A stretch of DNA of 64,000 nucleotides. Origin: Gemmatimonadaceae bacterium. Lineage in GTDB: Bacteria; Gemmatimonadota; Gemmatimonadetes; Gemmatimonadales; Gemmatimonadaceae. The number at the start of each line of letters is the position of its first letter. Position 1 is the first letter of the stretch. Below the pieces are notes generated by a model. The model searched no databases and was not told the DNA's origin. It saw nothing but the letters and a program-made list of their open reading frames with translations. This document shows positions 1-64,000 of the stretch, one piece after another. Made by a program: the position numbers and the translations under genes. The stretch is from NCBI GenBank assembly GCA_045804285.1, contig JBJMNL010000240.1, positions 5,821 through 69,820 on the forward strand. Reading direction: 5' to 3'.

Positions 1-1451
1 CGGTGGGCGTCGAACGCCTCCCCCTCGGCCGGTCCGAGGTGCAGGGTGAGCGGGAAGAGCAGCCGCTGCGAGGGCGCCGCCCCGCTCTCGAGGGTGCGCA
101 TGAAGTCCTCGTAGAGCACGCGCTCGTGCGCCGAGTGCTGGTCGATGAGCACCACGCCCTCGTCGCGCTCGAACATGATGTAGGTGCGCCGGAGCTGGAG
201 GAGGGGGGGCACGGGCGCGCCGGCGCTCGCGTCGGCCCCGGTGTCGTCGGCGTCCGCGACCGGCGCGGCCACCGGCGACTCCGCGCCGTGCGCGGCGCGC
301 CCGCCGTTCGCCGACGGCGCGAGCGCCGGCGCGGCGAAGAGCGCGCCCGGATGGCCCTGGGGCGCGCGCAGCACCTCGACGTCCACCGCGGGCGGCGGCG
401 CCGCCGGCGCCGCGCCGGGCGTCGCGCCGATCGTCCACACCCGCCCGCCGATCGACGCCGAGGCGTCGATCGTGCCGAGGGCGCGCCGCACCGCGTGCTC
501 GACCGCGCGCTCGACGGGCCACCGGTCGCGGAAGCGCACCTCGGCCTTGGCCGGGTGGACGTTGACGTCCACCGTGTCGGCGGGGACGGTGACGTCGAGG
601 AAGAGCGAGGGGCGGAGGCCGGCGGAGATCGTCGAGCGGTACGCCGCCTCGGCGGCGCGCACGATGCCCGCGTCGCGCACGGCGCGTCCGTTGACCGAGA
701 GGAAGACGCGGCGCGTCGCCGTGCCCACGTCGGACGGGCGCTCGACGAGCCCCGCGACGTGGGTCGTGCCACTCACGTCGTCCACGTCGAGGAGCGCCTC
801 GGCGTAGCGGGCCCCCCACACGGCGGCGACGCGGGCGCGCAGCGTCGCCGCCGGAGGGAGCGAGAGCGCGAGTCGGCCGTCGTGGGAGAGCGCGAAGCGC
901 ACGTCGCGCCGCGTGAGCGCGATCGTCGTGAGCGCGTCGGCGATGCCGCGCCACTCGGAGCGCGCGCTGCGCAGGAACTTGAGGCGCGCCGGCACGTTGT
1001 AGAACAGCCGCGCGACGGCCACCGTCGTGCCGCGGCGTCGCGCCGCGTCGGCGACGTCGAGCACCGTGCCGCCGGCGGCGCGCAGCCGCGTCCCCTCCCC
1101 GTCCGACGTCGACGTCTCCAGCTCGAGCTGCGACACGGAGCAGATGGCGGGGAGCGCCTCGCCGCGGAAGCCGAAGCTCCGCACGCCGACGAGGTCCGCG
1201 GAGGTGCGGATCTTCGACGTCGCGTGCCGCTCCAGGGCGAGCAGCGCGTCGTCGCGCCCCATCCCCGAGCCGTCGTCGCTGACGCGGATGGCCGCGCGTC
1301 CGCCGTCGTCGACGGCGACCTCCACCGACGCGGCGCCGGCGTCGAGCGCGTTCTCGACGAGCTCCTTGACGACCGACGCCGGACGCTCGACGACCTCGCC
1401 CGCGGCGATCTGGTCGGCGACGGCGCTCGGGAGGACGGCGATGCGGGGCAC
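1..1451 (-). CDS. mutL: DNA mismatch repair protein MutL (3' end runs off the window edge, so it is absent from the ORF track)
   Basis: Manual reverse translation from GTG at 1451 gives VPRIAVLPSAVADQIAAGEVVERPASVVKELVENALDAGA..DDGSGM..GFRGEALPAI (GHKL ATPase motifs). Near the window edge it reads LIDQHSAHERVLYE (MutL C-terminal motif). The + ORF 3..1592 is its antisense shadow. Confidence 0.9.
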   Translation of the reverse strand, partial: MPRIAVLPSAVADQIAAGEVVERPASVVKELVENALDAGAASVEVAVDDGGRAAIRVSDDGSGMGRDDALLALERHATSKIRTSADLVGVRSFGFRGEALPAICSVSQLELETSTSDGEGTRLRAAGGTVLDVADAARRRGTTVAVARLFYNVPARLKFLRSARSEWRGIADALTTIALTRRDVRFALSHDGRLALSLPPAATLRARVAAVWGARYAEALLDVDDVSGTTHVAGLVERPSDVGTATRRVFLSVNGRAVRDAGIVRAAEAAYRSTISAGLRPSLFLDVTVPADTVDVNVHPAKAEVRFRDRWPVERAVEHAVRRALGTIDASASIGGRVWTIGATPGAAPAAPPPAVDVEVLRAPQGHPGALFAAPALAPSANGGRAAHGAESPVAAPVADADDTGADASAGAPVPPLLQLRRTYIMFERDEGVVLIDQHSAHERVLYEDFMRTLESGAAPSQRLLFPLTLHLGPAEGEAFDAH

Positions 1452-1588
1452 GGGGGGAAGGTATCGGGGGCGGGGGGGAGCGGGAAGCGGGGCGAGGGGG
1501 CGAAGGGGAGACGGCGGGCAGGGGGAACGGCGCCGGGACGCCCCTCGGCCGGTCGCCCCTACTGCTTGGACGGAGGCGTGCCGCCGTC

Positions 1589-1753
1589 GTGAGTGATGAG
1601 TTCTGAGTTGTGAGTCGTGAGTGGCGCGCCCGGCCGCCGGCGTCGCGCGGGGCGGGAGCCTCTGCTCCGGGACGCCATGATCCGGCGGGGTCGCGGTGCG
1701 CGCCCGGCGCGCTACTACCCGTCACTCACAACTCATCACTCATCACTCAGAAC
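1589..1753. repeat. Intergenic inverted repeat with heptamer-periodic arms (NNTGAGT x5 / ACTCANN x4) around a ~93-nt centre
   Basis: Left arm 1589-1624 reads GTGAGT GATGAGT TCTGAGT TGTGAGT CGTGAGT GG. The reverse complement of right arm 1718-1753 reads GT TCTGAGT GATGAGT GATGAGT TGTGAGT GACGGG. It lies between the batD/E stop and the mutL start. Confidence 0.8.
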
Positions 1754-1851
1754 GCCATCGCGAGCTGGCTCGTGGCGGAGAGGCGGCCGTCCCGCGCCAG
1801 CCCGAGACGCACCGCTCGCCACCGCCGCCCGCGCACTCACCGCTCCCATCG

Positions 1852-4275
1852 TCACTCCGCCAACGGCACCAGCCTCTCCCACTCGATCCATCCCTCTCGC
1901 TCCCCGTCCAGCGCCACGCGCGCCCAGGCGCCTTCGCGGCTGAGGATGCGCGCGACGTCGCCGGGGACGAGCGCCGCGCCCTGGTCGGCCGAGAGGGCCG
2001 GGAGGGCGCGGAGTGGGCCGCGGTCCTCCACCACCGCGAGGCCGTGCGCGGCGCAGGCCGAGGCGAGGCCGCGGGCGGCGACGGTGAGGGCGAGCGACGT
2101 GGCGAGGGCGGCCGCGCCCCACGCGCTCAGCGTCGCGCGCGCGCGCCGCCGGCGCGCCGCGAGGAGGAGCAGCGCCCAGCCACCGCACCAGACGACGAGC
2201 GCGGCGACCGTCGCCGCGTCGAGCGGGATGCGCGGCACCGTCGCGATCGCGCCCTGCTGGCTCGGGCCGACCAGCGCCAGCCGCTCGCGCGCGTCGCCGG
2301 CGAGCGGCTCGAGCCGGAGGGCGCGCTGCCACCCGACGACGGCCGCGGCGGTGTCGGCGGCCGCCCACGACGCCGTCCCGAAGTTCGCCCACGCGTCGGC
2401 GGCGCGCGGCTGCTCGCGCGCGACGTCGGCGAAGATGCGCGCGGCGTCCGCGAAGCGGCGGTCGTCGTAGGCGGCGCGGCCGGCCGCGAAGCGCTCGGCG
2501 GGCGCCGGCGCGTCAGCGTCGAGGGCGGCGGCGATCGCCGTGGTGGAGCCGGCGAGCGCGCCGCCGAGCGTCGCGGCCAGCACGACGGCCGGCGCGAGGC
2601 GGCGCGCCGCGAGCGCGAGGCGCGAGCGCGCCTCGGCGTCCACGCGCGCGTAGAGGTCGAGCGCCGAGGCCGCCGCGCCGGCGGGGGGCGGCGTGCCGGG
2701 CGAGTAGGCGGCGCGGTCGAGCGCGACCAGCAGCGCTTCGGCCTGCGCCGCGGTCTCGGACGTCGTTCCAGAGCGGCGGAGCGCCCGGGCGAGCGCGCCG
2801 CGCGTGGTCGTGATGGCGCCGGGCGTGAGATGGAGGCGCGTCGCGAGCGCGCCCGCGTAGGCGCGGCGGAGGCGCGCCGCGTCCACCGGACCGGGACGGC
2901 GGGCGAGCGACCGGAGCACGTCGCGCGGCGATGGAGGCGCGCGGCGGCGGCGCGGACGGCGCGCGAAGCCGGCCGCGGCGGCGGGGAGCGGCGCCAGCAG
3001 CGCCACCGCCCAGAACGCCGGCCGCTCGTGCGCGGGCGGCCCGACCGGGGCGCGCAGCGCGGGCCGGAGCGGGAGTGGAGGTGGCGTGGCGGCGCGCGCC
3101 GAGTCGAGCGCGGCGAGGGCGCCGGGCGATACGGTGACCGGCCGCGGCGGAGTCACCGCGATCTCGTAGCGCTCGGTGTACGGGTTGAAGTAGGGGTAAC
3201 GGACTCGCGGCAGCTCGAGCGTACCCGCCTGGCGTGGCGTGACCAGCCAGTCGAACTCCTTGACGCCGCGCACGACCACCGACTGCGTGTCGAGCTCGAC
3301 GCGCTCCTCCGAGGGCACCGCCGTCCCCCACGGCACCGTGAGCGACGGCCGCGGCAGGAGCTTGACGTTCCCGCGCCCCTGGACGCGCACGGTGACGACG
3401 ATCGGGTCGCCGGCGCGCCCGGTGCTCGAGTCGAGCCTCGCGTCCACCGAGAGGTCGCCGACGGCGCCCGCCCAGTCCGCCGGCCGGCCGGTGGCGGGGG
3501 GCTCGACGGCGACGACGACGAGGCTGTCGGAGCGTACGGTGTGGCTCTCCTCGCGGCTGAAGAAGCTGCTCGAGAGCGGGAGCGAGTAGACGAGCTGCGC
3601 CGTCGGCACGACGAAGCGGCCGGCGCCGAGCGGGAAGAGGGCGCGCTGGAAGACGTGCGCCTCGAAGCGGCGTCCCCCCGCCGCGCGCGCCGGCGGCGAC
3701 GCCGGCGGCGACGGCAGCTCGTAGGCGAGCATGCCGCGCGGCTCCGGCGGCACGAACTCCGGGTTGCGGCGCAGGCGCAGCCGCACGTCGTCGTCGAGGA
3801 AGACGCCGACCTGATACGTGGTCTGCTGTCCGACGTACACGGTGTCGGGGAGGACCACCGCGCGCAGGCTCACCCCCTCGTCGTCGGCGTCGAGCCGGGC
3901 GCCGGCGATCACGGGCGGCACCGCGCCGAGCAGAGCGTTCGCCGGCCGTACGAGCACGCGGTGCGGCTTCGTGCGCGTGGCCGCGGTCACCGTCGTCACC
4001 TCGAACGGCGGCAGCGTGAACGGGCCGACGCGCCGCGCGAGGAGCTGATACTGCTGCTCCACCGTGTTCCAGCGCGAGCCGAGCGTGCCGGTGACGCGCG
4101 ACGACGCGCCGGTGAGGACGAGCTGGAACGCGGCGCCCGTGGGCGCCGTGATGCGCGGCAGCTCGGCGCCCGGCGCCGACGCCTCGACGACGACCGTGCC
4201 CGGCGTGCGCAGCGCGACCGTGTCAGGCGCGTGCAGCGTGACGGCGAGCTGGGCGACGACGAGCGCGGTGAGCAC
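1852..4275 (-). CDS. BatD-like (oxygen-tolerance family) protein fused to a TPR + SH3 (BatE-like) C-terminus
   Basis: 807-aa ORF and last gene of the MoxR/Bat operon. It has N-terminal beta-rich BatD-like repeats, membrane segments, a TPR-like stretch (AAYDDRRFADAARIFADVAREQPRAADAWANFG) and an SH3-like end (GDVARILSREGAWARVALDGEREGWIEWERL). Confidence 0.7.
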   Translation of the reverse strand: MLTALVVAQLAVTLHAPDTVALRTPGTVVVEASAPGAELPRITAPTGAAFQLVLTGASSRVTGTLGSRWNTVEQQYQLLARRVGPFTLPPFEVTTVTAATRTKPHRVLVRPANALLGAVPPVIAGARLDADDEGVSLRAVVLPDTVYVGQQTTYQVGVFLDDDVRLRLRRNPEFVPPEPRGMLAYELPSPPASPPARAAGGRRFEAHVFQRALFPLGAGRFVVPTAQLVYSLPLSSSFFSREESHTVRSDSLVVVAVEPPATGRPADWAGAVGDLSVDARLDSSTGRAGDPIVVTVRVQGRGNVKLLPRPSLTVPWGTAVPSEERVELDTQSVVVRGVKEFDWLVTPRQAGTLELPRVRYPYFNPYTERYEIAVTPPRPVTVSPGALAALDSARAATPPPLPLRPALRAPVGPPAHERPAFWAVALLAPLPAAAAGFARRPRRRRAPPSPRDVLRSLARRPGPVDAARLRRAYAGALATRLHLTPGAITTTRGALARALRRSGTTSETAAQAEALLVALDRAAYSPGTPPPAGAAASALDLYARVDAEARSRLALAARRLAPAVVLAATLGGALAGSTTAIAAALDADAPAPAERFAAGRAAYDDRRFADAARIFADVAREQPRAADAWANFGTASWAAADTAAAVVGWQRALRLEPLAGDARERLALVGPSQQGAIATVPRIPLDAATVAALVVWCGGWALLLLAARRRRARATLSAWGAAALATSLALTVAARGLASACAAHGLAVVEDRGPLRALPALSADQGAALVPGDVARILSREGAWARVALDGEREGWIEWERLVPLAE

Positions 4276-4278
4276 GGT

Positions 4279-6072
4279 CTACCAGTCCTTGCCGCCCGGC
4301 GGCGGCTCCGGCCGGCTCTGCTGCTGTTTCTTCCCCTGGACGTCGCGCTCCTCGCGCGCCGCGCTGTTCAGCAGCTCGTCGGCGCGCTGCTCGCCGAGCC
4401 CGCCCTGCGGCCGTTGCGCCGGCTGCTGCGGCCGCGACGACGGGTCGGGCTTGGGCGACGGGCTCTGCCCGCCCCCGCCCCCGCCACCGCCGCCCCCGCC
4501 GCTCTGCTCCTTCTTCTTCCGCAGCGCGAGCTCGTAGTTCCACTTCGCGTCGCGGTCGCCGGCGCGGGCGAGGAGCACCTTCTTGTACGCGGCGAGCGCC
4601 GCGTCGAGCGACGGCTTCCCCGCCTCGGTCGTGTCGCGCAGCCCCACGCGGAGGTGCGAGAGGCCGAGGTTGAACAGGGCGCGGTAGCGCACCTCGGCGT
4701 CCTTCGAGGCCGTGGCCGCGCGCTCCAGCGCCTCGGCGGCCGACTTGAGCGAGTCGGCCGCGAGCAGCGCGGTTCCGTAGTTGTAGAGCGTCTCCGGCGT
4801 GCGGTCTCCCTTCTCGATGGCGCGGCGCCAGAGCGCAGCGGCGCGCGCGTACTGCTTCGCGCGGTACGCCCTGGTCGCGTCGGTGGCGTCGTCGGCGCGC
4901 GCCGCGCGGGGGAGGGCGAGCGAGAGCGCCAGCAGCAGCGCGGCGGCCGGCCCGCGCGCGCCGCTGGCGGCCGGCGGCGAAGCGGACGGCGCGCGCTCCG
5001 TCACGGCCGCGCCGTCGTCGGCCGTCGCGGCGGCCGCCGGGCCGCGCAGGCGGCGCCCGCGCCGCTCCGCGAGCAGCGTGTCGAGCAGCAGCAGGAGCAC
5101 GGCGGGGATGAGGAAGAGCTGGAAGCGCGGCGTGCGGTCCGTCCCCGCCTCGACCGCCCGCGACTGTCCGCGGAGCTGCTGCAGCGCGCGGCGGATCCTC
5201 GTCGCCTTGTCCGCCGCGCCGGCGTCGATGAAGGTGCCGTTCGCCGCCTGCGCCGCGGCGCGCAGCAGGTCCGGCGTGTAGCGGGTGACGACGACGTTCC
5301 CCTCCTCGTCGCGCTTGACTGTTCCGGCGCCGTCGCCGTGGAGTGGGATCGTCGCGCCCTGCGGCGTGCCGAAGCCGACCGTCACGAGGCTGATCCCCCC
5401 CTCGCGCGCGCGCTGCGCGGCGGCGACGACGTCCTCGAGCGGCTCGAACGCCTCGCCGTCGCTCATCACCACGAGCGCCCGGTCGCTCCCCGTCTTGGTG
5501 GAGAGGAGGAGGTCGGTCCCCTGCCGGATGGCGCGCGCCAGCGAGCTCCCCGCCTGGCCCACGACCGACGGATCGAGGTTGTCGAGGAAGAGGTCGAGCG
5601 CGCCGTTGTCCACGGTGAGCGGCGACAGGATGTAGCTCCGTCCGGCGAAGGCGACGAGGGCGAAGCGGTCGCCGCGCGAGTCGGCGCGCAGCCGCCGCAC
5701 CTCCTGCTTCACCCGCTCGAGCCGGCTCGGCCGCTCGTCGGTGGCGAGCATCGAGAGCGAGGCGTCGAGCGCGAGGACGACGTCCACTCCTTCGCCGCGC
5801 ACCACCGAGCGTTCGAGCCCCCAGCGCGGACCGGCGAAGGCGACGCCGGCGAAGAGGAGCGCGCCGCCCAGCAGCAGGGCGCGCAGCCTCCCGCTCGCGG
5901 CGAGCGACGCCGCGGGGGCGAGCCGGGCGATCATCGCCGGAGTGCCGAGCCGGGCGAGCCGCACGCGCCGCCGGCGCGCGCCGGCGACCACGAGCGCCCC
6001 CCCCACGGCGGGAAGCAGCAGGGCGAGGACGAGCAGCAGCGGTCGGTCGAAGAGTTGCGTGAGCGCGGTCAT
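4279..6072 (-). CDS. VWA-domain protein BatB fused to a TPR (BatC-like) C-terminal half
   Basis: Start MTALTQLFDRPLLL at 6072 overlaps the batA stop (ATGA). VWA MIDAS motif reads VVLALDASLSM. Two TM segments are followed by TPR-like helices, an 11-Gly run and a basic tail. The 904-aa track ORF is an upstream over-extension. Confidence 0.8.
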   Translation of the reverse strand: MTALTQLFDRPLLLVLALLLPAVGGALVVAGARRRRVRLARLGTPAMIARLAPAASLAASGRLRALLLGGALLFAGVAFAGPRWGLERSVVRGEGVDVVLALDASLSMLATDERPSRLERVKQEVRRLRADSRGDRFALVAFAGRSYILSPLTVDNGALDLFLDNLDPSVVGQAGSSLARAIRQGTDLLLSTKTGSDRALVVMSDGEAFEPLEDVVAAAQRAREGGISLVTVGFGTPQGATIPLHGDGAGTVKRDEEGNVVVTRYTPDLLRAAAQAANGTFIDAGAADKATRIRRALQQLRGQSRAVEAGTDRTPRFQLFLIPAVLLLLLDTLLAERRGRRLRGPAAAATADDGAAVTERAPSASPPAASGARGPAAALLLALSLALPRAARADDATDATRAYRAKQYARAAALWRRAIEKGDRTPETLYNYGTALLAADSLKSAAEALERAATASKDAEVRYRALFNLGLSHLRVGLRDTTEAGKPSLDAALAAYKKVLLARAGDRDAKWNYELALRKKKEQSGGGGGGGGGGGQSPSPKPDPSSRPQQPAQRPQGGLGEQRADELLNSAAREERDVQGKKQQQSRPEPPPGGKDW

Positions 6073-7076
6073 GGCAGCGGCCCCCTCCAGGCGAGCAGCG
6101 CGAGCTCCACCATCAGCGCGGCGAGCGCGACGCCGAGCGGCCAGCGGAACTGCTCGCTGAAGCGCACGTACGTCCGCGTCCGCACCGGCGTGCGCTCGAG
6201 GCGGTCGATCTCCCCGGCGATGCGCTCGAGCGCCGCGGCGTCCCGGGCGCGATAATAGCGCCCGTTCGTCGTCCGGGCGACGTCGGTCAGCAGCGCCTCG
6301 TCGATCCGCACCGGGCGGTTCTCGTAGCGCAGGCCGAACAGTCCGCGCCCGACCGGCACCGGCGCCATCCCCTCGGTGCCGACGCCGATCGTGTAGATCT
6401 TGATCCCGAACGCCGACGCCGCCTGCGCCGCGGTCCGCGGGTCGATCGCGCCGCGGTTGTTCTCGCCGTCGGTGAGCAGGACCATCACGCGCGAGCGCCC
6501 CGGCGCCGTGCGGAGCCGGTTCGCCGCCGTCGCGATCGCGGTGCCGATCGCCGTGCCGTCCTCGAGCTGGCCGGGCGCGAGGTTGTCCACCGCCGCCTGC
6601 ACCACGGGGTAGTCGGTGGTCAGCGGCACCTGCGTCAGCGCCTCTCCCGAGAAGGCGACGACGCCGATGCGGTCGGACTGACGGGCGGCGACGAAGCGCT
6701 TCACGACGTCCTTGGCGACCTCGAGCCGGTTCTGCGGCTGGAAGTCCTCCGCGAGCATCGAGCTCGAGATGTCGAAGGCGACGACGATGTTGATCCCCTC
6801 GCTGTTCACCTGCTCGGCGCGACCGGCCGAGCGCGGGCGGGCGAGGGCGACGACGAGCGCGGCGATCGCGAGATTGCGGAGCACCACGAGGGCGCGCGCG
6901 ATCCCCCGCCCGGCGTGCGGCCCGCGGGCGAGCGGCACGACGCGCGAGAAGACGATCGCCGGGGGCCGGCGCCGGCGCCGCCAGATCCACCACGCCGGAA
7001 GCGCGAGGAGGAGCAGGAGGGCGAGCGGCCAGACGAGCTCCATCGGGCCGACTTGGAGCGGGGCGAGCGCGCTCAT
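6069..7076 (-). CDS. batA: VWA-domain membrane protein BatA
   Basis: Start MSALAPLQVGPMELVWPLALLLLL at 7076 overlaps the upstream stop (ATGA). VWA motifs read IVVAFDISSSM and VMVLLTDGENN. There is a C-terminal TM segment. Confidence 0.85.
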   Translation of the reverse strand: MSALAPLQVGPMELVWPLALLLLLALPAWWIWRRRRRPPAIVFSRVVPLARGPHAGRGIARALVVLRNLAIAALVVALARPRSAGRAEQVNSEGINIVVAFDISSSMLAEDFQPQNRLEVAKDVVKRFVAARQSDRIGVVAFSGEALTQVPLTTDYPVVQAAVDNLAPGQLEDGTAIGTAIATAANRLRTAPGRSRVMVLLTDGENNRGAIDPRTAAQAASAFGIKIYTIGVGTEGMAPVPVGRGLFGLRYENRPVRIDEALLTDVARTTNGRYYRARDAAALERIAGEIDRLERTPVRTRTYVRFSEQFRWPLGVALAALMVELALLAWRGPLP

Positions 7077-8122
7077 GCGGCGCTCTCCCGGCGCTCGACC
7101 TCGCGCGCCGCGGCCGCCGCCGCCTCGGCCGCCGCCAGCGCGGCCTCCTCGGCGGCGCGCGCGCGCTCGACGTCCCGGACGATCGCCCGCGCCTCGCCGC
7201 CCAGCGCCTCGGCGCGGTCCCGGGCGACCGGCCGGCGCGCGAACTTGATCAGGTCGGCCTCGGCGAGCAGCGGCGCGAGCCGGTCGAGCGGCACCGTGCG
7301 CCGGGACGGGCCGATGCGCAGGGCGCCGAGCAGCTCGGTGCTCGTGAGCGAGACGTCGGCCGCCGGCAGCCGGCGCGCGAGGTAGTCGCGCAGCACGTCC
7401 ACCATGAGCGCGACGAAGCGCCCGCGCTCCCCGGCGTCGAGCAGCCCCAGCGCCTCGACGCGCGCGAACTCCCGCTCGGCGTACTCGATCGCGCTCGGCT
7501 CGGGCGCCGCGGGGCGGTTGCGGCGGCGCCTGCGCCACCACCACCAGAGCAGGAGGAGCAGCAGCGCGACCGCGAGCAGGATCGGCAGCCACGGCCACCA
7601 CCAGGGGGGCGCCGCCTCGAAGATCGCGCGCGGCGGCTTCGGCACCCGCTGCGCGCTGTCCGCGGGCAGCACGCTGGCGACGAAGACCTTCGCCGCGCCG
7701 AGCGGCAGCCGCCGCTCCGCCGCGCCGACGCGCACGACGACCTCGCCGAGGCGGAGCGGCTGGTCGCCGACGTCCCAGGCCGCGAGGCGGTAGCTCGCCG
7801 TCTGGTCCACCCCGGTCGGGTTCGTGTTGGGCTGGACCTGCCGCGGGTCGAGCGCCTCGACAGCCGCGGCCGAATCCGGCGCCGCCGGGAAGGCGATCGT
7901 CGCGCCCGGCGGCGCGTGGACGCGGAGCCGCACCACGAACGGCTGCCCGACCGTGACCGTCTCCGGCTGCACCGCGAGCCCCATCTGCACCTCGGGCGCG
8001 CCGCCGCCCTGGGCGTGGGCGGGGGCCGTGACGGCGAGCGGCGCGAGCGCGGCGAGCGCCGCGGCGAGCAGCGGCGCGCGGCGGCCCGCGCGGCGGTGGA
8101 ATGCAGGCACGAGCGGTCGCAT
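7073..8122 (-). CDS. Bat-operon membrane protein (DUF4381-like position) with an N-terminal BatD-like periplasmic domain
   Basis: Signal peptide ends ..APLAVTAPAHAQ. The TM segment is flanked by Trp runs (PPWWWPWLPILLAVALLLLLLWWWWRRRRR). The C-terminal cytoplasmic part is helical. It sits between DUF58 and batA, as in known bat operons. Confidence 0.6.
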   Translation of the reverse strand: MRPLVPAFHRRAGRRAPLLAAALAALAPLAVTAPAHAQGGGAPEVQMGLAVQPETVTVGQPFVVRLRVHAPPGATIAFPAAPDSAAAVEALDPRQVQPNTNPTGVDQTASYRLAAWDVGDQPLRLGEVVVRVGAAERRLPLGAAKVFVASVLPADSAQRVPKPPRAIFEAAPPWWWPWLPILLAVALLLLLLWWWWRRRRRNRPAAPEPSAIEYAEREFARVEALGLLDAGERGRFVALMVDVLRDYLARRLPAADVSLTSTELLGALRIGPSRRTVPLDRLAPLLAEADLIKFARRPVARDRAEALGGEARAIVRDVERARAAEEAALAAAEAAAAAAREVERRESAA

Positions 8123-9240
8123 CAGCGGCGGGTGCGCGTCTCGCGCGAGCGGAAGAACTTGAGCAGCGGCTCGATGTACGGCTGGTCCGTGCGCACCGCG
8201 ATCTCGTCGATCGCGAGCCGACGGAGGAGCTGCCGGCGCGCCGCGTGCTCGGCGGCGACCCCCTCGGCGTAGCGCGCGCGCACCTTCGCGTCGCTCGTGT
8301 CCACGTCCACCGTCTCCCCCGTCTCCGGGTCGCTGAAGCGCGCCAGGCCGACGTTCGGCAGGTCGCGCTCGCTCGGGTCCTCGACCGTGACCGCGACGAC
8401 GTCGTGCTGCTGCGCGAGGACGCGCAGCGGGCGCTCGATCCCCTCGTCCTGGAAGTCGGAGATGATGAAGACGATCGTGTGATGGCGGAGCATCTTGCCC
8501 AGGTACTCGAGCGCGCCCGGGATGTCCGTGCCCGACCCGGCGGGCTCGTGGACGAGCAGGTCGCGGATGACGCGCAGCGCGTGGCGTCGCCCCTTGCGCG
8601 GCGGCACCACGTGTTCGACGCGGTCGGTGAAGAGCAGGATCCCGACGCGGTCGTTGTTGCGCACGGCGGACATCGCCAGCACCGCGCCGAGCTCGGTGGC
8701 GACCTCGCTCTTGAAGCGGCGCACCGTGCCGAAGCGCTCGGAGCCGGAGAGGTCGACGGCGAGCATCACCGTCAGCTCGCGCTCCTCGATGTAGCGCTTC
8801 ACGAACGGGCGCCGCATGCGCGCGGTCACGTTCCAGTCGATGGAGCGCACCTCGTCGCCCGGCTGGTACTCGCGCACCTCCGCGAACTCCATCCCCTGCC
8901 CCTTGAACACGGAGCGGTACTCCCCCGTGAAGAGCGAGTTGACGAGCCCGCGCGTGCGCAGCTCGATCAGCTTGACCTGGCGGAGCACCTCGGGCGGGAC
9001 GCCGACGACGCGCCGCTGCTGCGGGTCGGGCGCCGCGCCGTCGGGCGACGTGGCGGCGCCCGACGGCGTCTCGCGAAGCGCCGCGGCGCGGCCGGTGCGG
9101 GCGATGGGGGTGAAGGAGCGCCCGCGCGGCGCCGGCGTGGGCGCGGGCGCCCGGGGCTCGCCGCGCTCCCCCCGCCGCCCCGCTCCCCCATCAGCCCCCG
9201 CGGCGGCCCGCCGCACGCGCCTCCGCCAGAACGCCATCAC
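8122..9240 (-). CDS. DUF58 family protein (MoxR-associated, VWA-like)
   Basis: Motif GEYRSVFKGQGMEFAEVREYQPGDEVRSIDWNVTAR followed by MLAVDLSGS. Its start overlaps the moxR stop (ATGA) and its stop overlaps the next start (TGATG). The R/A/G-rich N-terminal ~75 aa may or may not be translated. Confidence 0.85.
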   Translation of the reverse strand: MMAFWRRRVRRAAAGADGGAGRRGERGEPRAPAPTPAPRGRSFTPIARTGRAAALRETPSGAATSPDGAAPDPQQRRVVGVPPEVLRQVKLIELRTRGLVNSLFTGEYRSVFKGQGMEFAEVREYQPGDEVRSIDWNVTARMRRPFVKRYIEERELTVMLAVDLSGSERFGTVRRFKSEVATELGAVLAMSAVRNNDRVGILLFTDRVEHVVPPRKGRRHALRVIRDLLVHEPAGSGTDIPGALEYLGKMLRHHTIVFIISDFQDEGIERPLRVLAQQHDVVAVTVEDPSERDLPNVGLARFSDPETGETVDVDTSDAKVRARYAEGVAAEHAARRQLLRRLAIDEIAVRTDQPYIEPLLKFFRSRETRTRR

Positions 9241-10211
9241 GGGCTCTCGATCTTGGACAGTACCCGCTGCACGATCGTGTCGCCCGTGACCTCCTCGGCC
9301 TCGGCCTCGTAGGTCGTCACGACGCGGTGGCGGAGGACGTCGGGGGCGATCGCCTTCACGTCGTCCGGCGTCACGAAGGAGCGCCCGCGGAGGAAGGCGT
9401 GGGCGCGCGACGCCTGGGCGAGCGCGATCGTGGCGCGCGGGCTGGCGCCGAACTCGATCAGCGGCACCAGGTCCTTGAGCCCCGCGTCGGCCGGCGAGCG
9501 CGTCGCGTGCACGATCTCGACGATGTAGTCGACGATGCGCTCGTCCATGTACAGCTCGGCGATGTGCCGCCGCGCCTCCATGATCGCCTCCGGACGCGCC
9601 ACGTGCTGCACCGGGATCGCCTCCCCGCCGGCCATCCGGCGCATGATCTCCTTCTCCTCCTCACGCGTCGGGTAGCCCACCCGCAGCTTGAGCATGAAGC
9701 GGTCGACCTGGGCCTCGGGGAGCGGGTAGGTGCCTTCCTGCTCGATCGGGTTCTGCGTCGCCAGCACGAGGAACGGCTCCTCGAGCTTGAACGTCGTCCC
9801 GCCGATCGTCACCTGCTTCTCCTGCATCGCCTCGAGCAGCGCCGCCTGCACCTTCGCGGGGGCGCGGTTGATCTCGTCGGCGAGAATGATGTTGGCGAAG
9901 ATCGGCCCCCTCTTGACCGAGAACTGCCCGTTCGACTGGTCGTAGACCTGCGTGCCGAGGACGTCGGCGGGGAGCAGGTCGGGGGTGAACTGGATGCGCT
10001 GGAACGTCGTGTCGATGGTCTCGGCGAGCGTCCGGACCGTCAGCGTCTTCGCCAGGCCAGGCACCCCCTCGAGGAGGACGTGGCCGCCCGTGAGCAGCGA
10101 GATGAGCAGCCGCTCGATCATGTATTCCTGCCCCACGACGCGCCGTCCGACCTGGCGGAGGACGTTCTGCACGAGGGCCGTGTCGGCGGCCGGCGAGACC
10201 TGTGTTGCCAC
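9237..10211 (-). CDS. MoxR-family AAA+ ATPase
   Basis: Walker A region reads HVLLEGVPGLAKT and Walker B reads NIILADEINRAPAKVQAALLEAMQE. GTG start has a GGAG located 9 nt upstream. Confidence 0.95.
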   Translation of the reverse strand: MATQVSPAADTALVQNVLRQVGRRVVGQEYMIERLLISLLTGGHVLLEGVPGLAKTLTVRTLAETIDTTFQRIQFTPDLLPADVLGTQVYDQSNGQFSVKRGPIFANIILADEINRAPAKVQAALLEAMQEKQVTIGGTTFKLEEPFLVLATQNPIEQEGTYPLPEAQVDRFMLKLRVGYPTREEEKEIMRRMAGGEAIPVQHVARPEAIMEARRHIAELYMDERIVDYIVEIVHATRSPADAGLKDLVPLIEFGASPRATIALAQASRAHAFLRGRSFVTPDDVKAIAPDVLRHRVVTTYEAEAEEVTGDTIVQRVLSKIESP

Positions 10212-10376
10212 GCGATCAGCTCCGTTGAGTGGTTCGGTTCATAAGTAACCGCGGCGAGCCCGGGCGTTTCAAGTTCGGGGCCGGCCGGCAGAGGGCGACT
10301 CCTCCCGTACACGCAGCATGGCGCTGGTGTTCGGGAACGGGTCGCATGGATTCGGCGCGAGTCCGGCGCGCGCCTC

Positions 10377-10409
10377 GTGCTACCTTCCCGGCGGGGGGCC
10401 CCCCGCGCC
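10377..10409 (-). repeat. Conserved G-run/C-run element just downstream of the rluB stop
   Basis: GTGCTACCTTCCCGGC GGGGGG CCCCCC GCGCC. The first 15 nt are identical to 58393-58407, and related copies occur at 16031 and 40704. Confidence 0.7.
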
Positions 10410-10453
10410 CGGCGGTCCGCCGGCAGCGGACACCCGGCCGCGCCCGGCGGCGC

Positions 10454-11506
10454 TCACCCCCGCCGCGCCAGCTCCACGATCTCCCGCTGCTCCTTCGCCG
10501 TCAGCGCGCGCGTCTTCCCCGCCGGCAGCGAGCCGAGCTGCACCGGGCCGAAGCGGGTGCGCACGAGGCGCTCGACGTCGAGCCCCAGCGCCTCGCAGAG
10601 GCGGCGGATCTCGCGCGTCCGCCCCTCGGCGATCGTGACGAGGAGCTCCCAGCGCCCCTTGCCCAGCGGCGCGGCGTCGACGTCCCGCGGCACGACCAGA
10701 CCGTCCTCGAGCTCGACGCCGCGCCGCGCCTGCCGCACCGCGCCCGGGGCGTCGCCGCGCACCGTCGCGATGTAGGTGCGCTCGACCTCCCGGCTCGGGT
10801 GCGTCAGCGCGTGCGCCGCCGCGCCATCGGTCGTGAGCAGGAGGACGCCCTCGGTCATGTAGTCCAGGCGTCCGACGTACGTGAGTCCCGGCGTCTCCGG
10901 GACGAGCGAGAAGACCGTCGGACGCCCGGCCGGGTCGGCGCGCGTGGTCAGCACCCCGGCCGGCTTGTGAAGGACGATCCAGGTCGCGCGCTCGGCGGGC
11001 GCGCCCACGACGCTCCCGTCGACCGCGATCGCGTCGCGCTCCGGGTCCACCACCTGGCCGGTGCGCGCCACCTCGCCGTTCACCGTCACGCGACCCGCCG
11101 CCACCAGCTCCTCGGCGTGGCGGCGCGAGGCGACGCCGGCGCGGGCGAGCGCGCGCTGGATGCGCATCGGCTCGCCGGCACCGGTCGTCTTCGGAGGGCG
11201 CGGCGCGTCCCGGCGTGGGGCCTCGCGGCGCGGGGCCTCCCCCCGCGGGGCGTCGCGGCGGGGGGCGTCCGCGCGGGACGCGGAGCGCGCGCCGCGGGAG
11301 GCCGGGGCGGGACCGCCCCGCCCCGACCCGCGCTCGGGATCTCCGCGGCCCCGTCCGCCGCGCTCCCGATCGCCCCCCCCCGACCGTTGGTCGTCCCGGC
11401 GCCCGGCGCCCGGCCCGCGAGCTGGCGCGCCGCGCCCCTCGCTCCGCACTCCGCGCCGGTCGTCGCCGCGCCCACCGCCCCGCGCGCCCGATCCGCGCCC
11501 CTTCAT
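10454..11506 (-). CDS. rluB: 23S rRNA pseudouridine synthase (RluB/RsuA family) with an Arg/Gly-rich N-terminal extension
   Basis: S4 domain reads MRIQRALARAGVASRRHAEELVAAGRVTVNG. Catalytic motif reads YVGRLDYMTEGVLLLT. ATG at 11506 overlaps the scpB stop (ATGA). An alternative internal start at 11167 would remove the 113-aa RG-rich extension. Confidence 0.85.
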   Translation of the reverse strand: MKGRGSGARGGGRGDDRRGVRSEGRGAPARGPGAGRRDDQRSGGGDRERGGRGRGDPERGSGRGGPAPASRGARSASRADAPRRDAPRGEAPRREAPRRDAPRPPKTTGAGEPMRIQRALARAGVASRRHAEELVAAGRVTVNGEVARTGQVVDPERDAIAVDGSVVGAPAERATWIVLHKPAGVLTTRADPAGRPTVFSLVPETPGLTYVGRLDYMTEGVLLLTTDGAAAHALTHPSREVERTYIATVRGDAPGAVRQARRGVELEDGLVVPRDVDAAPLGKGRWELLVTIAEGRTREIRRLCEALGLDVERLVRTRFGPVQLGSLPAGKTRALTAKEQREIVELARRG

Positions 11507-12045
11507 AGCGGTTTCGGCTCCACGCGCAGCGCGATCGCCAGCTCGTCGGCGCGCGGCAGCTCCTCGAGGTGGCGGAGCGCGAACTGCTCGAGGAAGACGG
11601 GCGTCGTCCCGTAATGCAGGGGGCGTCCGAGCCCCTCGCCGCGCCCCACGACGTCGATCAGCCCGCGCTCGTGGAGCGACTTGAGGATCGAGCCGACGGC
11701 GACGCCGCGGATCTCCTCGATCTCGGCGCGCCCGATCGGCTGCCGGTAGGCGATGATGGCGAGCGTCTCGAGCGCCGCCGCCGACAGCCGCTGCGGGCGC
11801 GACGCGAGCTGCGCGCGCTCGATCGCCTCGGTGTACTCGGCGCGCGTCAGGATCTGCCAGCCGCCCCCCACTTCCACGAGCTCGACGCCGTGGCCGTCCA
11901 CGTCGTAGTGCTCGCGGATCTCGTCGAGCGCCGCGGTCACGGCGCCACGCGGCGCGTCGGGATCGAGCGCGGCGAGCTCCTCGATCGGGATCGGGCGTGC
12001 GCTCGCGAAGAGCGCGGCCTCAAGCAGCTTCGCCAGCGATGTCAC
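11503..12045 (-). CDS. scpB: Segregation and condensation protein B
   Basis: From GTG at 12045 it reads VTSLAKLLEAALFASARPIPIEEL .. LSAAALETLAIIAYRQPIGRAEIEEIRGV. It overlaps the scpA 3' end by 26 nt. Confidence 0.85.
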   Translation of the reverse strand: MTSLAKLLEAALFASARPIPIEELAALDPDAPRGAVTAALDEIREHYDVDGHGVELVEVGGGWQILTRAEYTEAIERAQLASRPQRLSAAALETLAIIAYRQPIGRAEIEEIRGVAVGSILKSLHERGLIDVVGRGEGLGRPLHYGTTPVFLEQFALRHLEELPRADELAIALRVEPKPL

Positions 12046-12796
12046 GCGTGATCTCCACGGAAGCGAATGGGTGGGGCTGGGCGAGCCGGCACTCGCCGAG
12101 CTTCGCCATCTCGAGCAGCGCGAGCAGCACCGAGAGCACCTGCCAGGGCTCGGCGTCGGCGGCGACGACGTCGCTCCACCGCGCACGGGCGCGCAGCTCG
12201 AGCACGCCGCGCACCGTCGTGATCGCGCCGGCGACGTCGAGCGCCCGCGGCACGACCGTGTGCACGGTCGGCTCCTTGGCCACGCGCAGGATGCGGTCGA
12301 CGGCACCCAGCAGCTCGGAGAGCGACAGCGCGAGCGGCGCCGCGGCGGCCGACGGGCCGCTCGGCTGCGGCAGGTAGGCGCGCGCGAACCGGTTGCGCCG
12401 CTGCTCGCCGAGCTTCTCGAGGACGTCCACGACCTCGCGCATCTGCTGGTACTCGAGCAGGCGCCGCACGAGCTCGGAGCGCGGGTCCTCCCACTGCTCC
12501 TCGCTCTCCGGGCGCGGGAGGAGCATCTGCGCCTTGATGCGCAGCAGACGCGCCGCCATCTCCAGATAGTCGGCCGCCTCGTCGAGCCCGAGCGAGTGGA
12601 CGCGCGCCAGGAACTGCTTGGCGACCCTCGCGATCGGGATGTCGTAGATGTCGACCTTCTCGTCGCGGATGAGCGCCAGCAGGAGGTCGAGCGGCCCGGA
12701 ATAGTGCGCGAGCTCGACGACGAACGACGGCGCCGGCGTGGCGTCGCCCGCCTCGGGGGAGGGGGGCGCGAAGCGGGTCAGGTCGGGGGCGGCCAT
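12020..12796 (-). CDS. scpA: Segregation and condensation protein A
   Basis: Start MAAPDLTRF at 12796. Motifs read FSGPLDLLLALIRDEKVDIYDIPIARV and YLEMAARLLRIKAQMLLP. The track ORF extends upstream through the M50 gene in another frame. Confidence 0.9.
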   Translation of the reverse strand: MAAPDLTRFAPPSPEAGDATPAPSFVVELAHYSGPLDLLLALIRDEKVDIYDIPIARVAKQFLARVHSLGLDEAADYLEMAARLLRIKAQMLLPRPESEEQWEDPRSELVRRLLEYQQMREVVDVLEKLGEQRRNRFARAYLPQPSGPSAAAAPLALSLSELLGAVDRILRVAKEPTVHTVVPRALDVAGAITTVRGVLELRARARWSDVVAADAEPWQVLSVLLALLEMAKLGECRLAQPHPFASVEITRDIAGEAA

Positions 12797-12801
12797 GCTG
12801 G

Positions 12802-13491
12802 TCACCGCAGCCACTGGCCGATGCCGGGCAGGAGGAGGCCGGCATGCTGCAATGCGCCGAGGACCGACGTCGCGACCGCGATGGCGGGGGTCATCCACCA
12901 GCCGAGGAGGCGGGTGTTGAGCAGGACGATCAGGATCACGATGCCGAAGAAGCCGATCCGCTGGTATTGCAGCGACACGGCCGGCGGCAGCAGGTACTTG
13001 ACCACGTGAGAGCCATCGAGCGGGGGGATCGGGAGCAGGTTGAACAGGATCAGGCTCAAGTTGACCCACACGCCGTAGAAGAGCATCGCCTGCAGGAGGG
13101 CCGACACCCCGCCGCCCGCCGGCGACCCGCGGCCGGCGACGCCGACGAGCGCCATCAGCAGCGCGCAGCAGATCGCGATCAGCAGGTTGGCCGCCACCCC
13201 GGCGAGGGAGACGAGGATGTCGCCGCGCTTGTAGTTGCGATAGTTGCGCGGGTTCACGGGGACCGGCTTCGCCCCGCCGAGCACCGGCCCGTTGGTGAGC
13301 AGGAGCAGCGCCGGCAGCAGCACCGTCATCCACGGATCGACGTGCTTGATCGGGTTCCACGTCAGGCGCCCGAGCTGCTTCGCCGTCGGGTCGCCCTGCG
13401 AGAGCGCGGCGTAGCCGTGGGCGATCTCGTGCGCGATCACGGAGAGGAGCAGGACCGGCGCGACGAGGAGGATGGTCTCGAGACGGGCCAA
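12802..13491 (-). CDS. Site-2 protease family (M50) membrane metalloprotease
   Basis: HEIAHG zinc motif in the first TM helix and a polytopic hydrophobic profile. GAKPVPVNPRNY is typical of small bacterial M50 proteins. Confidence 0.8.
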   Translation of the reverse strand: MARLETILLVAPVLLLSVIAHEIAHGYAALSQGDPTAKQLGRLTWNPIKHVDPWMTVLLPALLLLTNGPVLGGAKPVPVNPRNYRNYKRGDILVSLAGVAANLLIAICCALLMALVGVAGRGSPAGGGVSALLQAMLFYGVWVNLSLILFNLLPIPPLDGSHVVKYLLPPAVSLQYQRIGFFGIVILIVLLNTRLLGWWMTPAIAVATSVLGALQHAGLLLPGIGQWLR

Positions 13492-13653
13492 CGGATGCGG
13501 TTCGGCGAGGGACCGGCGAGCCGCGCGACCCCGGGCCGCGCCGCCGAAGGGCGAGGAGCGGACGCGGGCGCGGCCAGGTCGGGAGGTCCGGAAAGCTAGC
13601 CGCGGCGGCAGCCCAGGTCAAACCCGCCCGATGCGCCAAATCGATGTCGTGCC

Positions 13654-13682
13654 TTGACATCGACCCCGTGCAATCCTAGCTT
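13654..13682 (+). promoter_or_regulatory. Candidate sigma70-type promoter for rpsT
   Basis: TTGACA (13654-13659), a 17-nt spacer, then TAGCTT (13677-13682), about 50 nt upstream of the rpsT GTG. This is a sequence match only. Confidence 0.35.
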
Positions 13683-13731
13683 CCCGGGCTCGCGATCCGC
13701 GCGAGACCATGCATTTTCCTGGAGATTGATC

Positions 13732-13977
13732 GTGCCGAACATTGCCTCCGCAAAGAAGAACATGCGGAAGTCGCGCGCCGCTCAGGCGCGCAATCGCGCG
13801 CAGCGCTCGGCGCTGCGCACCGCCCTCAAGAAGGCCAGGGTCGAGGGCGCGTCGGCCGACGAGCGTACGAAGGCAGTATCCCTGCTCGACCGCGCCGCTC
13901 GGAAGGGGCTGATCCACAAGAACGCCGCCGCGCGCCAGAAGAGCAAGCTCGCCAAGCGCGCCGCCAAGGCCTCCTGA
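13732..13977 (+). CDS. rpsT: 30S ribosomal protein S20
   Basis: VPNIASAKKNMRKSRAAQARNRAQRSALRTALKK .. LIHKNAAARQKSKLAKR. GTG at 13732 has GGAGA 7 nt upstream. Confidence 0.95.
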   Translation: MPNIASAKKNMRKSRAAQARNRAQRSALRTALKKARVEGASADERTKAVSLLDRAARKGLIHKNAAARQKSKLAKRAAKAS

Positions 13978-14108
13978 AGGCCTCCTGAGGCCTTCTGACG
14001 AATCGCACCCCGGCGCCACGGCGACGGGTGACGACCCCGCAGCAAGACGAAAGAGCACGCCCGCGGTCGATCGCGGTGGACGTCCGAAGTAGAAGTAGAT
14101 GTCTGAAC

Positions 14109-14152
14109 GGCGAGAGGGCCGGCCCCAGTCGGGGCCGGCCCTCTCGCCGTTT
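14109..14152. terminator. Bidirectional intrinsic terminator between the convergent rpsT and zinc-ribbon genes
   Basis: Perfect 18-bp stem GGCGAGAGGGCCGGCCCC / GGGGCCGGCCCTCTCGCC, loop AGTC, followed by GTTT. Confidence 0.7.
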
Positions 14153-14181
14153 CGCCGCGGCCGACCGCGCCGCGGCCGCCG

Positions 14182-15255
14182 TCACATCGCGGCGAGCTCG
14201 CCGCCGCAGCGCTCGCAGTACCACTCGGTCGGATAGTTCATCGTCCCGCACTCCTGGCACTTGAGCGTCTTCACCTGCTCCGACGGCACGTCCTTGAGGA
14301 ACGCCGGCACCGAGTTGCTCAGGCGACGCCGGTCCTCCACCGGCGGGTACTCGGTGGGGGCGAGCGGGGTCGAGGGGATCGACGGCTGGGTCGGGCGGCG
14401 CGGCGCCGCCGCGGGCGCCGCCGGACGCGGGGCGCTCTGCGCGGCGCTCTCGAGGTCGGCCGCCATCATCGCGCCCAGCTCGTCGGCCAGCGACCGTGTC
14501 CCCTCGGCCGGGGCCGAGCCTGCGGGCGGACGCGCGGGCCCCGCCGGCGCCGCCGGCGGGCGGGCGCCGTCACGCGAATCGACCACCGACTTGAGAAACG
14601 CCAGCTCGTCGAAGTCGCCGGGACCCGAGCCTCCCGGGGCCGGGACGGGCGCGGCAGCTGCTGCTGCCGGCGGCGGGGGTGGCGCCGCCGCACGCGGGGC
14701 GGCGAACGACGGCGGCGGGAACGACGGCGGCGCGGCCTTCGGTGCCGGCGCGGCTGGCGCCGCCGGTTCGGTCACGGCGAGCGCCGACTCGGGAGGCGTC
14801 AGCGCGTCCGACTTCTTCGTCGCCTGGACGAGCAGCTCCTGCACCTGCGTCAGCTCGCCGTCCACCTCCGCCCGCATCGTCTCGATGCGCGAGAGCTCCT
14901 CGCTGCTCTTCTGGCTGATGTCCGCCCACTGCTCGGGCGTGAACTCCCCGACGGCGGCCCGAAGCTCGGCCTCGGCCCGCTCGTCGCGCCGCGCGGTCTC
15001 CTCCTCGCGCAGCGTCGCCACCTTCGACGTGAGCCGGCTCACCGTCGACTCGAGCTCCGACGAGCGGCCGGCGAGCTGCTCCATGACCGCGGTCAGCCGC
15101 TTCTCGTAGTCCGCGCGCACCCGGGCGTACACGTGTGGCGGTGTCGCGTCGCGGCGCGTCTCGAGCGTCGCGATCCAGCTCTCGTAGCGCTGGCGCTCCG
15201 CGAGCAGGGCAGTGATGGCATCCATGGGGTTCGCGTCCGTCGTCGGGCTCGTCAT
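14182..15255 (-). CDS. Coiled-coil / Pro-Ala-rich protein with a C-terminal zinc ribbon
   Basis: 357 aa. The N-terminal ~150 aa are heptad-rich helix, followed by a long PA-rich linker. The C-terminus reads KCQECGTMNYPTEWYCERCGGEL (CxxC..CxxC). Confidence 0.6.
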   Translation of the reverse strand: MTSPTTDANPMDAITALLAERQRYESWIATLETRRDATPPHVYARVRADYEKRLTAVMEQLAGRSSELESTVSRLTSKVATLREEETARRDERAEAELRAAVGEFTPEQWADISQKSSEELSRIETMRAEVDGELTQVQELLVQATKKSDALTPPESALAVTEPAAPAAPAPKAAPPSFPPPSFAAPRAAAPPPPPAAAAAAPVPAPGGSGPGDFDELAFLKSVVDSRDGARPPAAPAGPARPPAGSAPAEGTRSLADELGAMMAADLESAAQSAPRPAAPAAAPRRPTQPSIPSTPLAPTEYPPVEDRRRLSNSVPAFLKDVPSEQVKTLKCQECGTMNYPTEWYCERCGGELAAM

Positions 15256-15301
15256 GCACTCCTCCCCCCACCGCCACTCGGGACGGCGAGGCCATACTCG
15301 G

Positions 15302-15991
15302 CTAGGCCGGCGGTCGCGAGCCGGCCAGGCTCGCGGCGCGCGCGGCGGTCAGCGCGTCGACCTGGTCAGGGGTCAACGCGTTCACCCGCCCGAGCGTCCG
15401 GGCGGTCAGAATGATTCGCGCCGCATGTTCAAGACTTTCCATGCGTTGGTGCGCAACGACGAGCGTCGGCCCGACCGTGGTCGCGCCGTGGCTCGCCATG
15501 AGAAAGGCGTCGTGTCGCGCCACGTACGGCTCGAACGCCTCGGCGACCGCGGGGGTCCCAGGCATCGCGTACGGCACGAGCGGCACGCCGCCCATCTGAT
15601 AAATAATCTCCGGCAGCACTCCGGTCAGGAAGTCCTCACCCGCCAGCGCGAATCCGGTCGCCACGGGGGGATGCGCGTGGACCACCGCGCACACGTCCCG
15701 CCGCCGCTCGTAGATCCGCAGGTGCATCCCCACCTCCGACGACGGCTCGAGCGTTCCCTCCACCCGCCTCCCGTCGAGCGTCAGCACGACGAGCGACTCC
15801 GGGGTCACGTCCACCTTCGAGAGCCCCGCCGGCGTCACGAGCAGCCGGTCGGCACCCAGTCGCACCGAGACGTTGCCGTCCTGGCCGGCGATGAGCCCGC
15901 GCTCGTAGAGCCGCGCGCACACACGCACCACCTCGCGCCTGAGCCCCGCCTCGGAGGTCACGCCTCCCTGCCCCGCGCGCGAGACCGGCAC
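15302..15991 (-). CDS. Class II aldolase/adducin-family protein (fuculose-phosphate aldolase-like)
   Basis: GQDGNVSVRL .. LLVTPAGLSK .. EVGMHLRIY .. AVVHAHPP .. ASHGATTVG motifs. The exact start is uncertain. Confidence 0.8.
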   Translation of the reverse strand: MPVSRAGQGGVTSEAGLRREVVRVCARLYERGLIAGQDGNVSVRLGADRLLVTPAGLSKVDVTPESLVVLTLDGRRVEGTLEPSSEVGMHLRIYERRRDVCAVVHAHPPVATGFALAGEDFLTGVLPEIIYQMGGVPLVPYAMPGTPAVAEAFEPYVARHDAFLMASHGATTVGPTLVVAHQRMESLEHAARIILTARTLGRVNALTPDQVDALTAARAASLAGSRPPA

Positions 15992-16030
15992 CGGGCGCGA
16001 TGGAACGGTGACGCCGCCCGCCCGCTCCGG

Positions 16031-16067
16031 GCGTAGCGTCCCGGTGGGGGGGCCCCCCCGCCGCGCC
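16031..16067 (-). repeat. G7/C7 run element downstream of the plug-protein stop
   Basis: GCGTAGCGTCCCGGT GGGGGGG CCCCCCC GCCGCGCC. Same core as the elements at 10377 and 58393. Confidence 0.6.
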
Positions 16068-16070
16068 CCC

Positions 16071-17567
16071 TCACCGCTTCGTCCAGATCAGCACCGTGCC
16101 GCAGCCGTTGCTCTGCGTCGCGAACTGCCCCGGCACCGATCCCGAGCCGCTGTACACCTCGATCCCCGCCACCTCGCTCGGCCGCACCAGCTCGTCGATG
16201 TCCCGGGCCCCGTCGTACACCGGCAGCCCGTCGATGAAGACGCTCGGCGAGCAGCCGCCGCGCCCCTGGATGCTGTAGCCGAACCCGTTGGGTCGGACCT
16301 GGATGCCGCTCGTCATCCGCAACGCGTCGGTGAGCTGGATGGGGTTCCGCTTCTCGATGTCCTCGGCGGTGAGATACTTCCCCATCCCGGTCCGGCTCCG
16401 CTCGAGGAAGCCGGTGATGTCGCGCGTCCGCCGGCTCTCCTTCCCGAGCACCGTGACCGGCGCGAGCACGTCGGCCCGTCGCTGGAGCGTCACGCGGGCG
16501 GCGGCGCTCGCGCCGCTCCGCAGCGTCACCGGGACGCTCGCCGGCTCGTAGCCGATCGCACGCACTTCGAGCGCCCGCGTCCCGGCGGGGAGCCCGCCGA
16601 GCGCGAACGTCCCCGTCTCGGAGGTCACCGTCGTCACGGCGGCGCCGCGGACGCCGACGTTGGCGCGCACGACGGGGCGCCCACCGGCGTCGCGCACCGT
16701 TCCCGCCACACGCGCCGACCCGCGCAGCTTCCGCTCGCCCGCCGAGTCCGTCGGCGCCGCCACCGCCGACGTCGAGTCGGCGAGGGCGAAGTCGAGCCGC
16801 CGCATCTCCCCGGCGCGCAGGTTGAGGTCGACGATCCCGCTCCGCCGCCCGCCCGGCGCGTCGGCGTCGGCGTCGAGCGCGATGTCGCTCGGCAGCCCGC
16901 AGACGATGTAGAAGCCGCTGGGGCGGGGCCGCGCCGGCACGCGGCGCTTCAGCACGCGCACCCCTCCCTCGTCCACGCGCAGCTCGCTCCAGGTGAGCAC
17001 GATCCGGCTCTCGCCCACGCCGTCGCCGCGGTCGGCGTCGCGGACCCACCCGACCAGCGTGGCGCTCGTGTCGCCGCGGGGCAGCTCGCTACAGAAAGCC
17101 GCGTGCAGCTGGGCCGGCGAGGGCACCGCCAGGTCGAGCGTCGTCACGGGCTCCCCCCCCACCTCCACGCGCTGCAACGGCGCCTCGATCTCCAGCGAGT
17201 CGAGCACCGGGTGGAAGAAGCCCGCGAGGTATCGTCCCGGGCGCATGCCGGTGATCGCGTAGTGGCCGGCCGAGTCGGTGATGGCCGAGTAGCCGCCCGC
17301 GCGGCTCGAATCGTCGCGCACGAGCTGCACCGCCGCGCCGGCGAGCGGCGCGCCGGCGAGGCTGTCGTACACGACGCCGGTCACGGTCGGCGCGGCGGCC
17401 GACGGCGCGGGTGCGGAGCTATCGCGGGGGGCAGGCTTGCCCGCCGCCGGCGCGCGGGGCGCGGGCCTGGCGGGGGCGGGTTTCCTGACTTGCGCGGGGG
17501 CCGCGGTGGCGGCGCCGGCGACGAGCAGCACGCCGACGACGGCGGCGGCGAGATGACGCGGACGCAT
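16071..17567 (-). CDS. Secreted CarboxypepD_reg-like domain protein with a TonB-dependent-receptor plug-like C-terminus (no barrel)
   Basis: Signal peptide is followed by two GxVxDxxGxPxxxAxV beta-sandwich repeats. A plug-like region reads LTDALRMTSGIQV .. SVFIDGLPVY .. IEVYSGS. Confidence 0.65.
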   Translation of the reverse strand: MRPRHLAAAVVGVLLVAGAATAAPAQVRKPAPARPAPRAPAAGKPAPRDSSAPAPSAAAPTVTGVVYDSLAGAPLAGAAVQLVRDDSSRAGGYSAITDSAGHYAITGMRPGRYLAGFFHPVLDSLEIEAPLQRVEVGGEPVTTLDLAVPSPAQLHAAFCSELPRGDTSATLVGWVRDADRGDGVGESRIVLTWSELRVDEGGVRVLKRRVPARPRPSGFYIVCGLPSDIALDADADAPGGRRSGIVDLNLRAGEMRRLDFALADSTSAVAAPTDSAGERKLRGSARVAGTVRDAGGRPVVRANVGVRGAAVTTVTSETGTFALGGLPAGTRALEVRAIGYEPASVPVTLRSGASAAARVTLQRRADVLAPVTVLGKESRRTRDITGFLERSRTGMGKYLTAEDIEKRNPIQLTDALRMTSGIQVRPNGFGYSIQGRGGCSPSVFIDGLPVYDGARDIDELVRPSEVAGIEVYSGSGSVPGQFATQSNGCGTVLIWTKR

Positions 17568-17600
17568 GATCTGGATCGCGGGGTGACGGGGCTCGGGCCG

Positions 17601-17648
17601 GACGGAGCGCGGCCCCGCGTCATATGGCGCGCGGGGCCGCGCTCCGTC
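17601..17648 (-). terminator. Hairpin downstream of pyrC
   Basis: 19-bp arms GACGGAGCGCGGCCCCGCG / CGCGGGGCCGCGCTCCGTC around a CATATG-centred loop. There is no clear U-tract. Confidence 0.5.
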
Positions 17649-17694
17649 AAGTCGGCGGCGAACGATCGGGAGCCGGTGCGGCCGGGCAGGCCGC

Positions 17695-19043
17695 TCAGGG
17701 CGCGCCAGCGCCAGCGCCGGCCGCGACCGCGGTCGCGGCGGTCGCGGCGGCGGCGGCGGTGCGGTGAACGACGCGGCCGTCGACGACGGTGTACAGCACC
17801 CGGCCGGTGAGCCGCTGCCCCGCCCAGGGCGAGTTGCGCCCCTTCGACACGAAGCGCGCCGGGTCCACCGTCCACTCGCGCGTCGGGTCGAACACGGTGA
17901 CGTCCGCGGGCGCGCCGCGACGCAGCGTGCCGCCGGGCAGCTTGAAGACGCGCGCCGGCGCGACCGCCATCCTCTCGACGAGCGCCGCGTAGTCGAGGAT
18001 GCCGGGCTTCACGAGCGAGGTGACGAGGACGGCGAGCGCCGTCTCGAGCCCCACGATCCCGTTCGGCGCGTCGGCGAACTCGCGCTCCTTCTCGTCGTAG
18101 TGGTGCGGCGCGTGGTCCGTCGCGACGACGTCGATCGTCCCGTCGCGCACCCCCTCGCGCAGCGCCTCGACGTCCGCCGCCGTGCGCAGCGGGGGATTCA
18201 TCTTCGCGTTGGTGTCGTACCCTTCGACGGCGTCCTCCGTGAGCGCGAGGTGATGCGGGCACACCTCGGCGGTCACGTCGATCCCCCGATCCTTCCCCCA
18301 CCGGATGAGCTCCACCGACCCCCGCGTGCTCATGTGGCAGAGGTGGACGTGCCCGCCGGTGCGGCGGGCGAGGAGGATGTCGCGGATCGCCATGATCTCC
18401 TCGGCCTCGCTCGGGATCCCCTTGAGGCCCAGGCGCGCCGAGACGAGCCCCTCGTTCATCGCCCCGCCGCGCGCGAGCGTCGGCTCCTCGCAGTGATCGG
18501 CGACCGGGATGCCGAACGTCCGCGCGTACTCGAGCGCCGTGCGCATGAGCTGCGCCGAGACCACTGGCTTCCCGTCGTCGCTCACCGCGACCGCGCCGGC
18601 CGCCACCATCTCGCCGAACTCGGCCAGCGCCTCCCCCTTCTGGCCCACGGAGATCGCGCCGATCGGGTAGACGCGCGCCGAAGCCGCGCGCTGCGCCTGG
18701 CGGATGATGAAGCCGACCGCCGCCTGGTTGTCGGTGACCGGGTCGGTGTTCGGCATCGCGCAGACGGCGGTGAAGCCCCCCGCCGCCGCCGCGCGCGCAC
18801 CGGAGGCGATCGTCTCGACGTCCTCGCGCCCGGGCTCCCGCAGGTGGCAGTGGATGTCGATGAAGCCGGGCGAGACGACGAGTCCCGCGCAGTCGATCAC
18901 CTCCGCGCCGTCCGGCGCCGAGACGCCGCCGGCCGCCGCCCGCTCGACGCGGCCGTCGACGAGCAGCACGTCCCCGGTCGCGTCGAGCCGCTGCGAGGGG
19001 TCGAGGACGCGGCCGCCGGCGAGCAGGATCGGTCGCGTCGCCA

Positions 19044-19044
<1 letters not shown>
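17695..19044 (-). CDS. pyrC: Dihydroorotase
   Basis: Start MATRPILLAGGRVLDP at 19044 (TGATG overlap with the pyrB stop). Motifs read FIDIHCHLREPG, HVHLCHMST and VATDHAPH. Confidence 0.95.
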
Positions 19045-20002
<958 letters not shown>

Positions 20003-20006
<4 letters not shown>

Positions 20007-20557
20007 GCCTCGCCCTTGCCGGCCGGAACGACGATCACCGCGTCGCGCCCGTCGAGCTCCTCGACCAGCACGTCCACGCGCTGGTCGGGGGCCACGTCGA
20101 CCTTCTTGCCGACGACGTCGGCGTGGATCGGCAGCTCGCGCCCGCCGCGGTCGACGAGCACCGCCAGCGCGATCCGCGCCGGCCGGCCGAAGTCGGCGAG
20201 CTCGTCGAGCGCCGCCCGCACCGTCCGCCCCGTGTAGAGCACGTCGTCCACGATCACCACGCACATCCCGTCGAGCTCCCAGGGCAGGTCGGTGGGGCCC
20301 ACGACGGGGCGCGGGCCGACCGTCTGCAGGTCGTCGCGGTAGAGCGTGATGTCGAGCGCGCCGCGGGGGACGTCCACCCCCTCGCGCTCCCGGATCGTGG
20401 CGGCGATCCGCGCCGCGAGCTGCACGCCGCGCCGCTGGATCCCGACGATCACGAGCCCCTCGGTCCCGTCGTTGTGCTCGAGGATCTCGTCGGCCATCCG
20501 CTTGAGCGTCCGGTCGACGGCGCGGGCGTCGAGGACGGTGGTATGGTTCGATGCCAT
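20003..20557 (-). CDS. pyrR: Bifunctional pyr operon regulator / uracil phosphoribosyltransferase PyrR
   Basis: [25 protein letters not shown] .. [18 protein letters not shown] (PRPP-binding motif). Confidence 0.9.
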
Positions 20558-20642
20558 GCGCGCCAATATGCCGGACCGGCGGCGCAAAGAGAAGCCGGGC
20601 GCCGCCCGGGCCGGACCCGCGCCACCGGACCGCCGAACGCGC

Positions 20643-21371
20643 TTACGGGCCGGCGCCGCGCAGGCGCGCCGCGACGCGGAGCACCGCCGGATCGGGGGGC
20701 GCCCCCAGCTCCGCCGCGAGCAGCGCCGAGTGAAAGCGCGCGTGCTGCAGCGCCCCCGCGGGGTCGCCGTCGGCTTCGAGCGCTTCCATGAGGCGAACGG
20801 CGATGCGCGCGTTGAGCGGCTCGCGCTCGGCGAGCCGGCGCCAGCACTCCACGGCCTCGCCGAACCTGTCGTGCGCCGCGTGCCGCTCGGCGAGCCACTC
20901 GAGCGCCCGCTCGTAGGCGTGGCCGAGCTCCCCCCGGCGGTGGTCGAGCCACCGCTCGAACCCCGACGCCTGCGGCACGTAGAAGCCGTCGAGAAAGTCG
21001 CCGCGGTACAGCGCGAGCGCGGCGGCGTCGAAGTCGCGCTCGCGGACCGCCTCCTCGAAGGCGACGGCGTCGGACGAGCAGCGCGCGGGGTCGAGCGCGA
21101 CCTCGTCGCTGCCGCGCGTCACGATGACGTCGGCTCCCAGGCCGCCGCGCAGCGTGTGGAGCGCCTGACGAAGGGCGCCGCGCGCGTGGGCCGCGTCGAG
21201 CTCGGGCCAGAAGAGGGCCATCAGCTTGTCCCGGCGGTGGAAGCCCCGAGGAAGCGCCGCGGCGAGGTAGGCGAGCAGCGCCAGCCGCTTCGTGTGCGCC
21301 AGCACCTCGGCGAAGCTGTGCTCACCGGTCCGACTCAGATCGACGGCGCCGAGCGTCCGGAAGCGGATCAA
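20643..21371 (-). CDS. SARP-family transcriptional activator (winged helix + BTAD domain)
   Basis: TTG start at 21371. Motifs read RFRTLGAVDL, KRLALLAYLA, LMALFWPE and LYRGDFLDGF, followed by a BTAD-like helical C-terminus. Confidence 0.75.
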   Translation of the reverse strand: MIRFRTLGAVDLSRTGEHSFAEVLAHTKRLALLAYLAAALPRGFHRRDKLMALFWPELDAAHARGALRQALHTLRGGLGADVIVTRGSDEVALDPARCSSDAVAFEEAVRERDFDAAALALYRGDFLDGFYVPQASGFERWLDHRRGELGHAYERALEWLAERHAAHDRFGEAVECWRRLAEREPLNARIAVRLMEALEADGDPAGALQHARFHSALLAAELGAPPDPAVLRVAARLRGAGP

Positions 21372-21398
21372 GGCGCAACTCCGCGACGAGAGAAGCGA

Positions 21399-21427
21399 TG
21401 ACGCCGCGGTGACGCCCTCGTAACGGC
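21399..21427 (+). promoter_or_regulatory. Three heptamer direct repeats at 11-bp spacing (candidate SARP box)
   Basis: TGACGCC gcgg TGACGCC ctcg TAACGGC, in the divergent region between the SARP gene and ORF 21553. Confidence 0.4.
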
Positions 21428-21552
21428 GGCATCACGCACGGCTGCGACATTAGTCCAAGCCTACGCACCGTCCCGGTGGGTGACAAGCGCGGCAGCGGCG
21501 CCGACGACGGCTCGAGGAACGCGGCCGAGAAACTCTTGCAGAGGTTCGCGCG

Positions 21553-22143
21553 ATGTACAGCTTCCCCCCTCGACACTCGCTCAGCGGCGTCACCCTTGCG
21601 GCCGCCCTCGCTACCGTCGGCGCGGCCGCCCCGGCCCGCGCCCAGCACCAGCTCGACCCGGTGCACGTCGTCGGCCGGCAGGCCGCGAAGGCGAACGCGC
21701 TCCACGAGGCCGCCGTCGCCGCGAACACCGACCCACGCCACTATCGCAAGGTCGCCGACATGCACCTCCACTCGGCGTACCTGCGCACGGCCGCCGACGC
21801 GCAGGCTCCAGCCTGTCTGTCGCTCGCCGGCAACCTGCTCTACTTCGCGGGGGACCTCGACGCGGCGCAGCGCGCGCTGGAAGAGTCCGCCGACCGCTCG
21901 GAGACGCGCGGCGACGTCGCCGCGAGCGCCAACGCCCTGATCGACGCCGGACTCGTCGCGCGCGCCCGCCGGCAGGGCGCCGATGCGGAAGCGCTGGGCG
22001 CGCGCGCCGAGAAGCTCGCGGCCTCCCCCCTCATGACTGCAGAGCAGCGCACCGCGATCACCCGCCGCCTCGAGCGCGCCTCGGCGGCCCGCACGGCGGA
22101 CGCCTCGGACGCGCTGCTGCGCGCCGCGATGCGCGAGCGCTGA
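21553..22143 (+). CDS. Secreted hypothetical protein (helical, TPR-like)
   Basis: 196 aa with signal peptide ..AALATVGAAAPARAQ. It is the only long ORF in an otherwise empty stretch and is followed by a strong palindrome. I recognise no family. Confidence 0.55.
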   Translation: MYSFPPRHSLSGVTLAAALATVGAAAPARAQHQLDPVHVVGRQAAKANALHEAAVAANTDPRHYRKVADMHLHSAYLRTAADAQAPACLSLAGNLLYFAGDLDAAQRALEESADRSETRGDVAASANALIDAGLVARARRQGADAEALGARAEKLAASPLMTAEQRTAITRRLERASAARTADASDALLRAAMRER

Positions 22144-22190
22144 GGGCGAGCGCTGAGGGCGCGCGCCGAGGAGCGGCGCGCGGTGCAGAC

Positions 22191-22244
22191 GCACGCCAGA
22201 CGCCCCGCAGCGCGGTCGACCGCGCTGCGGGGCGTCTGGCGTGC
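22191..22244. terminator. Perfect 54-nt palindrome between ORF 21553 (+) and tRNA-Ser (-)
   Basis: GCACGCCAGACGCCCCGCAGCGCGGTC / GACCGCGCTGCGGGGCGTCTGGCGTGC. The 27-nt arms are exact reverse complements, checked base by base. Confidence 0.6.
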
Positions 22245-22256
22245 ATCGGACCTGCA

Positions 22257-22343
22257 CGGACGGGGTGGGATTCGAACCCACGGTACGCTTTCACGTACAC
22301 ACACTTTCCAGGCGTGCGCCTTAAACCACTCGGCCACCCGTCC
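22257..22343 (-). tRNA. tRNA-Ser (anticodon GGA)
   Basis: 87 nt. Acceptor GGACGGG/CCCGTCC, anticodon stem-loop CACGC-CTGGAAA-GTGTG, long variable arm and T arm GTGGGTTCGAATCCCAC. CCA is not encoded. Confidence 0.9.
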
Positions 22344-22361
22344 AGACCACTGTGGAAACGA

Positions 22362-22405
22362 CTAGTGATTAGCGCTCAGTGGAACCACTGATGGCTAATC
22401 ACTAG
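22362..22405 (-). repeat. AT-richer 21-bp-stem hairpin in the spacer between the two tRNA-Ser genes
   Basis: CTAGTGATTAGCGCTCAGTGG aa CCACTGATGGCTAATCACTAG with one 2x2 internal mismatch. The arms parse as three heptamers NNAGYGN. Confidence 0.75.
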
Positions 22406-22416
22406 GCGAGGTAGAG

Positions 22417-22503
22417 CGGACAGGGTGAGATTCGAACTCACGATACCGTTGCCGGTATGCCGGTTTTCGAGACCGGTGCCTTCAACCACTCGGCCACCTG
22501 TCC
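22417..22503 (-). tRNA. tRNA-Ser (anticodon CGA)
   Basis: 87 nt. Acceptor GGACAGG/CCTGTCC, anticodon stem-loop CCGGT-CTCGAAA-ACCGG, long variable arm and T arm GTGAGTTCGAATCTCAC. Confidence 0.9.
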
Positions 22504-22528
22504 TGCGACTTTCCAACAGTCGTCAAAA

Positions 22529-23059
22529 TTAGCCGGACGGCTCGGGCATGTCAACGCGTTGCGCCCGCCTCTCGACGAAGAAGCGGCGCAGCAGCTCCCC
22601 GCACTCCTCGGCGAGCACGCCGCCGCGCACCGCCGGCCGGTGATTCAGCCGCGGGTGGCGGAGCAGGTCCCCGACCGAGCCGGCCATGCCCGCCTTGTCG
22701 TCCCACGCGCCGAACACCACGCGGTCGACGCGCGCCAGCACGAGCGCCCCGGCGCACATCGCGCACGGCTCGAGGGTGACGTAGAGCGTGCAGCCGGCGA
22801 GCCGCCAGGAGCCCAGCGCGGCGGCCGCCGCGCGCACCGCCAGGCACTCCGCGTGCGCGGTCGGGTCCTGATCGCGCACGGTGCGATTCGCCCCCGTGGC
22901 CAGGAGTCGGCCGTCGCGCACGATCACCGCGCCCACCGGCACGTCCCCACCCTCCACGGCGCTCGCCGCCCCGCGGAGCGCGACGCGCATCCACTCGGCG
23001 TCGGGCGCGCCACCGGCGCCGCCGGCGGCGCCGGTGGCGCTGACATCCAGCGTCGTCAT
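22529..23059 (-). CDS. tadA: tRNA-specific adenosine deaminase
   Basis: Deaminase zinc motifs HAECLAV and TLEPCAMCAGAL. It sits immediately upstream (same strand) of the tRNA genes. Confidence 0.9.
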   Translation of the reverse strand: MTTLDVSATGAAGGAGGAPDAEWMRVALRGAASAVEGGDVPVGAVIVRDGRLLATGANRTVRDQDPTAHAECLAVRAAAAALGSWRLAGCTLYVTLEPCAMCAGALVLARVDRVVFGAWDDKAGMAGSVGDLLRHPRLNHRPAVRGGVLAEECGELLRRFFVERRAQRVDMPEPSG

Positions 23060-23129
23060 GGCGGAGAGTTAACCGCGCGAGGGCGGCGGCGGCAACGGCG
23101 GCGCGCCGCCGTCACCCTCCCGTCCCGCG

Positions 23130-25742
<2,613 letters not shown>

Positions 25743-25900
25743 GAGTCTCGTGTCTGTCTGTGGGAACGGCGCGGCGGCGAGCGCCCGCCGCCCGCCGTGG
25801 ATCGCGTTCTCCTGGCCACCCCGGAGGCTGGCAAGGCGGGTGCCGGTCACCCCCGCCGGAATGACACGCTCGACGCCCGCGACCCGTCAGGGTGGCGCGC

Positions 25901-26650
25901 TCACTCCCGCCCGCGCGCCGACGCGGCCGACCGGGTCCGGAGCGCCGAGTCCGCCTCCGCCGCCAGCTCCGCCACCACCGTCGCCGCCAGCGCCGAGAGG
26001 GTGCGGACGACGGCGTTCATCGTCGGCTCGGCCACGGCGCTCTCGCGGCGCACGGAGCCGGTCCACAGCACCGAGTCGTCGCCGGTGCGGAGGATGGCGG
26101 CGTCGACCCGCACCGCCGCCGAGAGCGCGCGGCCGCGGTTCACCTCCTCGAACTCCCGCACCGTGCCGCGCCACACGTAGCCCTGGCCGCGCAGCGAGGG
26201 CGGGTTGAAGATCGCCGCGCCCGTGGTGAGCGGGGCGCGCCGCAGCACGTCCTCGGTCAGGACGCCGAGCATCTGCCCGAGCGGGATCGCCCACTCGCGC
26301 GTCGGGTAGGCGCCGTACTCCGTCTCCCCCACCCGGTACACGATCGACGGCTCGCCGTACACCCCCGGCGTCTAGTATGGCGCGATGGCGAGCGCGCCGG
26401 CGGCGAGCGCCGGCGCGCTCGGCGGCCGCGGGTCGGCCGCGGCGGCCGAATCGGGGACCGAGAGGCGGTAGAGCTCGCGCGGCGGCAGCGTGCCGCGGAT
26501 GCAGCCGAGCGGCGCGACGGCCGCCGCGAGCAGGAGGGCGAGTCGCGCGGCGAGGCGCGCGGCGAGGCGCGCGGCGCGGCGCGGAGGGTGCGGGTGCCGG
26601 CTGGAGGCGTGGTCGGTCACTGTCGGTCGCGGGAGGTCGCCGAGGCGCAT
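25901..26650 (-). pseudogene. PqiC-like (ABC-transport auxiliary, DUF330-type) lipoprotein interrupted by an in-frame TAG
   Basis: ORFs 26372..26650 (lipobox ..AVAPLGC) and 25901..26362 are in the same frame. Read through, the sequence is ..LAIAPY * TPGVYGEPSIVYRV.., with TAG = CTA at 26372-26374 on the + strand. It is the last gene of the Mla-like operon. Confidence 0.6.
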
Positions 26651-26655
26651 CGCGG

Positions 26656-27564
26656 TCAGTCGCGGAGGGCGGGACCGGCGGTCTTCTTCGGGAGCACCCG
26701 TCGCTTCAGGACGCTCGTCGGGTCGCGCTCGAGGCGCGTCGAGAGGCGGGCGAGGTTGTCGGTGGCGACGGACAGGTTGCGCATCAGCTGGTCCACGCCA
26801 CCCCCCTGCTGCAGCGCGGTCCGCACGTCGGCGACGAGGGCGCGCGTGTCGCGCAGCGTCGCGAGCGCCTCGCGCTGGGTCGTCCCGACGGCGGGCCCGG
26901 CGGCCTTCACGCTCGAGTCGAGCGTCGCGATCAGTTGGTCGGTGTGCTCGAGGACGCGCGAGACCCTCACGCTCGCCGTGTCGAGGCGGGAGACCACGCG
27001 CTCGGTGTTGCGGCTGGTGTTGGCGACGAGCTGGTCGAAGCGCGTGAGCGTCCGGTCGAGACGCCCCCAGGGGTCGGTGGCGGCGAAGCGCTGCACCCCC
27101 GCGAAGAGGGTGTCGCTGTGCTCGAAGAAGCGCGCGAGCTGCGTCATCGCTTCCTGGAAGCTGAGGTTCTCGTCGGTCCGCAGCGTGCCGCCGACGGGGA
27201 GCGGCGCCGCGGTCGGCGAGCCGGGACGCAGGTTGAGGTAGGGCTCGCCGAGCAGGCCGACCTGCGTGATCGAGGCGCGGGTGTCGACGCGGACGGGGGC
27301 GCGGTGTCGCACCCGGAAGTGCACGACGAGGCGGGTCGGGTCGAGCGAGTCGAGGTCGATCGAGGTCACGGAGCCGACGGGAAGTCCGCCGTAGCGCACC
27401 TCGTCGCCGGGGTTGAGGCCGGCGACGCTGGCGAAGACGGCGCGGTACTCGCGCCCCCGCGCGAACAGCGCCGGGTTCCGCGCGTACGCGACGAGTGCGG
27501 CGAGGACGAGGATGGTGGCGCCGAGGAAGGCGGCGATACCGAGCCGCGGGTCGTCGTGCCTCAC
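26656..27564 (-). CDS. MlaD/MCE-domain protein
   Basis: N-terminal TM segment followed by an MCE domain (YRAVFASVAGLNPGDEVRYGGLPVGSVTSIDLD .. ASITQVGLLGEPYLNL) and a helical C-terminus. Confidence 0.85.
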   Translation of the reverse strand: MRHDDPRLGIAAFLGATILVLAALVAYARNPALFARGREYRAVFASVAGLNPGDEVRYGGLPVGSVTSIDLDSLDPTRLVVHFRVRHRAPVRVDTRASITQVGLLGEPYLNLRPGSPTAAPLPVGGTLRTDENLSFQEAMTQLARFFEHSDTLFAGVQRFAATDPWGRLDRTLTRFDQLVANTSRNTERVVSRLDTASVRVSRVLEHTDQLIATLDSSVKAAGPAVGTTQREALATLRDTRALVADVRTALQQGGGVDQLMRNLSVATDNLARLSTRLERDPTSVLKRRVLPKKTAGPALRD

Positions 27565-27636
27565 GAGGTCTCTCTCACTGGAGTGTCTGGCCGGCGCGTC
27601 CGGCGTCTGCCGCGGCGGCGGCTCGCGCGCGCGTTC

Positions 27637-28404
27637 TCACGCCTGCTCGCGCACGCGCCGCTTGAGCAGCCGTCGGATGACCTCGTGGTCGCTCTCGAGC
27701 AGCGACTCGCGCGTCCCCTGCTCCACCACCGCGCCGTCGGCCATCACGCTGATCTGCTCGGCGCGGCCGTAGGCGTGCCGCACCTCGTGCGAGAAGATCA
27801 TCAGCGCGAAGCCCCCGGCGTCCTGCAGCCGTCCCACCGTCTCGTCGAGCTCGTGCGCCGAGTGGGAGTCGAGGCCGTGGGTCGGCTCGTCGAGGAGGAG
27901 CAGCGGCGGGCGCAGCGCCATCGCGCGGGCGAGGGCGACGCGCCGGCGCTCGAGCCGGCCGAGCTGGAGGGGGGTGATCGACTCGTCCACCACGAGGCCG
28001 GCCTCCACGAGCAGCTCGTGGGCGGCCTCGCGCGCCTCGGCGGCGGTCGCGTCGGTGTGCTCGAGCAGCGGCAGCTCGACGTTCTCGAGCACGCTCAGGC
28101 GCGTGAACAGCGCCGAGCCCTCGAACACGACGCCGATGCGCGTGCGCATCCGCCGCCACACGCGCTCCGGCTCTCCCGTCGCGCGGAAGACGTCGCCGTC
28201 GACCGTGATGGTCCCGCGCTCGGCCGGCTCGAGCCCGACGATGTGGCGCATCACCTGCGACTTGCCGCTGTGGATCGGGCCGAGCACGAGGTGCGTGCGG
28301 CCGCGCTCGACGGCGAGGTTCACGTCGCGGACGACGGGCGCCCCCGCGGGGCCCGTCAGGTCGCGCACGTCGAGCGCGGCGGGGCGGGACGGAGGCGCGG
28401 GCAC
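27637..28404 (-). CDS. MlaF-like ABC ATPase with degenerate Q-loop and signature motif
   Basis: Walker A GPIHSGKS, Walker B LLLLDEPT and H-loop FSHE are intact. The Q-loop reads VFEGSALF, and LQLGRLERRRVALARA replaces LSGG(Q/M)xxRVxxARA. Confidence 0.8.
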   Translation of the reverse strand: MPAPPSRPAALDVRDLTGPAGAPVVRDVNLAVERGRTHLVLGPIHSGKSQVMRHIVGLEPAERGTITVDGDVFRATGEPERVWRRMRTRIGVVFEGSALFTRLSVLENVELPLLEHTDATAAEAREAAHELLVEAGLVVDESITPLQLGRLERRRVALARAMALRPPLLLLDEPTHGLDSHSAHELDETVGRLQDAGGFALMIFSHEVRHAYGRAEQISVMADGAVVEQGTRESLLESDHEVIRRLLKRRVREQA

Positions 28405-28407
28405 GCG

Positions 28408-29280
28408 TCAGACCACCAGGCCGGGAATGAAGTAGAACACGGCGTTGACGAGCGTGTCGGCGCCGAGCACGCCGATCATGCAGTAGACGACCGCGCGCGT
28501 GGCGGCGGCGCCGATCGAGGTCACGTGGCGCTCGACGCTCAGCCCCTCGTCGGCGGCGACGATGGCGATGATCAGGGCGAAGGCGACGGCCTTCCCGAGC
28601 CCGATCACGATGTCCCGCACGAGCAGCGCGCTCCCGAACTGGTCCATGAAGACGCCGGAGCTGAAGCCGAGGAACAGCGTGGAGCCGAGCCAGCCGCCGC
28701 CCATGATCATCGCGTCGCTCAGGATGGTGAGCGCGGGGAGGGCGATGAGCAGCGCGGCGAGCTTCGGCGCCACGAGATACTTCACCGGGTCGAGCCCCAT
28801 GGCGCGCAGCGCGTCGAGCTCGGCGTTCGCGGCCATCGAGGCGAGCTCGCCGGCGATCGCGGCGGCGCTCCGCGCCACGACGAGCAGCGCGGCGACGAGC
28901 GGTCCGAGCTCGCGCGCCGCGAACCAGCCGATCGTACGCGCGCTCATCGCCTCCGCGCCGTACTGCTTGAGCTGGTAGGCGACCTGGAACGTCGCGATGA
29001 GCCCGACGAGCAGCGACGCGCTCAGGATGAGCCGGAGGGCGCCGAGCCCGAGCCCCTCCATCTCGCGCTGCACGCCGGAGCTGACGCTGGCGCGACGGGA
29101 GAAGACGAACCAGGCCAGCCAGTACCCTGCACCCAGCGCGAGGCGGCCGCGTCCGATGAAGCGGCCGCCCCCCTCGCCGACGGCGGGGCGCGGGACGACG
29201 TCGGCGCTCGCCGCCGGGTAGCTCCCGGTGCTCGTCGGCACCCCGGAGCTGCCGCCGGGGAGCGACCGCGAGAGCCCCAT
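28408..29280 (-). CDS. MlaE-like ABC permease
   Basis: Start MGLSRSLP at 29280. Motifs typical of MlaE/YrbE read ARELGPLVAALLVVARSAAAIAGELASMAANAELDALRAMG. Confidence 0.85.
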   Translation of the reverse strand: MGLSRSLPGGSSGVPTSTGSYPAASADVVPRPAVGEGGGRFIGRGRLALGAGYWLAWFVFSRRASVSSGVQREMEGLGLGALRLILSASLLVGLIATFQVAYQLKQYGAEAMSARTIGWFAARELGPLVAALLVVARSAAAIAGELASMAANAELDALRAMGLDPVKYLVAPKLAALLIALPALTILSDAMIMGGGWLGSTLFLGFSSGVFMDQFGSALLVRDIVIGLGKAVAFALIIAIVAADEGLSVERHVTSIGAAATRAVVYCMIGVLGADTLVNAVFYFIPGLVV

Positions 29281-29369
29281 CAACGCATCCCCGCCGCGCA
29301 CGCGCGGGCGGCGGCCGGCGCGGGGCGGCGCTTGACGCGCGCGGCGCCCCCCGATAGCCTTGCCCCCCC

Positions 29370-29744
29370 ATGCGACCACGACTGCGCCTGATTCATGCGA
29401 CGCTGGCTCTCGGTATCGGTGTGACGGCGTGCGGAGGGCACGAGATCGCGGACGGGGTGACCGACTCGACCTTCGTGGCGACGATGGCGGAGCTGCGCCG
29501 GGTGGACGCAAAGGTCGCGCTCGACAGCGCGGCGAAAGCGTCGCAGCGCGCCGCGGTGTTGCAAAGACGAGGCCTCACGGCGGCTCAGCTCGAACACGCG
29601 GCCGGCGCGCTCGCCGACGACCCGGAGCGCGCCGGCGTCCTGTTCGCGCGGATCGACTCGGTGACCGCGCGGCCCGACAGCGCCGATGCCGCGCCGGCCG
29701 ACCGGCGCCGGCCGGCCGGCGCGGCGAAGATCCCCGCGCCCTAG
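29370..29744 (+). CDS. Small hypothetical lipoprotein
   Basis: 124 aa with lipobox LGIGVTAC. It is divergent from the Mla-like operon and followed by a hairpin. Confidence 0.5.
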   Translation: MRPRLRLIHATLALGIGVTACGGHEIADGVTDSTFVATMAELRRVDAKVALDSAAKASQRAAVLQRRGLTAAQLEHAAGALADDPERAGVLFARIDSVTARPDSADAAPADRRRPAGAAKIPAP

Positions 29745-29838
29745 CGTCGCGTCCGCGTCGCCTCCCGCCGTTGACGACGAGCGAGCGCGCCCGCCGAAAC
29801 GCGGCGCGCGACGCGGCGGCCGCACGCCCCGGAAACGC

Positions 29839-29867
29839 GCAACGCCCCGGCGGTGCCGGGGCGTTGC
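29839..29867. terminator. Hairpin between convergent genes 29370(+) and 29900(-)
   Basis: GCAACGCCCCGG cggtg CCGGGGCGTTGC (12-bp stem). Confidence 0.55.
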
Positions 29868-29899
29868 ACAGCGTCGCGGAGCGATCAGACGCCCCGCGC

Positions 29900-30367
29900 T
29901 CACTTCATGACGATCATCTTCTTCACGATCGCCTTGCCGTCGACCTCGAGGCGGTAGAGATAGATCCCCGACGCCACCTCGCGATCCGTGTTCCGGTACT
30001 TCCCGTTCCAATACGCCGTGTACTGCTTGCACGTCAGCATGACGTTCTCGAGCGGCTGCCCGCCGGCGACGTCTCCCGCCGAGCCCTGCAGCACCGGCAC
30101 CGCGACCAGCTGCGCGAGCAGGTTGTAGATCCGCAGGGTCACCCGGTATTGTCGCGCCGGGTCCGTGCACGTCGGCGTATCGCCGATCGTGAACGGGATG
30201 GTCGTCTCCGGGTTGAACGGGTTGGGGTAATTCTGGCCGAGGCCAAACCCGGCATTGCGTCCGCGAGACGGCGGAGACTGCGGTGTGGTCTGCTGAGCCG
30301 CCGCGGCACGTGGCATGAGCGCGCTGAGGACGAGCACTGTCGTGAGTGCTGCCCATCCGAGCTTCAT
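29900..30367 (-). CDS. Small secreted protein consisting essentially of a T9SS type-A / FlgD-Ig-like C-terminal domain
   Basis: Signal peptide ..MPRAAAAQ. Domain motifs read [15 protein letters not shown] .. [11 protein letters not shown] .. YWNGKYRN .. [12 protein letters not shown] .. KKMIVMK. Confidence 0.7.
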
Positions 30368-30511
30368 GTGCCTTCTCCGAACTGACTAAGTAGGGTGCGA
30401 GACGGTAGCTCCTGATGCGAAGTTGCCGATGCGAGTTGACGGTGGCCTTCCGCCGCGAACATAGGAATGAGGCCGGTGGATGTCAAGCAAGCACGAACCG
30501 ACGTTTGCTAC

Positions 30512-32386
30512 TTACGTGCCGCCGCCTGCCAGCTGTCGCGCGCCGGGCACGACGCGCCCCGCACCTCGCCGAGCGGTCACGCCGACGCGGTCGCAGTACT
30601 CGAGAAACGGGATGAGGTACTTTCTCGAAATCCCAAGCAGATCACGCAGTTCCGCCGGCGAATACTCGCGATCCTCAGCCGTGCCGGCGCGCAGCGCCGC
30701 GACCAGCTCCCCGACCGCGGCGGCCGCGTAAAAGCGCTCCGGCTCCACCTGGACGACCACGCCGTCGCGCTCCAGAAGGCGCAGGAGTGCCGGAACGGCA
30801 GGCCCCAGCTCGCCGAGCTCGCCGACGCTCGGCGGCTCCCGGCCGGCTGCCCGGAGCGCCTCGACGAGCGCCGCCCGGGCCGCTTCCTGCCCTGCCGTGA
30901 GTCGAGGGGTCCACCCACGCCGCCGGATCGCGCCTCCTTCGAGCTCGACCGCACCCCCCTGCACCGCCTGCCGGACCGCCTCTTCCACCAGCTCCGGCGC
31001 GGCGCCGAGCTGCGCGCGCACGGACTGCAGGGGTGCACCGGGCTCGAGCGGCGCCTGCTCGTGGTGCCGCTCCACGAGCGCCACGAGCCGGTCCCGCAGC
31101 GCGCCGAGCGCCGCCGAGTCGAACAGGCGCCCTCCGAGGAGCACCCCCCGCCCCTCCTCGACCGCGCTCGCCACGAGTCGCGAAGCGAACGCGGGGGGGA
31201 TCCCGAGCCGCACGGCCAGCCCGCCCCGCTCGACGCCGTGGCCGGCGGCCTCGGCGAGCAGCAGCGGGAGTCGCTCCTCGGCCGGTAGTCCGGGACGCGA
31301 CCAGGGGCGCGCCCGCCGATAGGGCGGGTGCGGATCGCTGACCACCCCCCCGCCGATCGTCGCCACCGGCGACGCGGAGCGGAGCACGAAACGGTCGCCT
31401 GCCCGTGCCACGACCGGCTCGTCGAGGACGACGCGCGCCGCCTTCCGCTCGCCCGGCTCGAGCGCGCCGCCGGCCGTCACCACCCGCGCGCCGACGTCGA
31501 GCGTCCCGAGGTGGAAGCGGACCCGGGTGCGCGGCCGGAGCGGCTGCAGCGCGCCGTCGAGGAGGGCGACGTCGGCGCGCAGGACGCGCGTCGGCTCCCA
31601 GCTGGGGTCGGCCACGAGCACCGCGCCGCGGGCCACCTCGTCGAGCTCGACGCCGGCCAGGGCGACGGCGGCCCGGCGCCCGGGCGAGGCGGCGTCGAGC
31701 GCGGCCCCGTGCGACTGCACGCCGCGCACGCGCGCCGAGCGGCCGGCCGGGAGGATACGGACGCTCGCGTCGCGCGCGAGGGTGCCGCTCCACACCGTGC
31801 CGGTGACGACGGTGCCCGTGCCGCGCACCGTGAAGGCGCGGTCCACGGGCATCCGGAAGAGATCGGCCGCGTCGCGCTCGGGGACGGCGCGCGCGGCGTC
31901 GGCGAGTGCCGTCCGGAGCGCATCGAGCCCCGCCCCGCTCACCACCGACGTCGGCACCACGGGCGCGTCGGCGAGCGGCGTTCCGGCGACGAGCGACCGC
32001 AGGTCCTCGGCGACGAGCTCCGCCCACTCGTCCTCGACCAGGTCGCGCTTCGTGAGCGCGATCACGCCGCCGCGCACGCCGAGGAGGTCGAGGATGGCGA
32101 CGTGCTCGCGCGTCTGCGGCATGACTCCCTCGTCCGCCGCCACGACGAGCAGAGCGAGATCGATCCCCGTCGCACCGGCGAGCATGGTGCGGACGAACGC
32201 CTCGTGCCCCGGCACGTCCACCACCCCCACGGTGCCGACCCCCTCGAGCTGGAGTGGGGCGAACCCGAGCTCGATCGTGATCCCCCGCTTCTTCTCCTCC
32301 GGCAGACGGTCGGTGTTCACCCCGGTCAGCGCGAGGATCAGCGACGTCTTGCCATGGTCGATGTGGCCGGCGGTGCCGAGAATCAT
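30512..32386 (-). CDS. selB: Selenocysteine-specific elongation factor
   Basis: Start [16 protein letters not shown] at 32386. GTPase motifs DVPGH and TKRD. The C-terminal winged-helix region reads [26 protein letters not shown]. The 52-aa upstream extension in the track is translation of a repeat element. Confidence 0.9.
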
Positions 32387-32457
32387 GGGGAATTCGGGGG
32401 AGCGGAAACGGGAGAGGCGGAATGAAGAGCGAAGGGCGGGAGGAGAGGAGGCTTGAA

Positions 32458-32556
32458 GGGCGGAATGAGGCATGAGGGATGAGGCCGGGACGCTCTTACT
32501 GGCCAGCGAGGCCTCCCGTGGCCTCCCGGCCTCATTCCCCATGCCTCATTCCGCCC
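32458..32556. repeat. GGAAYGA-family heptamer-arm palindromic element, copy 1
   Basis: Left arm 32458-32490 reads GGGC GGAATGA GGCATGA GGGATGA GGCCGGG A. The reverse complement of right arm 32524-32556 reads GGGC GGAATGA GGCATGG GGAATGA GGCCGGG A. The loop is 33 nt. Confidence 0.85.
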
Positions 32557-32596
32557 CTCAGGCTCTCATCACTCCGCGTTCTCGTTCGTCGTGCCG

Positions 32597-33361
32597 TCAC
32601 GCCGCGTCCCATCGCTCCCTCTCCCACACCTCGAACGCGCGCAGCGGGCGGCCGTCGGCGAGGTGCTCGGAGAGGAACTCGCGCAGGAGGCGCTGGTGGG
32701 CGCGTGAGGCGCCGTCGTCGAGAAGACCCGTCGGCGCGCCGGCGAGCCAGGCGCGCAGGGCGTCGCGCGCGGCCGCGGGGAGCGTGCGACTGCCCGGCAC
32801 GGTGCGGGCGCAGCGGGCACAGAGGACGCCGCCGGCCGGGTGGCTGAACATCGTCGGTGCGTCGGCCGGTACCTCGGCGTCGCACGAGGCGCAGCGGTCG
32901 ATGCTCGGCGCGAAGCCGAGCTCGGCGACGATGCGCCAGGCGCCGGCGAGGGCCTCACCGCGCACCCGGGACGGCTCCGCGCGCCCGACCGTGTCGAGCG
33001 CGGCGACGACGGTGTCGAAGAGCGCCGTGTGCGAGTCGTCGCGCGGCGCGAAGCGCAGCGTGAGCTCGGCGATCGCCGACGCGGCGGTGAAGCGGCCGAG
33101 GTCCATGGCGAGCTCCGGGCGCGCGCGCGTCACGTCGAACGCCGACATCGTGTGCAGCTCCCGCCCCTCCTTCGTGTAGAGCTGCGCCGCGCCCTCGGCG
33201 AAGAGGTCGAGCGCGCTCCCGTAGCGCCGCTGTGCGCGCCGTGCCCCCTTCGCGAGCACCGACTGCACTCCCGCGTCGCGCGTGAGGAGGCGAAGGATCC
33301 GCGACGTCTCCATGTAGTCGAACGCGTGCAACACGACCGCGTCGGTCGCGAGGAGGGGCAT
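32597..33361 (-). CDS. recO: DNA repair protein RecO
   Basis: MPLLATDAVVLHAFDYMETSRILRLLT .. C-terminal zinc motif CASCDAE .. LCARC. Confidence 0.9.
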   Translation of the reverse strand: MPLLATDAVVLHAFDYMETSRILRLLTRDAGVQSVLAKGARRAQRRYGSALDLFAEGAAQLYTKEGRELHTMSAFDVTRARPELAMDLGRFTAASAIAELTLRFAPRDDSHTALFDTVVAALDTVGRAEPSRVRGEALAGAWRIVAELGFAPSIDRCASCDAEVPADAPTMFSHPAGGVLCARCARTVPGSRTLPAAARDALRAWLAGAPTGLLDDGASRAHQRLLREFLSEHLADGRPLRAFEVWERERWDAA

Positions 33362-33422
33362 GAAAGAAGAGTAACGTGGGGACCGACCGTCCGCTCGTCG
33401 GCAGCGCCCCGCCCGCGGCGGC

Positions 33423-33515
33423 GCTCCCTCCCCGCTCCGCGCTCCACGCTCGCTCTGCCGGCCACCGAAGCCGGAGAGCGAGCGTGGAGCGTAAAGCGTG
33501 GAGCGTGGAGGGAGC
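33423..33515. repeat. Heptamer-arm palindromic element (GCGTGGA type)
   Basis: Right arm reads GAGCGA GCGTGGA GCGTAAA GCGTGGA GCGTGGA GGGAGC. Left arm is the imperfect complement CTCCCTC CCCGCTC CGCGCTC CACGCTC GCTC. The loop is CCACCGAAG. Confidence 0.75.
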
Positions 33516-33555
33516 CACTACCGCCGAGCGGCGCGCAGGGCGAGTGCGTTCGTCC

Positions 33556-35526
33556 TCACCTCGCCGATCCCACTCTCGCCCCCACCAGCACGACCCGTCC
33601 CGGCGCGTCGTAGCCGTAGATGGACTGGTACTCGCGGTCGAGGAGGTTCTCGAGGCGGAAGGTGACATCGACGGACGGTCCGCGTCGTGGAAGGGGGAGG
33701 GCGAGCGCGGCGCCGAGGTCGAGCGTCGTGTAGGCGGGGAGCATGACCTCGCGCGCCGGGGAGGCCGTGAAGTCGCGGTCGTCGCGCGTGCCGACGTGGG
33801 TCACCGTCGCGGCGAAGCTACCGACGCGGGCCGGCCGGTAATCGAGGGTGAGGCTCCCCGAGCGCGTCGGACGGCGGAGCAGCGCGTCGCCGGCGACGAA
33901 GGTGCCGGAGGCGCCGAAACCCGCCTCGAGCACCTTGGTGTCGAGGTAGGTGAAGTGCGCGGTGGCGGCGAGCCCGCGGTAGAAGCCGGTGCGCAGCTCG
34001 GCCTCGACCCCCGCCGACTTCGCCGCGGCCACGTTGACGTAGTTCGTCGCCGTGTCGCCGAACGCCGTCGGCCGGTACTGCACGAGATCGTCGAAGCGCT
34101 GGCTGAAGTAGGTGGCGCCGACGGTGACGGCGCGCCCGACCTCGCGCTCCACGCCGCCCTCGTAGCTGCGGCTCCGCTCGGGGCGAAGGTGCGGGTTGCC
34201 GTTGGTGAAGGACGTGCTGAACACCTCGCTGAACGCCGGCTCCTTGAACGCGTTGCCGGCGGCCCCGTGCACGCGGACGCCGAGCGGCAGGCGCAGCGCG
34301 GCGCCGGCGCGGCCGGTCCGGAAGGCGCCGAACTTCTCGTTGTCGTCGTAGCGCCCGCCGAGCGTCAGCGTGCCGTGCCCCCCGAGATCGTCGACGAGCT
34401 GGACGTAGCCGGCGCGGGCGAGTCGCCGCTCGTCGAAGCTCGTCACGCTCTCGGGGAAGCTCGCGAAGCGCGACTTGCCGTGGCTCTCCTCACTCTCCGC
34501 CTCGTAGACGCCGCCGACGGTCATCGTCGCGCCGGCCAGCGACGACTCCAGCCGCGCGTCCGCGCTCCGGCGGTAGCGGTCCGCGTTCGTGCGCGAGTAG
34601 AATTCCTGCGTGTCGCCCGGACCGTCGGGCGAGTTGTCGGAGAGCACCGCCGCGCGGCTGTCGGCGAGGAGAACGCGCGCCGCGAGCCGCGGCGCGAATC
34701 GGTAGCCGGCGTCGAGCCCGGTGACGACGCGCCGCTCGCGCGTGTACTGGTTGCTGTCGGTGGGCGCGCCGGTGAAGTCGGTGGGGAAATGGAACGTCCC
34801 CTCGGTGTAGCGGCTCGAGAGGGCGACGTCAGCCGCCGCAGTGGGCGCGTAGCTGACGCGGCCGCTCAGGGCGTCATTGCGGTAGTCGTTGTTCAGGTCG
34901 AGCACGCCGTCGGTGCGGCGCAGCGCGCCGCCCAGCGAGTAGGACAGCGCACCCGCCGCGCCGGCGACGCCGGCGCTCCCCTCGCGCGTGCCGTAGCTGC
35001 CGGCGCGGGCCTCGAGCGTGGCGCGCGGGCGGCCGGCGCCGCGACGGGTGAAGATCTGGATGACTCCCGTCACGGCGTCGGAGCCGTAGAGCACGCTGCC
35101 CGGCCCGCGGAGGATCTCGATGCGCTCGACGTTGTCGGTGGTCAGGTTCGCGAAGTCGAAGTCGCCCCCCGCGTCGTTCACGGGAACGCCGTCGACGAGC
35201 ACCTTGGCGTAGTCGCGCTCGCCGCCACGGAGGAAGAGCGTCGTCGTCCCACCGTACGAGCCGCTCTGCGCGACCGCGGCGCCGGGCACCTGGCGCAGCG
35301 CGTCGGCGACGCGCGCGACGCCCTGGGCGCGGAGCTCCTCGCCCGTGAGCACGGTGACGCTGGCGGGCGCGGCGTCGCGTGCGACCGGAGTGCGCGTGGC
35401 CGTCACGACGACGGGGTTGAGGCGCGCGGTGTCCGCGGTCGTCCGCGGCTGCTGAGCGGCGAGCGGCGCGGCGCCGGCGAGGGCGGCCGCCATCGCCAGG
35501 GAGCCAACTGACGTTCGGTTCGACAC
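33556..35526 (-). CDS. btuB: TonB-dependent receptor (BtuB-like; last gene of the riboswitch-controlled operon)
   Basis: GTG at 35526 has AGGAGA upstream. After the signal peptide comes a TonB-box-like LNPVVVTATR, then plug motifs (FLRGGERDYAKVLVDGVPVND, IEILRGPGSVLYGSDA). The barrel ends ..VLVGARVGSAR. Confidence 0.8.
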   Translation of the reverse strand: MSNRTSVGSLAMAAALAGAAPLAAQQPRTTADTARLNPVVVTATRTPVARDAAPASVTVLTGEELRAQGVARVADALRQVPGAAVAQSGSYGGTTTLFLRGGERDYAKVLVDGVPVNDAGGDFDFANLTTDNVERIEILRGPGSVLYGSDAVTGVIQIFTRRGAGRPRATLEARAGSYGTREGSAGVAGAAGALSYSLGGALRRTDGVLDLNNDYRNDALSGRVSYAPTAAADVALSSRYTEGTFHFPTDFTGAPTDSNQYTRERRVVTGLDAGYRFAPRLAARVLLADSRAAVLSDNSPDGPGDTQEFYSRTNADRYRRSADARLESSLAGATMTVGGVYEAESEESHGKSRFASFPESVTSFDERRLARAGYVQLVDDLGGHGTLTLGGRYDDNEKFGAFRTGRAGAALRLPLGVRVHGAAGNAFKEPAFSEVFSTSFTNGNPHLRPERSRSYEGGVEREVGRAVTVGATYFSQRFDDLVQYRPTAFGDTATNYVNVAAAKSAGVEAELRTGFYRGLAATAHFTYLDTKVLEAGFGASGTFVAGDALLRRPTRSGSLTLDYRPARVGSFAATVTHVGTRDDRDFTASPAREVMLPAYTTLDLGAALALPLPRRGPSVDVTFRLENLLDREYQSIYGYDAPGRVVLVGARVGSAR

Positions 35527-35582
35527 GATGTCTCCTGAATTCGGAAGAAGGTCGGGATGCGCTGCGTGCGGGGTGGCGCGCG

Positions 35583-36371
35583 CTACCGCGCTCCGCGTCC
35601 GCGGAGCGGGACGAGCGCCGGCGCGCCGACGGCCGGGTCGCGCGTGACGACGAGCGGCCACTCGTAGACGCGCTCGAGCGTCGCCCCCTGCATCACGTCG
35701 GCGGGGGGACCGGCCGCGGCGACGGCGCCGCGGTGGAGCAGCACGATCTCGTGGGCGAAGCGCGCCACGAGGTTGAGCTGGTGGCTGACGAGCAGGATGG
35801 CGATCCCCTGGCCCGCGAGCGCGTCCAGGAGCTCGAAGACCGCCATCTCGTGCCCGACGTCGAGGAACGTCGTCGGCTCGTCGAGGACGAGCGCGTCGGC
35901 CTGCTGCGCGAGGGCACGGGCGATGCGCGCCCGCTGCCACTCGCCCCCCGAGAGCTCGTCGGTGCGACGCGCCGCGAGGTCGGTGGCGCCGGCGCGCGCG
36001 AGCGCGGCGTCGATCGCCGCCTGGTCGGCGCCCGTCGCCGACCGCCACGCTCCGGTGTGCGGGTAGCGACCGAGCGCCACGTACTCGCGCACGGGGAGCG
36101 GGAAGGCCGGCTCCTCGCGCTGCGTGACGACCGCCACCCGTGACGCGAAGGTCCGCCGCCGCATGGTCGCCGCGTCGGCGCCGTCCACCGTGATGCGCCC
36201 GCGCTCGAGCGGCTGGCGGCCGAGGAGGGCGCGCACGAGGGTGCTCTTCCCGCTCCCGTTCGGACCGGCGACGGCGGTGACGCGCCCGCGGGGCGCCGAG
36301 AGCGTCACCCCGTCCACCGCCGGGCGCGGGGCGCCGCGGTAGCGCACGACCACGTCGTCGAAGCTGATCAC
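35583..36371 (-). CDS. btuD: ABC ATPase of the FecE/BtuD type
   Basis: GPNGSGKST, LSGGEWQR and LVLDEPT motifs. Confidence 0.85.
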   Translation of the reverse strand: MISFDDVVVRYRGAPRPAVDGVTLSAPRGRVTAVAGPNGSGKSTLVRALLGRQPLERGRITVDGADAATMRRRTFASRVAVVTQREEPAFPLPVREYVALGRYPHTGAWRSATGADQAAIDAALARAGATDLAARRTDELSGGEWQRARIARALAQQADALVLDEPTTFLDVGHEMAVFELLDALAGQGIAILLVSHQLNLVARFAHEIVLLHRGAVAAAGPPADVMQGATLERVYEWPLVVTRDPAVGAPALVPLRGRGAR

Positions 36372-36378
36372 GGGACCC

Positions 36379-37365
36379 TCACGCGGCGGCCCGCCGGAGC
36401 TGCGCGAGAAAGAAGGGGACGCCGACGAGCGCCGTCACGGCGCCGAGCGGCAGCTCGGCCGGCGGCCGGGCGACGCGCGCCACGGCGTCGGCGGCGACGA
36501 CTAGCGCCGCACCGGCGAGCGCGCCGCCGACGACGATCGCGCGGTGCCGGCGGAGCCCGGCGCCGCGCACCACGTGGGGCACGACGAGCCCGACGAAGCC
36601 CACGAGCCCCGCCGCCGCCACCGTCGCCGCCGCCAGCAACGAGCTCGCGAGATACACCCGGCGGCCGGCGCGGTCGACGTCGACGCCGAGCGCCGCCGCC
36701 GGGTCCTCGCCGAGGGCGAGCGCATCGACGTCGCGCGCCCAGGCGAGCAGCGCCCCCCCGCCGAGCGCCACGTAGAGCGCGAGCCAGCGCACCCGCGCCC
36801 AGTCGGCGTCCGCCACCGAGCCCATCATCCACCAGAGCGCGCCGCGCACCGCGTTGGCTGGGGCGCCGGCGAGCGCGACCATGATCGCCGCGTTGGCGAA
36901 CGCGCCCACCACCACGCCCGCCATGAGGAGCACGCGCGGGTCGGCGCGCCCACCGGCGGCGCGGGCGACGAGGAGCACGAGCAGCACCGCCGCGCCGGCG
37001 CCGGCGAACGCGGCGAGCGGCACGACGCCCGCGCCCGCCACGCCGAGCGACACCGCCAGCACGGCCCCGACCGCCGCGCCGCCGGAGACGCCGAGCAGGT
37101 ACGGCTCGGCGAGCGGGTTGCGGAGCGTCCCCTGCAGCACGCCGCCGCTCATCCCGAGCCCCGCGCCCACCAGGGCGGCGAGCGCCACCCGCGGGAGGCG
37201 GAGCGAGCGGACGATGGCGACGGCGTTCGCGTCGCCGCGGCCGAGCAGCGCGTCGACCACCGCGCGCGGCGAGAGCGGCACCGCGCCGAGCCCGACCGCG
37301 AGCACCGCGACCGCGAGCAGCGCCGCGACGAGCGCCGGCCAAAGCCAGACCGGGGAGCGCGTCAT
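36379..37365 (-). CDS. btuC: FecCD/BtuC-family ABC permease
   Basis: Start MTRSPVWLWPALVAALLA at 37365 (ATGA overlap with the btuF stop). Typical motifs read LRLPRVALAALVGAGLGMSGGVLQG and LPLGAVTALVGVPFFL. Confidence 0.85.
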   Translation of the reverse strand: MTRSPVWLWPALVAALLAVAVLAVGLGAVPLSPRAVVDALLGRGDANAVAIVRSLRLPRVALAALVGAGLGMSGGVLQGTLRNPLAEPYLLGVSGGAAVGAVLAVSLGVAGAGVVPLAAFAGAGAAVLLVLLVARAAGGRADPRVLLMAGVVVGAFANAAIMVALAGAPANAVRGALWWMMGSVADADWARVRWLALYVALGGGALLAWARDVDALALGEDPAAALGVDVDRAGRRVYLASSLLAAATVAAAGLVGFVGLVVPHVVRGAGLRRHRAIVVGGALAGAALVVAADAVARVARPPAELPLGAVTALVGVPFFLAQLRRAAA

Positions 37366-38393
37366 CGCGCGCCTCCCGTGGCGGGGCGTGTCGCAGGGCG
37401 CGCCGCGGCCCCCGTCGCCGCCTCCGGGTGCAGCAGCGTGGCGAGCGCGCGCGCGGCCTCGCCGAGCCGCACCGACGGGCGGCCAACGAGCGACGTGTCC
37501 ACCACGAGCACGCGCCCCTCGCGCACGGCGCGCAGCGGGCGCCACGCCGGGTCGGCGAGGATCGTCCTCCGCCCCTCCGGACCCGCGAGTATCACGTCGG
37601 GGTCGCGGCGCAGCAGGTCCTCCATCGCGATCTGCGGCGAGACGTCGGGGAGCGCGCCGTACACGTTGCGCCCGCCTGCGATCTCGACGAGCTCGTTCAT
37701 GTAGCTCCCGCCGCCGATCGTGATCAGCGGGTGATCCCACACGTGCCAGAAGACGGTCGGCCGCGGGAGCGCGGCGGTCGCGCCCCGCACGCGCTCGAGG
37801 CTCGCGGCGACGGTATCGGCCACGAAGCGCCCGCGCGCGCCGTCGCCGAGCGCCGCGGCGGCGAGGAGCGTCGCACCGCGTCGGAGCTGCTCGATCCGGT
37901 CGAGCTTGAGGGAGAGCGTGGCGACGCCGGCGGCGCGGAAGCGACCGGCCGCGGCCCGGTTGTCCTCGCTCGCGTAGAGTACGACGAGCGTGGGGCGCGC
38001 CGTGAGCACCGCCTCCACGTTCGGGCGCAGCCCGTCGCCGAGGTCGGGCACGAGCCGCGCCGAGTCGGGCCAGGCGTCCCAGTGCGTGCGTCCGACGAGC
38101 CGCGGTCCGGCGCCGACCGCGAACAGGAGCTCCGTCGTCGTCGGGTTGAGCGACACGATGCGCGCCCGCGCCGCCTCGGCGGCGGTGGGCACCAGGACGG
38201 AGTCGCCGAAGTCGTCGCGGGGCGCGGCGGCGCCGGAGTCGGCGGCGGCGGCGCGCGCGGAGTCCGGCCGGCGGCGGGCATCGCTGCCGCAGGCGGCCAG
38301 CGAGGCGGCCAGCGAGGCGGCCAACGTGGCGGCGAGGGGGGCCGCGATCGAGGCGGCGAGGAGCGCGCGGCGGATGGAGCGGCGAGCGAGCAC
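37362..38393 (-). CDS. btuF: Periplasmic cobalamin/siderophore-type substrate-binding lipoprotein
   Basis: GTG at 38393 directly follows the riboswitch terminator. Lipobox reads LAASLAAC. Binding-protein motifs read RIVSLNPTTTELLFAVGAG and PDVILAG. Confidence 0.75.
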   Translation of the reverse strand: MLARRSIRRALLAASIAAPLAATLAASLAASLAACGSDARRRPDSARAAAADSGAAAPRDDFGDSVLVPTAAEAARARIVSLNPTTTELLFAVGAGPRLVGRTHWDAWPDSARLVPDLGDGLRPNVEAVLTARPTLVVLYASEDNRAAAGRFRAAGVATLSLKLDRIEQLRRGATLLAAAALGDGARGRFVADTVAASLERVRGATAALPRPTVFWHVWDHPLITIGGGSYMNELVEIAGGRNVYGALPDVSPQIAMEDLLRRDPDVILAGPEGRRTILADPAWRPLRAVREGRVLVVDTSLVGRPSVRLGEAARALATLLHPEAATGAAARPATRPATGGAR

Positions 38394-38690
38394 GAAAAGG
38401 GCGTCCCGACACGACGAGGGACGCCCGTAACGCGAGTCCGATCCTCGCAGCGTGCCGCCGTCGGATACGACGCGGGCGCTGCGCGCGACTCGAGCCACCA
38501 GCCCTCCCCCGAGGGTCTGTGAGAGTGGCGCGGACGAGAGTCGTCTCCTGGCTCCGGGCCGCGTCGTCCGCCTTCCCGACCCGACTGGGTCAGTGGCATC
38601 TCGGACGCGCGTTGTTGCCCGATACAGTGGCGGGGCCGCGCCGGCATGGTACCGGCTTCCGTGGCTCCCGTCCGCGAACGTTCGATTGTG
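38394..38690 (-). promoter_or_regulatory. Cobalamin riboswitch with a terminator expression platform
   Basis: The minus strand reads GGGAGCCACGGAAGCCGGTACC .. CCCCGCCACTGTATCGGG .. GATGCCACTG .. GGGAAGGCGG .. GGAGCCAGGAGAC (B12-box region). It is followed by GGGCGTCCC-tcgtcgtgtc-GGGACGCCC-TTTTC immediately 5' of the btuF GTG. Confidence 0.85.
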
Positions 38691-38748
38691 AGTCGGCCCG
38701 GAGGGGCGCGGCGCTTCGCCGCGTGCCAACCGGACCGCGAGCCCGAAT

Positions 38749-40107
38749 CTACCCGCGCTCGGCGCGCACGGCAAGCGCCGCCGTCAGCTCGCGCTTGAGC
38801 GCGTCGCGGCGCGCCTGGTACGCCGCCCGCGCCTCGTCCCCCGCCCCGCGCTGCCGCGCGAAGGCGGCGTCGAGGCTCGCAATCTCGCGCGCCAGCCGCT
38901 CGGGGTCGGCGGCGGCGGGCGCCGCGGCCGCCGCGGGCGCCCCGGCGGGCGCGAAGATCGGCCCCGCGGCGCCTAACGCGGGACGCCGGCTCCGCCCCGC
39001 GGCGCGGGCGAGGGCGAGCAGCATCGCCGCGCCGGCGAGCGTCACCACGACGGCCAGGTAGAGCGAGCGGGTGGTCGCGAGCGCCACCTTGGGGAACGAC
39101 ACCGTCGCCACGGCGCTCGCCGGCGCGTCCTGCGCGAGGAAGCGGCGGAAGTTGCGCCCCTCCTGCGCGACGGGGCTCACCTCGCGGAGCCGAGCGCCCC
39201 CGACCTCGCCCGCCTGTCCCTCGAGCAGCACCTCGAAGACCGACGTCGGGCGCTCGAGCGGCACGCGGAGCGGGAAGCGCTCCGGTGGCAGCGTGTACGA
39301 GAAGGACACCTGCTTGAGGCCCGGCGCGAGCGGCGCGTACACCTCGACGCGGCCGTCGGCGAGGCGCGCCGCGTCGGGGGCGACGTCCCCCTGCTGCATG
39401 CGGAAGTCGCCGGCGCCGGCCGGCACCACCGCGGCCCACGTCGGGCGCGAGGAGCCGAGCGGGGCACCGGCCGGGCCGGAGACGCCGGTGACCGTCGAGT
39501 CGTTCGAGAGCTCGTACACCTCGAGCACCTCGCGCCGGCCGTCGGCGCCGGCGCCGGCGCCGGCGCGCGGCGCGAAGACGATCAGGTGCCGCCCGCGGAT
39601 GGTGACCGGCACTGCCGCCGACGTGGTGTCGAAGACGGTGATCTCGGCGTCGTCGCCCGTGACCGAGCGCGCGGTGAGGGGCGGGGAGAAGTAGGCGATG
39701 CCGCCGTACGACGCCGACACGAAGTAGACGGCGCGCTCGCTCCCCGAGGTGCGATAGTCGAACGCATAGCGACCCGCCGCCTCGGTGCGCGCCGAGTCGA
39801 GCGGGCCGGCGCCGTCGGGCCCGACGCGGTGGATCGTGACCCACGTGCCGGGCGCGGCGACGACGCTGTCCCCGCCCGGACGCACGACGCGGCCGGCGAC
39901 GTGGCGCCGCTCGCCGGCCGGGGCCGCGGCGGCCGGCGACTCCTGCGCGGCGGCGCGGTGGGCCGCCGCGGCCGGGGCGGTGAGGAGGGCGGCGAGGGCG
40001 AGGACGCCGGCCGCGCGGCGCGAGCGCGGGCGGCCTACCCGAGGGTGGGCCGCCCGCCGCGGGACGACGCGAGCCGAATGCGCCCGTGGGGCGCGAGGAA
40101 GACGCAT
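38749..40107 (-). CDS. Membrane-anchored hypothetical protein with an N-terminal CarboxypepD_reg-like domain
   Basis: 452 aa. After the signal peptide comes VAGRVVRPGGDSVVAAPGTWVTIHRVG..AGRYAFDY, then one TM segment near residue 370 and a C-terminal helix (LAREIASLDAAFARQ..). The start is uncertain. Confidence 0.55.
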   Translation of the reverse strand: MRLPRAPRAHSARVVPRRAAHPRVGRPRSRRAAGVLALAALLTAPAAAAHRAAAQESPAAAAPAGERRHVAGRVVRPGGDSVVAAPGTWVTIHRVGPDGAGPLDSARTEAAGRYAFDYRTSGSERAVYFVSASYGGIAYFSPPLTARSVTGDDAEITVFDTTSAAVPVTIRGRHLIVFAPRAGAGAGADGRREVLEVYELSNDSTVTGVSGPAGAPLGSSRPTWAAVVPAGAGDFRMQQGDVAPDAARLADGRVEVYAPLAPGLKQVSFSYTLPPERFPLRVPLERPTSVFEVLLEGQAGEVGGARLREVSPVAQEGRNFRRFLAQDAPASAVATVSFPKVALATTRSLYLAVVVTLAGAAMLLALARAAGRSRRPALGAAGPIFAPAGAPAAAAAPAAADPERLAREIASLDAAFARQRGAGDEARAAYQARRDALKRELTAALAVRAERG

Positions 40108-40110
40108 GTC

Positions 40111-40638
40111 CTAGAGGTTGAACTTCCCGAAGTCCTCGGGGCGCAGCCGCTCGAGGTGCTCCTTGAGCTGCTCGGCGTTGAGGGTGTCGGGGTCCGCGGG
40201 CTGCGGGAGGCCGCTCGACGACGCGGACTCGGCCCCGTCCTCGTCCTCGTCCGACACCGCCGTGAGGAGCGACTCCTGGGCGAAGATCGGCGCCGAGAGG
40301 CGGAGCGCGATGGCGATGCCGTCGGAGGGGCGGGCATCGATCTGCACGAGTCCGTCGCCGCGCATCACGTGCAGCTCGGCGTAGTAGGTGTTCTTGTGGA
40401 CCTTCGTGATCTGGACGCGGCGCAGCGAGCCGCCGAGGCCGACGATCAGGTTCTTGCAGAGGTCGTGCGTGAGCGGGCGCTCGCGCTTGATGTTGTTCAT
40501 GTGCATCACGATCGACTCGGCCTCGGGCTGGCCGATCCAGATCGGGAGCAGGCGGGTGCCGTCCTTCTCTTGGAGGATGACGACGTAGGAGTTCGTGGAG
40601 CTGTCGATGCCGAGCTTCGCGACCGTGACTTCGACCAT
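40111..40638 (-). CDS. Bifunctional nuclease (BFN/DUF151) family protein
   Basis: Start MVEVTVAKLGIDSSTNSYVVILQEKDGTRLLPIWIG at 40638. It also contains THDL and an acidic tail. The rest of track ORF 40111..42021 is antisense shadow of ahcY. Confidence 0.8.
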   Translation of the reverse strand: MVEVTVAKLGIDSSTNSYVVILQEKDGTRLLPIWIGQPEAESIVMHMNNIKRERPLTHDLCKNLIVGLGGSLRRVQITKVHKNTYYAELHVMRGDGLVQIDARPSDGIAIALRLSAPIFAQESLLTAVSDEDEDGAESASSSGLPQPADPDTLNAEQLKEHLERLRPEDFGKFNL

Positions 40639-40703
40639 TGCGACTCTCGTCCTGCGTGTGCGGCGCCGCGCTCGTACGCGCGGGCCGCGGTGGCGGCGAT
40701 GCC

Positions 40704-40722
40704 GCGGGGGGCGCGCCCCCGC
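40704..40722 (-). terminator. G-run/C-run hairpin downstream of the ahcY stop
   Basis: GCGGGGGG CGCG CCCCCGC, 30 nt after the ahcY stop. Same flavour as the 10377/16031/58393 elements. Confidence 0.35.
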
Positions 40723-40751
40723 CGCGATCGCGGGGGGGGTGCGCCCGGGGC

Positions 40752-42246
<1,495 letters not shown>

Positions 42247-42268
42247 ATGCCGCGCGCCACGCGCCGCT

Positions 42269-43441
42269 TCACTTTACGGCTTTCCTGAGCTGGGAGACCC
42301 GGTCCGTCCGCTCCCACGTGAAGAAGGTGCGCCCGCCCCTGCCGTTCCCTTCCTTGACGGGAGTGCGGCCGAAGTGGCCGTAGGCGGCGGTACGCTGGTA
42401 GATCGGCTTGCGGAGCTCGAGCTCGCTGATGATCCCCTTCGGCGTGAGGTCGAAGACCTCGCGCACCGCGCGCTCCAGCGCCGCGTCGGGCACCGCGCCG
42501 GTGCCGAAGGTGTCGACCATCACCGACACCGGCTCGGCGACGCCGATCGCGTAGGCGACCTGCACCTCGCAGCGGCGCGCCAGCTTGGCGGCGACGATGT
42601 TCTTGGCCACCCAGCGCGCGGCGTAGCACGCCGAGCGGTCCACCTTCGACGGGTCCTTGCCGCTGAAGGCGCCGCCGCCGTGGCGCCCCATGCCGCCGTA
42701 GGTGTCGACGATGATCTTGCGCCCGGTGAGCCCGGCGTCGCCCTGCGGGCCGCCGACGACGAAGCGTCCGGTCGGGTTGATGTGGTACTTCGGCTTCTTC
42801 CCGAGCAGCTCGCGCGGGATCGTCGCCTCGATGACGTCGCCGATGATCGCCTTCTTGATCTTCGTGTGCGAGACCTCCTCCGAGTGCTGCGTCGACACGA
42901 CGACCGTGTCGACCTGCACCGGGCGGCCGTCCTCGTAGACCACCGTCACCTGCGCCTTGCCGTCGGGCCGGAGCCAGGGCAGGTCGCCGCTCTTGCGACG
43001 CTCGGTGAGTGCCTCGGCCAGGCGGTGGGCGAGGAGGATCGGCATCGGCATCAGCTCCTCCGTCTCGTCCGTGGCGTAGCCGAACATCATCCCCTGGTCG
43101 CCGGCGCCGCCGGTGTCCACGCCCTGCGCGATGTCGGGCGACTGCTTGTCGATCGTGCTCATGACCGCGCACGTCTTGCTGTCGAACCCGTAGGTCGCGT
43201 CGGTGTAGCCGATGCGCTCGATCGTGCCGCGCACGATCTCCGGGATGTGCACGTAGGTGTCGGTCGTGATCTCGCCCGCGACCACGGCGAGCCCCGTCGT
43301 GACGAGCGTCTCGCAGGCGACGCGCGCCGCCGGATCCTCCTCGAGGATGGCGTCGAGCACCGCGTCGGAGATCTGGTCGGCGATCTTGTCGGGGTGCCCT
43401 TCGGTGACGGACTCGGAGGTGAAGAGGTGTCTATCGAGCAC
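42269..43441 (-). CDS. metK: S-adenosylmethionine synthetase
   Basis: GTG at 43441 gives [27 protein letters not shown]. It also contains [12 protein letters not shown] and [16 protein letters not shown]. Confidence 0.95.
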
Positions 43442-43508
43442 GAACGATCCCGTGGTGAGTGGCGGTGACGGAGCCGCGTGGCGCGCCGTCGGACGGCGTC
43501 CGGGGCAC

Positions 43509-43537
43509 GAAAACGGAGGGCGCCGGTCAAGGCGCCC
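43509..43537 (-). terminator. Terminator-like hairpin in the ptsI-metK intergenic region / metK leader
   Basis: The minus strand reads GGGCGCC ttgacc GGCGCCC TCCGTTTTC, about 70 nt upstream of the metK GTG. Confidence 0.45.
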
Positions 43538-43591
43538 CGCGCCTGTGATGATACTGGGTTCGCCGGGCGTCAGCAACCGCCGGGCCACGAA

Positions 43592-43659
43592 GCGCGATCG
43601 ACGAGGCGCGATTCACGGGGTGCGATCCACCAGGGGCGACCGGCCAGGTGCGATCCACC
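43592..43659. repeat. Five tandem ~14-nt repeats (consensus GGTGCGATCCACC)
   Basis: gcgcgatcgac (43592), gcgcgattcac (43606), ggtgcgatccacc (43619), degenerate ggggcgaccggcc (43633) and ggtgcgatccacc (43647), giving a 14-nt register. Confidence 0.7.
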
Positions 43660-43673
43660 GCGCGCGGCGCGTC

Positions 43674-45443
43674 TCAGGCGATCAGGCTCTCCTCGAGGAA
43701 CGGGGCGTCGGCGCCGAGCGCCAGGACGGCGTAGCGGCGGACCGCGGCCTCGGCCCCGGCCGCGGTCCGGGCGTCGAGCGCCTCGGCCACGGCCTGGGCC
43801 GCCCCCGCCGCGCTCACCCCGCGCACGATGCGCTTCACCATCGGCACCGAGCGCGGCGAGACGCTGAGCTGGCGCACCCCGAGGCCGATGAGCGCCAGCG
43901 CCATCAGCGGCTGCGACGCCATCTCGCCGCACACGGCGACGTCGAGCCCGTGGGCCATCGCCACCTCGACGGTGCGCCGGACGAGACGCAGCACCGCCGG
44001 GTGCATCGGCGTGAAGCGCGAGGCGAGGTTCGCGTTCCCGCGGTCGACGGCGAGCGTGTACTGGACCAGGTCGTTCGTGCCGATCGAGAAGAAGGCGACG
44101 TCGTCCACGAGCGTGTCGGCCGCGACGGCCGCGGCGGGGGTCTCGACCATCACGCCGAGCGGGACGTCGCGCCGGAAGCGCGCGCCGCGCGCCGCGAGCT
44201 CCGCGGCCGCCTCCTCGAGCAGTGCGCGCGCCTGCCGCACCTCATCCACCGAGACGACGAGGGGGAGCATGATCCGCAGGTCGCCGTCGGCGGCGGCGCG
44301 AAGCAGCGCCCGGAGCTGCACCTTGAACAGCTCCGGCTGGTCGAGGCACATGCGGATCGCGCGCCAGCCGAGGAACGGGTTCGCCTCGCTCGGGAAGCCG
44401 CCGACGGGGAGCTTGTCCCCCCCGATGTCGTAGGTGCGGATGACGACCGGCCGCCCCTCGAAGGCGTGGACGACGCGCGCGTAGGCGCGGTACTGCTCGT
44501 CCTCGTCCGGCATCGCCGCGCGGCCGACGACGAGGAACTCGGTCCGCATGAGCCCGACCCCCTCGGCGCCGCTCGTCGCCGCGAGGTCGGCTTCCTCGGG
44601 GAGGTCGACGTTCGCCCGGAGGATGACGCGGACGCCGTCGGTCGTCACCGGCTCCGCGGTGGTGAGCTGGCGCAGCTCGACCTCGGCGGCCGCCTCGCGC
44701 ACCGCCCGCTCCCGGTAGGCGACGATCTCGTCCGCCGTCGGATTGACCGCGAGCACGCCGGTCGAGCCGTCGAGCGCCAGCCGCTCGTCGCCGCGCAGGC
44801 GCGCGGTGGCGTCGCGCAGCCCGACGATCGCCGGCAGGCCGAGCGAGCGCGCGAGGATCGCGACGTGCGACGTGCGCGTCCCGGCGTCGGTCGCGATGGC
44901 GGCGATCGCCTCGCGGTCGAGCTGGATCGTGAGGCTCGGCGTGAGGTCGTGCGTGACGAGGATCGCGTTCGACCCCTTGGGCACGTCCACGGGGTCGTGG
45001 TCGGAGAGGCCGAGGAGGATCGTGAGGACGCGGATGTGGACGTCGGTGAGGTCGCCGACGCGCTCGCGCATCATCGCCTGGTTGTGGCGCGCGAAGTGGC
45101 CGCGCCACTCGAGGAGCACGAAGTCGAACGCCTTCTCCGCGCTCCAGTTCTGCCGGATGAGCGCCTCCACGCTCTCGGTGAGCGTCGCGTCCTCGAGGAT
45201 CGAGATCTGCACGTCGAAGATCGCCGCCTCCTCCGGCCCCGCCTGCCGCTCGGCGCGCGCGCGCACCTGCCGCAGCCGCGCCTTGGCCGCCTCCACCGCC
45301 TCGCGCAGCCGGTGCACCTCCCCGTCGATCATGTCGTCGGCGACGATGCGGTGCGGCACCTCGGGCACCTCCCAGCGCAGGAGGTGCACGGGGCCGACGA
45401 CGATGCCCGGCGAGGCGGGGATCCCGAGGAGACGCTTGTCCAC
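43674..45443 (-). CDS. ptsI: Phosphoenolpyruvate-protein phosphotransferase (PTS enzyme I)
   Basis: GIPASPGIVVGPV, GTRTSHVAILARSLGLPAIVG (active-site His region) and SIGTNDLVQYTLAVDR. Confidence 0.95.
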   Translation of the reverse strand: MDKRLLGIPASPGIVVGPVHLLRWEVPEVPHRIVADDMIDGEVHRLREAVEAAKARLRQVRARAERQAGPEEAAIFDVQISILEDATLTESVEALIRQNWSAEKAFDFVLLEWRGHFARHNQAMMRERVGDLTDVHIRVLTILLGLSDHDPVDVPKGSNAILVTHDLTPSLTIQLDREAIAAIATDAGTRTSHVAILARSLGLPAIVGLRDATARLRGDERLALDGSTGVLAVNPTADEIVAYRERAVREAAAEVELRQLTTAEPVTTDGVRVILRANVDLPEEADLAATSGAEGVGLMRTEFLVVGRAAMPDEDEQYRAYARVVHAFEGRPVVIRTYDIGGDKLPVGGFPSEANPFLGWRAIRMCLDQPELFKVQLRALLRAAADGDLRIMLPLVVSVDEVRQARALLEEAAAELAARGARFRRDVPLGVMVETPAAAVAADTLVDDVAFFSIGTNDLVQYTLAVDRGNANLASRFTPMHPAVLRLVRRTVEVAMAHGLDVAVCGEMASQPLMALALIGLGVRQLSVSPRSVPMVKRIVRGVSAAGAAQAVAEALDARTAAGAEAAVRRYAVLALGADAPFLEESLIA

Positions 45444-45445
45444 GC

Positions 45446-45712
45446 TTACGACTCCCCGAACTTGTCGGCGATCAGGCGCGACAGCGTCTCGAGCGCCTGC
45501 TCGGCGTCCGGCCCGCTGGCGCGCAGCCGCACCGTCGATCCGTACTCGGCCGCGAGCATCATCACGCCCATGATGCTCTTCCCGTTCACCTCCAGGTCGT
45601 CGCGCGTGATGGTGATGTCGCTCTCGAACTTGGAGGCCGCCTTGACGATCTCGGCGGCGGGACGCGCGTGCAGGCCGTTCCGGTTGACGATTTGGACGCT
45701 TCGCTCAGCCAT
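45446..45712 (-). CDS. ptsH: Phosphocarrier protein HPr
   Basis: His15 context reads NRNGLHARPAA and Ser46 context reads NGKSIMGVMML. Confidence 0.95.
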   Translation of the reverse strand: MAERSVQIVNRNGLHARPAAEIVKAASKFESDITITRDDLEVNGKSIMGVMMLAAEYGSTVRLRASGPDAEQALETLSRLIADKFGES

Positions 45713-46502
45713 GCCGAACCACCGAGTAAAGGACGAACGCCGCGAGCGCGTAGAGGGCCAGCCGCCACCCTTCCACGCGGCCGTGCAGGCGCGCCAGCAG
45801 CACGGCCCCGAGGACGACGGCGACGAGGACGCCGCCGGTGAGTGCCCGCCCGACGCCGATGAGGCGGTAGAGGGCGAGCGGCAGCGCGAGGCCGCCGACG
45901 ACGGCCGCCGCGCGCGCGATGTGCTGCGGCCCTTGCCGCAGGACGGGGTTGGCGAGCGCCCCGGCCACCCCGGTGCCGCGCCGCCACCCGACCGTCAGCC
46001 CCCACGCGCGCAGCGCGAGGTGCCCCGCGTTGTAGAGCGCCAGGAAGAGCGACACGACGACGCCCGTGGGCGCGCCGAGGCCGAACGCGGCGAGCGCGAC
46101 GAGCGAGCACAGCGGCAGCCAGCCCGCCCACACCAGCCGGTCGCCGACGCTGCCGAGCGGGCCGCAGAGCGCCGTGCGGAATCGCTCGATGCGCGCCGGC
46201 TGCACCTCGTCGAGCTCCACGCGCGCCAACGACCCGACCGCGACCGCGGCCAGGTACGGGTGCGCGTTAAAGTACTCCGATTGGCGCGCGAGCGCCGCCC
46301 GGTACGCCTCCCCGCCGCGCCCTCCCGGGAGCAGGCGGAGCGCGGGCTCGGTGCAGAAGCCGATGCCGTTCCCGAGCAGCGTCTCGTAGTTCCACGAGCC
46401 CTGGATCGCGAGCAGCCGCAGATACATCGCGCACCAGGTGCGCGCGGGGAGCGCGCGCTGCGGTCGGGGTGGGGCCGCGGCGGCGGGGACGGAGGTAGCC
46501 AT
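45705..46502 (-). CDS. PTS mannose-family EIID component
   Basis: Start MATSVPAAAA at 46502. Motifs read LLAIQGSWNYETLLGNGIGF and QSEYFNAHPYLAAVAVG. Confidence 0.8.
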   Translation of the reverse strand: MATSVPAAAAPPRPQRALPARTWCAMYLRLLAIQGSWNYETLLGNGIGFCTEPALRLLPGGRGGEAYRAALARQSEYFNAHPYLAAVAVGSLARVELDEVQPARIERFRTALCGPLGSVGDRLVWAGWLPLCSLVALAAFGLGAPTGVVVSLFLALYNAGHLALRAWGLTVGWRRGTGVAGALANPVLRQGPQHIARAAAVVGGLALPLALYRLIGVGRALTGGVLVAVVLGAVLLARLHGRVEGWRLALYALAAFVLYSVVRHG

Positions 46503-46510
46503 CTGCCGGC

Positions 46511-47200
46511 TCAGCGCAGCACGAGGAGCACGAGCCCGGCGGCCAGCCCGCCGAGGAAGTACCAGCGCGCGCCCTCCGTGGCGTGGAAGATCTTCCACGC
46601 CGCGCCGGCGGCGACGGTGGCCGCCACGCCCACCGCGAAGGCCCGCGACGAGGCGGCGCTCGCCCCCCAGTGCGCCAGCGCGAGCGTCGTGAGCGGGCGG
46701 AGCAGCGCGTAGGCGGCCGCGGTCAGCACGCCGCCGCGCACGAGGTCCGCGGTCAGCCCCCACACCTGCAGCCCCTCCACGGTGCGCGCCGAGCCGCGCT
46801 CGACCTCGGCGAGGTGCGCCCGCGCCCACCGCGCGTTGAGCCGCCGCAGGAGGACCATCGAGTAGCTGCTCACGCGCGCCGTGGCGAGCGCCGCCAGCAC
46901 GGCGACGATGAGCGCCGCCGGGTTGCCCGGCGCGCCGGAGGCGAACAGGGCGCCGCCGACGACCGACGCCGAGCCCCACTCCGGGTAGCGCGACGCGCCG
47001 AAGGGGAGCGTCTCGAGCGCGATCAGCTCGAGCGCCGCCCCGATGACGATGCCGTGCACGGGGTAGCCGAGCAGCGCCGCGGCGGCGGTCGCGGCGACGA
47101 GCGGACGCGAGACCATCGCCTGCGGGAAGCTGACGACGTCGAGCCCCAGCACCGCGCCGAGCAGGGCGATCGGCAGAAGGTCGGCGAGCACGGTGAGCAC
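46511..47200 (-). CDS. PTS mannose-family EIIC component
   Basis: Polytopic membrane protein (LGAVLGLDVVSFPQAMVSRPLV .. ELIALETLPFGASRYPEWG) positioned between EIIB and EIID. Confidence 0.75.
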   Translation of the reverse strand: MLTVLADLLPIALLGAVLGLDVVSFPQAMVSRPLVAATAAAALLGYPVHGIVIGAALELIALETLPFGASRYPEWGSASVVGGALFASGAPGNPAALIVAVLAALATARVSSYSMVLLRRLNARWARAHLAEVERGSARTVEGLQVWGLTADLVRGGVLTAAAYALLRPLTTLALAHWGASAASSRAFAVGVAATVAAGAAWKIFHATEGARWYFLGGLAAGLVLLVLR

Positions 47201-47245
47201 CGGCGGGCTACGCCGCGGCGAGCGTGGAGGGGGAGCGCGCGGCCG

Positions 47246-47737
47246 TCACGAGTCGCCGCGCGAGTTGAGCACGTCTTCCAGCGGCACGGGCCGCGCCGCG
47301 GGGACGTCCTGCGCCGTGACGGTCACGCCCGAGCGGGCGAGGGCGCGCAGCGCCTGCTCCTCGTCGGGGGCGAGAAAGACGTAGCGGAGCCGCTGCACCC
47401 GGCCGGCGCGGTGGTGGATGCCGCCCAGGTTCACCGTGCGAATCGTGGGCACGCGGGCGACGACGCGGCTCATCGTGGTGATGTCGCCGGTGAGGAGCAG
47501 ACCGGGACGGGGGTCGCGCGCGAACTGGGCGAAGCGCACCACGGCGCCCTCCACCGACTCGAAGAACACCTCCATCTCCGGCGGCACGCCCATGCGGTAG
47601 AGCTCCTGCTCCCAGTCGCTGGTCGCGACCTCGTCGTCCACGAGGACGATGAAGCGAAGGTCGAGCGGCTGTCCCCATCCGACGACGACCTGACCGTGGA
47701 TCAGCCGGTCGTCGATGCGGCAGAGCTCAACGGCCAC
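47246..47737 (-). CDS. PTS mannose/sorbose-family EIIB component
   Basis: The N-terminus reads CRIDDRLIHGQVVVGW (phospho-His motif). Confidence 0.85.
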   Translation of the reverse strand: MAVELCRIDDRLIHGQVVVGWGQPLDLRFIVLVDDEVATSDWEQELYRMGVPPEMEVFFESVEGAVVRFAQFARDPRPGLLLTGDITTMSRVVARVPTIRTVNLGGIHHRAGRVQRLRYVFLAPDEEQALRALARSGVTVTAQDVPAARPVPLEDVLNSRGDS

Positions 47738-48188
47738 CGGTCGCCCCCACGACGGCGAGGGAGGCGCGCCCCTTCTCCGCCGCGTGCTGCGCCGCTTGGG
47801 CCGGCGGCGCGTCGGCGTGGAAGACGAAATCGAGGAGCGTCGCCAGGTTCGCGCCCGTCACGAGCACGAGGTCCGGGCGGTCGCGCTGCAGCCGCCGCGC
47901 GGCGATCGTGCAGCTCCCGGCGGGCAGGTCGGTGAAGACGACGCGCGCGCCGAAGGCGTCGGCCTGCTCGCGCATCGCCCGTTCGATGTCGTCGGCGCCC
48001 AGTCCACGATTGGAGAGCGGGACGAAGACGTCGCCGCGCCCGGTGATCTGCGCGACCGCGGAGACGACCCCGACGGCGAACTCGCCATGGCCGGCGACGA
48101 TCGCGCGTCCCACCGGCGAGCCCGTGGCGGGCTCGCCGGCGCGGGGGACGGCGCGCTCGTCCGGCGCGCCGCCAGCGTTATTCGTCAT
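47727..48188 (-). CDS. PTS mannose-family EIIA component
   Basis: IVAGHGEFAVGVVSAV (active-site His) and VFTDLPAGSC. Confidence 0.8.
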   Translation of the reverse strand: MTNNAGGAPDERAVPRAGEPATGSPVGRAIVAGHGEFAVGVVSAVAQITGRGDVFVPLSNRGLGADDIERAMREQADAFGARVVFTDLPAGSCTIAARRLQRDRPDLVLVTGANLATLLDFVFHADAPPAQAAQHAAEKGRASLAVVGATGGR

Positions 48189-49176
48189 CTTCCTGAAGAT
48201 AGTCGCGGACGTGGGCCGGCGGGGGCATGCGCGAGTCCGCGGCGTCGCGCATGCGGCGGATGAGCCGCTGGTTGAACACCTCCGCCGCGTCCACGCCGCT
48301 GTAGCGGAGGAGGTGGTTCATGGCGATCACCTCGGCGATCACCGTGATGTTCTTCCCCGGGTTCAGCGGCACGGTGATCTTGGGGATCTGGACGTCGAGG
48401 ATCGCCGTCGAGGCGCCGTCGAGACCCGTGCGCTCGACGACCGCGTTCTGGTCCCACTCCTCGAGCTGCACCACGACCTCGATGCGCTTCTGCTGGCGCA
48501 CCGCCCGGATGCCGAAGATCGCCGGGATGTCGATCAGCCCGACGCCGCGGATCTCCATGTAGTGGCGCTGCAGCTCGTGGCCGCGGCCGATCAGGACGTC
48601 GTTGCCGCGCCGCGTCGTGATCACCAGGTCGTCGGCGACGAGGCGGTGGCCGCGCTCGACGAGGTCGAGCACGCACTCCGACTTGCCGATCCCGCTCTTG
48701 CCGATGAACAGGAGCCCGACCCCGAACACGTCGGCGAGCGAGCCGTGGAGCGTCGTCGTCGGCGCGAACTCCTCTTCCATCACCGGCTTGATGCGCCGGT
48801 AGAACTCGTTGGTCTTGAGCGCCGAGCGCAGGATCGGGATGCCGGCGGCCCCAGCGCACTCGCCGAGGTCGGGCGGCAGCTCCTGCGCCTTGGTGACGAA
48901 GACGCAGGGGATCGGAAACGAGAAGAAGAGGTCGAGGATCCGGCGCCGCTCCGCGTCGTCGAGCTGCCGCAGGTAGGTGACCTCGGTCTCGCCGAGCACC
49001 TGGAGGCGCTGCGCCGGAAAGCGGTCGACGTAGCCGGCGAGGGCGAGGCCCGGGCTCGAGACGTCGGACGACTCGATGACCCGGTCGAGCCCTACGGGGG
49101 CGCCGACCTGCTCGAGGTGGAGCGTCTCGCGCATCCGGTCGAGCAGACGGCCGACGGTGAGCGGCTTACCGTTCAC
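48178..49176 (-). CDS. hprK: HPr kinase/phosphorylase
   Basis: Walker A reads LLFIGKSGIGKSECVLDL. Other motifs read LVADDLV and EIRGVGLIDI. I prefer the GTG at 49176 as the start; ATG at 49281 is the alternative. Confidence 0.9.
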   Translation of the reverse strand: MNGKPLTVGRLLDRMRETLHLEQVGAPVGLDRVIESSDVSSPGLALAGYVDRFPAQRLQVLGETEVTYLRQLDDAERRRILDLFFSFPIPCVFVTKAQELPPDLGECAGAAGIPILRSALKTNEFYRRIKPVMEEEFAPTTTLHGSLADVFGVGLLFIGKSGIGKSECVLDLVERGHRLVADDLVITTRRGNDVLIGRGHELQRHYMEIRGVGLIDIPAIFGIRAVRQQKRIEVVVQLEEWDQNAVVERTGLDGASTAILDVQIPKITVPLNPGKNITVIAEVIAMNHLLRYSGVDAAEVFNQRLIRRMRDAADSRMPPPAHVRDYLQEDDE

Positions 49177-49231
49177 GGGGCCCCACCGTCGTGCGGCCGC
49201 CCCGCCGCCGCTACGGGCGCGATGGATCGCC

Positions 49232-49651
49232 TCACGCGTTGGCGATCTCCCCCGCGCCGGGCGCGCGCACGCCGAGCCCACCGGCCGCGCCGTCGCCCGC
49301 CACGAGATCGGCCACGTCGAGCTCCGCCGCGCGCGCCGCGGCGACGCCGAGCCGGCCGGCGCCGGTGCCCTTCCGCGAGTGCTTGACGGCGGCCGCCTGC
49401 CGCTGAAGCCGCGCGACCGCCGTGGCGAGCGCGGCGCCGAAGACGCGCGCGCTCCCCTCGGCGATCATCGGGCGCTTGCGCGGGGCGCGGAGAACGATCT
49501 CCACGCGACGTACCGGCCCGTCCGCCTCGAAGCGGACGATCGCGTCGACCGCGCGGTGGACGCGCCCCGCGACCCTGTGGACCGCGCGCCGCGCGCGCTC
49601 GCGCATCGGCTCGGAGACGCGCGCGTGATGTGCCTGAAAGACGATGTGCAC
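49232..49651 (-). CDS. hpf: Ribosome hibernation promoting factor (S30AE/RaiA family)
   Basis: GTG at 49651 gives VHIVFQAHHARVSEPMRERARRAVHRVAGRV .. VRFEADGPVRRVEIVL. Confidence 0.7.
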   Translation of the reverse strand: MHIVFQAHHARVSEPMRERARRAVHRVAGRVHRAVDAIVRFEADGPVRRVEIVLRAPRKRPMIAEGSARVFGAALATAVARLQRQAAAVKHSRKGTGAGRLGVAAARAAELDVADLVAGDGAAGGLGVRAPGAGEIANA

Positions 49652-49656
49652 CGGCG

Positions 49657-50787
49657 CTACCCTCCCCTGATCTTCGCCTCGCCGAGCTGCGCGGCGAGGT
49701 GTGCTTCGGTCTCGGCGGCCGCCCGCTCCCACGTGAACGTCTCGGCGAAGCGCCGCCCGCGCGCGCCGAGCGCCGCCACCAGCTCGGGCGACGCCGCCAG
49801 GCGCCCCATCGCCCCCGCCATCGCGGAGACGTCGCCGTGCGCGACGAGGAAGCCCGTCTCCCCGTCGCGCACCGACTCCCGCAGCCCGGGCGAGTTCGAT
49901 GCGACGACCGGCGTGCCGCACGCGGCCGCCTCCATGTTAGTGATCCCCCACCCTTCCTTCGGCGAGGCGAAGACGAGAGCCCAGGCGCGCCGGAGGAGCG
50001 CCACCTTGTCCCCCTCGTCTATACGCCCAAGAAACCGCACGCGCCCGCCGAGGTCAAGCGAGGCGGCGAGGCGCTCCAGCTCGGGGCGGTAGTCGCCGCT
50101 GCCGGCGATCTCGAGCGTCGCCGCGGGGTGCCCCCCGCCGCGCACCAGCTCGGCGAAGGCACGGATGACGATGTCGACGCCCTTGTACCGCTTGAGGCGC
50201 CCGAGGTACGCGAAGACCGGGGTCGGTGCGCGCGTGGCCGGAGCCGGCGTGTAGTGGACCGTGTCGATCCCGCAGTAGATGACCCGCACCCGGTCCCGGG
50301 GGATCCCGCGGCGCGCCAGGTCGTCGGCCGTGCTCTCGCTGATCGCCTGGAAGGGGACGTCCCGGTAGAGCCGCCCGAGCGGTCGCTCGGCGAGCCAGAC
50401 GGCCGCCGCGAGCGGCGCCGGCAGCTCCTCGAACGCCGTACCGCCGAAGAGGTGCGGCACGACCGCGACGGAGCGCTCCGGCCCCCAGTAGGGCGTATAC
50501 AGCGGCGCCTTGTTGATGTCCTCGACCACCAGGTCGAAGCCCCGCTCCTGCAGCTCGCGCCGGTAGTAGCGGCGCGCGAGCAGCGCGAACGTCTGCCGCG
50601 TGCCGACCCGGTGCACGGCCATGCCGTCGAGCTCGACGCGCCGCGTGCCGCCCGGCCACCCGCCGCAGAGGAGCGTCACCTCGTGCCCGCCGCAGGCGAG
50701 ACGGCCGAAGATCTCATGCAGATGAATCTCGGCCCCGCCCGCCTGCGGGTTTTCGCGGTCCTGCCAGTTGACGACGAGGATCTTCAC
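49657..50787 (-). CDS. GT4-family (GT-B fold) glycosyltransferase
   Basis: MKILVVNWQDRENPQAGGAEIHLHEI .. C-terminal E-x7-E region FASPKEGWGITNMEAAACGTPVVASNSPGLRESV. Confidence 0.85.
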   Translation of the reverse strand: MKILVVNWQDRENPQAGGAEIHLHEIFGRLACGGHEVTLLCGGWPGGTRRVELDGMAVHRVGTRQTFALLARRYYRRELQERGFDLVVEDINKAPLYTPYWGPERSVAVVPHLFGGTAFEELPAPLAAAVWLAERPLGRLYRDVPFQAISESTADDLARRGIPRDRVRVIYCGIDTVHYTPAPATRAPTPVFAYLGRLKRYKGVDIVIRAFAELVRGGGHPAATLEIAGSGDYRPELERLAASLDLGGRVRFLGRIDEGDKVALLRRAWALVFASPKEGWGITNMEAAACGTPVVASNSPGLRESVRDGETGFLVAHGDVSAMAGAMGRLAASPELVAALGARGRRFAETFTWERAAAETEAHLAAQLGEAKIRGG

Positions 50788-50800
50788 GAGGGGCCGGAAA

Positions 50801-50848
50801 GGCGGGATTCAGAGGGGCGGGACTCAGAGGGGCGGGACTCAGAGGGGC
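50801..50848. repeat. Tandem 15-mer GGCGGGACTCAGAGG x3
   Basis: ggcgggattcagagg ggcgggactcagagg ggcgggactcagagg, directly abutting the next palindromic element. Confidence 0.9.
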
Positions 50849-50966
50849 GGAACGAGGACCGGGATGGACGGAATGCGGAATGAGGAACGAGGGCCGGGAC
50901 GTCATCACTGGCCCGCCAGGCCAACCGGTAGGGTCCCGGCCTCATTCCTCATGCCTCGTTCCGCCC
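50849..50966. repeat. GGAAYGA-family heptamer-arm palindromic element, copy 2 (contains the nusB stop codon)
   Basis: Left arm reads GGAACGA GGACCGG GATGGAC GGAATGC GGAATGA GGAACGA GGGCCGG GAC. The reverse complement of the right arm reads GGGC GGAACGA GGCATGA GGAATGA GGCCGGG AC. The nusB stop TGA is at 50942-50944. Confidence 0.85.
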
Positions 50967-51412
50967 TTGCCGCCCCTACCGCCCTTCATCTCCCCCAGCC
51001 TCCCCATCCGTCTCGCCAGCGCGTCCAGAACCCCGTTCACGAAGCGGGCGCTCTGCGCGCTGCCGTAGCGCTCGGCGAGGCGCACGGCCTCCTGGATGAC
51101 GACGCGCGGCGGCGTCTCGCCGGCGGAGAGCTCGGCGGCGGCGAGGCGGAGCACGGAGCGCTCGATGGCGCCGAGGCGCCCCAGGCGCCAGTTCGTGGTG
51201 ACGTCGGCGAGCTGCGCGTCGAGGGCGCGCCCCCCGGCGGCGACGGCGCGCACGAGGATGCCGGCGAGGCGGCGTTCGTCGGCCGGGACGGCGAGGTCGT
51301 CCCAGACCTGGCTCGCGACGCGGTCGAGGTTCGTCTCGCCGCGCAGGTCCCAGGCGTAGAGCGCCTGCAGCGCCCGCGCGCGGGCCCGCGTCTCAACCCT
51401 CGCGCGCGCCAT
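50942..51412 (-). CDS. nusB: Transcription antitermination factor NusB
   Basis: Start MARARVETRARARALQALYAW at 51412. Further motifs read AIERSVLRLAAAEL and RFVNGVLDAL. The last ~25 aa are low-complexity sequence read from the intergenic repeat. Confidence 0.85.
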   Translation of the reverse strand: MARARVETRARARALQALYAWDLRGETNLDRVASQVWDDLAVPADERRLAGILVRAVAAGGRALDAQLADVTTNWRLGRLGAIERSVLRLAAAELSAGETPPRVVIQEAVRLAERYGSAQSARFVNGVLDALARRMGRLGEMKGGRGGKGGTRHEE

Positions 51413-51920
51413 CGGCCAGGTCGTCGTCCGAGTCCTCGTCGTCGGCGCCGGCGGCGCTGTGCAGCCGGTCGAAGAGGTCGGCCATCTCCATGGCGGCCAG
51501 CGCGGCGTCCCACCCCTTGTTGCCATGCTCCCCACCGGCGCGCGCGTCGGCCTGCGCCATGTCGTCGGTGGTGAGGACGCCGAAGCCGATGGGCACCTCG
51601 AATTCGGCGCTCGCCGCCGCGAGCCCGCGCGAGGCCTCGCCGGCCACGTAGTCGAAGTGCGGCGTCTCCCCCCGCACCACCGCGCCGAGCGCGACGAGCG
51701 CGTGGTAGCGCTCAGTGGCGAGGAGGATGCGCGCGGCCGCCGGCAGCTCCCACGCGCCGGGCACCCACACCACGTCCACGTTCTCGTACGCCGCCCCGTG
51801 GCGCATCAGCGCGTCGAGCGCGCCGTCCACGAGACGCTGGGTGATCTGTTCGTTGAATCGGCTGGCGACCACCGCGAAGCGGCGGCCGCGCCCGGAGGGC
51901 GCGCCGGTGAATTCGGGCAT
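51393..51920 (-). CDS. ribH: 6,7-dimethyl-8-ribityllumazine synthase
   Basis: RFAVVASRFNEQITQRLVDGA .. VWVPGAWELP .. GAVVRGETPHFDYV, followed by an acidic C-terminal tail. Confidence 0.95.
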   Translation of the reverse strand: MPEFTGAPSGRGRRFAVVASRFNEQITQRLVDGALDALMRHGAAYENVDVVWVPGAWELPAAARILLATERYHALVALGAVVRGETPHFDYVAGEASRGLAAASAEFEVPIGFGVLTTDDMAQADARAGGEHGNKGWDAALAAMEMADLFDRLHSAAGADDEDSDDDLADGAREG

Positions 51921-51979
51921 AGAATCGGGAATTAAGCGGGGCCACCCCCGTACCGGGAGTGGGGGCCGCGGAGGTCACG

Positions 51980-52093
51980 GGCGGTCGGCAGTCGTCAGTC
52001 GTCAGTTTTCAGTGCGCAGTCGCCTCCGGGCACCGCTCACTGAAAACTGACGACTGGGCAGTGCGAACCGAAGACCGAGCACCGCCGACCGCC
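51980..52093. repeat. Heptamer-arm palindromic element (CAGTNNN type) between ribBA and ribH
   Basis: 51989-52023 reads CAGTCGT CAGTCGT CAGTTTT CAGTGCG CAGTCGC. The 19 nt CAGTCGTCAGTTTTCAGTG pair perfectly with 52038-52056. An outer pair GGCGGTCGGC (51980) / GCCGACCGCC (52084) flanks them. Confidence 0.8.
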
Positions 52094-52121
52094 TCCGGGC
52101 CACGCCGCTGACGCCGGAGCG

Positions 52122-53336
52122 TCAGGACGCGAGCAGATGCCCCAGCTTCGCCCGCTTGGTCTGCAGGTACCCCGAGTTCTCGTCGGTCGTCGGGGGCTCG
52201 ATCGGGACGCGCTCGCGCACGGTGAGGCCGTAGCCCTCGAGCCCGATGAGCTTGCGCGGGTTGTTGGTGATCGGACGGATCGCCTTGAGGCCGAGGTCGA
52301 GCAGGATCTGCGCGCCGATGCCGTAGTTGCGCAGGTCGGGGGCGAAGCCGAGCTCCTCGTTCGCCTCGACCGTGTCCTTCCCCGAGTCCTGGAGCTCGTA
52401 GGCGCGGAGCTTGTTGAGCAGGCCGATGCCGCGCCCCTCCTGGTCGAGGTAGACGATCACCCCGCGTCCCGCCTCGGCGATCATGCGCATAGCCGTGTGG
52501 AGCTGCCAGCCGCAGTCGCAGCGCATCGAGTGGAAGACGTCGCCCGTGAGGCACTTCGAGTGCATGCGGACGAGCACTCCGTCGCCGCCGGCGTCGGGCT
52601 GCTGCACGTCGCCGTAGACGAGCGCCACGTGCTCGTGCGTGTCCACGTCGTTGCGGTAGCCGATGATCCGGAACTCGCCGAAGTCGGTCGGCAGCCGCGC
52701 CTCCGCCACGCGGTGCACCAGGCGCTCGTTCTTCAGCCGGTAGGCGACGAGCTGCGCCACCGTGATGAAGGTGATCCCGTGCTCCTGCGTGAAGCGGTCG
52801 AGCTGCGGACGCCGCGCCGTGGTGCCGTCGTCGTTCAGGATCTCGCAGATCACGCCCGCCGGGTACAGGCCGGCGAGACGCGCGAGGTCCACCGCCGCCT
52901 CGGTGTGGCCCACGCGCTGGAGCACGCCCCCTTCGCGCGCGCGGAGCGGGTGGATGTGGCCCGGCCGCCGGAGGTCGCCGCGCACCGTCGCCGGGTCCAC
53001 CGCGACGTGGATCGTCATCGCCCGGTCGGCCGCGCTGATCCCCGTCGTCACGCCGAAGCGCGGCGCGGCGTCGATGCTCACCGTGAACGCGGTGCGCATG
53101 GCCTCCGTGTTCTCGTCCCCCTGCGGCTGGAGCCCCAGCTGGTCGACGCGCTCGCCGGTGAGCGCGAGACAGATCATCCCCTTCGCCCTGAGCATGAAGT
53201 TGATCATCTCGGGCGTGACCAGCTGCGCCGCGCAGATGAGGTCTCCCTCGTTCTCGCGGTCCTCGTCGTCCGCCACGACGACGAACTTTCCGGCGCGGAG
53301 GTCCGCGATGGCCTGCTCTACAGTGCCGAAGGGCAT
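52122..53336 (-). CDS. ribBA: Bifunctional 3,4-dihydroxy-2-butanone-4-phosphate synthase / GTP cyclohydrolase II
   Basis: DDEDRENEGDLI (RibB) and MHSKCLTGDVFHSMRCDCG (RibA zinc motif). Confidence 0.95.
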   Translation of the reverse strand: MPFGTVEQAIADLRAGKFVVVADDEDRENEGDLICAAQLVTPEMINFMLRAKGMICLALTGERVDQLGLQPQGDENTEAMRTAFTVSIDAAPRFGVTTGISAADRAMTIHVAVDPATVRGDLRRPGHIHPLRAREGGVLQRVGHTEAAVDLARLAGLYPAGVICEILNDDGTTARRPQLDRFTQEHGITFITVAQLVAYRLKNERLVHRVAEARLPTDFGEFRIIGYRNDVDTHEHVALVYGDVQQPDAGGDGVLVRMHSKCLTGDVFHSMRCDCGWQLHTAMRMIAEAGRGVIVYLDQEGRGIGLLNKLRAYELQDSGKDTVEANEELGFAPDLRNYGIGAQILLDLGLKAIRPITNNPRKLIGLEGYGLTVRERVPIEPPTTDENSGYLQTKRAKLGHLLAS

Positions 53337-53390
53337 CTCACTCTCACCTGATCTGAAGCTGTTTCGTTGTCGCGGGCCGCAGGCCCGCTC

Positions 53391-54008
53391 TCACGCCGAG
53401 GCCGCCGCGCGATGGGCCGCGAGATAGGGGTCGACCAGCCGCCGCACGTACTTCCCCACCACGTCGGCCTCGACGTGGACGCGGTCGCCCGCGGCGAGGT
53501 CGCCGAGCGTCGTGTGACGCAGCGTGTACTCGATGAGCGAGAGCTGCAGCGTGTCCGGCGCCGGCAGCGCGTTCACGGTCAGGCTCACGCCGTCCACCGT
53601 CACCGACCCGTGCGGCACCATCAGCTCCGCCAGCGACTCGGGGAGCGCGACGTCGACCAGCAGCGCGTCGTCGCGCCGAGCCACCTCGGTGACCCGCCCC
53701 ACGCCGTCGACGTGACCCTGCACGAGGTGGCCGCCGAGACGGTCGCCGGCGCGCAGGGCGCGTTCGAGGTTGACGCGCATGCCGGCGCGCCAGTCGCCCA
53801 TCGTCGTGCGGTCGAGCGTCGTGACCACCGCCGCCGCGGTGAACCATCCCGCCCCGTGCTCGCGCACGGTGAGGCAGGCGCCGTTGACCGCCACGCTCTC
53901 GCCCCCGGCCAGGTCGGCGTAGCGGCAGCGCACGCGGAACGCGCGCCCCGCCAGCGTCTCGTCCACCCGCTCGATGGTGCCGACGTCGTCGATCAGTCCG
54001 GTGAACAC
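53391..54008 (-). CDS. ribE: Riboflavin synthase
   Basis: MFTGLIDDVGTIERV and two lumazine-binding repeats (SVAVNGACLTV and SVTVDGVSLTV). Confidence 0.95.
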   Translation of the reverse strand: MFTGLIDDVGTIERVDETLAGRAFRVRCRYADLAGGESVAVNGACLTVREHGAGWFTAAAVVTTLDRTTMGDWRAGMRVNLERALRAGDRLGGHLVQGHVDGVGRVTEVARRDDALLVDVALPESLAELMVPHGSVTVDGVSLTVNALPAPDTLQLSLIEYTLRHTTLGDLAAGDRVHVEADVVGKYVRRLVDPYLAAHRAAASA

Positions 54009-54024
54009 GGGGCTGGGTGCGATC

Positions 54025-55155
54025 TCACTGGATCGGGTACGATACGGAGTAGACGGTCATCACGTCGGCGCCCAGCGCGCGTCGCTCCAGCGCCTGGAGG
54101 CGCAGAGCGGCGCCCGCGGACGCCGGCGGCACGGCCGAGAACGCGTTGAGGGCTCCCGCCCCCAGCACGATCGGCGCCTGTAAGATAATCAGTCGGTCCA
54201 CCAGGCAGCGGCCGAGCAGCGAGCCGGCGAGCTCGGCCCCCCCTTCCACGAGCAGCGAGCGCACGCCCTCGGCGCGGAGCGCGCGAAGCGCGGCGCCGGC
54301 GTCCGCGGCGACGACGACGTCCACGCCGGCGTCCACCAGGCGGCGCGCGCGCTCGGCGTCGGGCCGCTCGGTGACCACGGTGGTCGGGATCGCGCGCGCG
54401 CTGCGCGCCAGTCGGCTCTCGAGCGGGAGGCGCGCCGTGCGGTCGAAGACGACGCGGCGCGGCGCCAGTCGCGGCGGCTCCCAGTCGCGCACCGTCAGCG
54501 CCGGATCGTCGGCGAGCACCGTGCCGACGCCGACGGCGATCGCGTCGGCCCCGGCGCGCAGCCGGTGCACCTCGCGGCGCGCCTCGCGCCCCGTGAGCCA
54601 GAGCGGCGCGCGGTCGGCGCGGGCGATCGCCCCGTCCACCGACAGGGCGAGCTTGAGCGTCACCCACGGCCGGTAGGAGGTGAACGCGGTGAGGAAGGGG
54701 GCGTTGAGCTCGCGCGCGGCGTCCTCCTCGACGCCGAACGTCACGTCGATCCCCGCCGACTGGAGCTTCGCGCCCCCCCCCTGGGCGAGCGGGTTCGGGT
54801 CGCGCAGCGCCGCGACGACGCGCCGCACGCCGGCCGCGATCAGCGCGTCCGCGCAGGGCGGCGTCTTGCCGTGGTGCGCGCAGGGCTCGAGCGACACGTA
54901 GGCCGTGGCTCCGCGCGCCCGCTCTCCGGCCGCGGCGAGCGCCACGGCCTCCGCGTGCGGCTCGCCGTAGCCGGCGTGATGGCCCTCCCCCACCACCTCC
55001 CCGTCGCGCACGAGCACGGCGCCGACGAGCGGGTTCGGGGCGACCTGCCCCCAGCCACGCTCGGCGAGGGCGAGGGCGCGGCGCATGTAGTTGGAGTCGG
55101 CGTCGGCGGTCACGGGCGAGTCGGTTCCGGGTGCTGGTCGGATGGAATATGACAT
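54025..55155 (-). CDS. ribD: Bifunctional diaminohydroxyphosphoribosylaminopyrimidine deaminase / 5-amino-6-(5-phosphoribosylamino)uracil reductase
   Basis: Start MSYSIRPAPG at 55155. Deaminase motifs read HAEAVAL and SLEPCAHHGKTPPC. The C-terminal reductase domain contains LLVEGGAELAGS. Confidence 0.9.
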   Translation of the reverse strand: MSYSIRPAPGTDSPVTADADSNYMRRALALAERGWGQVAPNPLVGAVLVRDGEVVGEGHHAGYGEPHAEAVALAAAGERARGATAYVSLEPCAHHGKTPPCADALIAAGVRRVVAALRDPNPLAQGGGAKLQSAGIDVTFGVEEDAARELNAPFLTAFTSYRPWVTLKLALSVDGAIARADRAPLWLTGREARREVHRLRAGADAIAVGVGTVLADDPALTVRDWEPPRLAPRRVVFDRTARLPLESRLARSARAIPTTVVTERPDAERARRLVDAGVDVVVAADAGAALRALRAEGVRSLLVEGGAELAGSLLGRCLVDRLIILQAPIVLGAGALNAFSAVPPASAGAALRLQALERRALGADVMTVYSVSYPIQ

Positions 55156-55191
55156 GCCGCGCGTCCCGGTCACACGATGGACGGCGCATGC

Positions 55192-55230
55192 GAAACCGCC
55201 CGGCGCTCGCAACGAGCGCCGGGCGGTTTC
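55192..55230 (-). terminator. Hairpin terminator after the beta-barrel gene, upstream of ribD
   Basis: GAAACCGCCCGGCGCTCG caa CGAGCGCCGGGCGGTTTC (18-bp stem flanked by A/T residues). Confidence 0.65.
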
Positions 55231-55250
55231 GGGATGCGTTCAGCCGGGAC

Positions 55251-56279
55251 TCAGAAGCCGAACTTCAGGCCGAGCGAGCCGTAGGTGCGCGCGTCGTCCG
55301 CCTTCTTGTCGCCGAACGTGTTCAGGGTCTGCACGTCGCCGCCCGAGACGCGGCCGACCTCGGCCACGCCGCGGAAGACCAGCAAGTTGAACGAGAGATC
55401 CGCGAAGTAGTTGGTGCGGGTGAGCGACTGCTCGAGCGCACCCGCCTGGGTCCGGGCGCGCGTGTAGACCGGAACGCCGCCGCCGGCCACCGGCACGGCG
55501 ACGTCCGCGTGCGCGCTCCCCTTCGAGTCGTACTTGTCCTGGCCGGCGCCCACGGCGAGGCCGAACATGAGCAGATTCTTGCTCGCCACGACGCGCCAGG
55601 CCTTCGTGTTCACGGAGAGCCCCGAGACGCCGACCGTGTCGCGGTGCGCCGCGTCGGCCCCGTTGACCGCGGCCAGCACGTCGACCGTCGGGAGGTCGCG
55701 GCGCAGGTACGTCACCGACACGCCCGGCACGACCATCGACTCCTCGAGGATGCCGACGCGCGCGCCCCAACCGAACTTGAACGAGCCGTCGGGGAGACGG
55801 ACGCGGAAGTCGCCGTTGCCGTACTCGGGGAGGTAGCTCGCGCTGACGAGGGCGTCCACGCCGCCGACGTGCGTCAGGCCGAGCGGGATCCCCTTGAAGA
55901 GCCCGAGCGCGCCCTCCAGGGCCGGCGCGCCGAGGAACTGGTCCTTGGCGCCGAGATCGCTCGCCTGGGCGCCGGTCCGGCTGACCGAGAACTTCGACGC
56001 GTCGGGGATTGTCCCCTGGACGGCGTTCACGCGGAGGCCGACGGCGAAGTGGCCGAGGCCGCCCAGCGTGCTCCCCTGTCCGAGCGCGGCGTTGCCGCCG
56101 GCGACCGCGAGGCCGAGCTGCGGGGCCATGAAGTTGAAGACGTCCTGCGACTTCTGGCAGGCGTCCCGCGCCTCGACCTGCTGGCTCGAGCAGCTGAGCG
56201 ACGTCGAGCTCTGCGCGTGGAGCGGGGCGGTGATGCCGGCAAGGGCGAGCCCCGCCGTGAACAGACGAGCCTTCATCAT
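55251..56279 (-). CDS. Outer-membrane beta-barrel protein (porin-like), family not recognised
   Basis: Signal peptide ..ITAPLHAQ, an alternating amphipathic pattern throughout, and a C-terminal ..YGSLGLKFGF (aromatic terminal residue typical of OMPs). Confidence 0.65.
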   Translation of the reverse strand: MMKARLFTAGLALAGITAPLHAQSSTSLSCSSQQVEARDACQKSQDVFNFMAPQLGLAVAGGNAALGQGSTLGGLGHFAVGLRVNAVQGTIPDASKFSVSRTGAQASDLGAKDQFLGAPALEGALGLFKGIPLGLTHVGGVDALVSASYLPEYGNGDFRVRLPDGSFKFGWGARVGILEESMVVPGVSVTYLRRDLPTVDVLAAVNGADAAHRDTVGVSGLSVNTKAWRVVASKNLLMFGLAVGAGQDKYDSKGSAHADVAVPVAGGGVPVYTRARTQAGALEQSLTRTNYFADLSFNLLVFRGVAEVGRVSGGDVQTLNTFGDKKADDARTYGSLGLKFGF

Positions 56280-57340
56280 GAGCGATGCTCCTGGGTGAGT
56301 TTGACGACGCCTGAGCCGCGGACGACGCGACCGAGAGTCCAGGCGTTCACGCCCGCGCGGCGGGCGCTCACCATGACAGCATCGGCCGACGCGGCGTCGG
56401 TGATGACGACCATGCCGACCCCCATGTTGAAGGCGCGGAAGAGCTCGTCGCGCGCCACACCGCCCGCCTCCCCGAGGGCGCGGAACAGGTTGGGGACCGT
56501 CCAGCTCGCCGTGTCGACCACGGCGTCGAGCGTATCGGGCAGGGCGCGGTTGAGGTTGCCCGGAAGCCCCCCGCCGGTGACGTGCGCCATCGCGTGGACG
56601 ACGGGGAGCACGGGGCGGAGCGCCGCGAGGTACGAGCGGTGCACCGCGAGGAGGACGTCGGCCGTCGATCTCCCCTCCGGGTCGCCCGGGAAGGGGTCCG
56701 ACGGGCTCAGCCGCATCCGTTCTGAGACGATGCGGCGGGCGAGGGAGTAACCGTTGGTGTGCAGCCCGGAGCTCTCGAGCCCCACGAGCACGTCCCCCTC
56801 GCGCACCCGCTCGGCGCCCAGCACCTGGTCCTCCTCCACCGCTCCGACCACGAAGCCCGCCAGGTCGTAGTCCGGCGGGGTGTAGAGGCCGGGCATCTCG
56901 GCGGTCTCGCCGCCGATCAGCGCCGCCCCGTTCTCGCGGCAGCCGGCCGCGACGCCGGCGACGACTCCCTCGACCACCGCCGGCTCGAGCTTGCCGAAGG
57001 CGACGTAGTCGAGGAAGAAGAGTGGCGTCGCGCCCTGGACGAGGATGTCGTTGACGCAGTGGTTCACGAGGTCGTGGCCCACCGTGTCGTGGCGGTCGGC
57101 CTCGATGGCGACCTTGATCTTGGTCCCCACGCCGTCGGCGCTGGCCACGAGGAGCGGGCTGCGCATGCCCGGCGGGACGCGGAACATCCCCCCGAAGCCG
57201 CCGAAGGCGCCGCGCGCCCCCGCCGTGAACGTGGACTCGACGAGCCGCTTGATGCGGTGCTTCGCGTCGTCCGCCGCGTCGATGTCGACGCCGGCGGCGC
57301 GGTAGTCGAGCGGCCCGGGCGCTCCGGTCGAGTCGCTCAC
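56276..57340 (-). CDS. purM: Phosphoribosylformylglycinamidine cyclo-ligase (AIR synthetase)
   Basis: GTG at 57340 (GTGA overlap with the pfkB stop). Motifs read YRAAGVDIDA, VASADGVGTK, DYVAFGKL and GLHTNGYSL. Confidence 0.95.
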   Translation of the reverse strand: MSDSTGAPGPLDYRAAGVDIDAADDAKHRIKRLVESTFTAGARGAFGGFGGMFRVPPGMRSPLLVASADGVGTKIKVAIEADRHDTVGHDLVNHCVNDILVQGATPLFFLDYVAFGKLEPAVVEGVVAGVAAGCRENGAALIGGETAEMPGLYTPPDYDLAGFVVGAVEEDQVLGAERVREGDVLVGLESSGLHTNGYSLARRIVSERMRLSPSDPFPGDPEGRSTADVLLAVHRSYLAALRPVLPVVHAMAHVTGGGLPGNLNRALPDTLDAVVDTASWTVPNLFRALGEAGGVARDELFRAFNMGVGMVVITDAASADAVMVSARRAGVNAWTLGRVVRGSGVVKLTQEHRS

Positions 57341-58305
57341 GCCCGGACGGCCGCCGAAGGCGAGGAGCCGGCGGGCTCCGGGACGCCCGCGTCCGCCGCC
57401 TGCGCCTCGAATGCGACGAGGCGGTGGAAGTCGCCCACCCGCCGCTCGATGTCGCGCGGCGTGATCTCCATCAGCCGCTGGATCGAGAACTTCTCGACGG
57501 CGAAGGAGCCCATCGCCGAGCCGTAGACCACCGCCCGGCGCAGGTTCGCGTCGCTCAGGTCCCCCGTGCGCGCGAGGTACCCCATGAAGCCGCCGGCGAA
57601 CGAGTCGCCGGCGCCGGTCGGGTCGAAGACGTCCTCGAGCGGGAAGGCGGGCGCGAAGAAGATCGACGCGCCGTGGAACATGAAGGCGCCGTGCTCCCCC
57701 TTCTTGATGATCACGTAGCGCGGGCCGCGCTCCATGATCCAGCGCGCCGCCTTCACGAGGTTCGCCTGCTCGGTGAGCTGTCGCGCCTCGCCGTCGTTGA
57801 GCGTGATGAGGTCGACGCGCTTCAGGAGCTCGAGCAGGTCGGGGCGCCGGCTCTCGATCCAGAAGTTCATGGTGTCGCAGGCGACGAGCCGCGGCGCCTC
57901 GACCTGGCTCAGCACCTCGAGCTGGAGCCGCGGGTCGATGTTGGCGAGGAAGACGAACGGCGCGCGGCGGAACTGCGCCGGGATCTTGGGGCGGAAGTGC
58001 GAGAAGACGCCCAGACGGGTCTCGAGCGTCTCCGCCGAGTTGAGGTCGTGGCGGTAGCGCCCGCGCCACCGGAACGACTCCCCTTCGGCCCGCTCGACGC
58101 CGGCGAGGTCCACACCGCGCGCGGCGAGCGGCGCGAGCTGCTCCACCGGGTAGTCGGCGCCGACGACGCCCACGAGCTGCACCGGCGTGAGATGGCTGGC
58201 CGAGGCGGAGAAGAACGTCCCCGAGCCTCCGAGGACGTCGTCGGCCTTGCCGAACGGCGTTTCGACGGAGTCGAGGGCGACGGAACCGACGACGAGAACG
58301 GACAT
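57337..58305 (-). CDS. PfkB/ribokinase-family sugar kinase
   Basis: MSVLVVGSVALDSVETPFG .. GGSGTFFSASA .. C-terminal DPTGAGDSFAGGFMGYL. Confidence 0.85.
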   Translation of the reverse strand: MSVLVVGSVALDSVETPFGKADDVLGGSGTFFSASASHLTPVQLVGVVGADYPVEQLAPLAARGVDLAGVERAEGESFRWRGRYRHDLNSAETLETRLGVFSHFRPKIPAQFRRAPFVFLANIDPRLQLEVLSQVEAPRLVACDTMNFWIESRRPDLLELLKRVDLITLNDGEARQLTEQANLVKAARWIMERGPRYVIIKKGEHGAFMFHGASIFFAPAFPLEDVFDPTGAGDSFAGGFMGYLARTGDLSDANLRRAVVYGSAMGSFAVEKFSIQRLMEITPRDIERRVGDFHRLVAFEAQAADAGVPEPAGSSPSAAVRA

Positions 58306-58322
58306 GGAAGAGAGGGGAGCGA

Positions 58323-58363
58323 GATGGAGGGCGCCCGATGGAGGGCGCCCGATGCAGGGCGCG
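58323..58363. repeat. Tandem 14-mer GATGGAGGGCGCCC x2.8
   Basis: gatggagggcgccc gatggagggcgccc gatgcagggcgcg, upstream of the pfkB start. Confidence 0.85.
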
Positions 58364-58392
58364 TGCGTTCGGTGCGGGCCGATTCCGGGCCG

Positions 58393-58428
58393 GTGCTACC
58401 TTCCCGGTGGGGGGGCCCCCCCGCGCGC
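58393..58428 (-). repeat. Conserved G-run/C-run element just downstream of the argS stop
   Basis: GTGCTACCTTCCCGGT GGGGGGG CCCCCCC GCGCGC. The first 15 nt are identical to 10377-10391. Confidence 0.7.
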
Positions 58429-58436
58429 GACGCGGC

Positions 58437-60203
58437 TCACATGCGCTCGGGCGCCGTGATGCCGAGGATCGACAGCCCGTTCCGCAGCACCACCTGCGTC
58501 GCGCGCGCGAGCACGAGGCGGGCGCGGGTGATGGGCTCGGGCTCGTCGAGGACGTGGTGCTTGTGGTACCAGCTGCTCGCCTTCCGCGCGGTCTCGAGCA
58601 GGTAGCTCGCCACGCGGTGCGGCTCGAGCGCCTCGGCGGCGCCGGCGACGAGCGGCGGGAAGTCGAGCAGCGCCTTCGTGAGCTCGACCTCCTCCGGCTC
58701 CGAGAGCACGGCCAGGTCGACCCCCTGCCCCGTGATCGACTCCGGCGCGACGCCGCCGTTGCGGAAGATGCCGGCCATCCGCGCGTGCTGCATCTGGATG
58801 TAATAGACCGGGTTCTCTTCCGACTGCTGCGACGCGAGGTCGACGTCGAAGACGAGCTGCGAGTCGCCCTTCCGCATCAGGAAGAAGTAGCGCACGGCGT
58901 CGCGTCCGACGGCGTCGATCAGGTCGCGCACGGTGACGTAGCTGCCGGCGCGCTTGGAGATCTTCACCTCCTCGCCGCCGCGCATGACGGTCACCATCTG
59001 GTGCAGCACGTAGTCCGGGTACCCCTGCGGGATGCCGGCGCTGAGCGCCTGGAGGCCGGCGCGAACGCGGGTCACGGTGCTGTGGTGGTCGGCGCCCTGC
59101 ACGTTGATGGCGCGCCGGAAGCCGCGCTTCCACTTGGTGACGTGATAGGCGACGTCGGGGACGAAGTACGTGTAGGAGCCGTCGCGCTTGCGCATCACGC
59201 GGTCCTTGTCGTCGCCGAGCTCGGTCGTGCGCAGCCAGAGCGCGCCGTCCTGCTCGTAGGTCATCCCCACGTCCACGAGCGACTCGACGGTCTCCTCGAC
59301 CTTGCCGTCGCTGTACAGCGACGACTCGAGGAAGTAGCTGTCGAACTTGACGCCGAACGCCTGGAGGTCGAGGTCCTGCTCGCGCCGCAGGGCAGCCACG
59401 GCGTAGGCGCGCAGCTCGCCGAAGAGCGTCCGATCGAGATCGGCGACGGCCCGCGCGCGAAGCACGATCTGCTCCTTCTCGTCCTCAGTGGCGGCCATCG
59501 CGTCGCCGGCCGCGGCGAGCGCGCGGGCGCCCGCGAGCAGCACGTCGCGGACCGCGTCGCCCCCGCCGCGCTCGGCGAGGAAGCGCTGCGCGATCTCGCG
59601 GATGTAGTCGCCGTGGTAGGCGAAGCGCGGCATGGCGACCGGCGCGCCGAGCTCCTGCGCCGCGCGCAGCCAGACGCTCGCGGCGAGGTTCTCGATCTGC
59701 ACCCCGGCGTCGTTGTAGTAGAACTCGCGCGAGACGTCCGCCCCGTTCCACGAGAGCAGCGTCGCGATGGCGTCGCCGAGCGCGGCCTGGCGGCCGTGCC
59801 CCACGTGCAGCGGCCCCGTGGGATTCGCGGAGACGAACTCGACGACCGTCCGCATCCCGCCGGCGCGATCCGAGCGGCCGTACTCCTCGCCGGCGGCGAT
59901 GATCTGCGGCAGCCCGCCGGCCACCGCGGCCGGGTCGAGGCGGAAGTTGATGAAGCCGGGCCCCGCGATCTCGGCGCTGCTCACCCCCGCCGCGCGCAGG
60001 TCGGCGCCGTCGATGAGCGCCTGGGCCACCTCGCGCGGCTTGCGGCCGAGCGGCCGGGCGAGCGTCATGGCGAGGTTCGTCGCCCAGTCGCCGAACGCGG
60101 GGTCGCGCGGGCGCTCGAGCACGACGTCCAAGGGCTCCGGCGCGCCGAGGCGGCGCGCGGACTCGGCGAGGACGCCGCGGATCGCGTCGGCGGTCGCGCT
60201 CAT
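58437..60203 (-). CDS. argS: Arginyl-tRNA synthetase
   Basis: Start MSATADAIRGVL at 60203 (ATGA overlap with the upstream stop). It contains SANPTGPLHVGHGR (HIGH) and ends ..ITAPERM. Confidence 0.95.
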   Translation of the reverse strand: MSATADAIRGVLAESARRLGAPEPLDVVLERPRDPAFGDWATNLAMTLARPLGRKPREVAQALIDGADLRAAGVSSAEIAGPGFINFRLDPAAVAGGLPQIIAAGEEYGRSDRAGGMRTVVEFVSANPTGPLHVGHGRQAALGDAIATLLSWNGADVSREFYYNDAGVQIENLAASVWLRAAQELGAPVAMPRFAYHGDYIREIAQRFLAERGGGDAVRDVLLAGARALAAAGDAMAATEDEKEQIVLRARAVADLDRTLFGELRAYAVAALRREQDLDLQAFGVKFDSYFLESSLYSDGKVEETVESLVDVGMTYEQDGALWLRTTELGDDKDRVMRKRDGSYTYFVPDVAYHVTKWKRGFRRAINVQGADHHSTVTRVRAGLQALSAGIPQGYPDYVLHQMVTVMRGGEEVKISKRAGSYVTVRDLIDAVGRDAVRYFFLMRKGDSQLVFDVDLASQQSEENPVYYIQMQHARMAGIFRNGGVAPESITGQGVDLAVLSEPEEVELTKALLDFPPLVAGAAEALEPHRVASYLLETARKASSWYHKHHVLDEPEPITRARLVLARATQVVLRNGLSILGITAPERM

Positions 60204-60532
60204 TCGCCGCCCGACGCCGGCTTCGAGGCGGGGGGGGACGACGCCGCCGCGGCGGGCGCGGCGGCGGGCTTGCTCTCGCCCCCCTTCGACTCGCCGCCCG
60301 AAGTGGCGCCCTCGGCCGGCTTGGCGGCGGCCTTCTGGTCCTTCTTGCCGTCCTTGCCGTAGTCCGTGATGTAGAAGCCCGACCCCTTGAAGTGGAGCCC
60401 GGCGCCGCCGGAGATCCGGCGCTCGGCCGGCGCGCCGCACTCGGGGCACGGGAGCGAGCTCTGGGACTCGCTGATCTTGCAGAATCGATCGAAGTCGTGC
60501 CCCGTCGGGCAACGATACTCGTAAGTCGGCAT
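60200..60532 (-). CDS. FmdB-family zinc-ribbon protein with a low-complexity C-terminal tail
   Basis: MPTYEYRCPTGHDFD .. LPCPECGAP .. FKGSGFYITDY, followed by a K/A/G/S/P-rich tail. Confidence 0.8.
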   Translation of the reverse strand: MPTYEYRCPTGHDFDRFCKISESQSSLPCPECGAPAERRISGGAGLHFKGSGFYITDYGKDGKKDQKAAAKPAEGATSGGESKGGESKPAAAPAAAASSPPASKPASGGE

Positions 60533-60676
60533 TGGCCTATGACTTAGATGCATGAGACTGAGCCCATCAAAGCTAGTCGGCCCGGCAGCGTCGTACAAGG
60601 CGACGCGGCCGGGCCGGGATGCTGGCTGAGCGCCTGCGCGCGGCCCGAATGACCTCGGCCGCGGCGGCGTGGGACG

Positions 60677-61294
60677 TCAGGCGGCGAGATCCGCCGCGCG
60701 GGCGCTCGCGTCGCGCGCGACCTTGAGCGCGCGAGCCCACCAGACGAGCTGGTCGAACAGCGCCGAGCGGCTCGCCGCGAGGTACGGATAGTCCGCGAGC
60801 GTCTTGCCGTGCATCAGCAGGCCGAGGAACGGCTCCATCCCGATGTGTACGGCCTGCTTGACGGGCGCCATCTGCAGCTCGATGGCGGTCATCCGGAGCT
60901 GCTCCACCGCGCGCGCGCCGCCCACCCCGCCGTAGCCGACGAAGCCGATCGGCTTGCCGCTCCATTCGTTGAACGCCGAATCGAACGCGTTCTTGAGCAC
61001 GGCCGTCGGGCCGTGGTTGTACTCGGCCGCGGTCGCGATGAAGCCGTCGAACTCCCCGATCCTGTGGCGCCAGCGCTCGGCCACAGGGTTCGAGTACGTG
61101 CCGCCGGTCGCGAGGGGCGAGGCCGGCTCCTCGTAGAATGGGAGCGGCCAATCGCGGAGGTCGAGGACCTCGAGCATGAAATCAGATCGTGCCGCCGCGC
61201 CCTCCTGGACCCAGCGGGCCGGGACGTCGGCGAAGCGGTTCGGGCGCGTGCTGCCGATGATGAGCGCGAGCTTGATGGTGTCGGGTGTCGTCAT
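60677..61294 (-). CDS. NAD(P)H-dependent FMN reductase family protein
   Basis: IKLALIIGSTRPNRF .. FIATAAEYNHGPTAVLKNAFD .. GFVGYGGVGG. Confidence 0.85.
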   Translation of the reverse strand: MTTPDTIKLALIIGSTRPNRFADVPARWVQEGAAARSDFMLEVLDLRDWPLPFYEEPASPLATGGTYSNPVAERWRHRIGEFDGFIATAAEYNHGPTAVLKNAFDSAFNEWSGKPIGFVGYGGVGGARAVEQLRMTAIELQMAPVKQAVHIGMEPFLGLLMHGKTLADYPYLAASRSALFDQLVWWARALKVARDASARAADLAA

Positions 61295-61328
61295 CTGCCC
61301 CTGGTGACTCCGTAACGATTGGTGTGTA

Positions 61329-61345
61329 GGTTACTATCGGTAACC
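61329..61345. promoter_or_regulatory. Palindrome GGTTAC-N5-GTAACC in the divergent FMN-reductase/hxlR region (candidate operator)
   Basis: Read directly. The surrounding ~60 nt are the lowest-GC stretch of this intergenic region. Confidence 0.35.
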
Positions 61346-61419
61346 AACAACAACCTAGGGGCGGCGGTCGGCGCGGTGAAGAACGCACGCGAACGTGCCT
61401 CGGTAACACGGGAGGAACG

Positions 61420-61860
61420 GTGGCAGCACAGACGACGCGCACCCGGACGGGCGCGGGCGGTAGTCGCGTACGACCGCCAGAGCTCGAGCTCACCGAGGGG
61501 AATTGCCGCGCGCGCGAGATGCTCGACCGGGTGGGCGACAAGTGGTCCGTGTACGCGATCCACGTGCTCGGCGCCGCGGGCACGCTGCGCTTCGGGGAGC
61601 TGCGGCGGTCCATCGACGGCATCAGCCAACGGATGCTCACCGTGACGCTCCGCGGGCTGGAGCGGGACGGGATCGTCCGCCGGACCATGTACCCCGAGGT
61701 GCCGCCGCGCGTCGAGTACACCCTCACCCCGCTCGGGGCGACGCTGCGGGACATCGTGCGGTCGCTGGTCGAGTGGTCGGAGGCGCACCTCGCCGAGATC
61801 GATGCCGCGCGCGCGCGATACGACCAGCAGGAGCGCGGCTGGGCGGCTGCAGCGGACTGA
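61420..61860 (+). CDS. HxlR-family transcriptional regulator
   Basis: GTG at 61420 with GGAGG at 61411. Motifs read CRAREMLDRVGDKWSVYAIHVL, LRFGELRRSIDGISQRMLTVTLRGLERDGIV and VEYTLTPLG. Confidence 0.9.
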   Translation: MAAQTTRTRTGAGGSRVRPPELELTEGNCRAREMLDRVGDKWSVYAIHVLGAAGTLRFGELRRSIDGISQRMLTVTLRGLERDGIVRRTMYPEVPPRVEYTLTPLGATLRDIVRSLVEWSEAHLAEIDAARARYDQQERGWAAAAD

Positions 61861-61888
61861 GCGGGGTGCTCGTCGGCGTGCGGGGTGC

Positions 61889-63514
<1,626 letters not shown>

Positions 63515-63548
63515 GTGGCAAAAGCTAGCGGATACCGGGGCAAAGGGA

Positions 63549-63651
63549 GGGGCGGAATGAGGAACGAGGAATGAGGGCCGGGAGGCTTCGGGGGGCCATG
63601 CCGGCCACCGCTAGCCTCCCGACCCTCATTCCTCGTTCCTCATTCCGCCCC
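63549..63651. repeat. GGAAYGA-family heptamer-arm palindromic element, copy 3 (best preserved)
   Basis: Left arm 63549-63585 reads GGGGC GGAATGA GGAACGA GGAATGA GGGCCGG GAGG. It pairs 36/37 with 63615-63651, with a 29-nt loop. Confidence 0.9.
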
Positions 63652-63684
63652 TGCCGTTCAGTCCCTGCCGTTCAGTCCCTGCAG
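63649..63684. repeat. Tandem 14-mer CCCTGCCGTTCAGT x2.5
   Basis: ccctgccgttcagt ccctgccgttcagt ccctgcag, between element copy 3 and the fbp stop. Confidence 0.85.
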
Positions 63685-63693
63685 CGGACCCGC

Positions 63694-64000
63694 CTACGCC
63701 GCTCCCGCTCCCGCCATCGCCTGCGACCCCAGCATCTGATGCGCCGTCTCCACGTCCAGCTTGCTGCCGATGAAGAGCGGCGTGCGCTGGTGAAGCTCGG
63801 TGGGCTGGATGTCGAGGATGCGCTGGCGACCGTCGCAGGCGGCGCCGCCGGCCTGCTCGCAGATGAAGGCGAGGGGGCTCGCCTCGTAGAGCAGGCGCAG
63901 CTTGCCGTTCGGGCTCTTGCGGTTCGCCGGGTACGCGAAGATGCCACCGCCGAGCAGGTTGCGGTGGAAGTCGGCGACGAGGGAGCCGACGTAGCGCACG
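63694..64000 (-). CDS. fbp: Fructose-1,6-bisphosphatase class 1 (C-terminal part; the 5' end lies beyond the window)
   Basis: [24 protein letters not shown] .. [21 protein letters not shown]. Confidence 0.85.

What the first reader, a model, noticed from the sequence alone, without database searches (positions are those of the whole stretch)
25901..26650. In-frame amber codon inside the PqiC-like lipoprotein of the Mla/Mce-like operon
Seen directly. ORFs 26372..26650 and 25901..26362 share one frame and read ..LAIAPY-TAG-TPGVYGEPSIVYRVGETEYGAYPTREWA... This is a continuous DUF330/PqiC-type sequence with an N-terminal lipobox (LGC).

Four explanations are possible:
- a recent nonsense mutation (pseudogene)
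- an assembly or sequencing error
- a split protein restarting at the GTG 9 nt downstream
- stop-codon read-through

Re-initiation at that GTG would yield a soluble fragment lacking the lipid anchor.
Basis: seen in the sequence. Interest (0 to 1): 0.6.

Follow-up and report, generated by a model that had tools for sequence, protein, structure and literature searches.

The report
Private amber stop breaks lipoprotein gene
One base change (GAG to TAG) interrupts the outer-membrane lipoprotein gene of a lipid-transporter operon in this one Gemmatimonadaceae metagenome genome, while near-identical sister assemblies and all relatives have it intact, so it is an ordinary young nonsense variant (or a local assembly flaw), not a recoded stop.

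Summary
On the minus strand, one frame runs from ATG 26650 to TGA 25901 and is interrupted only by TAG 26374-26372. A GTG lies 9 nt downstream. Read through the stop, the 249-aa product is a PqiC-like lipoprotein (PF03886), and the Pfam match spans the stop. It is the last gene of an MlaE-MlaF-MCE-lipoprotein operon.

Two independent assemblies from sister samples are 99.6-99.8% identical over 7 kb. Both carry GAG (Glu) at this codon and encode an intact protein. All 8 orthologs in related genomes and all 28 aligned homologs are single ORFs with a sense codon there.

I found no sign of recoding:
- The genome has no tRNA(CUA) and no PylS.
- TAG ends about 29% of long coding ORFs.
- None of 47 same-frame TAG junctions has a Pfam domain crossing the stop.

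The genome's private differences from sister assemblies are 11 synonymous, 2 missense and this 1 nonsense in 28 kb. That pattern fits real strain divergence. The TAG sits 4 and 11 nt from two private synonymous changes, so it most likely belongs to a real haplotype.

My verdict is a young loss-of-function allele (about 0.6) or a local assembly or consensus error (about 0.27). Functional read-through or a working split protein is unlikely. Interest is low.

The parts
28408..29280 (-). MlaE-like ABC permease, first gene of the operon (290 aa as called on the sister contigs)
   Evidence: PF02405 MlaE is recorded for the identical gene on L010 and L011. Coordinates were transferred through the alignment.
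27637..28404 (-). MlaF-like ABC ATPase (255 aa)
   Evidence: PF00005, E 1.2e-22.
26656..27564 (-). Single-MCE-domain protein (302 aa) with a long C-terminal region after the MCE domain. It is the likely partner of the lipoprotein.
   Evidence: PF02470 MlaD, residues 37-115, E 1.6e-20.
26372..26650 (-). N-terminal piece of the PqiC-like lipoprotein gene: signal peptide, lipobox Cys50 (26503-26501), 42 mature residues, then the TAG
   Evidence: It matches residues 1-92 of the intact sister proteins P0002 and P0071 apart from a copy-number difference (P0002) or two substitutions (P0071) in the signal-peptide repeat region.
26372..26374 (-). In-frame amber codon TAG at codon 93. Sister assemblies have GAG (Glu).
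   Evidence: The column is variable among 28 homologs (E, V, R, Q, L, A, S, D, G, I) but always a sense codon.
26363..26378 (-). 16-nt patch holding three differences private to this genome: CCA for CCG (26378, synonymous), TAG for GAG (26374), GGG for GGC (26363, synonymous)
   Evidence: Three of 7 differences falling within 16 nt of 6980 has P about 4e-4 by simulation.
25901..26371 (-). C-terminal remainder of the lipoprotein gene. From GTG 26362 it gives the 153-aa product that the public annotation calls.
   Evidence: PF03886 at 32.5 bits on the 153-aa piece alone. The 153-aa product is on record from only one contig, the 91,447-base NCBI contig.
26537..26583 (-). 12-nt tandem repeat (3.9 copies) encoding (AARL)n in the signal-peptide n-region. 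Copy number and sequence differ between sister assemblies.
   Evidence: TRF. L010 lacks 24 nt and L011 has 4 substitutions here.

Best explanation
The TAG is a plain nonsense substitution (GAG, Glu93, to TAG; G to T on the coding strand). It is private to the strain or haplotype captured in this metagenome-assembled Gemmatimonadaceae genome. It truncates the only PqiC-like outer-membrane lipoprotein of the genome after 42 mature residues, inside the folded domain. This strain therefore makes a lipid-anchored stub and, at most, some cytoplasmic 153-aa fragment from the GTG 9 nt downstream. The MlaE-MlaF-MCE-lipoprotein transporter loses its outer-membrane component. The event is very recent, because nothing else in the gene or operon has decayed. 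Shown: the stop, its privacy to this genome, the intact state elsewhere, and the absence of recoding machinery. Inferred: that the allele exists in cells rather than only in the assembly, and that it abolishes function.
For: - **Sister assemblies are intact.** Two Logan assemblies from sister runs (L010, L011) are 99.6-99.8% identical over about 7 kb, carry GAG at the site and encode intact 241- and 249-aa proteins.
- **Relatives are intact.** Eight orthologs in related genomes are uninterrupted across this region, and 28 aligned homologs all have a sense codon between near-invariant Y92 and invariant P95-G96.
- **The private differences look like real divergence.** Over 28 kb covered by sister contigs, the 14 positions where this genome differs from all of them are 11 synonymous, 2 missense and 1 nonsense. 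That is purifying-selection-shaped divergence, not random error.
- **The stop is linked to real variants.** The two differences flanking the TAG (4 and 11 nt away) are both synonymous third-position changes, so the stop lies on what looks like a genuine haplotype.
- **Close SNP pairs occur naturally here.** Closely spaced synonymous pairs also occur in an independent sister contig (54910/54925 and 55385/55398).
- **The flanks rule out a distant donor.** They are identical for about 175 nt upstream and more than 1,100 nt downstream.
- **The gene looks dispensable.** Only 9 of 41 related genomes have an ortholog, and four other MCE loci exist in this genome.
- **The stop falls inside the fold.** In the AlphaFold model (pLDDT 83), residue 93 lies between strand 87-89 and strand 102-107.
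Against: - No reads could be inspected, so the allele is known only from one consensus sequence.
- The 153-aa product is on record from a single contig.
- A scan of JGI metagenome contigs found neither haplotype.
- Three differences within 16 nt is unusual (P about 4e-4). It could also mark a local error patch.
- All three changes go from preferred codons to rarer ones or to a stop.
Confidence: 0.6

Rival explanations
1. The TAG (alone or with its two neighbours) was introduced when the metagenome genome was assembled, binned or polished. Possible sources are a low-coverage patch, a minority-variant path kept by the assembler, or a sequence-specific read error. Under this reading the organism's gene is intact with GAG.
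For: - The TAG allele is seen only in this one assembly.
- Three independent Logan contigs have the intact gene.
- Three differences are clustered in 16 nt (P about 4e-4).
- The assembly is fragmented, with 385 contigs.
- The sister sequence has a 7-nt inverted repeat here (GCCGTAC...GTACGGC), seen by eye. From general knowledge, this kind of context is prone to sequence-specific Illumina errors.
Against: - The genome's other private differences are overwhelmingly synonymous (11 of 14), so its consensus is generally faithful.
- The two neighbours of the TAG are themselves synonymous third-position changes. Two random errors would both fall on third positions with a chance of about 0.11.
- De Bruijn assemblers need repeated k-mers, so three linked changes imply several concordant reads (inference).
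Confidence: 0.27
2. The gene works as a split gene. Ribosomes terminate at the TAG and restart at GTG 26362, 9 nt downstream. The 153-aa fragment, alone or with the 92-aa lipoprotein stub, carries out the function.
For: - A GTG lies 9 nt after the stop.
- Genes of this operon are closely spaced or overlap, and Shine-Dalgarno motifs are weak throughout. This suggests coupled translation is common here.
- The public annotation calls the 153-aa product.
Against: - The fragment has no signal peptide or lipobox, so it cannot reach the periplasm or outer membrane where PqiC-like proteins act (PMC13631591, PMC10897342).
- The break is inside the beta-sheet domain.
- No ortholog or homolog is split.
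- There is no Shine-Dalgarno motif at a useful spacing, only GGGG directly abutting the GTG.
Confidence: 0.05
3. The TAG is decoded, either by a suppressor tRNA, by pyrrolysine-type recoding or by programmed read-through, so that a full-length lipoprotein is made.
For: - The frame is perfectly preserved after the stop.
- The tRNA set found is incomplete (for example no tRNA-Phe) and the genome is about 96% complete, so a suppressor could be missing from the assembly.
- From general knowledge, near-cognate read-through of UAG at a sub-percent level happens in any bacterium.
Against: - ARAGORN finds no tRNA with anticodon CUA among 50 tRNAs.
- PylS is absent: 22 bits against a cut-off of 178.
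- TAG ends 893 of 3,119 long coding-like ORFs.
- None of 47 same-frame TAG junctions has a Pfam domain spanning the stop, and many are clearly two adjacent genes such as L1|L10 and sigma|anti-sigma.
- The TAG is not conserved even in 99.8%-identical sister sequences.
Confidence: 0.04

Closest known systems
Pseudomonas aeruginosa PA3211-PA3214 MCE transport system; the lipoprotein is PA3214 (PMC13631591)
   Same: It has the same four parts: an inner-membrane transmembrane component (PA3211), an ATPase (PA3212), an elongated single MCE protein of about 300 aa (PA3213 runs to at least residue 312; here 302 aa) and a PqiC-like outer-membrane lipoprotein. The family profile hits PDB entries 13hr/13hs (one sequence; 2 entries, 16 chains) and 13hq (8 chains), all named 'ABC-type transport auxiliary lipoprotein component domain-containing protein', at E 4e-5 and 1.5e-4. 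The 8-chains-per-entry count fits the octameric ring reported for PA3214, but I did not verify that these entries are PA3214.
   Different: Sequence similarity is distant. A single-sequence phmmer search finds nothing. Ring formation and binding of the MCE C-terminal peptide were not tested. Here the lipoprotein gene carries a premature stop.
E. coli PqiC (YmbA) of PqiABC, and Xanthomonas XCC0632 (DUF330; PDB 2IQI, 8Q2C/8Q2D, 6OSX)
   Same: Same Pfam family, PF03886. Same fold: Foldseek E 8.5e-13 with target TM-score 0.82 to 2IQI, and 0.77-0.83 to PqiC and 6OSX. It also has an N-terminal lipobox.
   Different: PqiC partners with PqiA and the three-MCE-domain PqiB, not with an MlaFE-type ABC transporter. 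Sequence identity is only 16-19%.
Brucella abortus Mpc chimeric Mla-Pqi system (PMC12436622) and sphingomonad LinKLMN (PMC5144681)
   Same: Both are MCE-type transport systems that include a lipoprotein. PMC5144681 lists LinM as a periplasmic protein and LinN as a lipoprotein of a putative ABC transporter. [quoted passage not shown]
   Different: The phyla differ (Alphaproteobacteria against Gemmatimonadota). Substrates are unknown here, and I made no direct sequence comparison with these proteins.
Ordinary segregating nonsense alleles and young pseudogenes in bacterial populations
   Same: A single base substitution creates a stop in an otherwise undecayed gene. It is present in one genotype and absent from genotypes 99.8-99.9% identical.
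   Different: Nothing distinguishes it, apart from its linkage to two synonymous changes within 16 nt.

Membership tests
PqiC-like / ABC_trans_aux (PF03886, DUF330) outer-membrane lipoprotein | Pfam PF03886 match above the gathering score | tested here: met
   40.3 bits against a cut-off of 26 on the read-through product, covering profile positions 6-161 of 161. The 153-aa piece alone scores 32.5 bits.
PqiC-like / ABC_trans_aux (PF03886, DUF330) outer-membrane lipoprotein | N-terminal signal peptide ending in a lipobox cysteine | tested here: met
   ..AAAVAPLGC at Cys50, after a predicted helix spanning residues 24-48. The cysteine is conserved in at least 90% of 28 homologs. No dedicated lipoprotein predictor was available.
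PqiC-like / ABC_trans_aux (PF03886, DUF330) outer-membrane lipoprotein | Mixed alpha/beta PqiC fold | tested here: met
   The AlphaFold model of the intact sister protein has pLDDT 83.3. Foldseek gives 2IQI at E 8.5e-13 with TM 0.82, and PqiC 8Q2D at TM 0.81-0.82.
PqiC-like / ABC_trans_aux (PF03886, DUF330) outer-membrane lipoprotein | Encoded next to an MCE-domain protein | tested here: met
   The MCE gene ends 5 nt upstream of the ATG. Sister contigs have the same gene order.
PqiC-like / ABC_trans_aux (PF03886, DUF330) outer-membrane lipoprotein | Octameric ring that binds the MCE protein's C-terminal peptide | not testable with these tools
   Known for PA3214 and PqiC (PMC13631591, PMC10897342). 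No complex modelling was done here.
PqiC-like / ABC_trans_aux (PF03886, DUF330) outer-membrane lipoprotein | Uninterrupted reading frame | tested here: not met
   TAG at codon 93 in this window. The frame is intact in sister contigs and all relatives.
MlaFE + MCE + PqiC-like four-component transporter (PA3211-14 / Mpc / LinKLMN type) | Permease, ATPase, single-MCE protein and lipoprotein genes in one co-oriented cluster | tested here: met
   PF02405, PF00005, PF02470 and PF03886 in this order on the minus strand, 29280 down to 25901.
Stop-codon recoding of TAG (suppressor tRNA or pyrrolysine) | A tRNA with anticodon CUA | tested here: not met
   ARAGORN over the whole 4.8-Mb assembly finds 50 tRNAs and none with CUA. 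tRNA-Sec(UCA) is present. The assembly is about 96% complete and the tRNA set is incomplete.
Stop-codon recoding of TAG (suppressor tRNA or pyrrolysine) | PylS (pyrrolysyl-tRNA synthetase) | tested here: not met
   The best TIGR02367 hit scores 22.2 bits against a cut-off of 178.
Stop-codon recoding of TAG (suppressor tRNA or pyrrolysine) | In-frame TAG recurring in other genes, with TAG depleted as a terminator | tested here: not met
   TAG ends 893 of 3,119 long coding-like ORFs. None of 47 same-frame TAG junctions has a Pfam domain across the stop. That scan only saw stops at least 200 codons into an ORF.
Stop-codon recoding of TAG (suppressor tRNA or pyrrolysine) | The stop conserved at the same site in relatives | tested here: not met
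   GAG in sequences 99.6-99.8% identical. All 36 other homologs examined have a sense codon.

The most novel reading that the evidence does not exclude
The TAG allele is a real, selectively maintained loss-of-function or low-expression variant of the outer-membrane component. One possibility is that basal UAG read-through tunes the lipoprotein to a trace level. Another is that loss of the lipoprotein is favoured in part of the soil population. The linked 3-change patch would then be the trace of one multi-nucleotide mutation or a micro-recombination event.
Probability: 0.04. Interest if true: 0.4.

Novelty: already known. Interest (0 to 1): 0.1.

Why it matters
It matters little beyond annotation. 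The locus should be labelled as one interrupted (pseudo)gene of a PqiC-like lipoprotein, not as a 153-aa 'hypothetical protein'. It should not be used as evidence for amber suppression or a variant genetic code in Gemmatimonadota. It documents that this phylum carries the MlaFE + MCE + PqiC-like four-gene transporter recently characterised in Pseudomonas and Brucella. If the allele is real, it is a natural knockout of the outer-membrane component. It is also a small example of how strain-level variants end up in metagenome-assembled genomes.

Tried and rejected
- **Metagenome scan.** A scan of JGI metagenome contigs with a degenerate 61-nt pattern covering both haplotypes found nothing.
- **Paralog or templated donor.** No second copy of the gene or of the mutated patch exists in the genome. 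tblastn gives one hit, and blastn-short gives only chance 13-19-mers. PF03886 occurs once. In the sister sequence GCCGTAC/GTACGGC form a perfect 7-nt inverted repeat, and the window's change weakens it. This argues against quasi-palindrome correction.
- **Import from a distant relative.** Rejected because the flanks are identical for 175 nt and more than 1,100 nt.
- **Genome-wide recoding.** Rejected.
- **TGA in the G010 ortholog.** It lies upstream of that gene's start, near the end of the preceding MCE gene (seen in frame). It is not an internal stop.
- **Failed look-ups.** A single-sequence PDB search gave no hit; the profile search was needed. One exact-protein look-up (window 22532-23059) was not on record.
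- **Earlier scan notes.** The notes on this genome held nothing about in-frame stops.

Full report
**Observation**

On the minus strand the sequence reads ATG(26650) ... GCG CCA TAC TAG(26374-26372) ACG CCG GGG GTG(26362) ... TGA(25903-25901). The ORF list gives 26372..26650 (92 aa) and 25901..26362 (153 aa) in one frame. Reading the TAG as a residue gives a 249-aa product. Its Pfam ABC_trans_aux (PF03886) match covers residues 72-230, profile positions 6-161 of 161, at 40.3 bits against a cut-off of 26. The match therefore crosses the stop.

**Context**

The gene is the last of four co-oriented genes:
- an MlaE-like permease (28408-29280; PF02405 on record for the identical sister gene);
- an MlaF-like ATPase (27637-28404);
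- a single-MCE protein of 302 aa (26656-27564);
- the lipoprotein.

ClpB follows downstream and SelB lies upstream. The window belongs to a 4.8-Mb, 385-contig, about 96% complete assembly. A same-genus homolog is labelled Gemmatimonadaceae.

**What the gene is**

- A profile of 28 homologs hits PDB entries named 'ABC-type transport auxiliary lipoprotein component' (13hr, 13hs, 13hq), XCC0632 (2IQI) and E. coli PqiC (8Q2C).
- An AlphaFold model of the intact sister protein has pLDDT 83.3.
- That model matches 2IQI (E 8.5e-13, TM 0.82), PqiC and 6OSX (TM 0.77-0.83).
- The four-gene layout is that of P. aeruginosa PA3211-PA3214. There the lipoprotein forms an octameric ring under the outer membrane and binds the C-terminal peptide of the MCE protein (PMC13631591). 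The layout also matches Brucella Mpc (PMC12436622) and sphingomonad LinKLMN (PMC5144681).
- It is the only PF03886 gene in the genome. Five MCE-domain genes exist.

**Is the stop shared?**

No. Nine of 41 genomes searched (this genome plus 8 of its 40 relatives) have a match, and the 8 orthologs are uninterrupted across this region. The single TGA flagged in G010 lies upstream of that gene's start. Sixty-eight database homologs were found. In an alignment of 28 of them, the column of codon 93 is variable (E, V, R, Q, L, A, S, D, G, I) but always a sense codon. It lies between near-invariant Y92 and invariant P95, G96 and Y98.

The closest evidence comes from two Logan assemblies of sister sequencing runs. 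L010 is from SRR17459139 and L011 from SRR17459152. They are 99.6% and 99.8% identical to the window over about 7 kb, and they encode intact 241- and 249-aa proteins with Glu at position 93. The codon there is GAG. The 153-aa product is on record from only one contig, the 91,447-base NCBI contig.

**Recoding?**

- ARAGORN finds 50 tRNAs and one tmRNA in the whole assembly. None has anticodon CUA. The set is incomplete, for example it lacks tRNA-Phe.
- PylS is absent: 22 bits against a cut-off of 178.
- Among 3,119 long ORFs with coding-like composition, 2,058 end in TGA, 893 in TAG and 168 in TAA.
- I tested against Pfam the 47 cases where a coding-like ORF continues in frame after a TAG. None has a domain crossing the TAG. 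Many are plainly two neighbouring genes, such as ribosomal L1|L10, sigma|anti-sigma, response regulator|kinase, FtsX|ABC and chorismate synthase|shikimate kinase.

TAG is an ordinary terminator here. The limit of this scan is that it only sees stops at least 200 codons into an ORF.

**Real allele or artefact?**

Twenty-four Logan contigs from the same series of runs cover 28,077 bases of the window. At 14 positions this genome differs from every covering contig. Of these, 11 are synonymous (all third-position changes), 2 are missense (both in SelB) and 1 is the nonsense change. Such a skew is what real divergence under purifying selection looks like. Random consensus errors would not produce it. 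The assembly therefore represents a genuinely distinct, very close genotype, about 0.05% apart.

Three of the seven differences in the 7-kb operon region fall within 16 nt:
- 26378, CCA for CCG (synonymous);
- 26374, TAG for GAG (nonsense);
- 26363, GGG for GGC (synonymous).

The chance of such clustering is about 4e-4. Both neighbours of the stop are synonymous. Close pairs of synonymous SNPs also occur in an independent sister contig (54910/54925 and 55385/55398). The patch therefore looks like a natural micro-haplotype. It could be one multi-nucleotide event or a very short exchange between close strains. The flanks are identical for 175 nt and more than 1,100 nt, which excludes a distant donor. 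No paralog or local template exists.

I therefore favour a real allele (about 0.6) over an assembly or consensus artefact (about 0.27). The clustering, the uniqueness of the allele and the change towards rarer codons keep the artefact explanation alive.

**Consequence if real (inferred)**

- Termination at codon 93 leaves a signal peptide plus 42 mature residues. In the model this is only the first two short strands of the domain; the stop falls between strand 87-89 and strand 102-107.
- Restart at the GTG is mechanistically possible. Genes here are closely spaced and Shine-Dalgarno motifs are weak generally.
- The restart product would lack the signal peptide and lipid anchor. It could not reach the outer membrane, where PqiC-like proteins act.
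- The transporter would lack its outer-membrane partner.
- Nothing else in the operon has decayed, so the event is recent.
- The patchy distribution of the gene among relatives (8 of 40 related genomes) suggests it is dispensable.

**Comparison and verdict**

The gene family and operon type are known. A single private nonsense codon is an ordinary event. There is no support for suppression, pyrrolysine or a conserved split gene. Interest is low. The practical outcome is an annotation correction: one interrupted PqiC-like lipoprotein gene rather than a 153-aa protein. It is also a caution against reading this TAG as recoding.

Noticed in passing
window 26537-26583 (minus-strand gene, signal-peptide n-region): A 12-nt tandem repeat (3.9 copies, encoding AARL units) is polymorphic between sister assemblies. 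L010 lacks 24 nt (two units). L011 has four substitutions in and just upstream of the repeat, at 26553, 26564, 26567 and 26589.
   Followed up: partly
window 54910/54925 and 55385/55398, against locus L019: Pairs of synonymous SNPs 13-15 nt apart distinguish one sister contig from the others. Micro-clustered polymorphism therefore seems to be a feature of this population, not only of the TAG patch.
   Followed up: partly
window 30512-32542 (-), and genome-wide: A SelB (selenocysteine elongation factor) gene lies just upstream of the operon, and ARAGORN finds a tRNA-Sec(UCA) elsewhere in the assembly. The organism therefore decodes some TGA codons as selenocysteine. This is unrelated to the TAG.
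   Followed up: no
genome contig C289, + strand, around 7838: After the TAG that ends a cytochrome-c-like ORF, a 62-codon in-frame ORF matches only the C-terminal end of DUF4262 (profile positions 89-126 of 127). This may be a gene remnant.
   Followed up: no
relatives G001-G040: The lipoprotein ortholog is present in only 8 of 40 related genomes of the same family or order, so it is an accessory gene in this lineage.
   Followed up: no
window 29370-29744 (+) and 29900-30367 (-): Two small genes sit between the operon and SelB. One is a 124-aa ORF on the opposite strand with no Pfam hit. The other is a 155-aa protein with only a faint T9SS C-terminal sorting-domain hit.
   Followed up: no
whole assembly: The tRNA set is incomplete: no tRNA-Phe, Gln(CUG) or Lys(UUU) was found. 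Absence of any tRNA in this assembly is therefore weak evidence on its own.
   Followed up: no

Follow-up and report, generated by a model that had tools for sequence, protein, structure and literature searches.

Hairpins with heptanucleotide-repeat arms at gene 3′ ends in a Gemmatimonadaceae genome

The closest described counterparts of the elements considered here are found in Xanthomonas, where Rehm et al. (2015) reported 186 and 183 arrays of GGGAATC-type heptamers in two genomes, with 70 and 75 convergent, close-set array pairs per genome (PMC4692102). Between 89 and 93% of these repeats are intergenic, with the upstream ORF on average about 28 nt and the next ORF 160 nt away. They lie mostly between co-directional ORFs and seldom between divergent ones, some overlap stop codons, and their length, sequence and unit number differ between related species at the same genes (PMC4692102). 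Most are transcribed, and no function or regulatory role was found for them; oligonucleotides of the GGGAATC type formed G-quadruplexes (G4) in vitro, and a quadruplex or i-motif role was proposed (PMC4692102). More generally, in most genomes heptanucleotides outnumber every other kind of long simple repeat according to Mrazek, Guo and Shah (2007), as that work is relayed in PMC4679880 and PMC4692102, which also recount its proposal of polymerase slippage over a 7-nt contact. The cyanobacterium Calothrix PCC7601 carries three tandemly repeated heptanucleotides, as mentioned in PMC4692102. In Beggiatoaceae, TAACTGA repeats (169 direct sets and one inverted set, upstream of start codons) introduce stops in every frame, and ORFs terminate at these repeats (MacGregor 2015, PMC4679880). 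A different kind of dispersed palindrome is represented by the RAYT-associated REP/BIME/REPIN elements, which are thought to be selfish in origin and are hypothesised to act as transcription terminators or mRNA stabilisers (Di Nocera et al. 2013, PMC3733652).

We analysed a single 64-kb stretch of a Gemmatimonadaceae genome, referred to here as the window. It has a G+C content of 74%, holds nearly all of its genes on the minus strand, and encodes a RibBA that is at most 83% identical to the RibBA of Gemmatimonadaceae metagenome-assembled genomes, with which it shares gene order. A database protein identical to its NusB carries the label Gemmatimonadaceae bacterium. Six of its hairpins (elements A to F, Table 1) have arms composed of head-to-tail arrays with a 7-nt unit and at least three units. 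The initial annotation of this DNA knew of no described class of this kind; the convergent heptamer pairs of Xanthomonas (Rehm et al. 2015, PMC4692102) contradict it, and the architecture was therefore already described. Our literature search for such elements in Gemmatimonadota found no paper, and the novelty relative to the literature lies in the phylum, in the sequences and in their family structure. The feature itself is real and statistically strong, of a kind already reported in Xanthomonas and within the wider heptamer-repeat phenomenon.

Table 1. Periodic hairpins and associated tandem repeats in the window.
Feature	Position	Strand	Description	Flanking genes or location
Element A	63542..63658	(-)	GGAATGA family; arms 63548-63587 and 63613-63652	fbp stop 63694-63696; methylmalonyl-CoA mutase start 63514
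Element B	32451..32563	(-)	GGAATGA family	recO stop (32597) on one side, selB on the other
Element C	50843..50968	(-)	GGAATGA family; unequal arms, surplus units in the plus-strand left arm	nusB and GT4 glycosyltransferase (GT) gene
Element D	1585..1754	(-)	NNTGAGT x5 arms, structured 108-nt loop	stop at 1852 (unnamed gene); mutL start at 1451
Element E	33423..33515	(-)	GCGTGGA/ACGCTCC family	TonB-dependent receptor stop 33556; recO start 33361
Element F	51977..52093	(-)	CAGTNNN x5 arms within outer GGCGGTCGG clamp	ribBA stop 52122; ribH start 51920
Short hairpin	22362..22405	(-)	21-nt arms	tRNA-Ser(GGA)/tRNA-Ser(CGA) spacer
Tandem 15-mer GGGCGGGAYTCAGAG x3	50806..50850	.	resembles element terminus; read from sequence	adjoins element C
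Tandem 9-mer AAGGGCGGN x3 (sense strand)	50955..50986	.	derived from element C terminus	
Tandem 14-mer CTGCCGTTCAGTCC x2.5	63651..63689	.		element A/fbp stop gap

Element A had been credited with arms of 37 nt and one mismatch. With a hairpin finder that accepts arms of at least 21 nt and pairing of at least 80%, the arms extend to 40 nt, still with one mismatch, and by an inverted-repeat search they reach 56 nt, with 88% complementarity; the heptamer parse holds in another register, the arm reading GGCGGAA TGAGGAA CGAGGAA TGAGGGC CGGGAGG. Its two close copies, first placed near 32458-32556 and 50849-50966, correspond to elements B and C, and all three have a common terminus, (A)AGGGCGGAAYGAGG, and a common inner stem, GGNCGGGASG. 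Autocorrelation at lag 7 is 0.77 to 0.88 across D, E and C (0.84 to 0.88 for the arms of D and 0.77 for E) and 0.58 to 0.60 in A and B, which have three units. In total the finder returned 16 hairpins in the window, and lag 7 was the best period in eight rows, representing six loci if the short hairpin at 22362 is included. Of the four further heptamer hairpins originally proposed, D, E and F stand. The fourth, this short one, is a real hairpin, but its lag-7 autocorrelation is 0.57 over 14 comparisons, which we estimate to be within chance for the best of 11 lags; it was therefore left out of the count of periodic elements and probably does not belong to the same class.

A strict perfect-repeat tract finder missed the degenerate arrays, and windowed autocorrelation (requiring 16 or more matches out of 21 at the lag tested) was used instead, with 20 dinucleotide shuffles as the control. 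The window contains 11 period-7 tracts compared with a mean of 1.95 in the shuffles, and eight of the 11 have an inverted partner within 250 nt compared with 0.1. Periods of 5, 8, 10 and 11 give one to three tracts each and none with an inverted partner, and periods divisible by three are common in coding sequence only. Three period-7 tracts are partnerless and the partner of another scores marginally (11392-11454, 26550, 44178); these stretches are G+C-rich and unconvincing as arrays, and each convincing heptamer array of the window is therefore the arm of a hairpin. A chance origin of the period-7 hairpins is ruled out by the shuffles. Independent assemblies and many projects likewise rule out an assembly artefact, element F being identical in six independently assembled read sets. 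These are also not CRISPR arrays, as there are no spacers and the elements are single hairpins.

As RNA, the elements are predicted to fold with z-scores of -6 to -14, with none of 200 shuffles equally stable, and with energies of -74 to -105 kcal/mol in five of the six. Element A reaches -104.7 kcal/mol (z -14.1) and element B -91.2 kcal/mol (z -11.2); the z-scores of C, E and F are -6.0, -9.75 and -7.0, and element D, too long for the z-score run, was folded separately at -102 kcal/mol. In four of the six elements, the two strands fold with energies less than 3 kcal/mol apart, with D favouring antisense by 8 kcal/mol and F favouring sense by 4. The two strands are thus about equally stable, and maintenance at the RNA level is therefore not favoured over maintenance at the DNA level. 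The Rfam 15 matches that reach the gathering score are confined to a cobalamin riboswitch and two tRNAs and include none of the elements; below threshold, both strands of the elements match miRNA-precursor models in the manner of generic long hairpins.

The GGAATGA type (family 1) is found well outside the window. A scan of metagenome contigs with the pattern GGCGGAAYGAGGNAYGAGG yielded at least 120 loci, and full family-1 hairpins number at least 27 on high-G+C metagenome contigs, or at least 30 with the three of the window. Because the search pattern is itself periodic, copy density in the metagenome is biased, and the context statistics are not. The terminus AAGGGCGGAAYGAGG, with the outer end (A)AGGGCGGAAYGAGG, and the inner stem GGGNCGGGASGC are common to the family-1 copies (30 copies, among the matches listed), which end in AAGGGCGG and have a loop that is either short or about 20 nt longer; the conserved parts in the 30 listed copies are the 15-nt termini and 12 nt of inner stem. 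Between these, each arm holds two to seven AAYGAGG units, and the two arms are unequal in at least eight of the 30 listed copies (for example, seven versus five units on contig L090 and four versus two on L145). Such variation in unit number, between copies and between the arms of one copy, makes the previously suggested common generating process plausible. Within an element arm the units are homogenised in mid-array and degenerate at both ends, and this is mirrored in the other arm up to a small loop. In the register given above for the arm of element A, the "clamp" and "inner stem" of family 1 are diverged edge units of one array.

Pairing in family 1 has been conserved through changes on both sides of the stem. 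In a set of 13 copies whose arms each hold three units, 93.8% of cells are paired, and both-side changes occur at eight pairs in 24 cells, compared with 12.5 cells in shuffles, none of 500 of which reaches 24. When the partner columns are slid by one to three positions, at most three both-side-changed cells appear. Examples include T-A pairs replaced by C-G inside the units, the set A-U/C-G/U-A in column 28, and the set C-G/G-C in column 34.

The initial annotation described one construction with several heptamers, and this holds in the window and in relatives and other contigs, where hairpins of various units occur (L001, L002, L008, L012, L128, L130, L208). Relatives retrieved with RibBA carry GGGATGA, GGGAATC and GGTTACN (L001), GGCGGAY (L002), GGCTACC (L008) and AGAAAGC (L012), and contigs with family 1 also hold hairpins of GGGTGTC and CGGCTCT. 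Over 964 kb of the relatives' loci there are 25 period-7 tracts against three to eight for periods 5, 8, 10 and 11, a period-7 density about six times below that of the window. The contention that the sequences are unrelated is right in that there are several unit types, but at least two of these types, GGAATGA and GCGTGGA, form dispersed families of several copies whose termini are conserved. Another member of the GCGTGGA family lies at L153:3014-3100 and has the terminus GCTCCCTCCACGCTCC as in element E. Types D and F were each seen once, and therefore could have arisen in place. Two contigs from the pattern scan, L108 and L170, have arrays of the heptanucleotide simple-repeat kind.

One contig carrying family 1, L130, belongs to Gemmatimonadaceae, and its desaturase is 86-90% identical to named Gemmatimonadaceae proteins. 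Synteny around the orthologues of this desaturase is not conserved; the spacers 3′ of them are empty in L207 and L210, hold a GCGTAGC heptamer hairpin in L208 and contain a different repeat in L211. Placing the metagenome contigs against Gemmatimonad loci by tblastn gave no overlap, and a search of a plasmid collection with element A gave no match.

At most 14.5% of the window shows no codon periodicity, and all six elements lie in that fraction; they are situated 28-97 nt 3′ of a minus-strand stop codon, in agreement with the intergenic placement after stop codons first noted for them. The accompanying proposal that the units supply stops in three frames holds on the sense strand for C, D and F; A and B close two frames and E none. 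Family-1 copies at large are likewise biased toward gene 3′ ends. With genes near its copies called by third-position G+C, 31 of the 38 neighbouring gene ends within 100 nt are 3′ ends, and the stop codon and the element are a median of about 11 nt apart (both among the matches listed). At least nine copies occupy convergent-gene spacers with little else in them and two lie in divergent-gene spacers, again among the matches listed. Among these matches, five contig ORFs and nusB, six in all, terminate within a family-1 element, four of the six on its first TGA. Because ORF ends recur on the first TGA, stop-bearing units may make an insertion at the last codons of a gene tolerable.

Comparison with relatives, in which gene pairs were located by tblastn and the spacer measured, bears on the age of the elements. 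The fbp-mutase spacer has a median of -4 nt in relatives (n=22) and is 179 nt in the window; the corresponding figures are +2 nt (n=67) and 201 nt for ribBA-ribH, and -1 nt (n=52) and 154 nt for nusB-GT. Thus, these three junctions are typical stop-start overlaps in relatives, and in the window the spacer is filled by an element. Because the same junctions are stop-start overlaps elsewhere, the elements must have inserted or grown recently, and on sequence comparison we regard them as lineage-specific insertions. Even the closest relatives differ. At the nusB-GT junction, L001 and L002 have different heptamer hairpins; at ribBA-ribH, neither has one; and L001 has a GGGAATC hairpin upstream of ribBA that ends two bases before the ATG. 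The three nusB-GT occupants align weakly (52% column identity), with a loose likeness between the outer units of the window, GGATGGACGGAA, and those of L002, GGATGGCGGAC.

A consequence for a protein is seen in nusB, whose ORF runs into the arm of element C and, as originally noticed, stops on a TGA of the element (50942-50944). NusB has 156 aa in the window and 139 aa in most relatives, a gain of 17 residues. The added tail, EMKGGRGGKGGTRHEE, is coded by three 9-nt copies of the element terminus together with two and a half units, and its KGG RGG KGG stretch derives from the tandem 9-mer. The exact NusB sequence was recovered on 11 short contigs of one sample series, with element C at the contig ends. 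For element F, no unit-number polymorphism was found across the six read sets that include it, all from one population, and therefore slippage is not fast on that scale.

What we observe, then, is 7-nt arrays mirrored as near-perfect palindromes, a strong bias toward gene 3′ ends, matched changes in the two arms, differences of whole units, and recent arrival at tight junctions. We consider it moderately probable that the elements are REP-like or MITE-like dispersed palindromes that undergo 7-nt slippage and that, when transcribed, form 3′ hairpins without a U-tract, with a function that we infer. Slipped-strand mispairing would cause the arrays to grow and shrink in 7-nt steps, and one-unit slips would be tolerated because a hairpin with repeat arms stays paired afterwards. 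Template switching from arm to arm could keep the palindrome near-perfect. A copy mechanism would spread the elements, with survivors only at gene 3′ ends. Mobility is deduced solely from the dispersed similar copies, because the flanks of the 30 listed family-1 copies, inspected by eye, reveal no target-site duplication (only an extension of the palindrome, AAG...CTT) and the GTAG/CGTC tag is absent from the elements, only D beginning with CGTC. Transcripts are predicted to fold into stems of 40-50 bp with energies of -70 to -110 kcal/mol, which most probably would halt transcription or shield the transcript 3′ end, in both directions and with no need for a U-tract, and which may uncouple formerly overlapping cistrons. 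Units bearing TGA would bring an ORF to a quick end after insertion in its last codons, as in nusB. In addition, the palindrome extends to the loop tip, and elements A and C are flanked by short tandem duplications (9, 14 and 15 nt) of the kind expected near hairpins that stall replication.

A strong rival holds that the repeats are selfish or neutral and do nothing for the host, persisting at 3′ ends only because insertions elsewhere are lethal. The junctions in question are free of elements in most relatives, where the stop-start overlaps work; occupancy differs even among the three closest genomes; near-perfect stems imply youth; the altered C-terminus of NusB would be collateral damage; and no regulatory role was found for the Xanthomonas repeats (PMC4692102). 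However, in tight convergent spacers the hairpin is the sole candidate terminator, in a region without canonical ones. Compensatory changes also maintain pairing, although copying from arm to arm could do likewise. We treat the absence of host function as possible, if on balance unlikely, and continue to prefer palindromes that slip in 7-nt steps and act at transcript ends.

It is also conceivable, though we find it doubtful, that the elements form a distinct, self-renewing class across distant phyla (Gemmatimonadota, Xanthomonas and cyanobacteria). Under this broader proposal, a process such as hairpin-templated slippage, or an unrecognised enzyme, would make and mirror 7-nt arrays at 3′ ends, unit sequences would be replaced faster than sites are lost, and the hairpins would be the main U-tract-independent, bidirectional transcript-end signals in GC-rich genomes.

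The location of the elements after stop codons, often between convergent genes, and their GC-rich, very stable hairpins could also describe ordinary intrinsic terminators that evolved in place, any likeness among them being convergence and not the spread of a repeat. We judge this very unlikely. A terminator has no use for the 15-nt termini and the 12-nt inner stem that recur in the 30 listed copies, stems of 40-50 bp far exceed terminator size, and the sites include the interior of operons, such as ribBA-ribH-nusB, that are tightly coupled in relatives. Moreover, no T-run or U-tract is found 3′ of the stems, the tails reading CCCTTC or CCCTCCCTTTG, and a consensus scan of the 44-64 kb segment of the window for canonical terminators gave one site compared with 3.6 in shuffles, and none at any element.

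Equally improbable in our view is that the arrays are binding platforms for a single-strand-reading protein with a step of 7 nt, the palindrome being secondary. Unrelated sequences all keep strictly to a period of 7, family 1 has GAG once in every 7 nt, and HutP-like NAG-N4 readers are another candidate besides the cold-shock-domain proteins. The latter are known to bind one heptamer each (PMC4679880). However, the unit sequences have no motif in common, and each convincing array of the window pairs with its complement and would be hidden from a single-strand reader. Least credible of all is the formation of G-quadruplexes or i-motifs, as proposed for the Xanthomonas GGGAATC repeats, since even though L001 holds literal GGGAATC and GGGATGA arrays and such oligonucleotides formed G4 in vitro (PMC4692102), the window units contain no G-run longer than GG (GGAATGA) or none at all (NNTGAGT, CAGTNNN), so that four G3 tracts are absent, and the complementary arm competes for the G-rich strand.

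The dominance of heptamers among long simple repeats was reported in 2007, and inverted pairs are often present in Xanthomonas, as far as these are covered in PMC4679880 and PMC4692102. Our findings add to this picture several unit sequences with one construction and with variation by whole units. Given that in this lineage the convincing heptamer arrays are essentially all hairpin arms, the 7-nt periodicity is tied to palindrome formation. Furthermore, operon junctions at which dozens of relatives have a stop-start overlap have recently been split by the elements. The same junction with and without an element among relatives constitutes a natural experiment on termination, processing and stabilisation, and one that could also measure slippage and arm-to-arm correction. 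There are practical consequences as well, as the elements break short-read assemblies and alter annotated gene ends, such as that of NusB with its 17-residue tail.

Among known systems, the Xanthomonas pairs resemble the window elements most. In both, two heptamer arrays are inverted and close together, able to form a stem-loop, and the pairs are intergenic, near the 3′ end of the upstream ORF and rare between divergent genes; the GGGAATC unit of Xanthomonas is even identical to one in the related genome L001. The window differs in its Gemmatimonadota host, in the presence of several unrelated heptamers side by side, in copies that behave as dispersed families with conserved termini and inner stem, and in elements that can be shown to divide junctions where relatives have stop-start overlaps. 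Quadruplex potential of the Xanthomonas type calls for G-rich GGGANTN units with at least four G3 tracts, whereas GGAATGA, NNTGAGT, CAGTNNN and GCGTGGA lack G3 and only L001 has arrays of that form; the quadruplex reading of Xanthomonas therefore does not transfer to the window. Heptanucleotide simple repeats (LSSR) share with the window a 7-nt unit, an intergenic position, several heptamers per genome and a proposed origin in slippage, but they are mostly direct arrays, whereas the convincing arrays of the window are essentially all hairpin arms. TAACTGA-type repeats likewise have TGA-bearing units with stops in all frames and ORFs that end on the units. REP/BIME/REPIN elements are, like those of the window, dispersed GC-rich palindromes at gene 3′ ends in convergent or co-directional spacers (PMC3733652). 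However, REPs are 20-40 bp long with a GTAG/CGTC tag and no tandem periodicity (PMC3733652), whereas the window elements are 75-170 nt long and built of 7-nt units. Finally, a MITE has terminal inverted repeats and a target-site duplication, whereas here the whole element is palindromic.

The 17-residue C-terminal tail of NusB (…EMKGGRGGKGGTRHEE; window 50942-50995, minus strand) is missing in the 139-aa orthologues, and the DNA that encodes it consists of three copies of the 9-nt element terminus together with an arm of element C, the heptamer hairpin at the junction of nusB with a glycosyltransferase gene. The public NusB annotation (156 aa) takes in this tail. Short-read contigs of the same organism from independently assembled read sets (Logan, SRR174591xx; L201-L206) terminate exactly at the nusB stop within element C, or else within element F, the hairpin between ribBA and ribH. 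These elements therefore break assemblies.

A consensus scan of 20 kb (window 44001-64000) returned no sigma-70-like promoters and a single terminator-like site, which is below the count for shuffled sequence. By eye, no obvious Shine-Dalgarno sequence was seen upstream of any of three downstream starts (mutase, ribH and glycosyltransferase).

Other repeats and structured sequences in the window are listed below. The loopless palindrome, which lies between the end of a plus-strand gene (22143) and tRNA-Ser(GGA), has no heptamer periodicity. The minus-strand gene at 14182 is followed, 30 nt past its stop, by the 21-bp stem-loop, which resembles a terminator, albeit one that carries no T-run. 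Neither 14-nt tandem repeat has an inverted partner; their period is twice seven. The C-rich tract is located between the mutL start and element D, the hairpin upstream of that gene. A gene for a TonB-dependent B12-type receptor (33556-36048) was noted alongside the cobalamin riboswitch.

Additional repeats and structured sequences in the window
Feature	Position	Strand	Description
C-rich tract (sense strand)	1466-1525		~8-nt period, GGGGGCGA x7.6 as read on the plus strand
Stem-loop	14106-14151		perfect 21-bp stem, 4-nt loop (AACGGCGAGAGGGCCGGCCCC agtc ...)
Palindrome	22191-22244		27 bp, perfect, loopless
Solo half-copy of family-1 (GGAATGA) arm	32416-32445		degenerate (GGCGGAATGAAGAGCGAAGGGCGGGAGGAG); adjoins element B (recO-selB hairpin)
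Cobalamin riboswitch	38521-38685	minus	74.5 bits
Tandem repeat	43585-43653		14-nt period, GCGCGATCSACSRG-like x4.5; intergenic
Second stem-loop, ordinary	51944-51973		12 bp (GGGGCCACCCCC...GGGGGCC); between ribH start and element F
Tandem repeat	58312-58367		14-nt period, GGAGGGCGCCCGAT x3.5; intergenic

A metagenome contig of 6.9 kb and 66% G+C (L128:2600-5700) carries three distinct heptamer hairpins (AAGAGTN, GGAATGA and CAGTGGG) and one heptamer array that lacks a paired arm (GAGGACT), which shows that the pattern of many sequences sharing one build is present beyond the window too. Among close relatives with conserved gene order, the fbp-mutase spacer of one (L002:1008-1295) holds another palindromic repeat (GTCATTCCGAGCGGAG ... 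CTCGATTCCTCGACTCCGCTCGGAATGAC), non-heptameric and in part duplicated. In a second relative, two bases separate a GGGAATC x4 hairpin (L001:9922-10002) from the ribBA ATG downstream of it, and the hairpin could block translation initiation of ribBA. Its GGGAATC unit is identical to that of the Xanthomonas repeat, which forms heptamer arrays, a part of them in convergent pairs (Rehm et al. 2015, PMC4692102).
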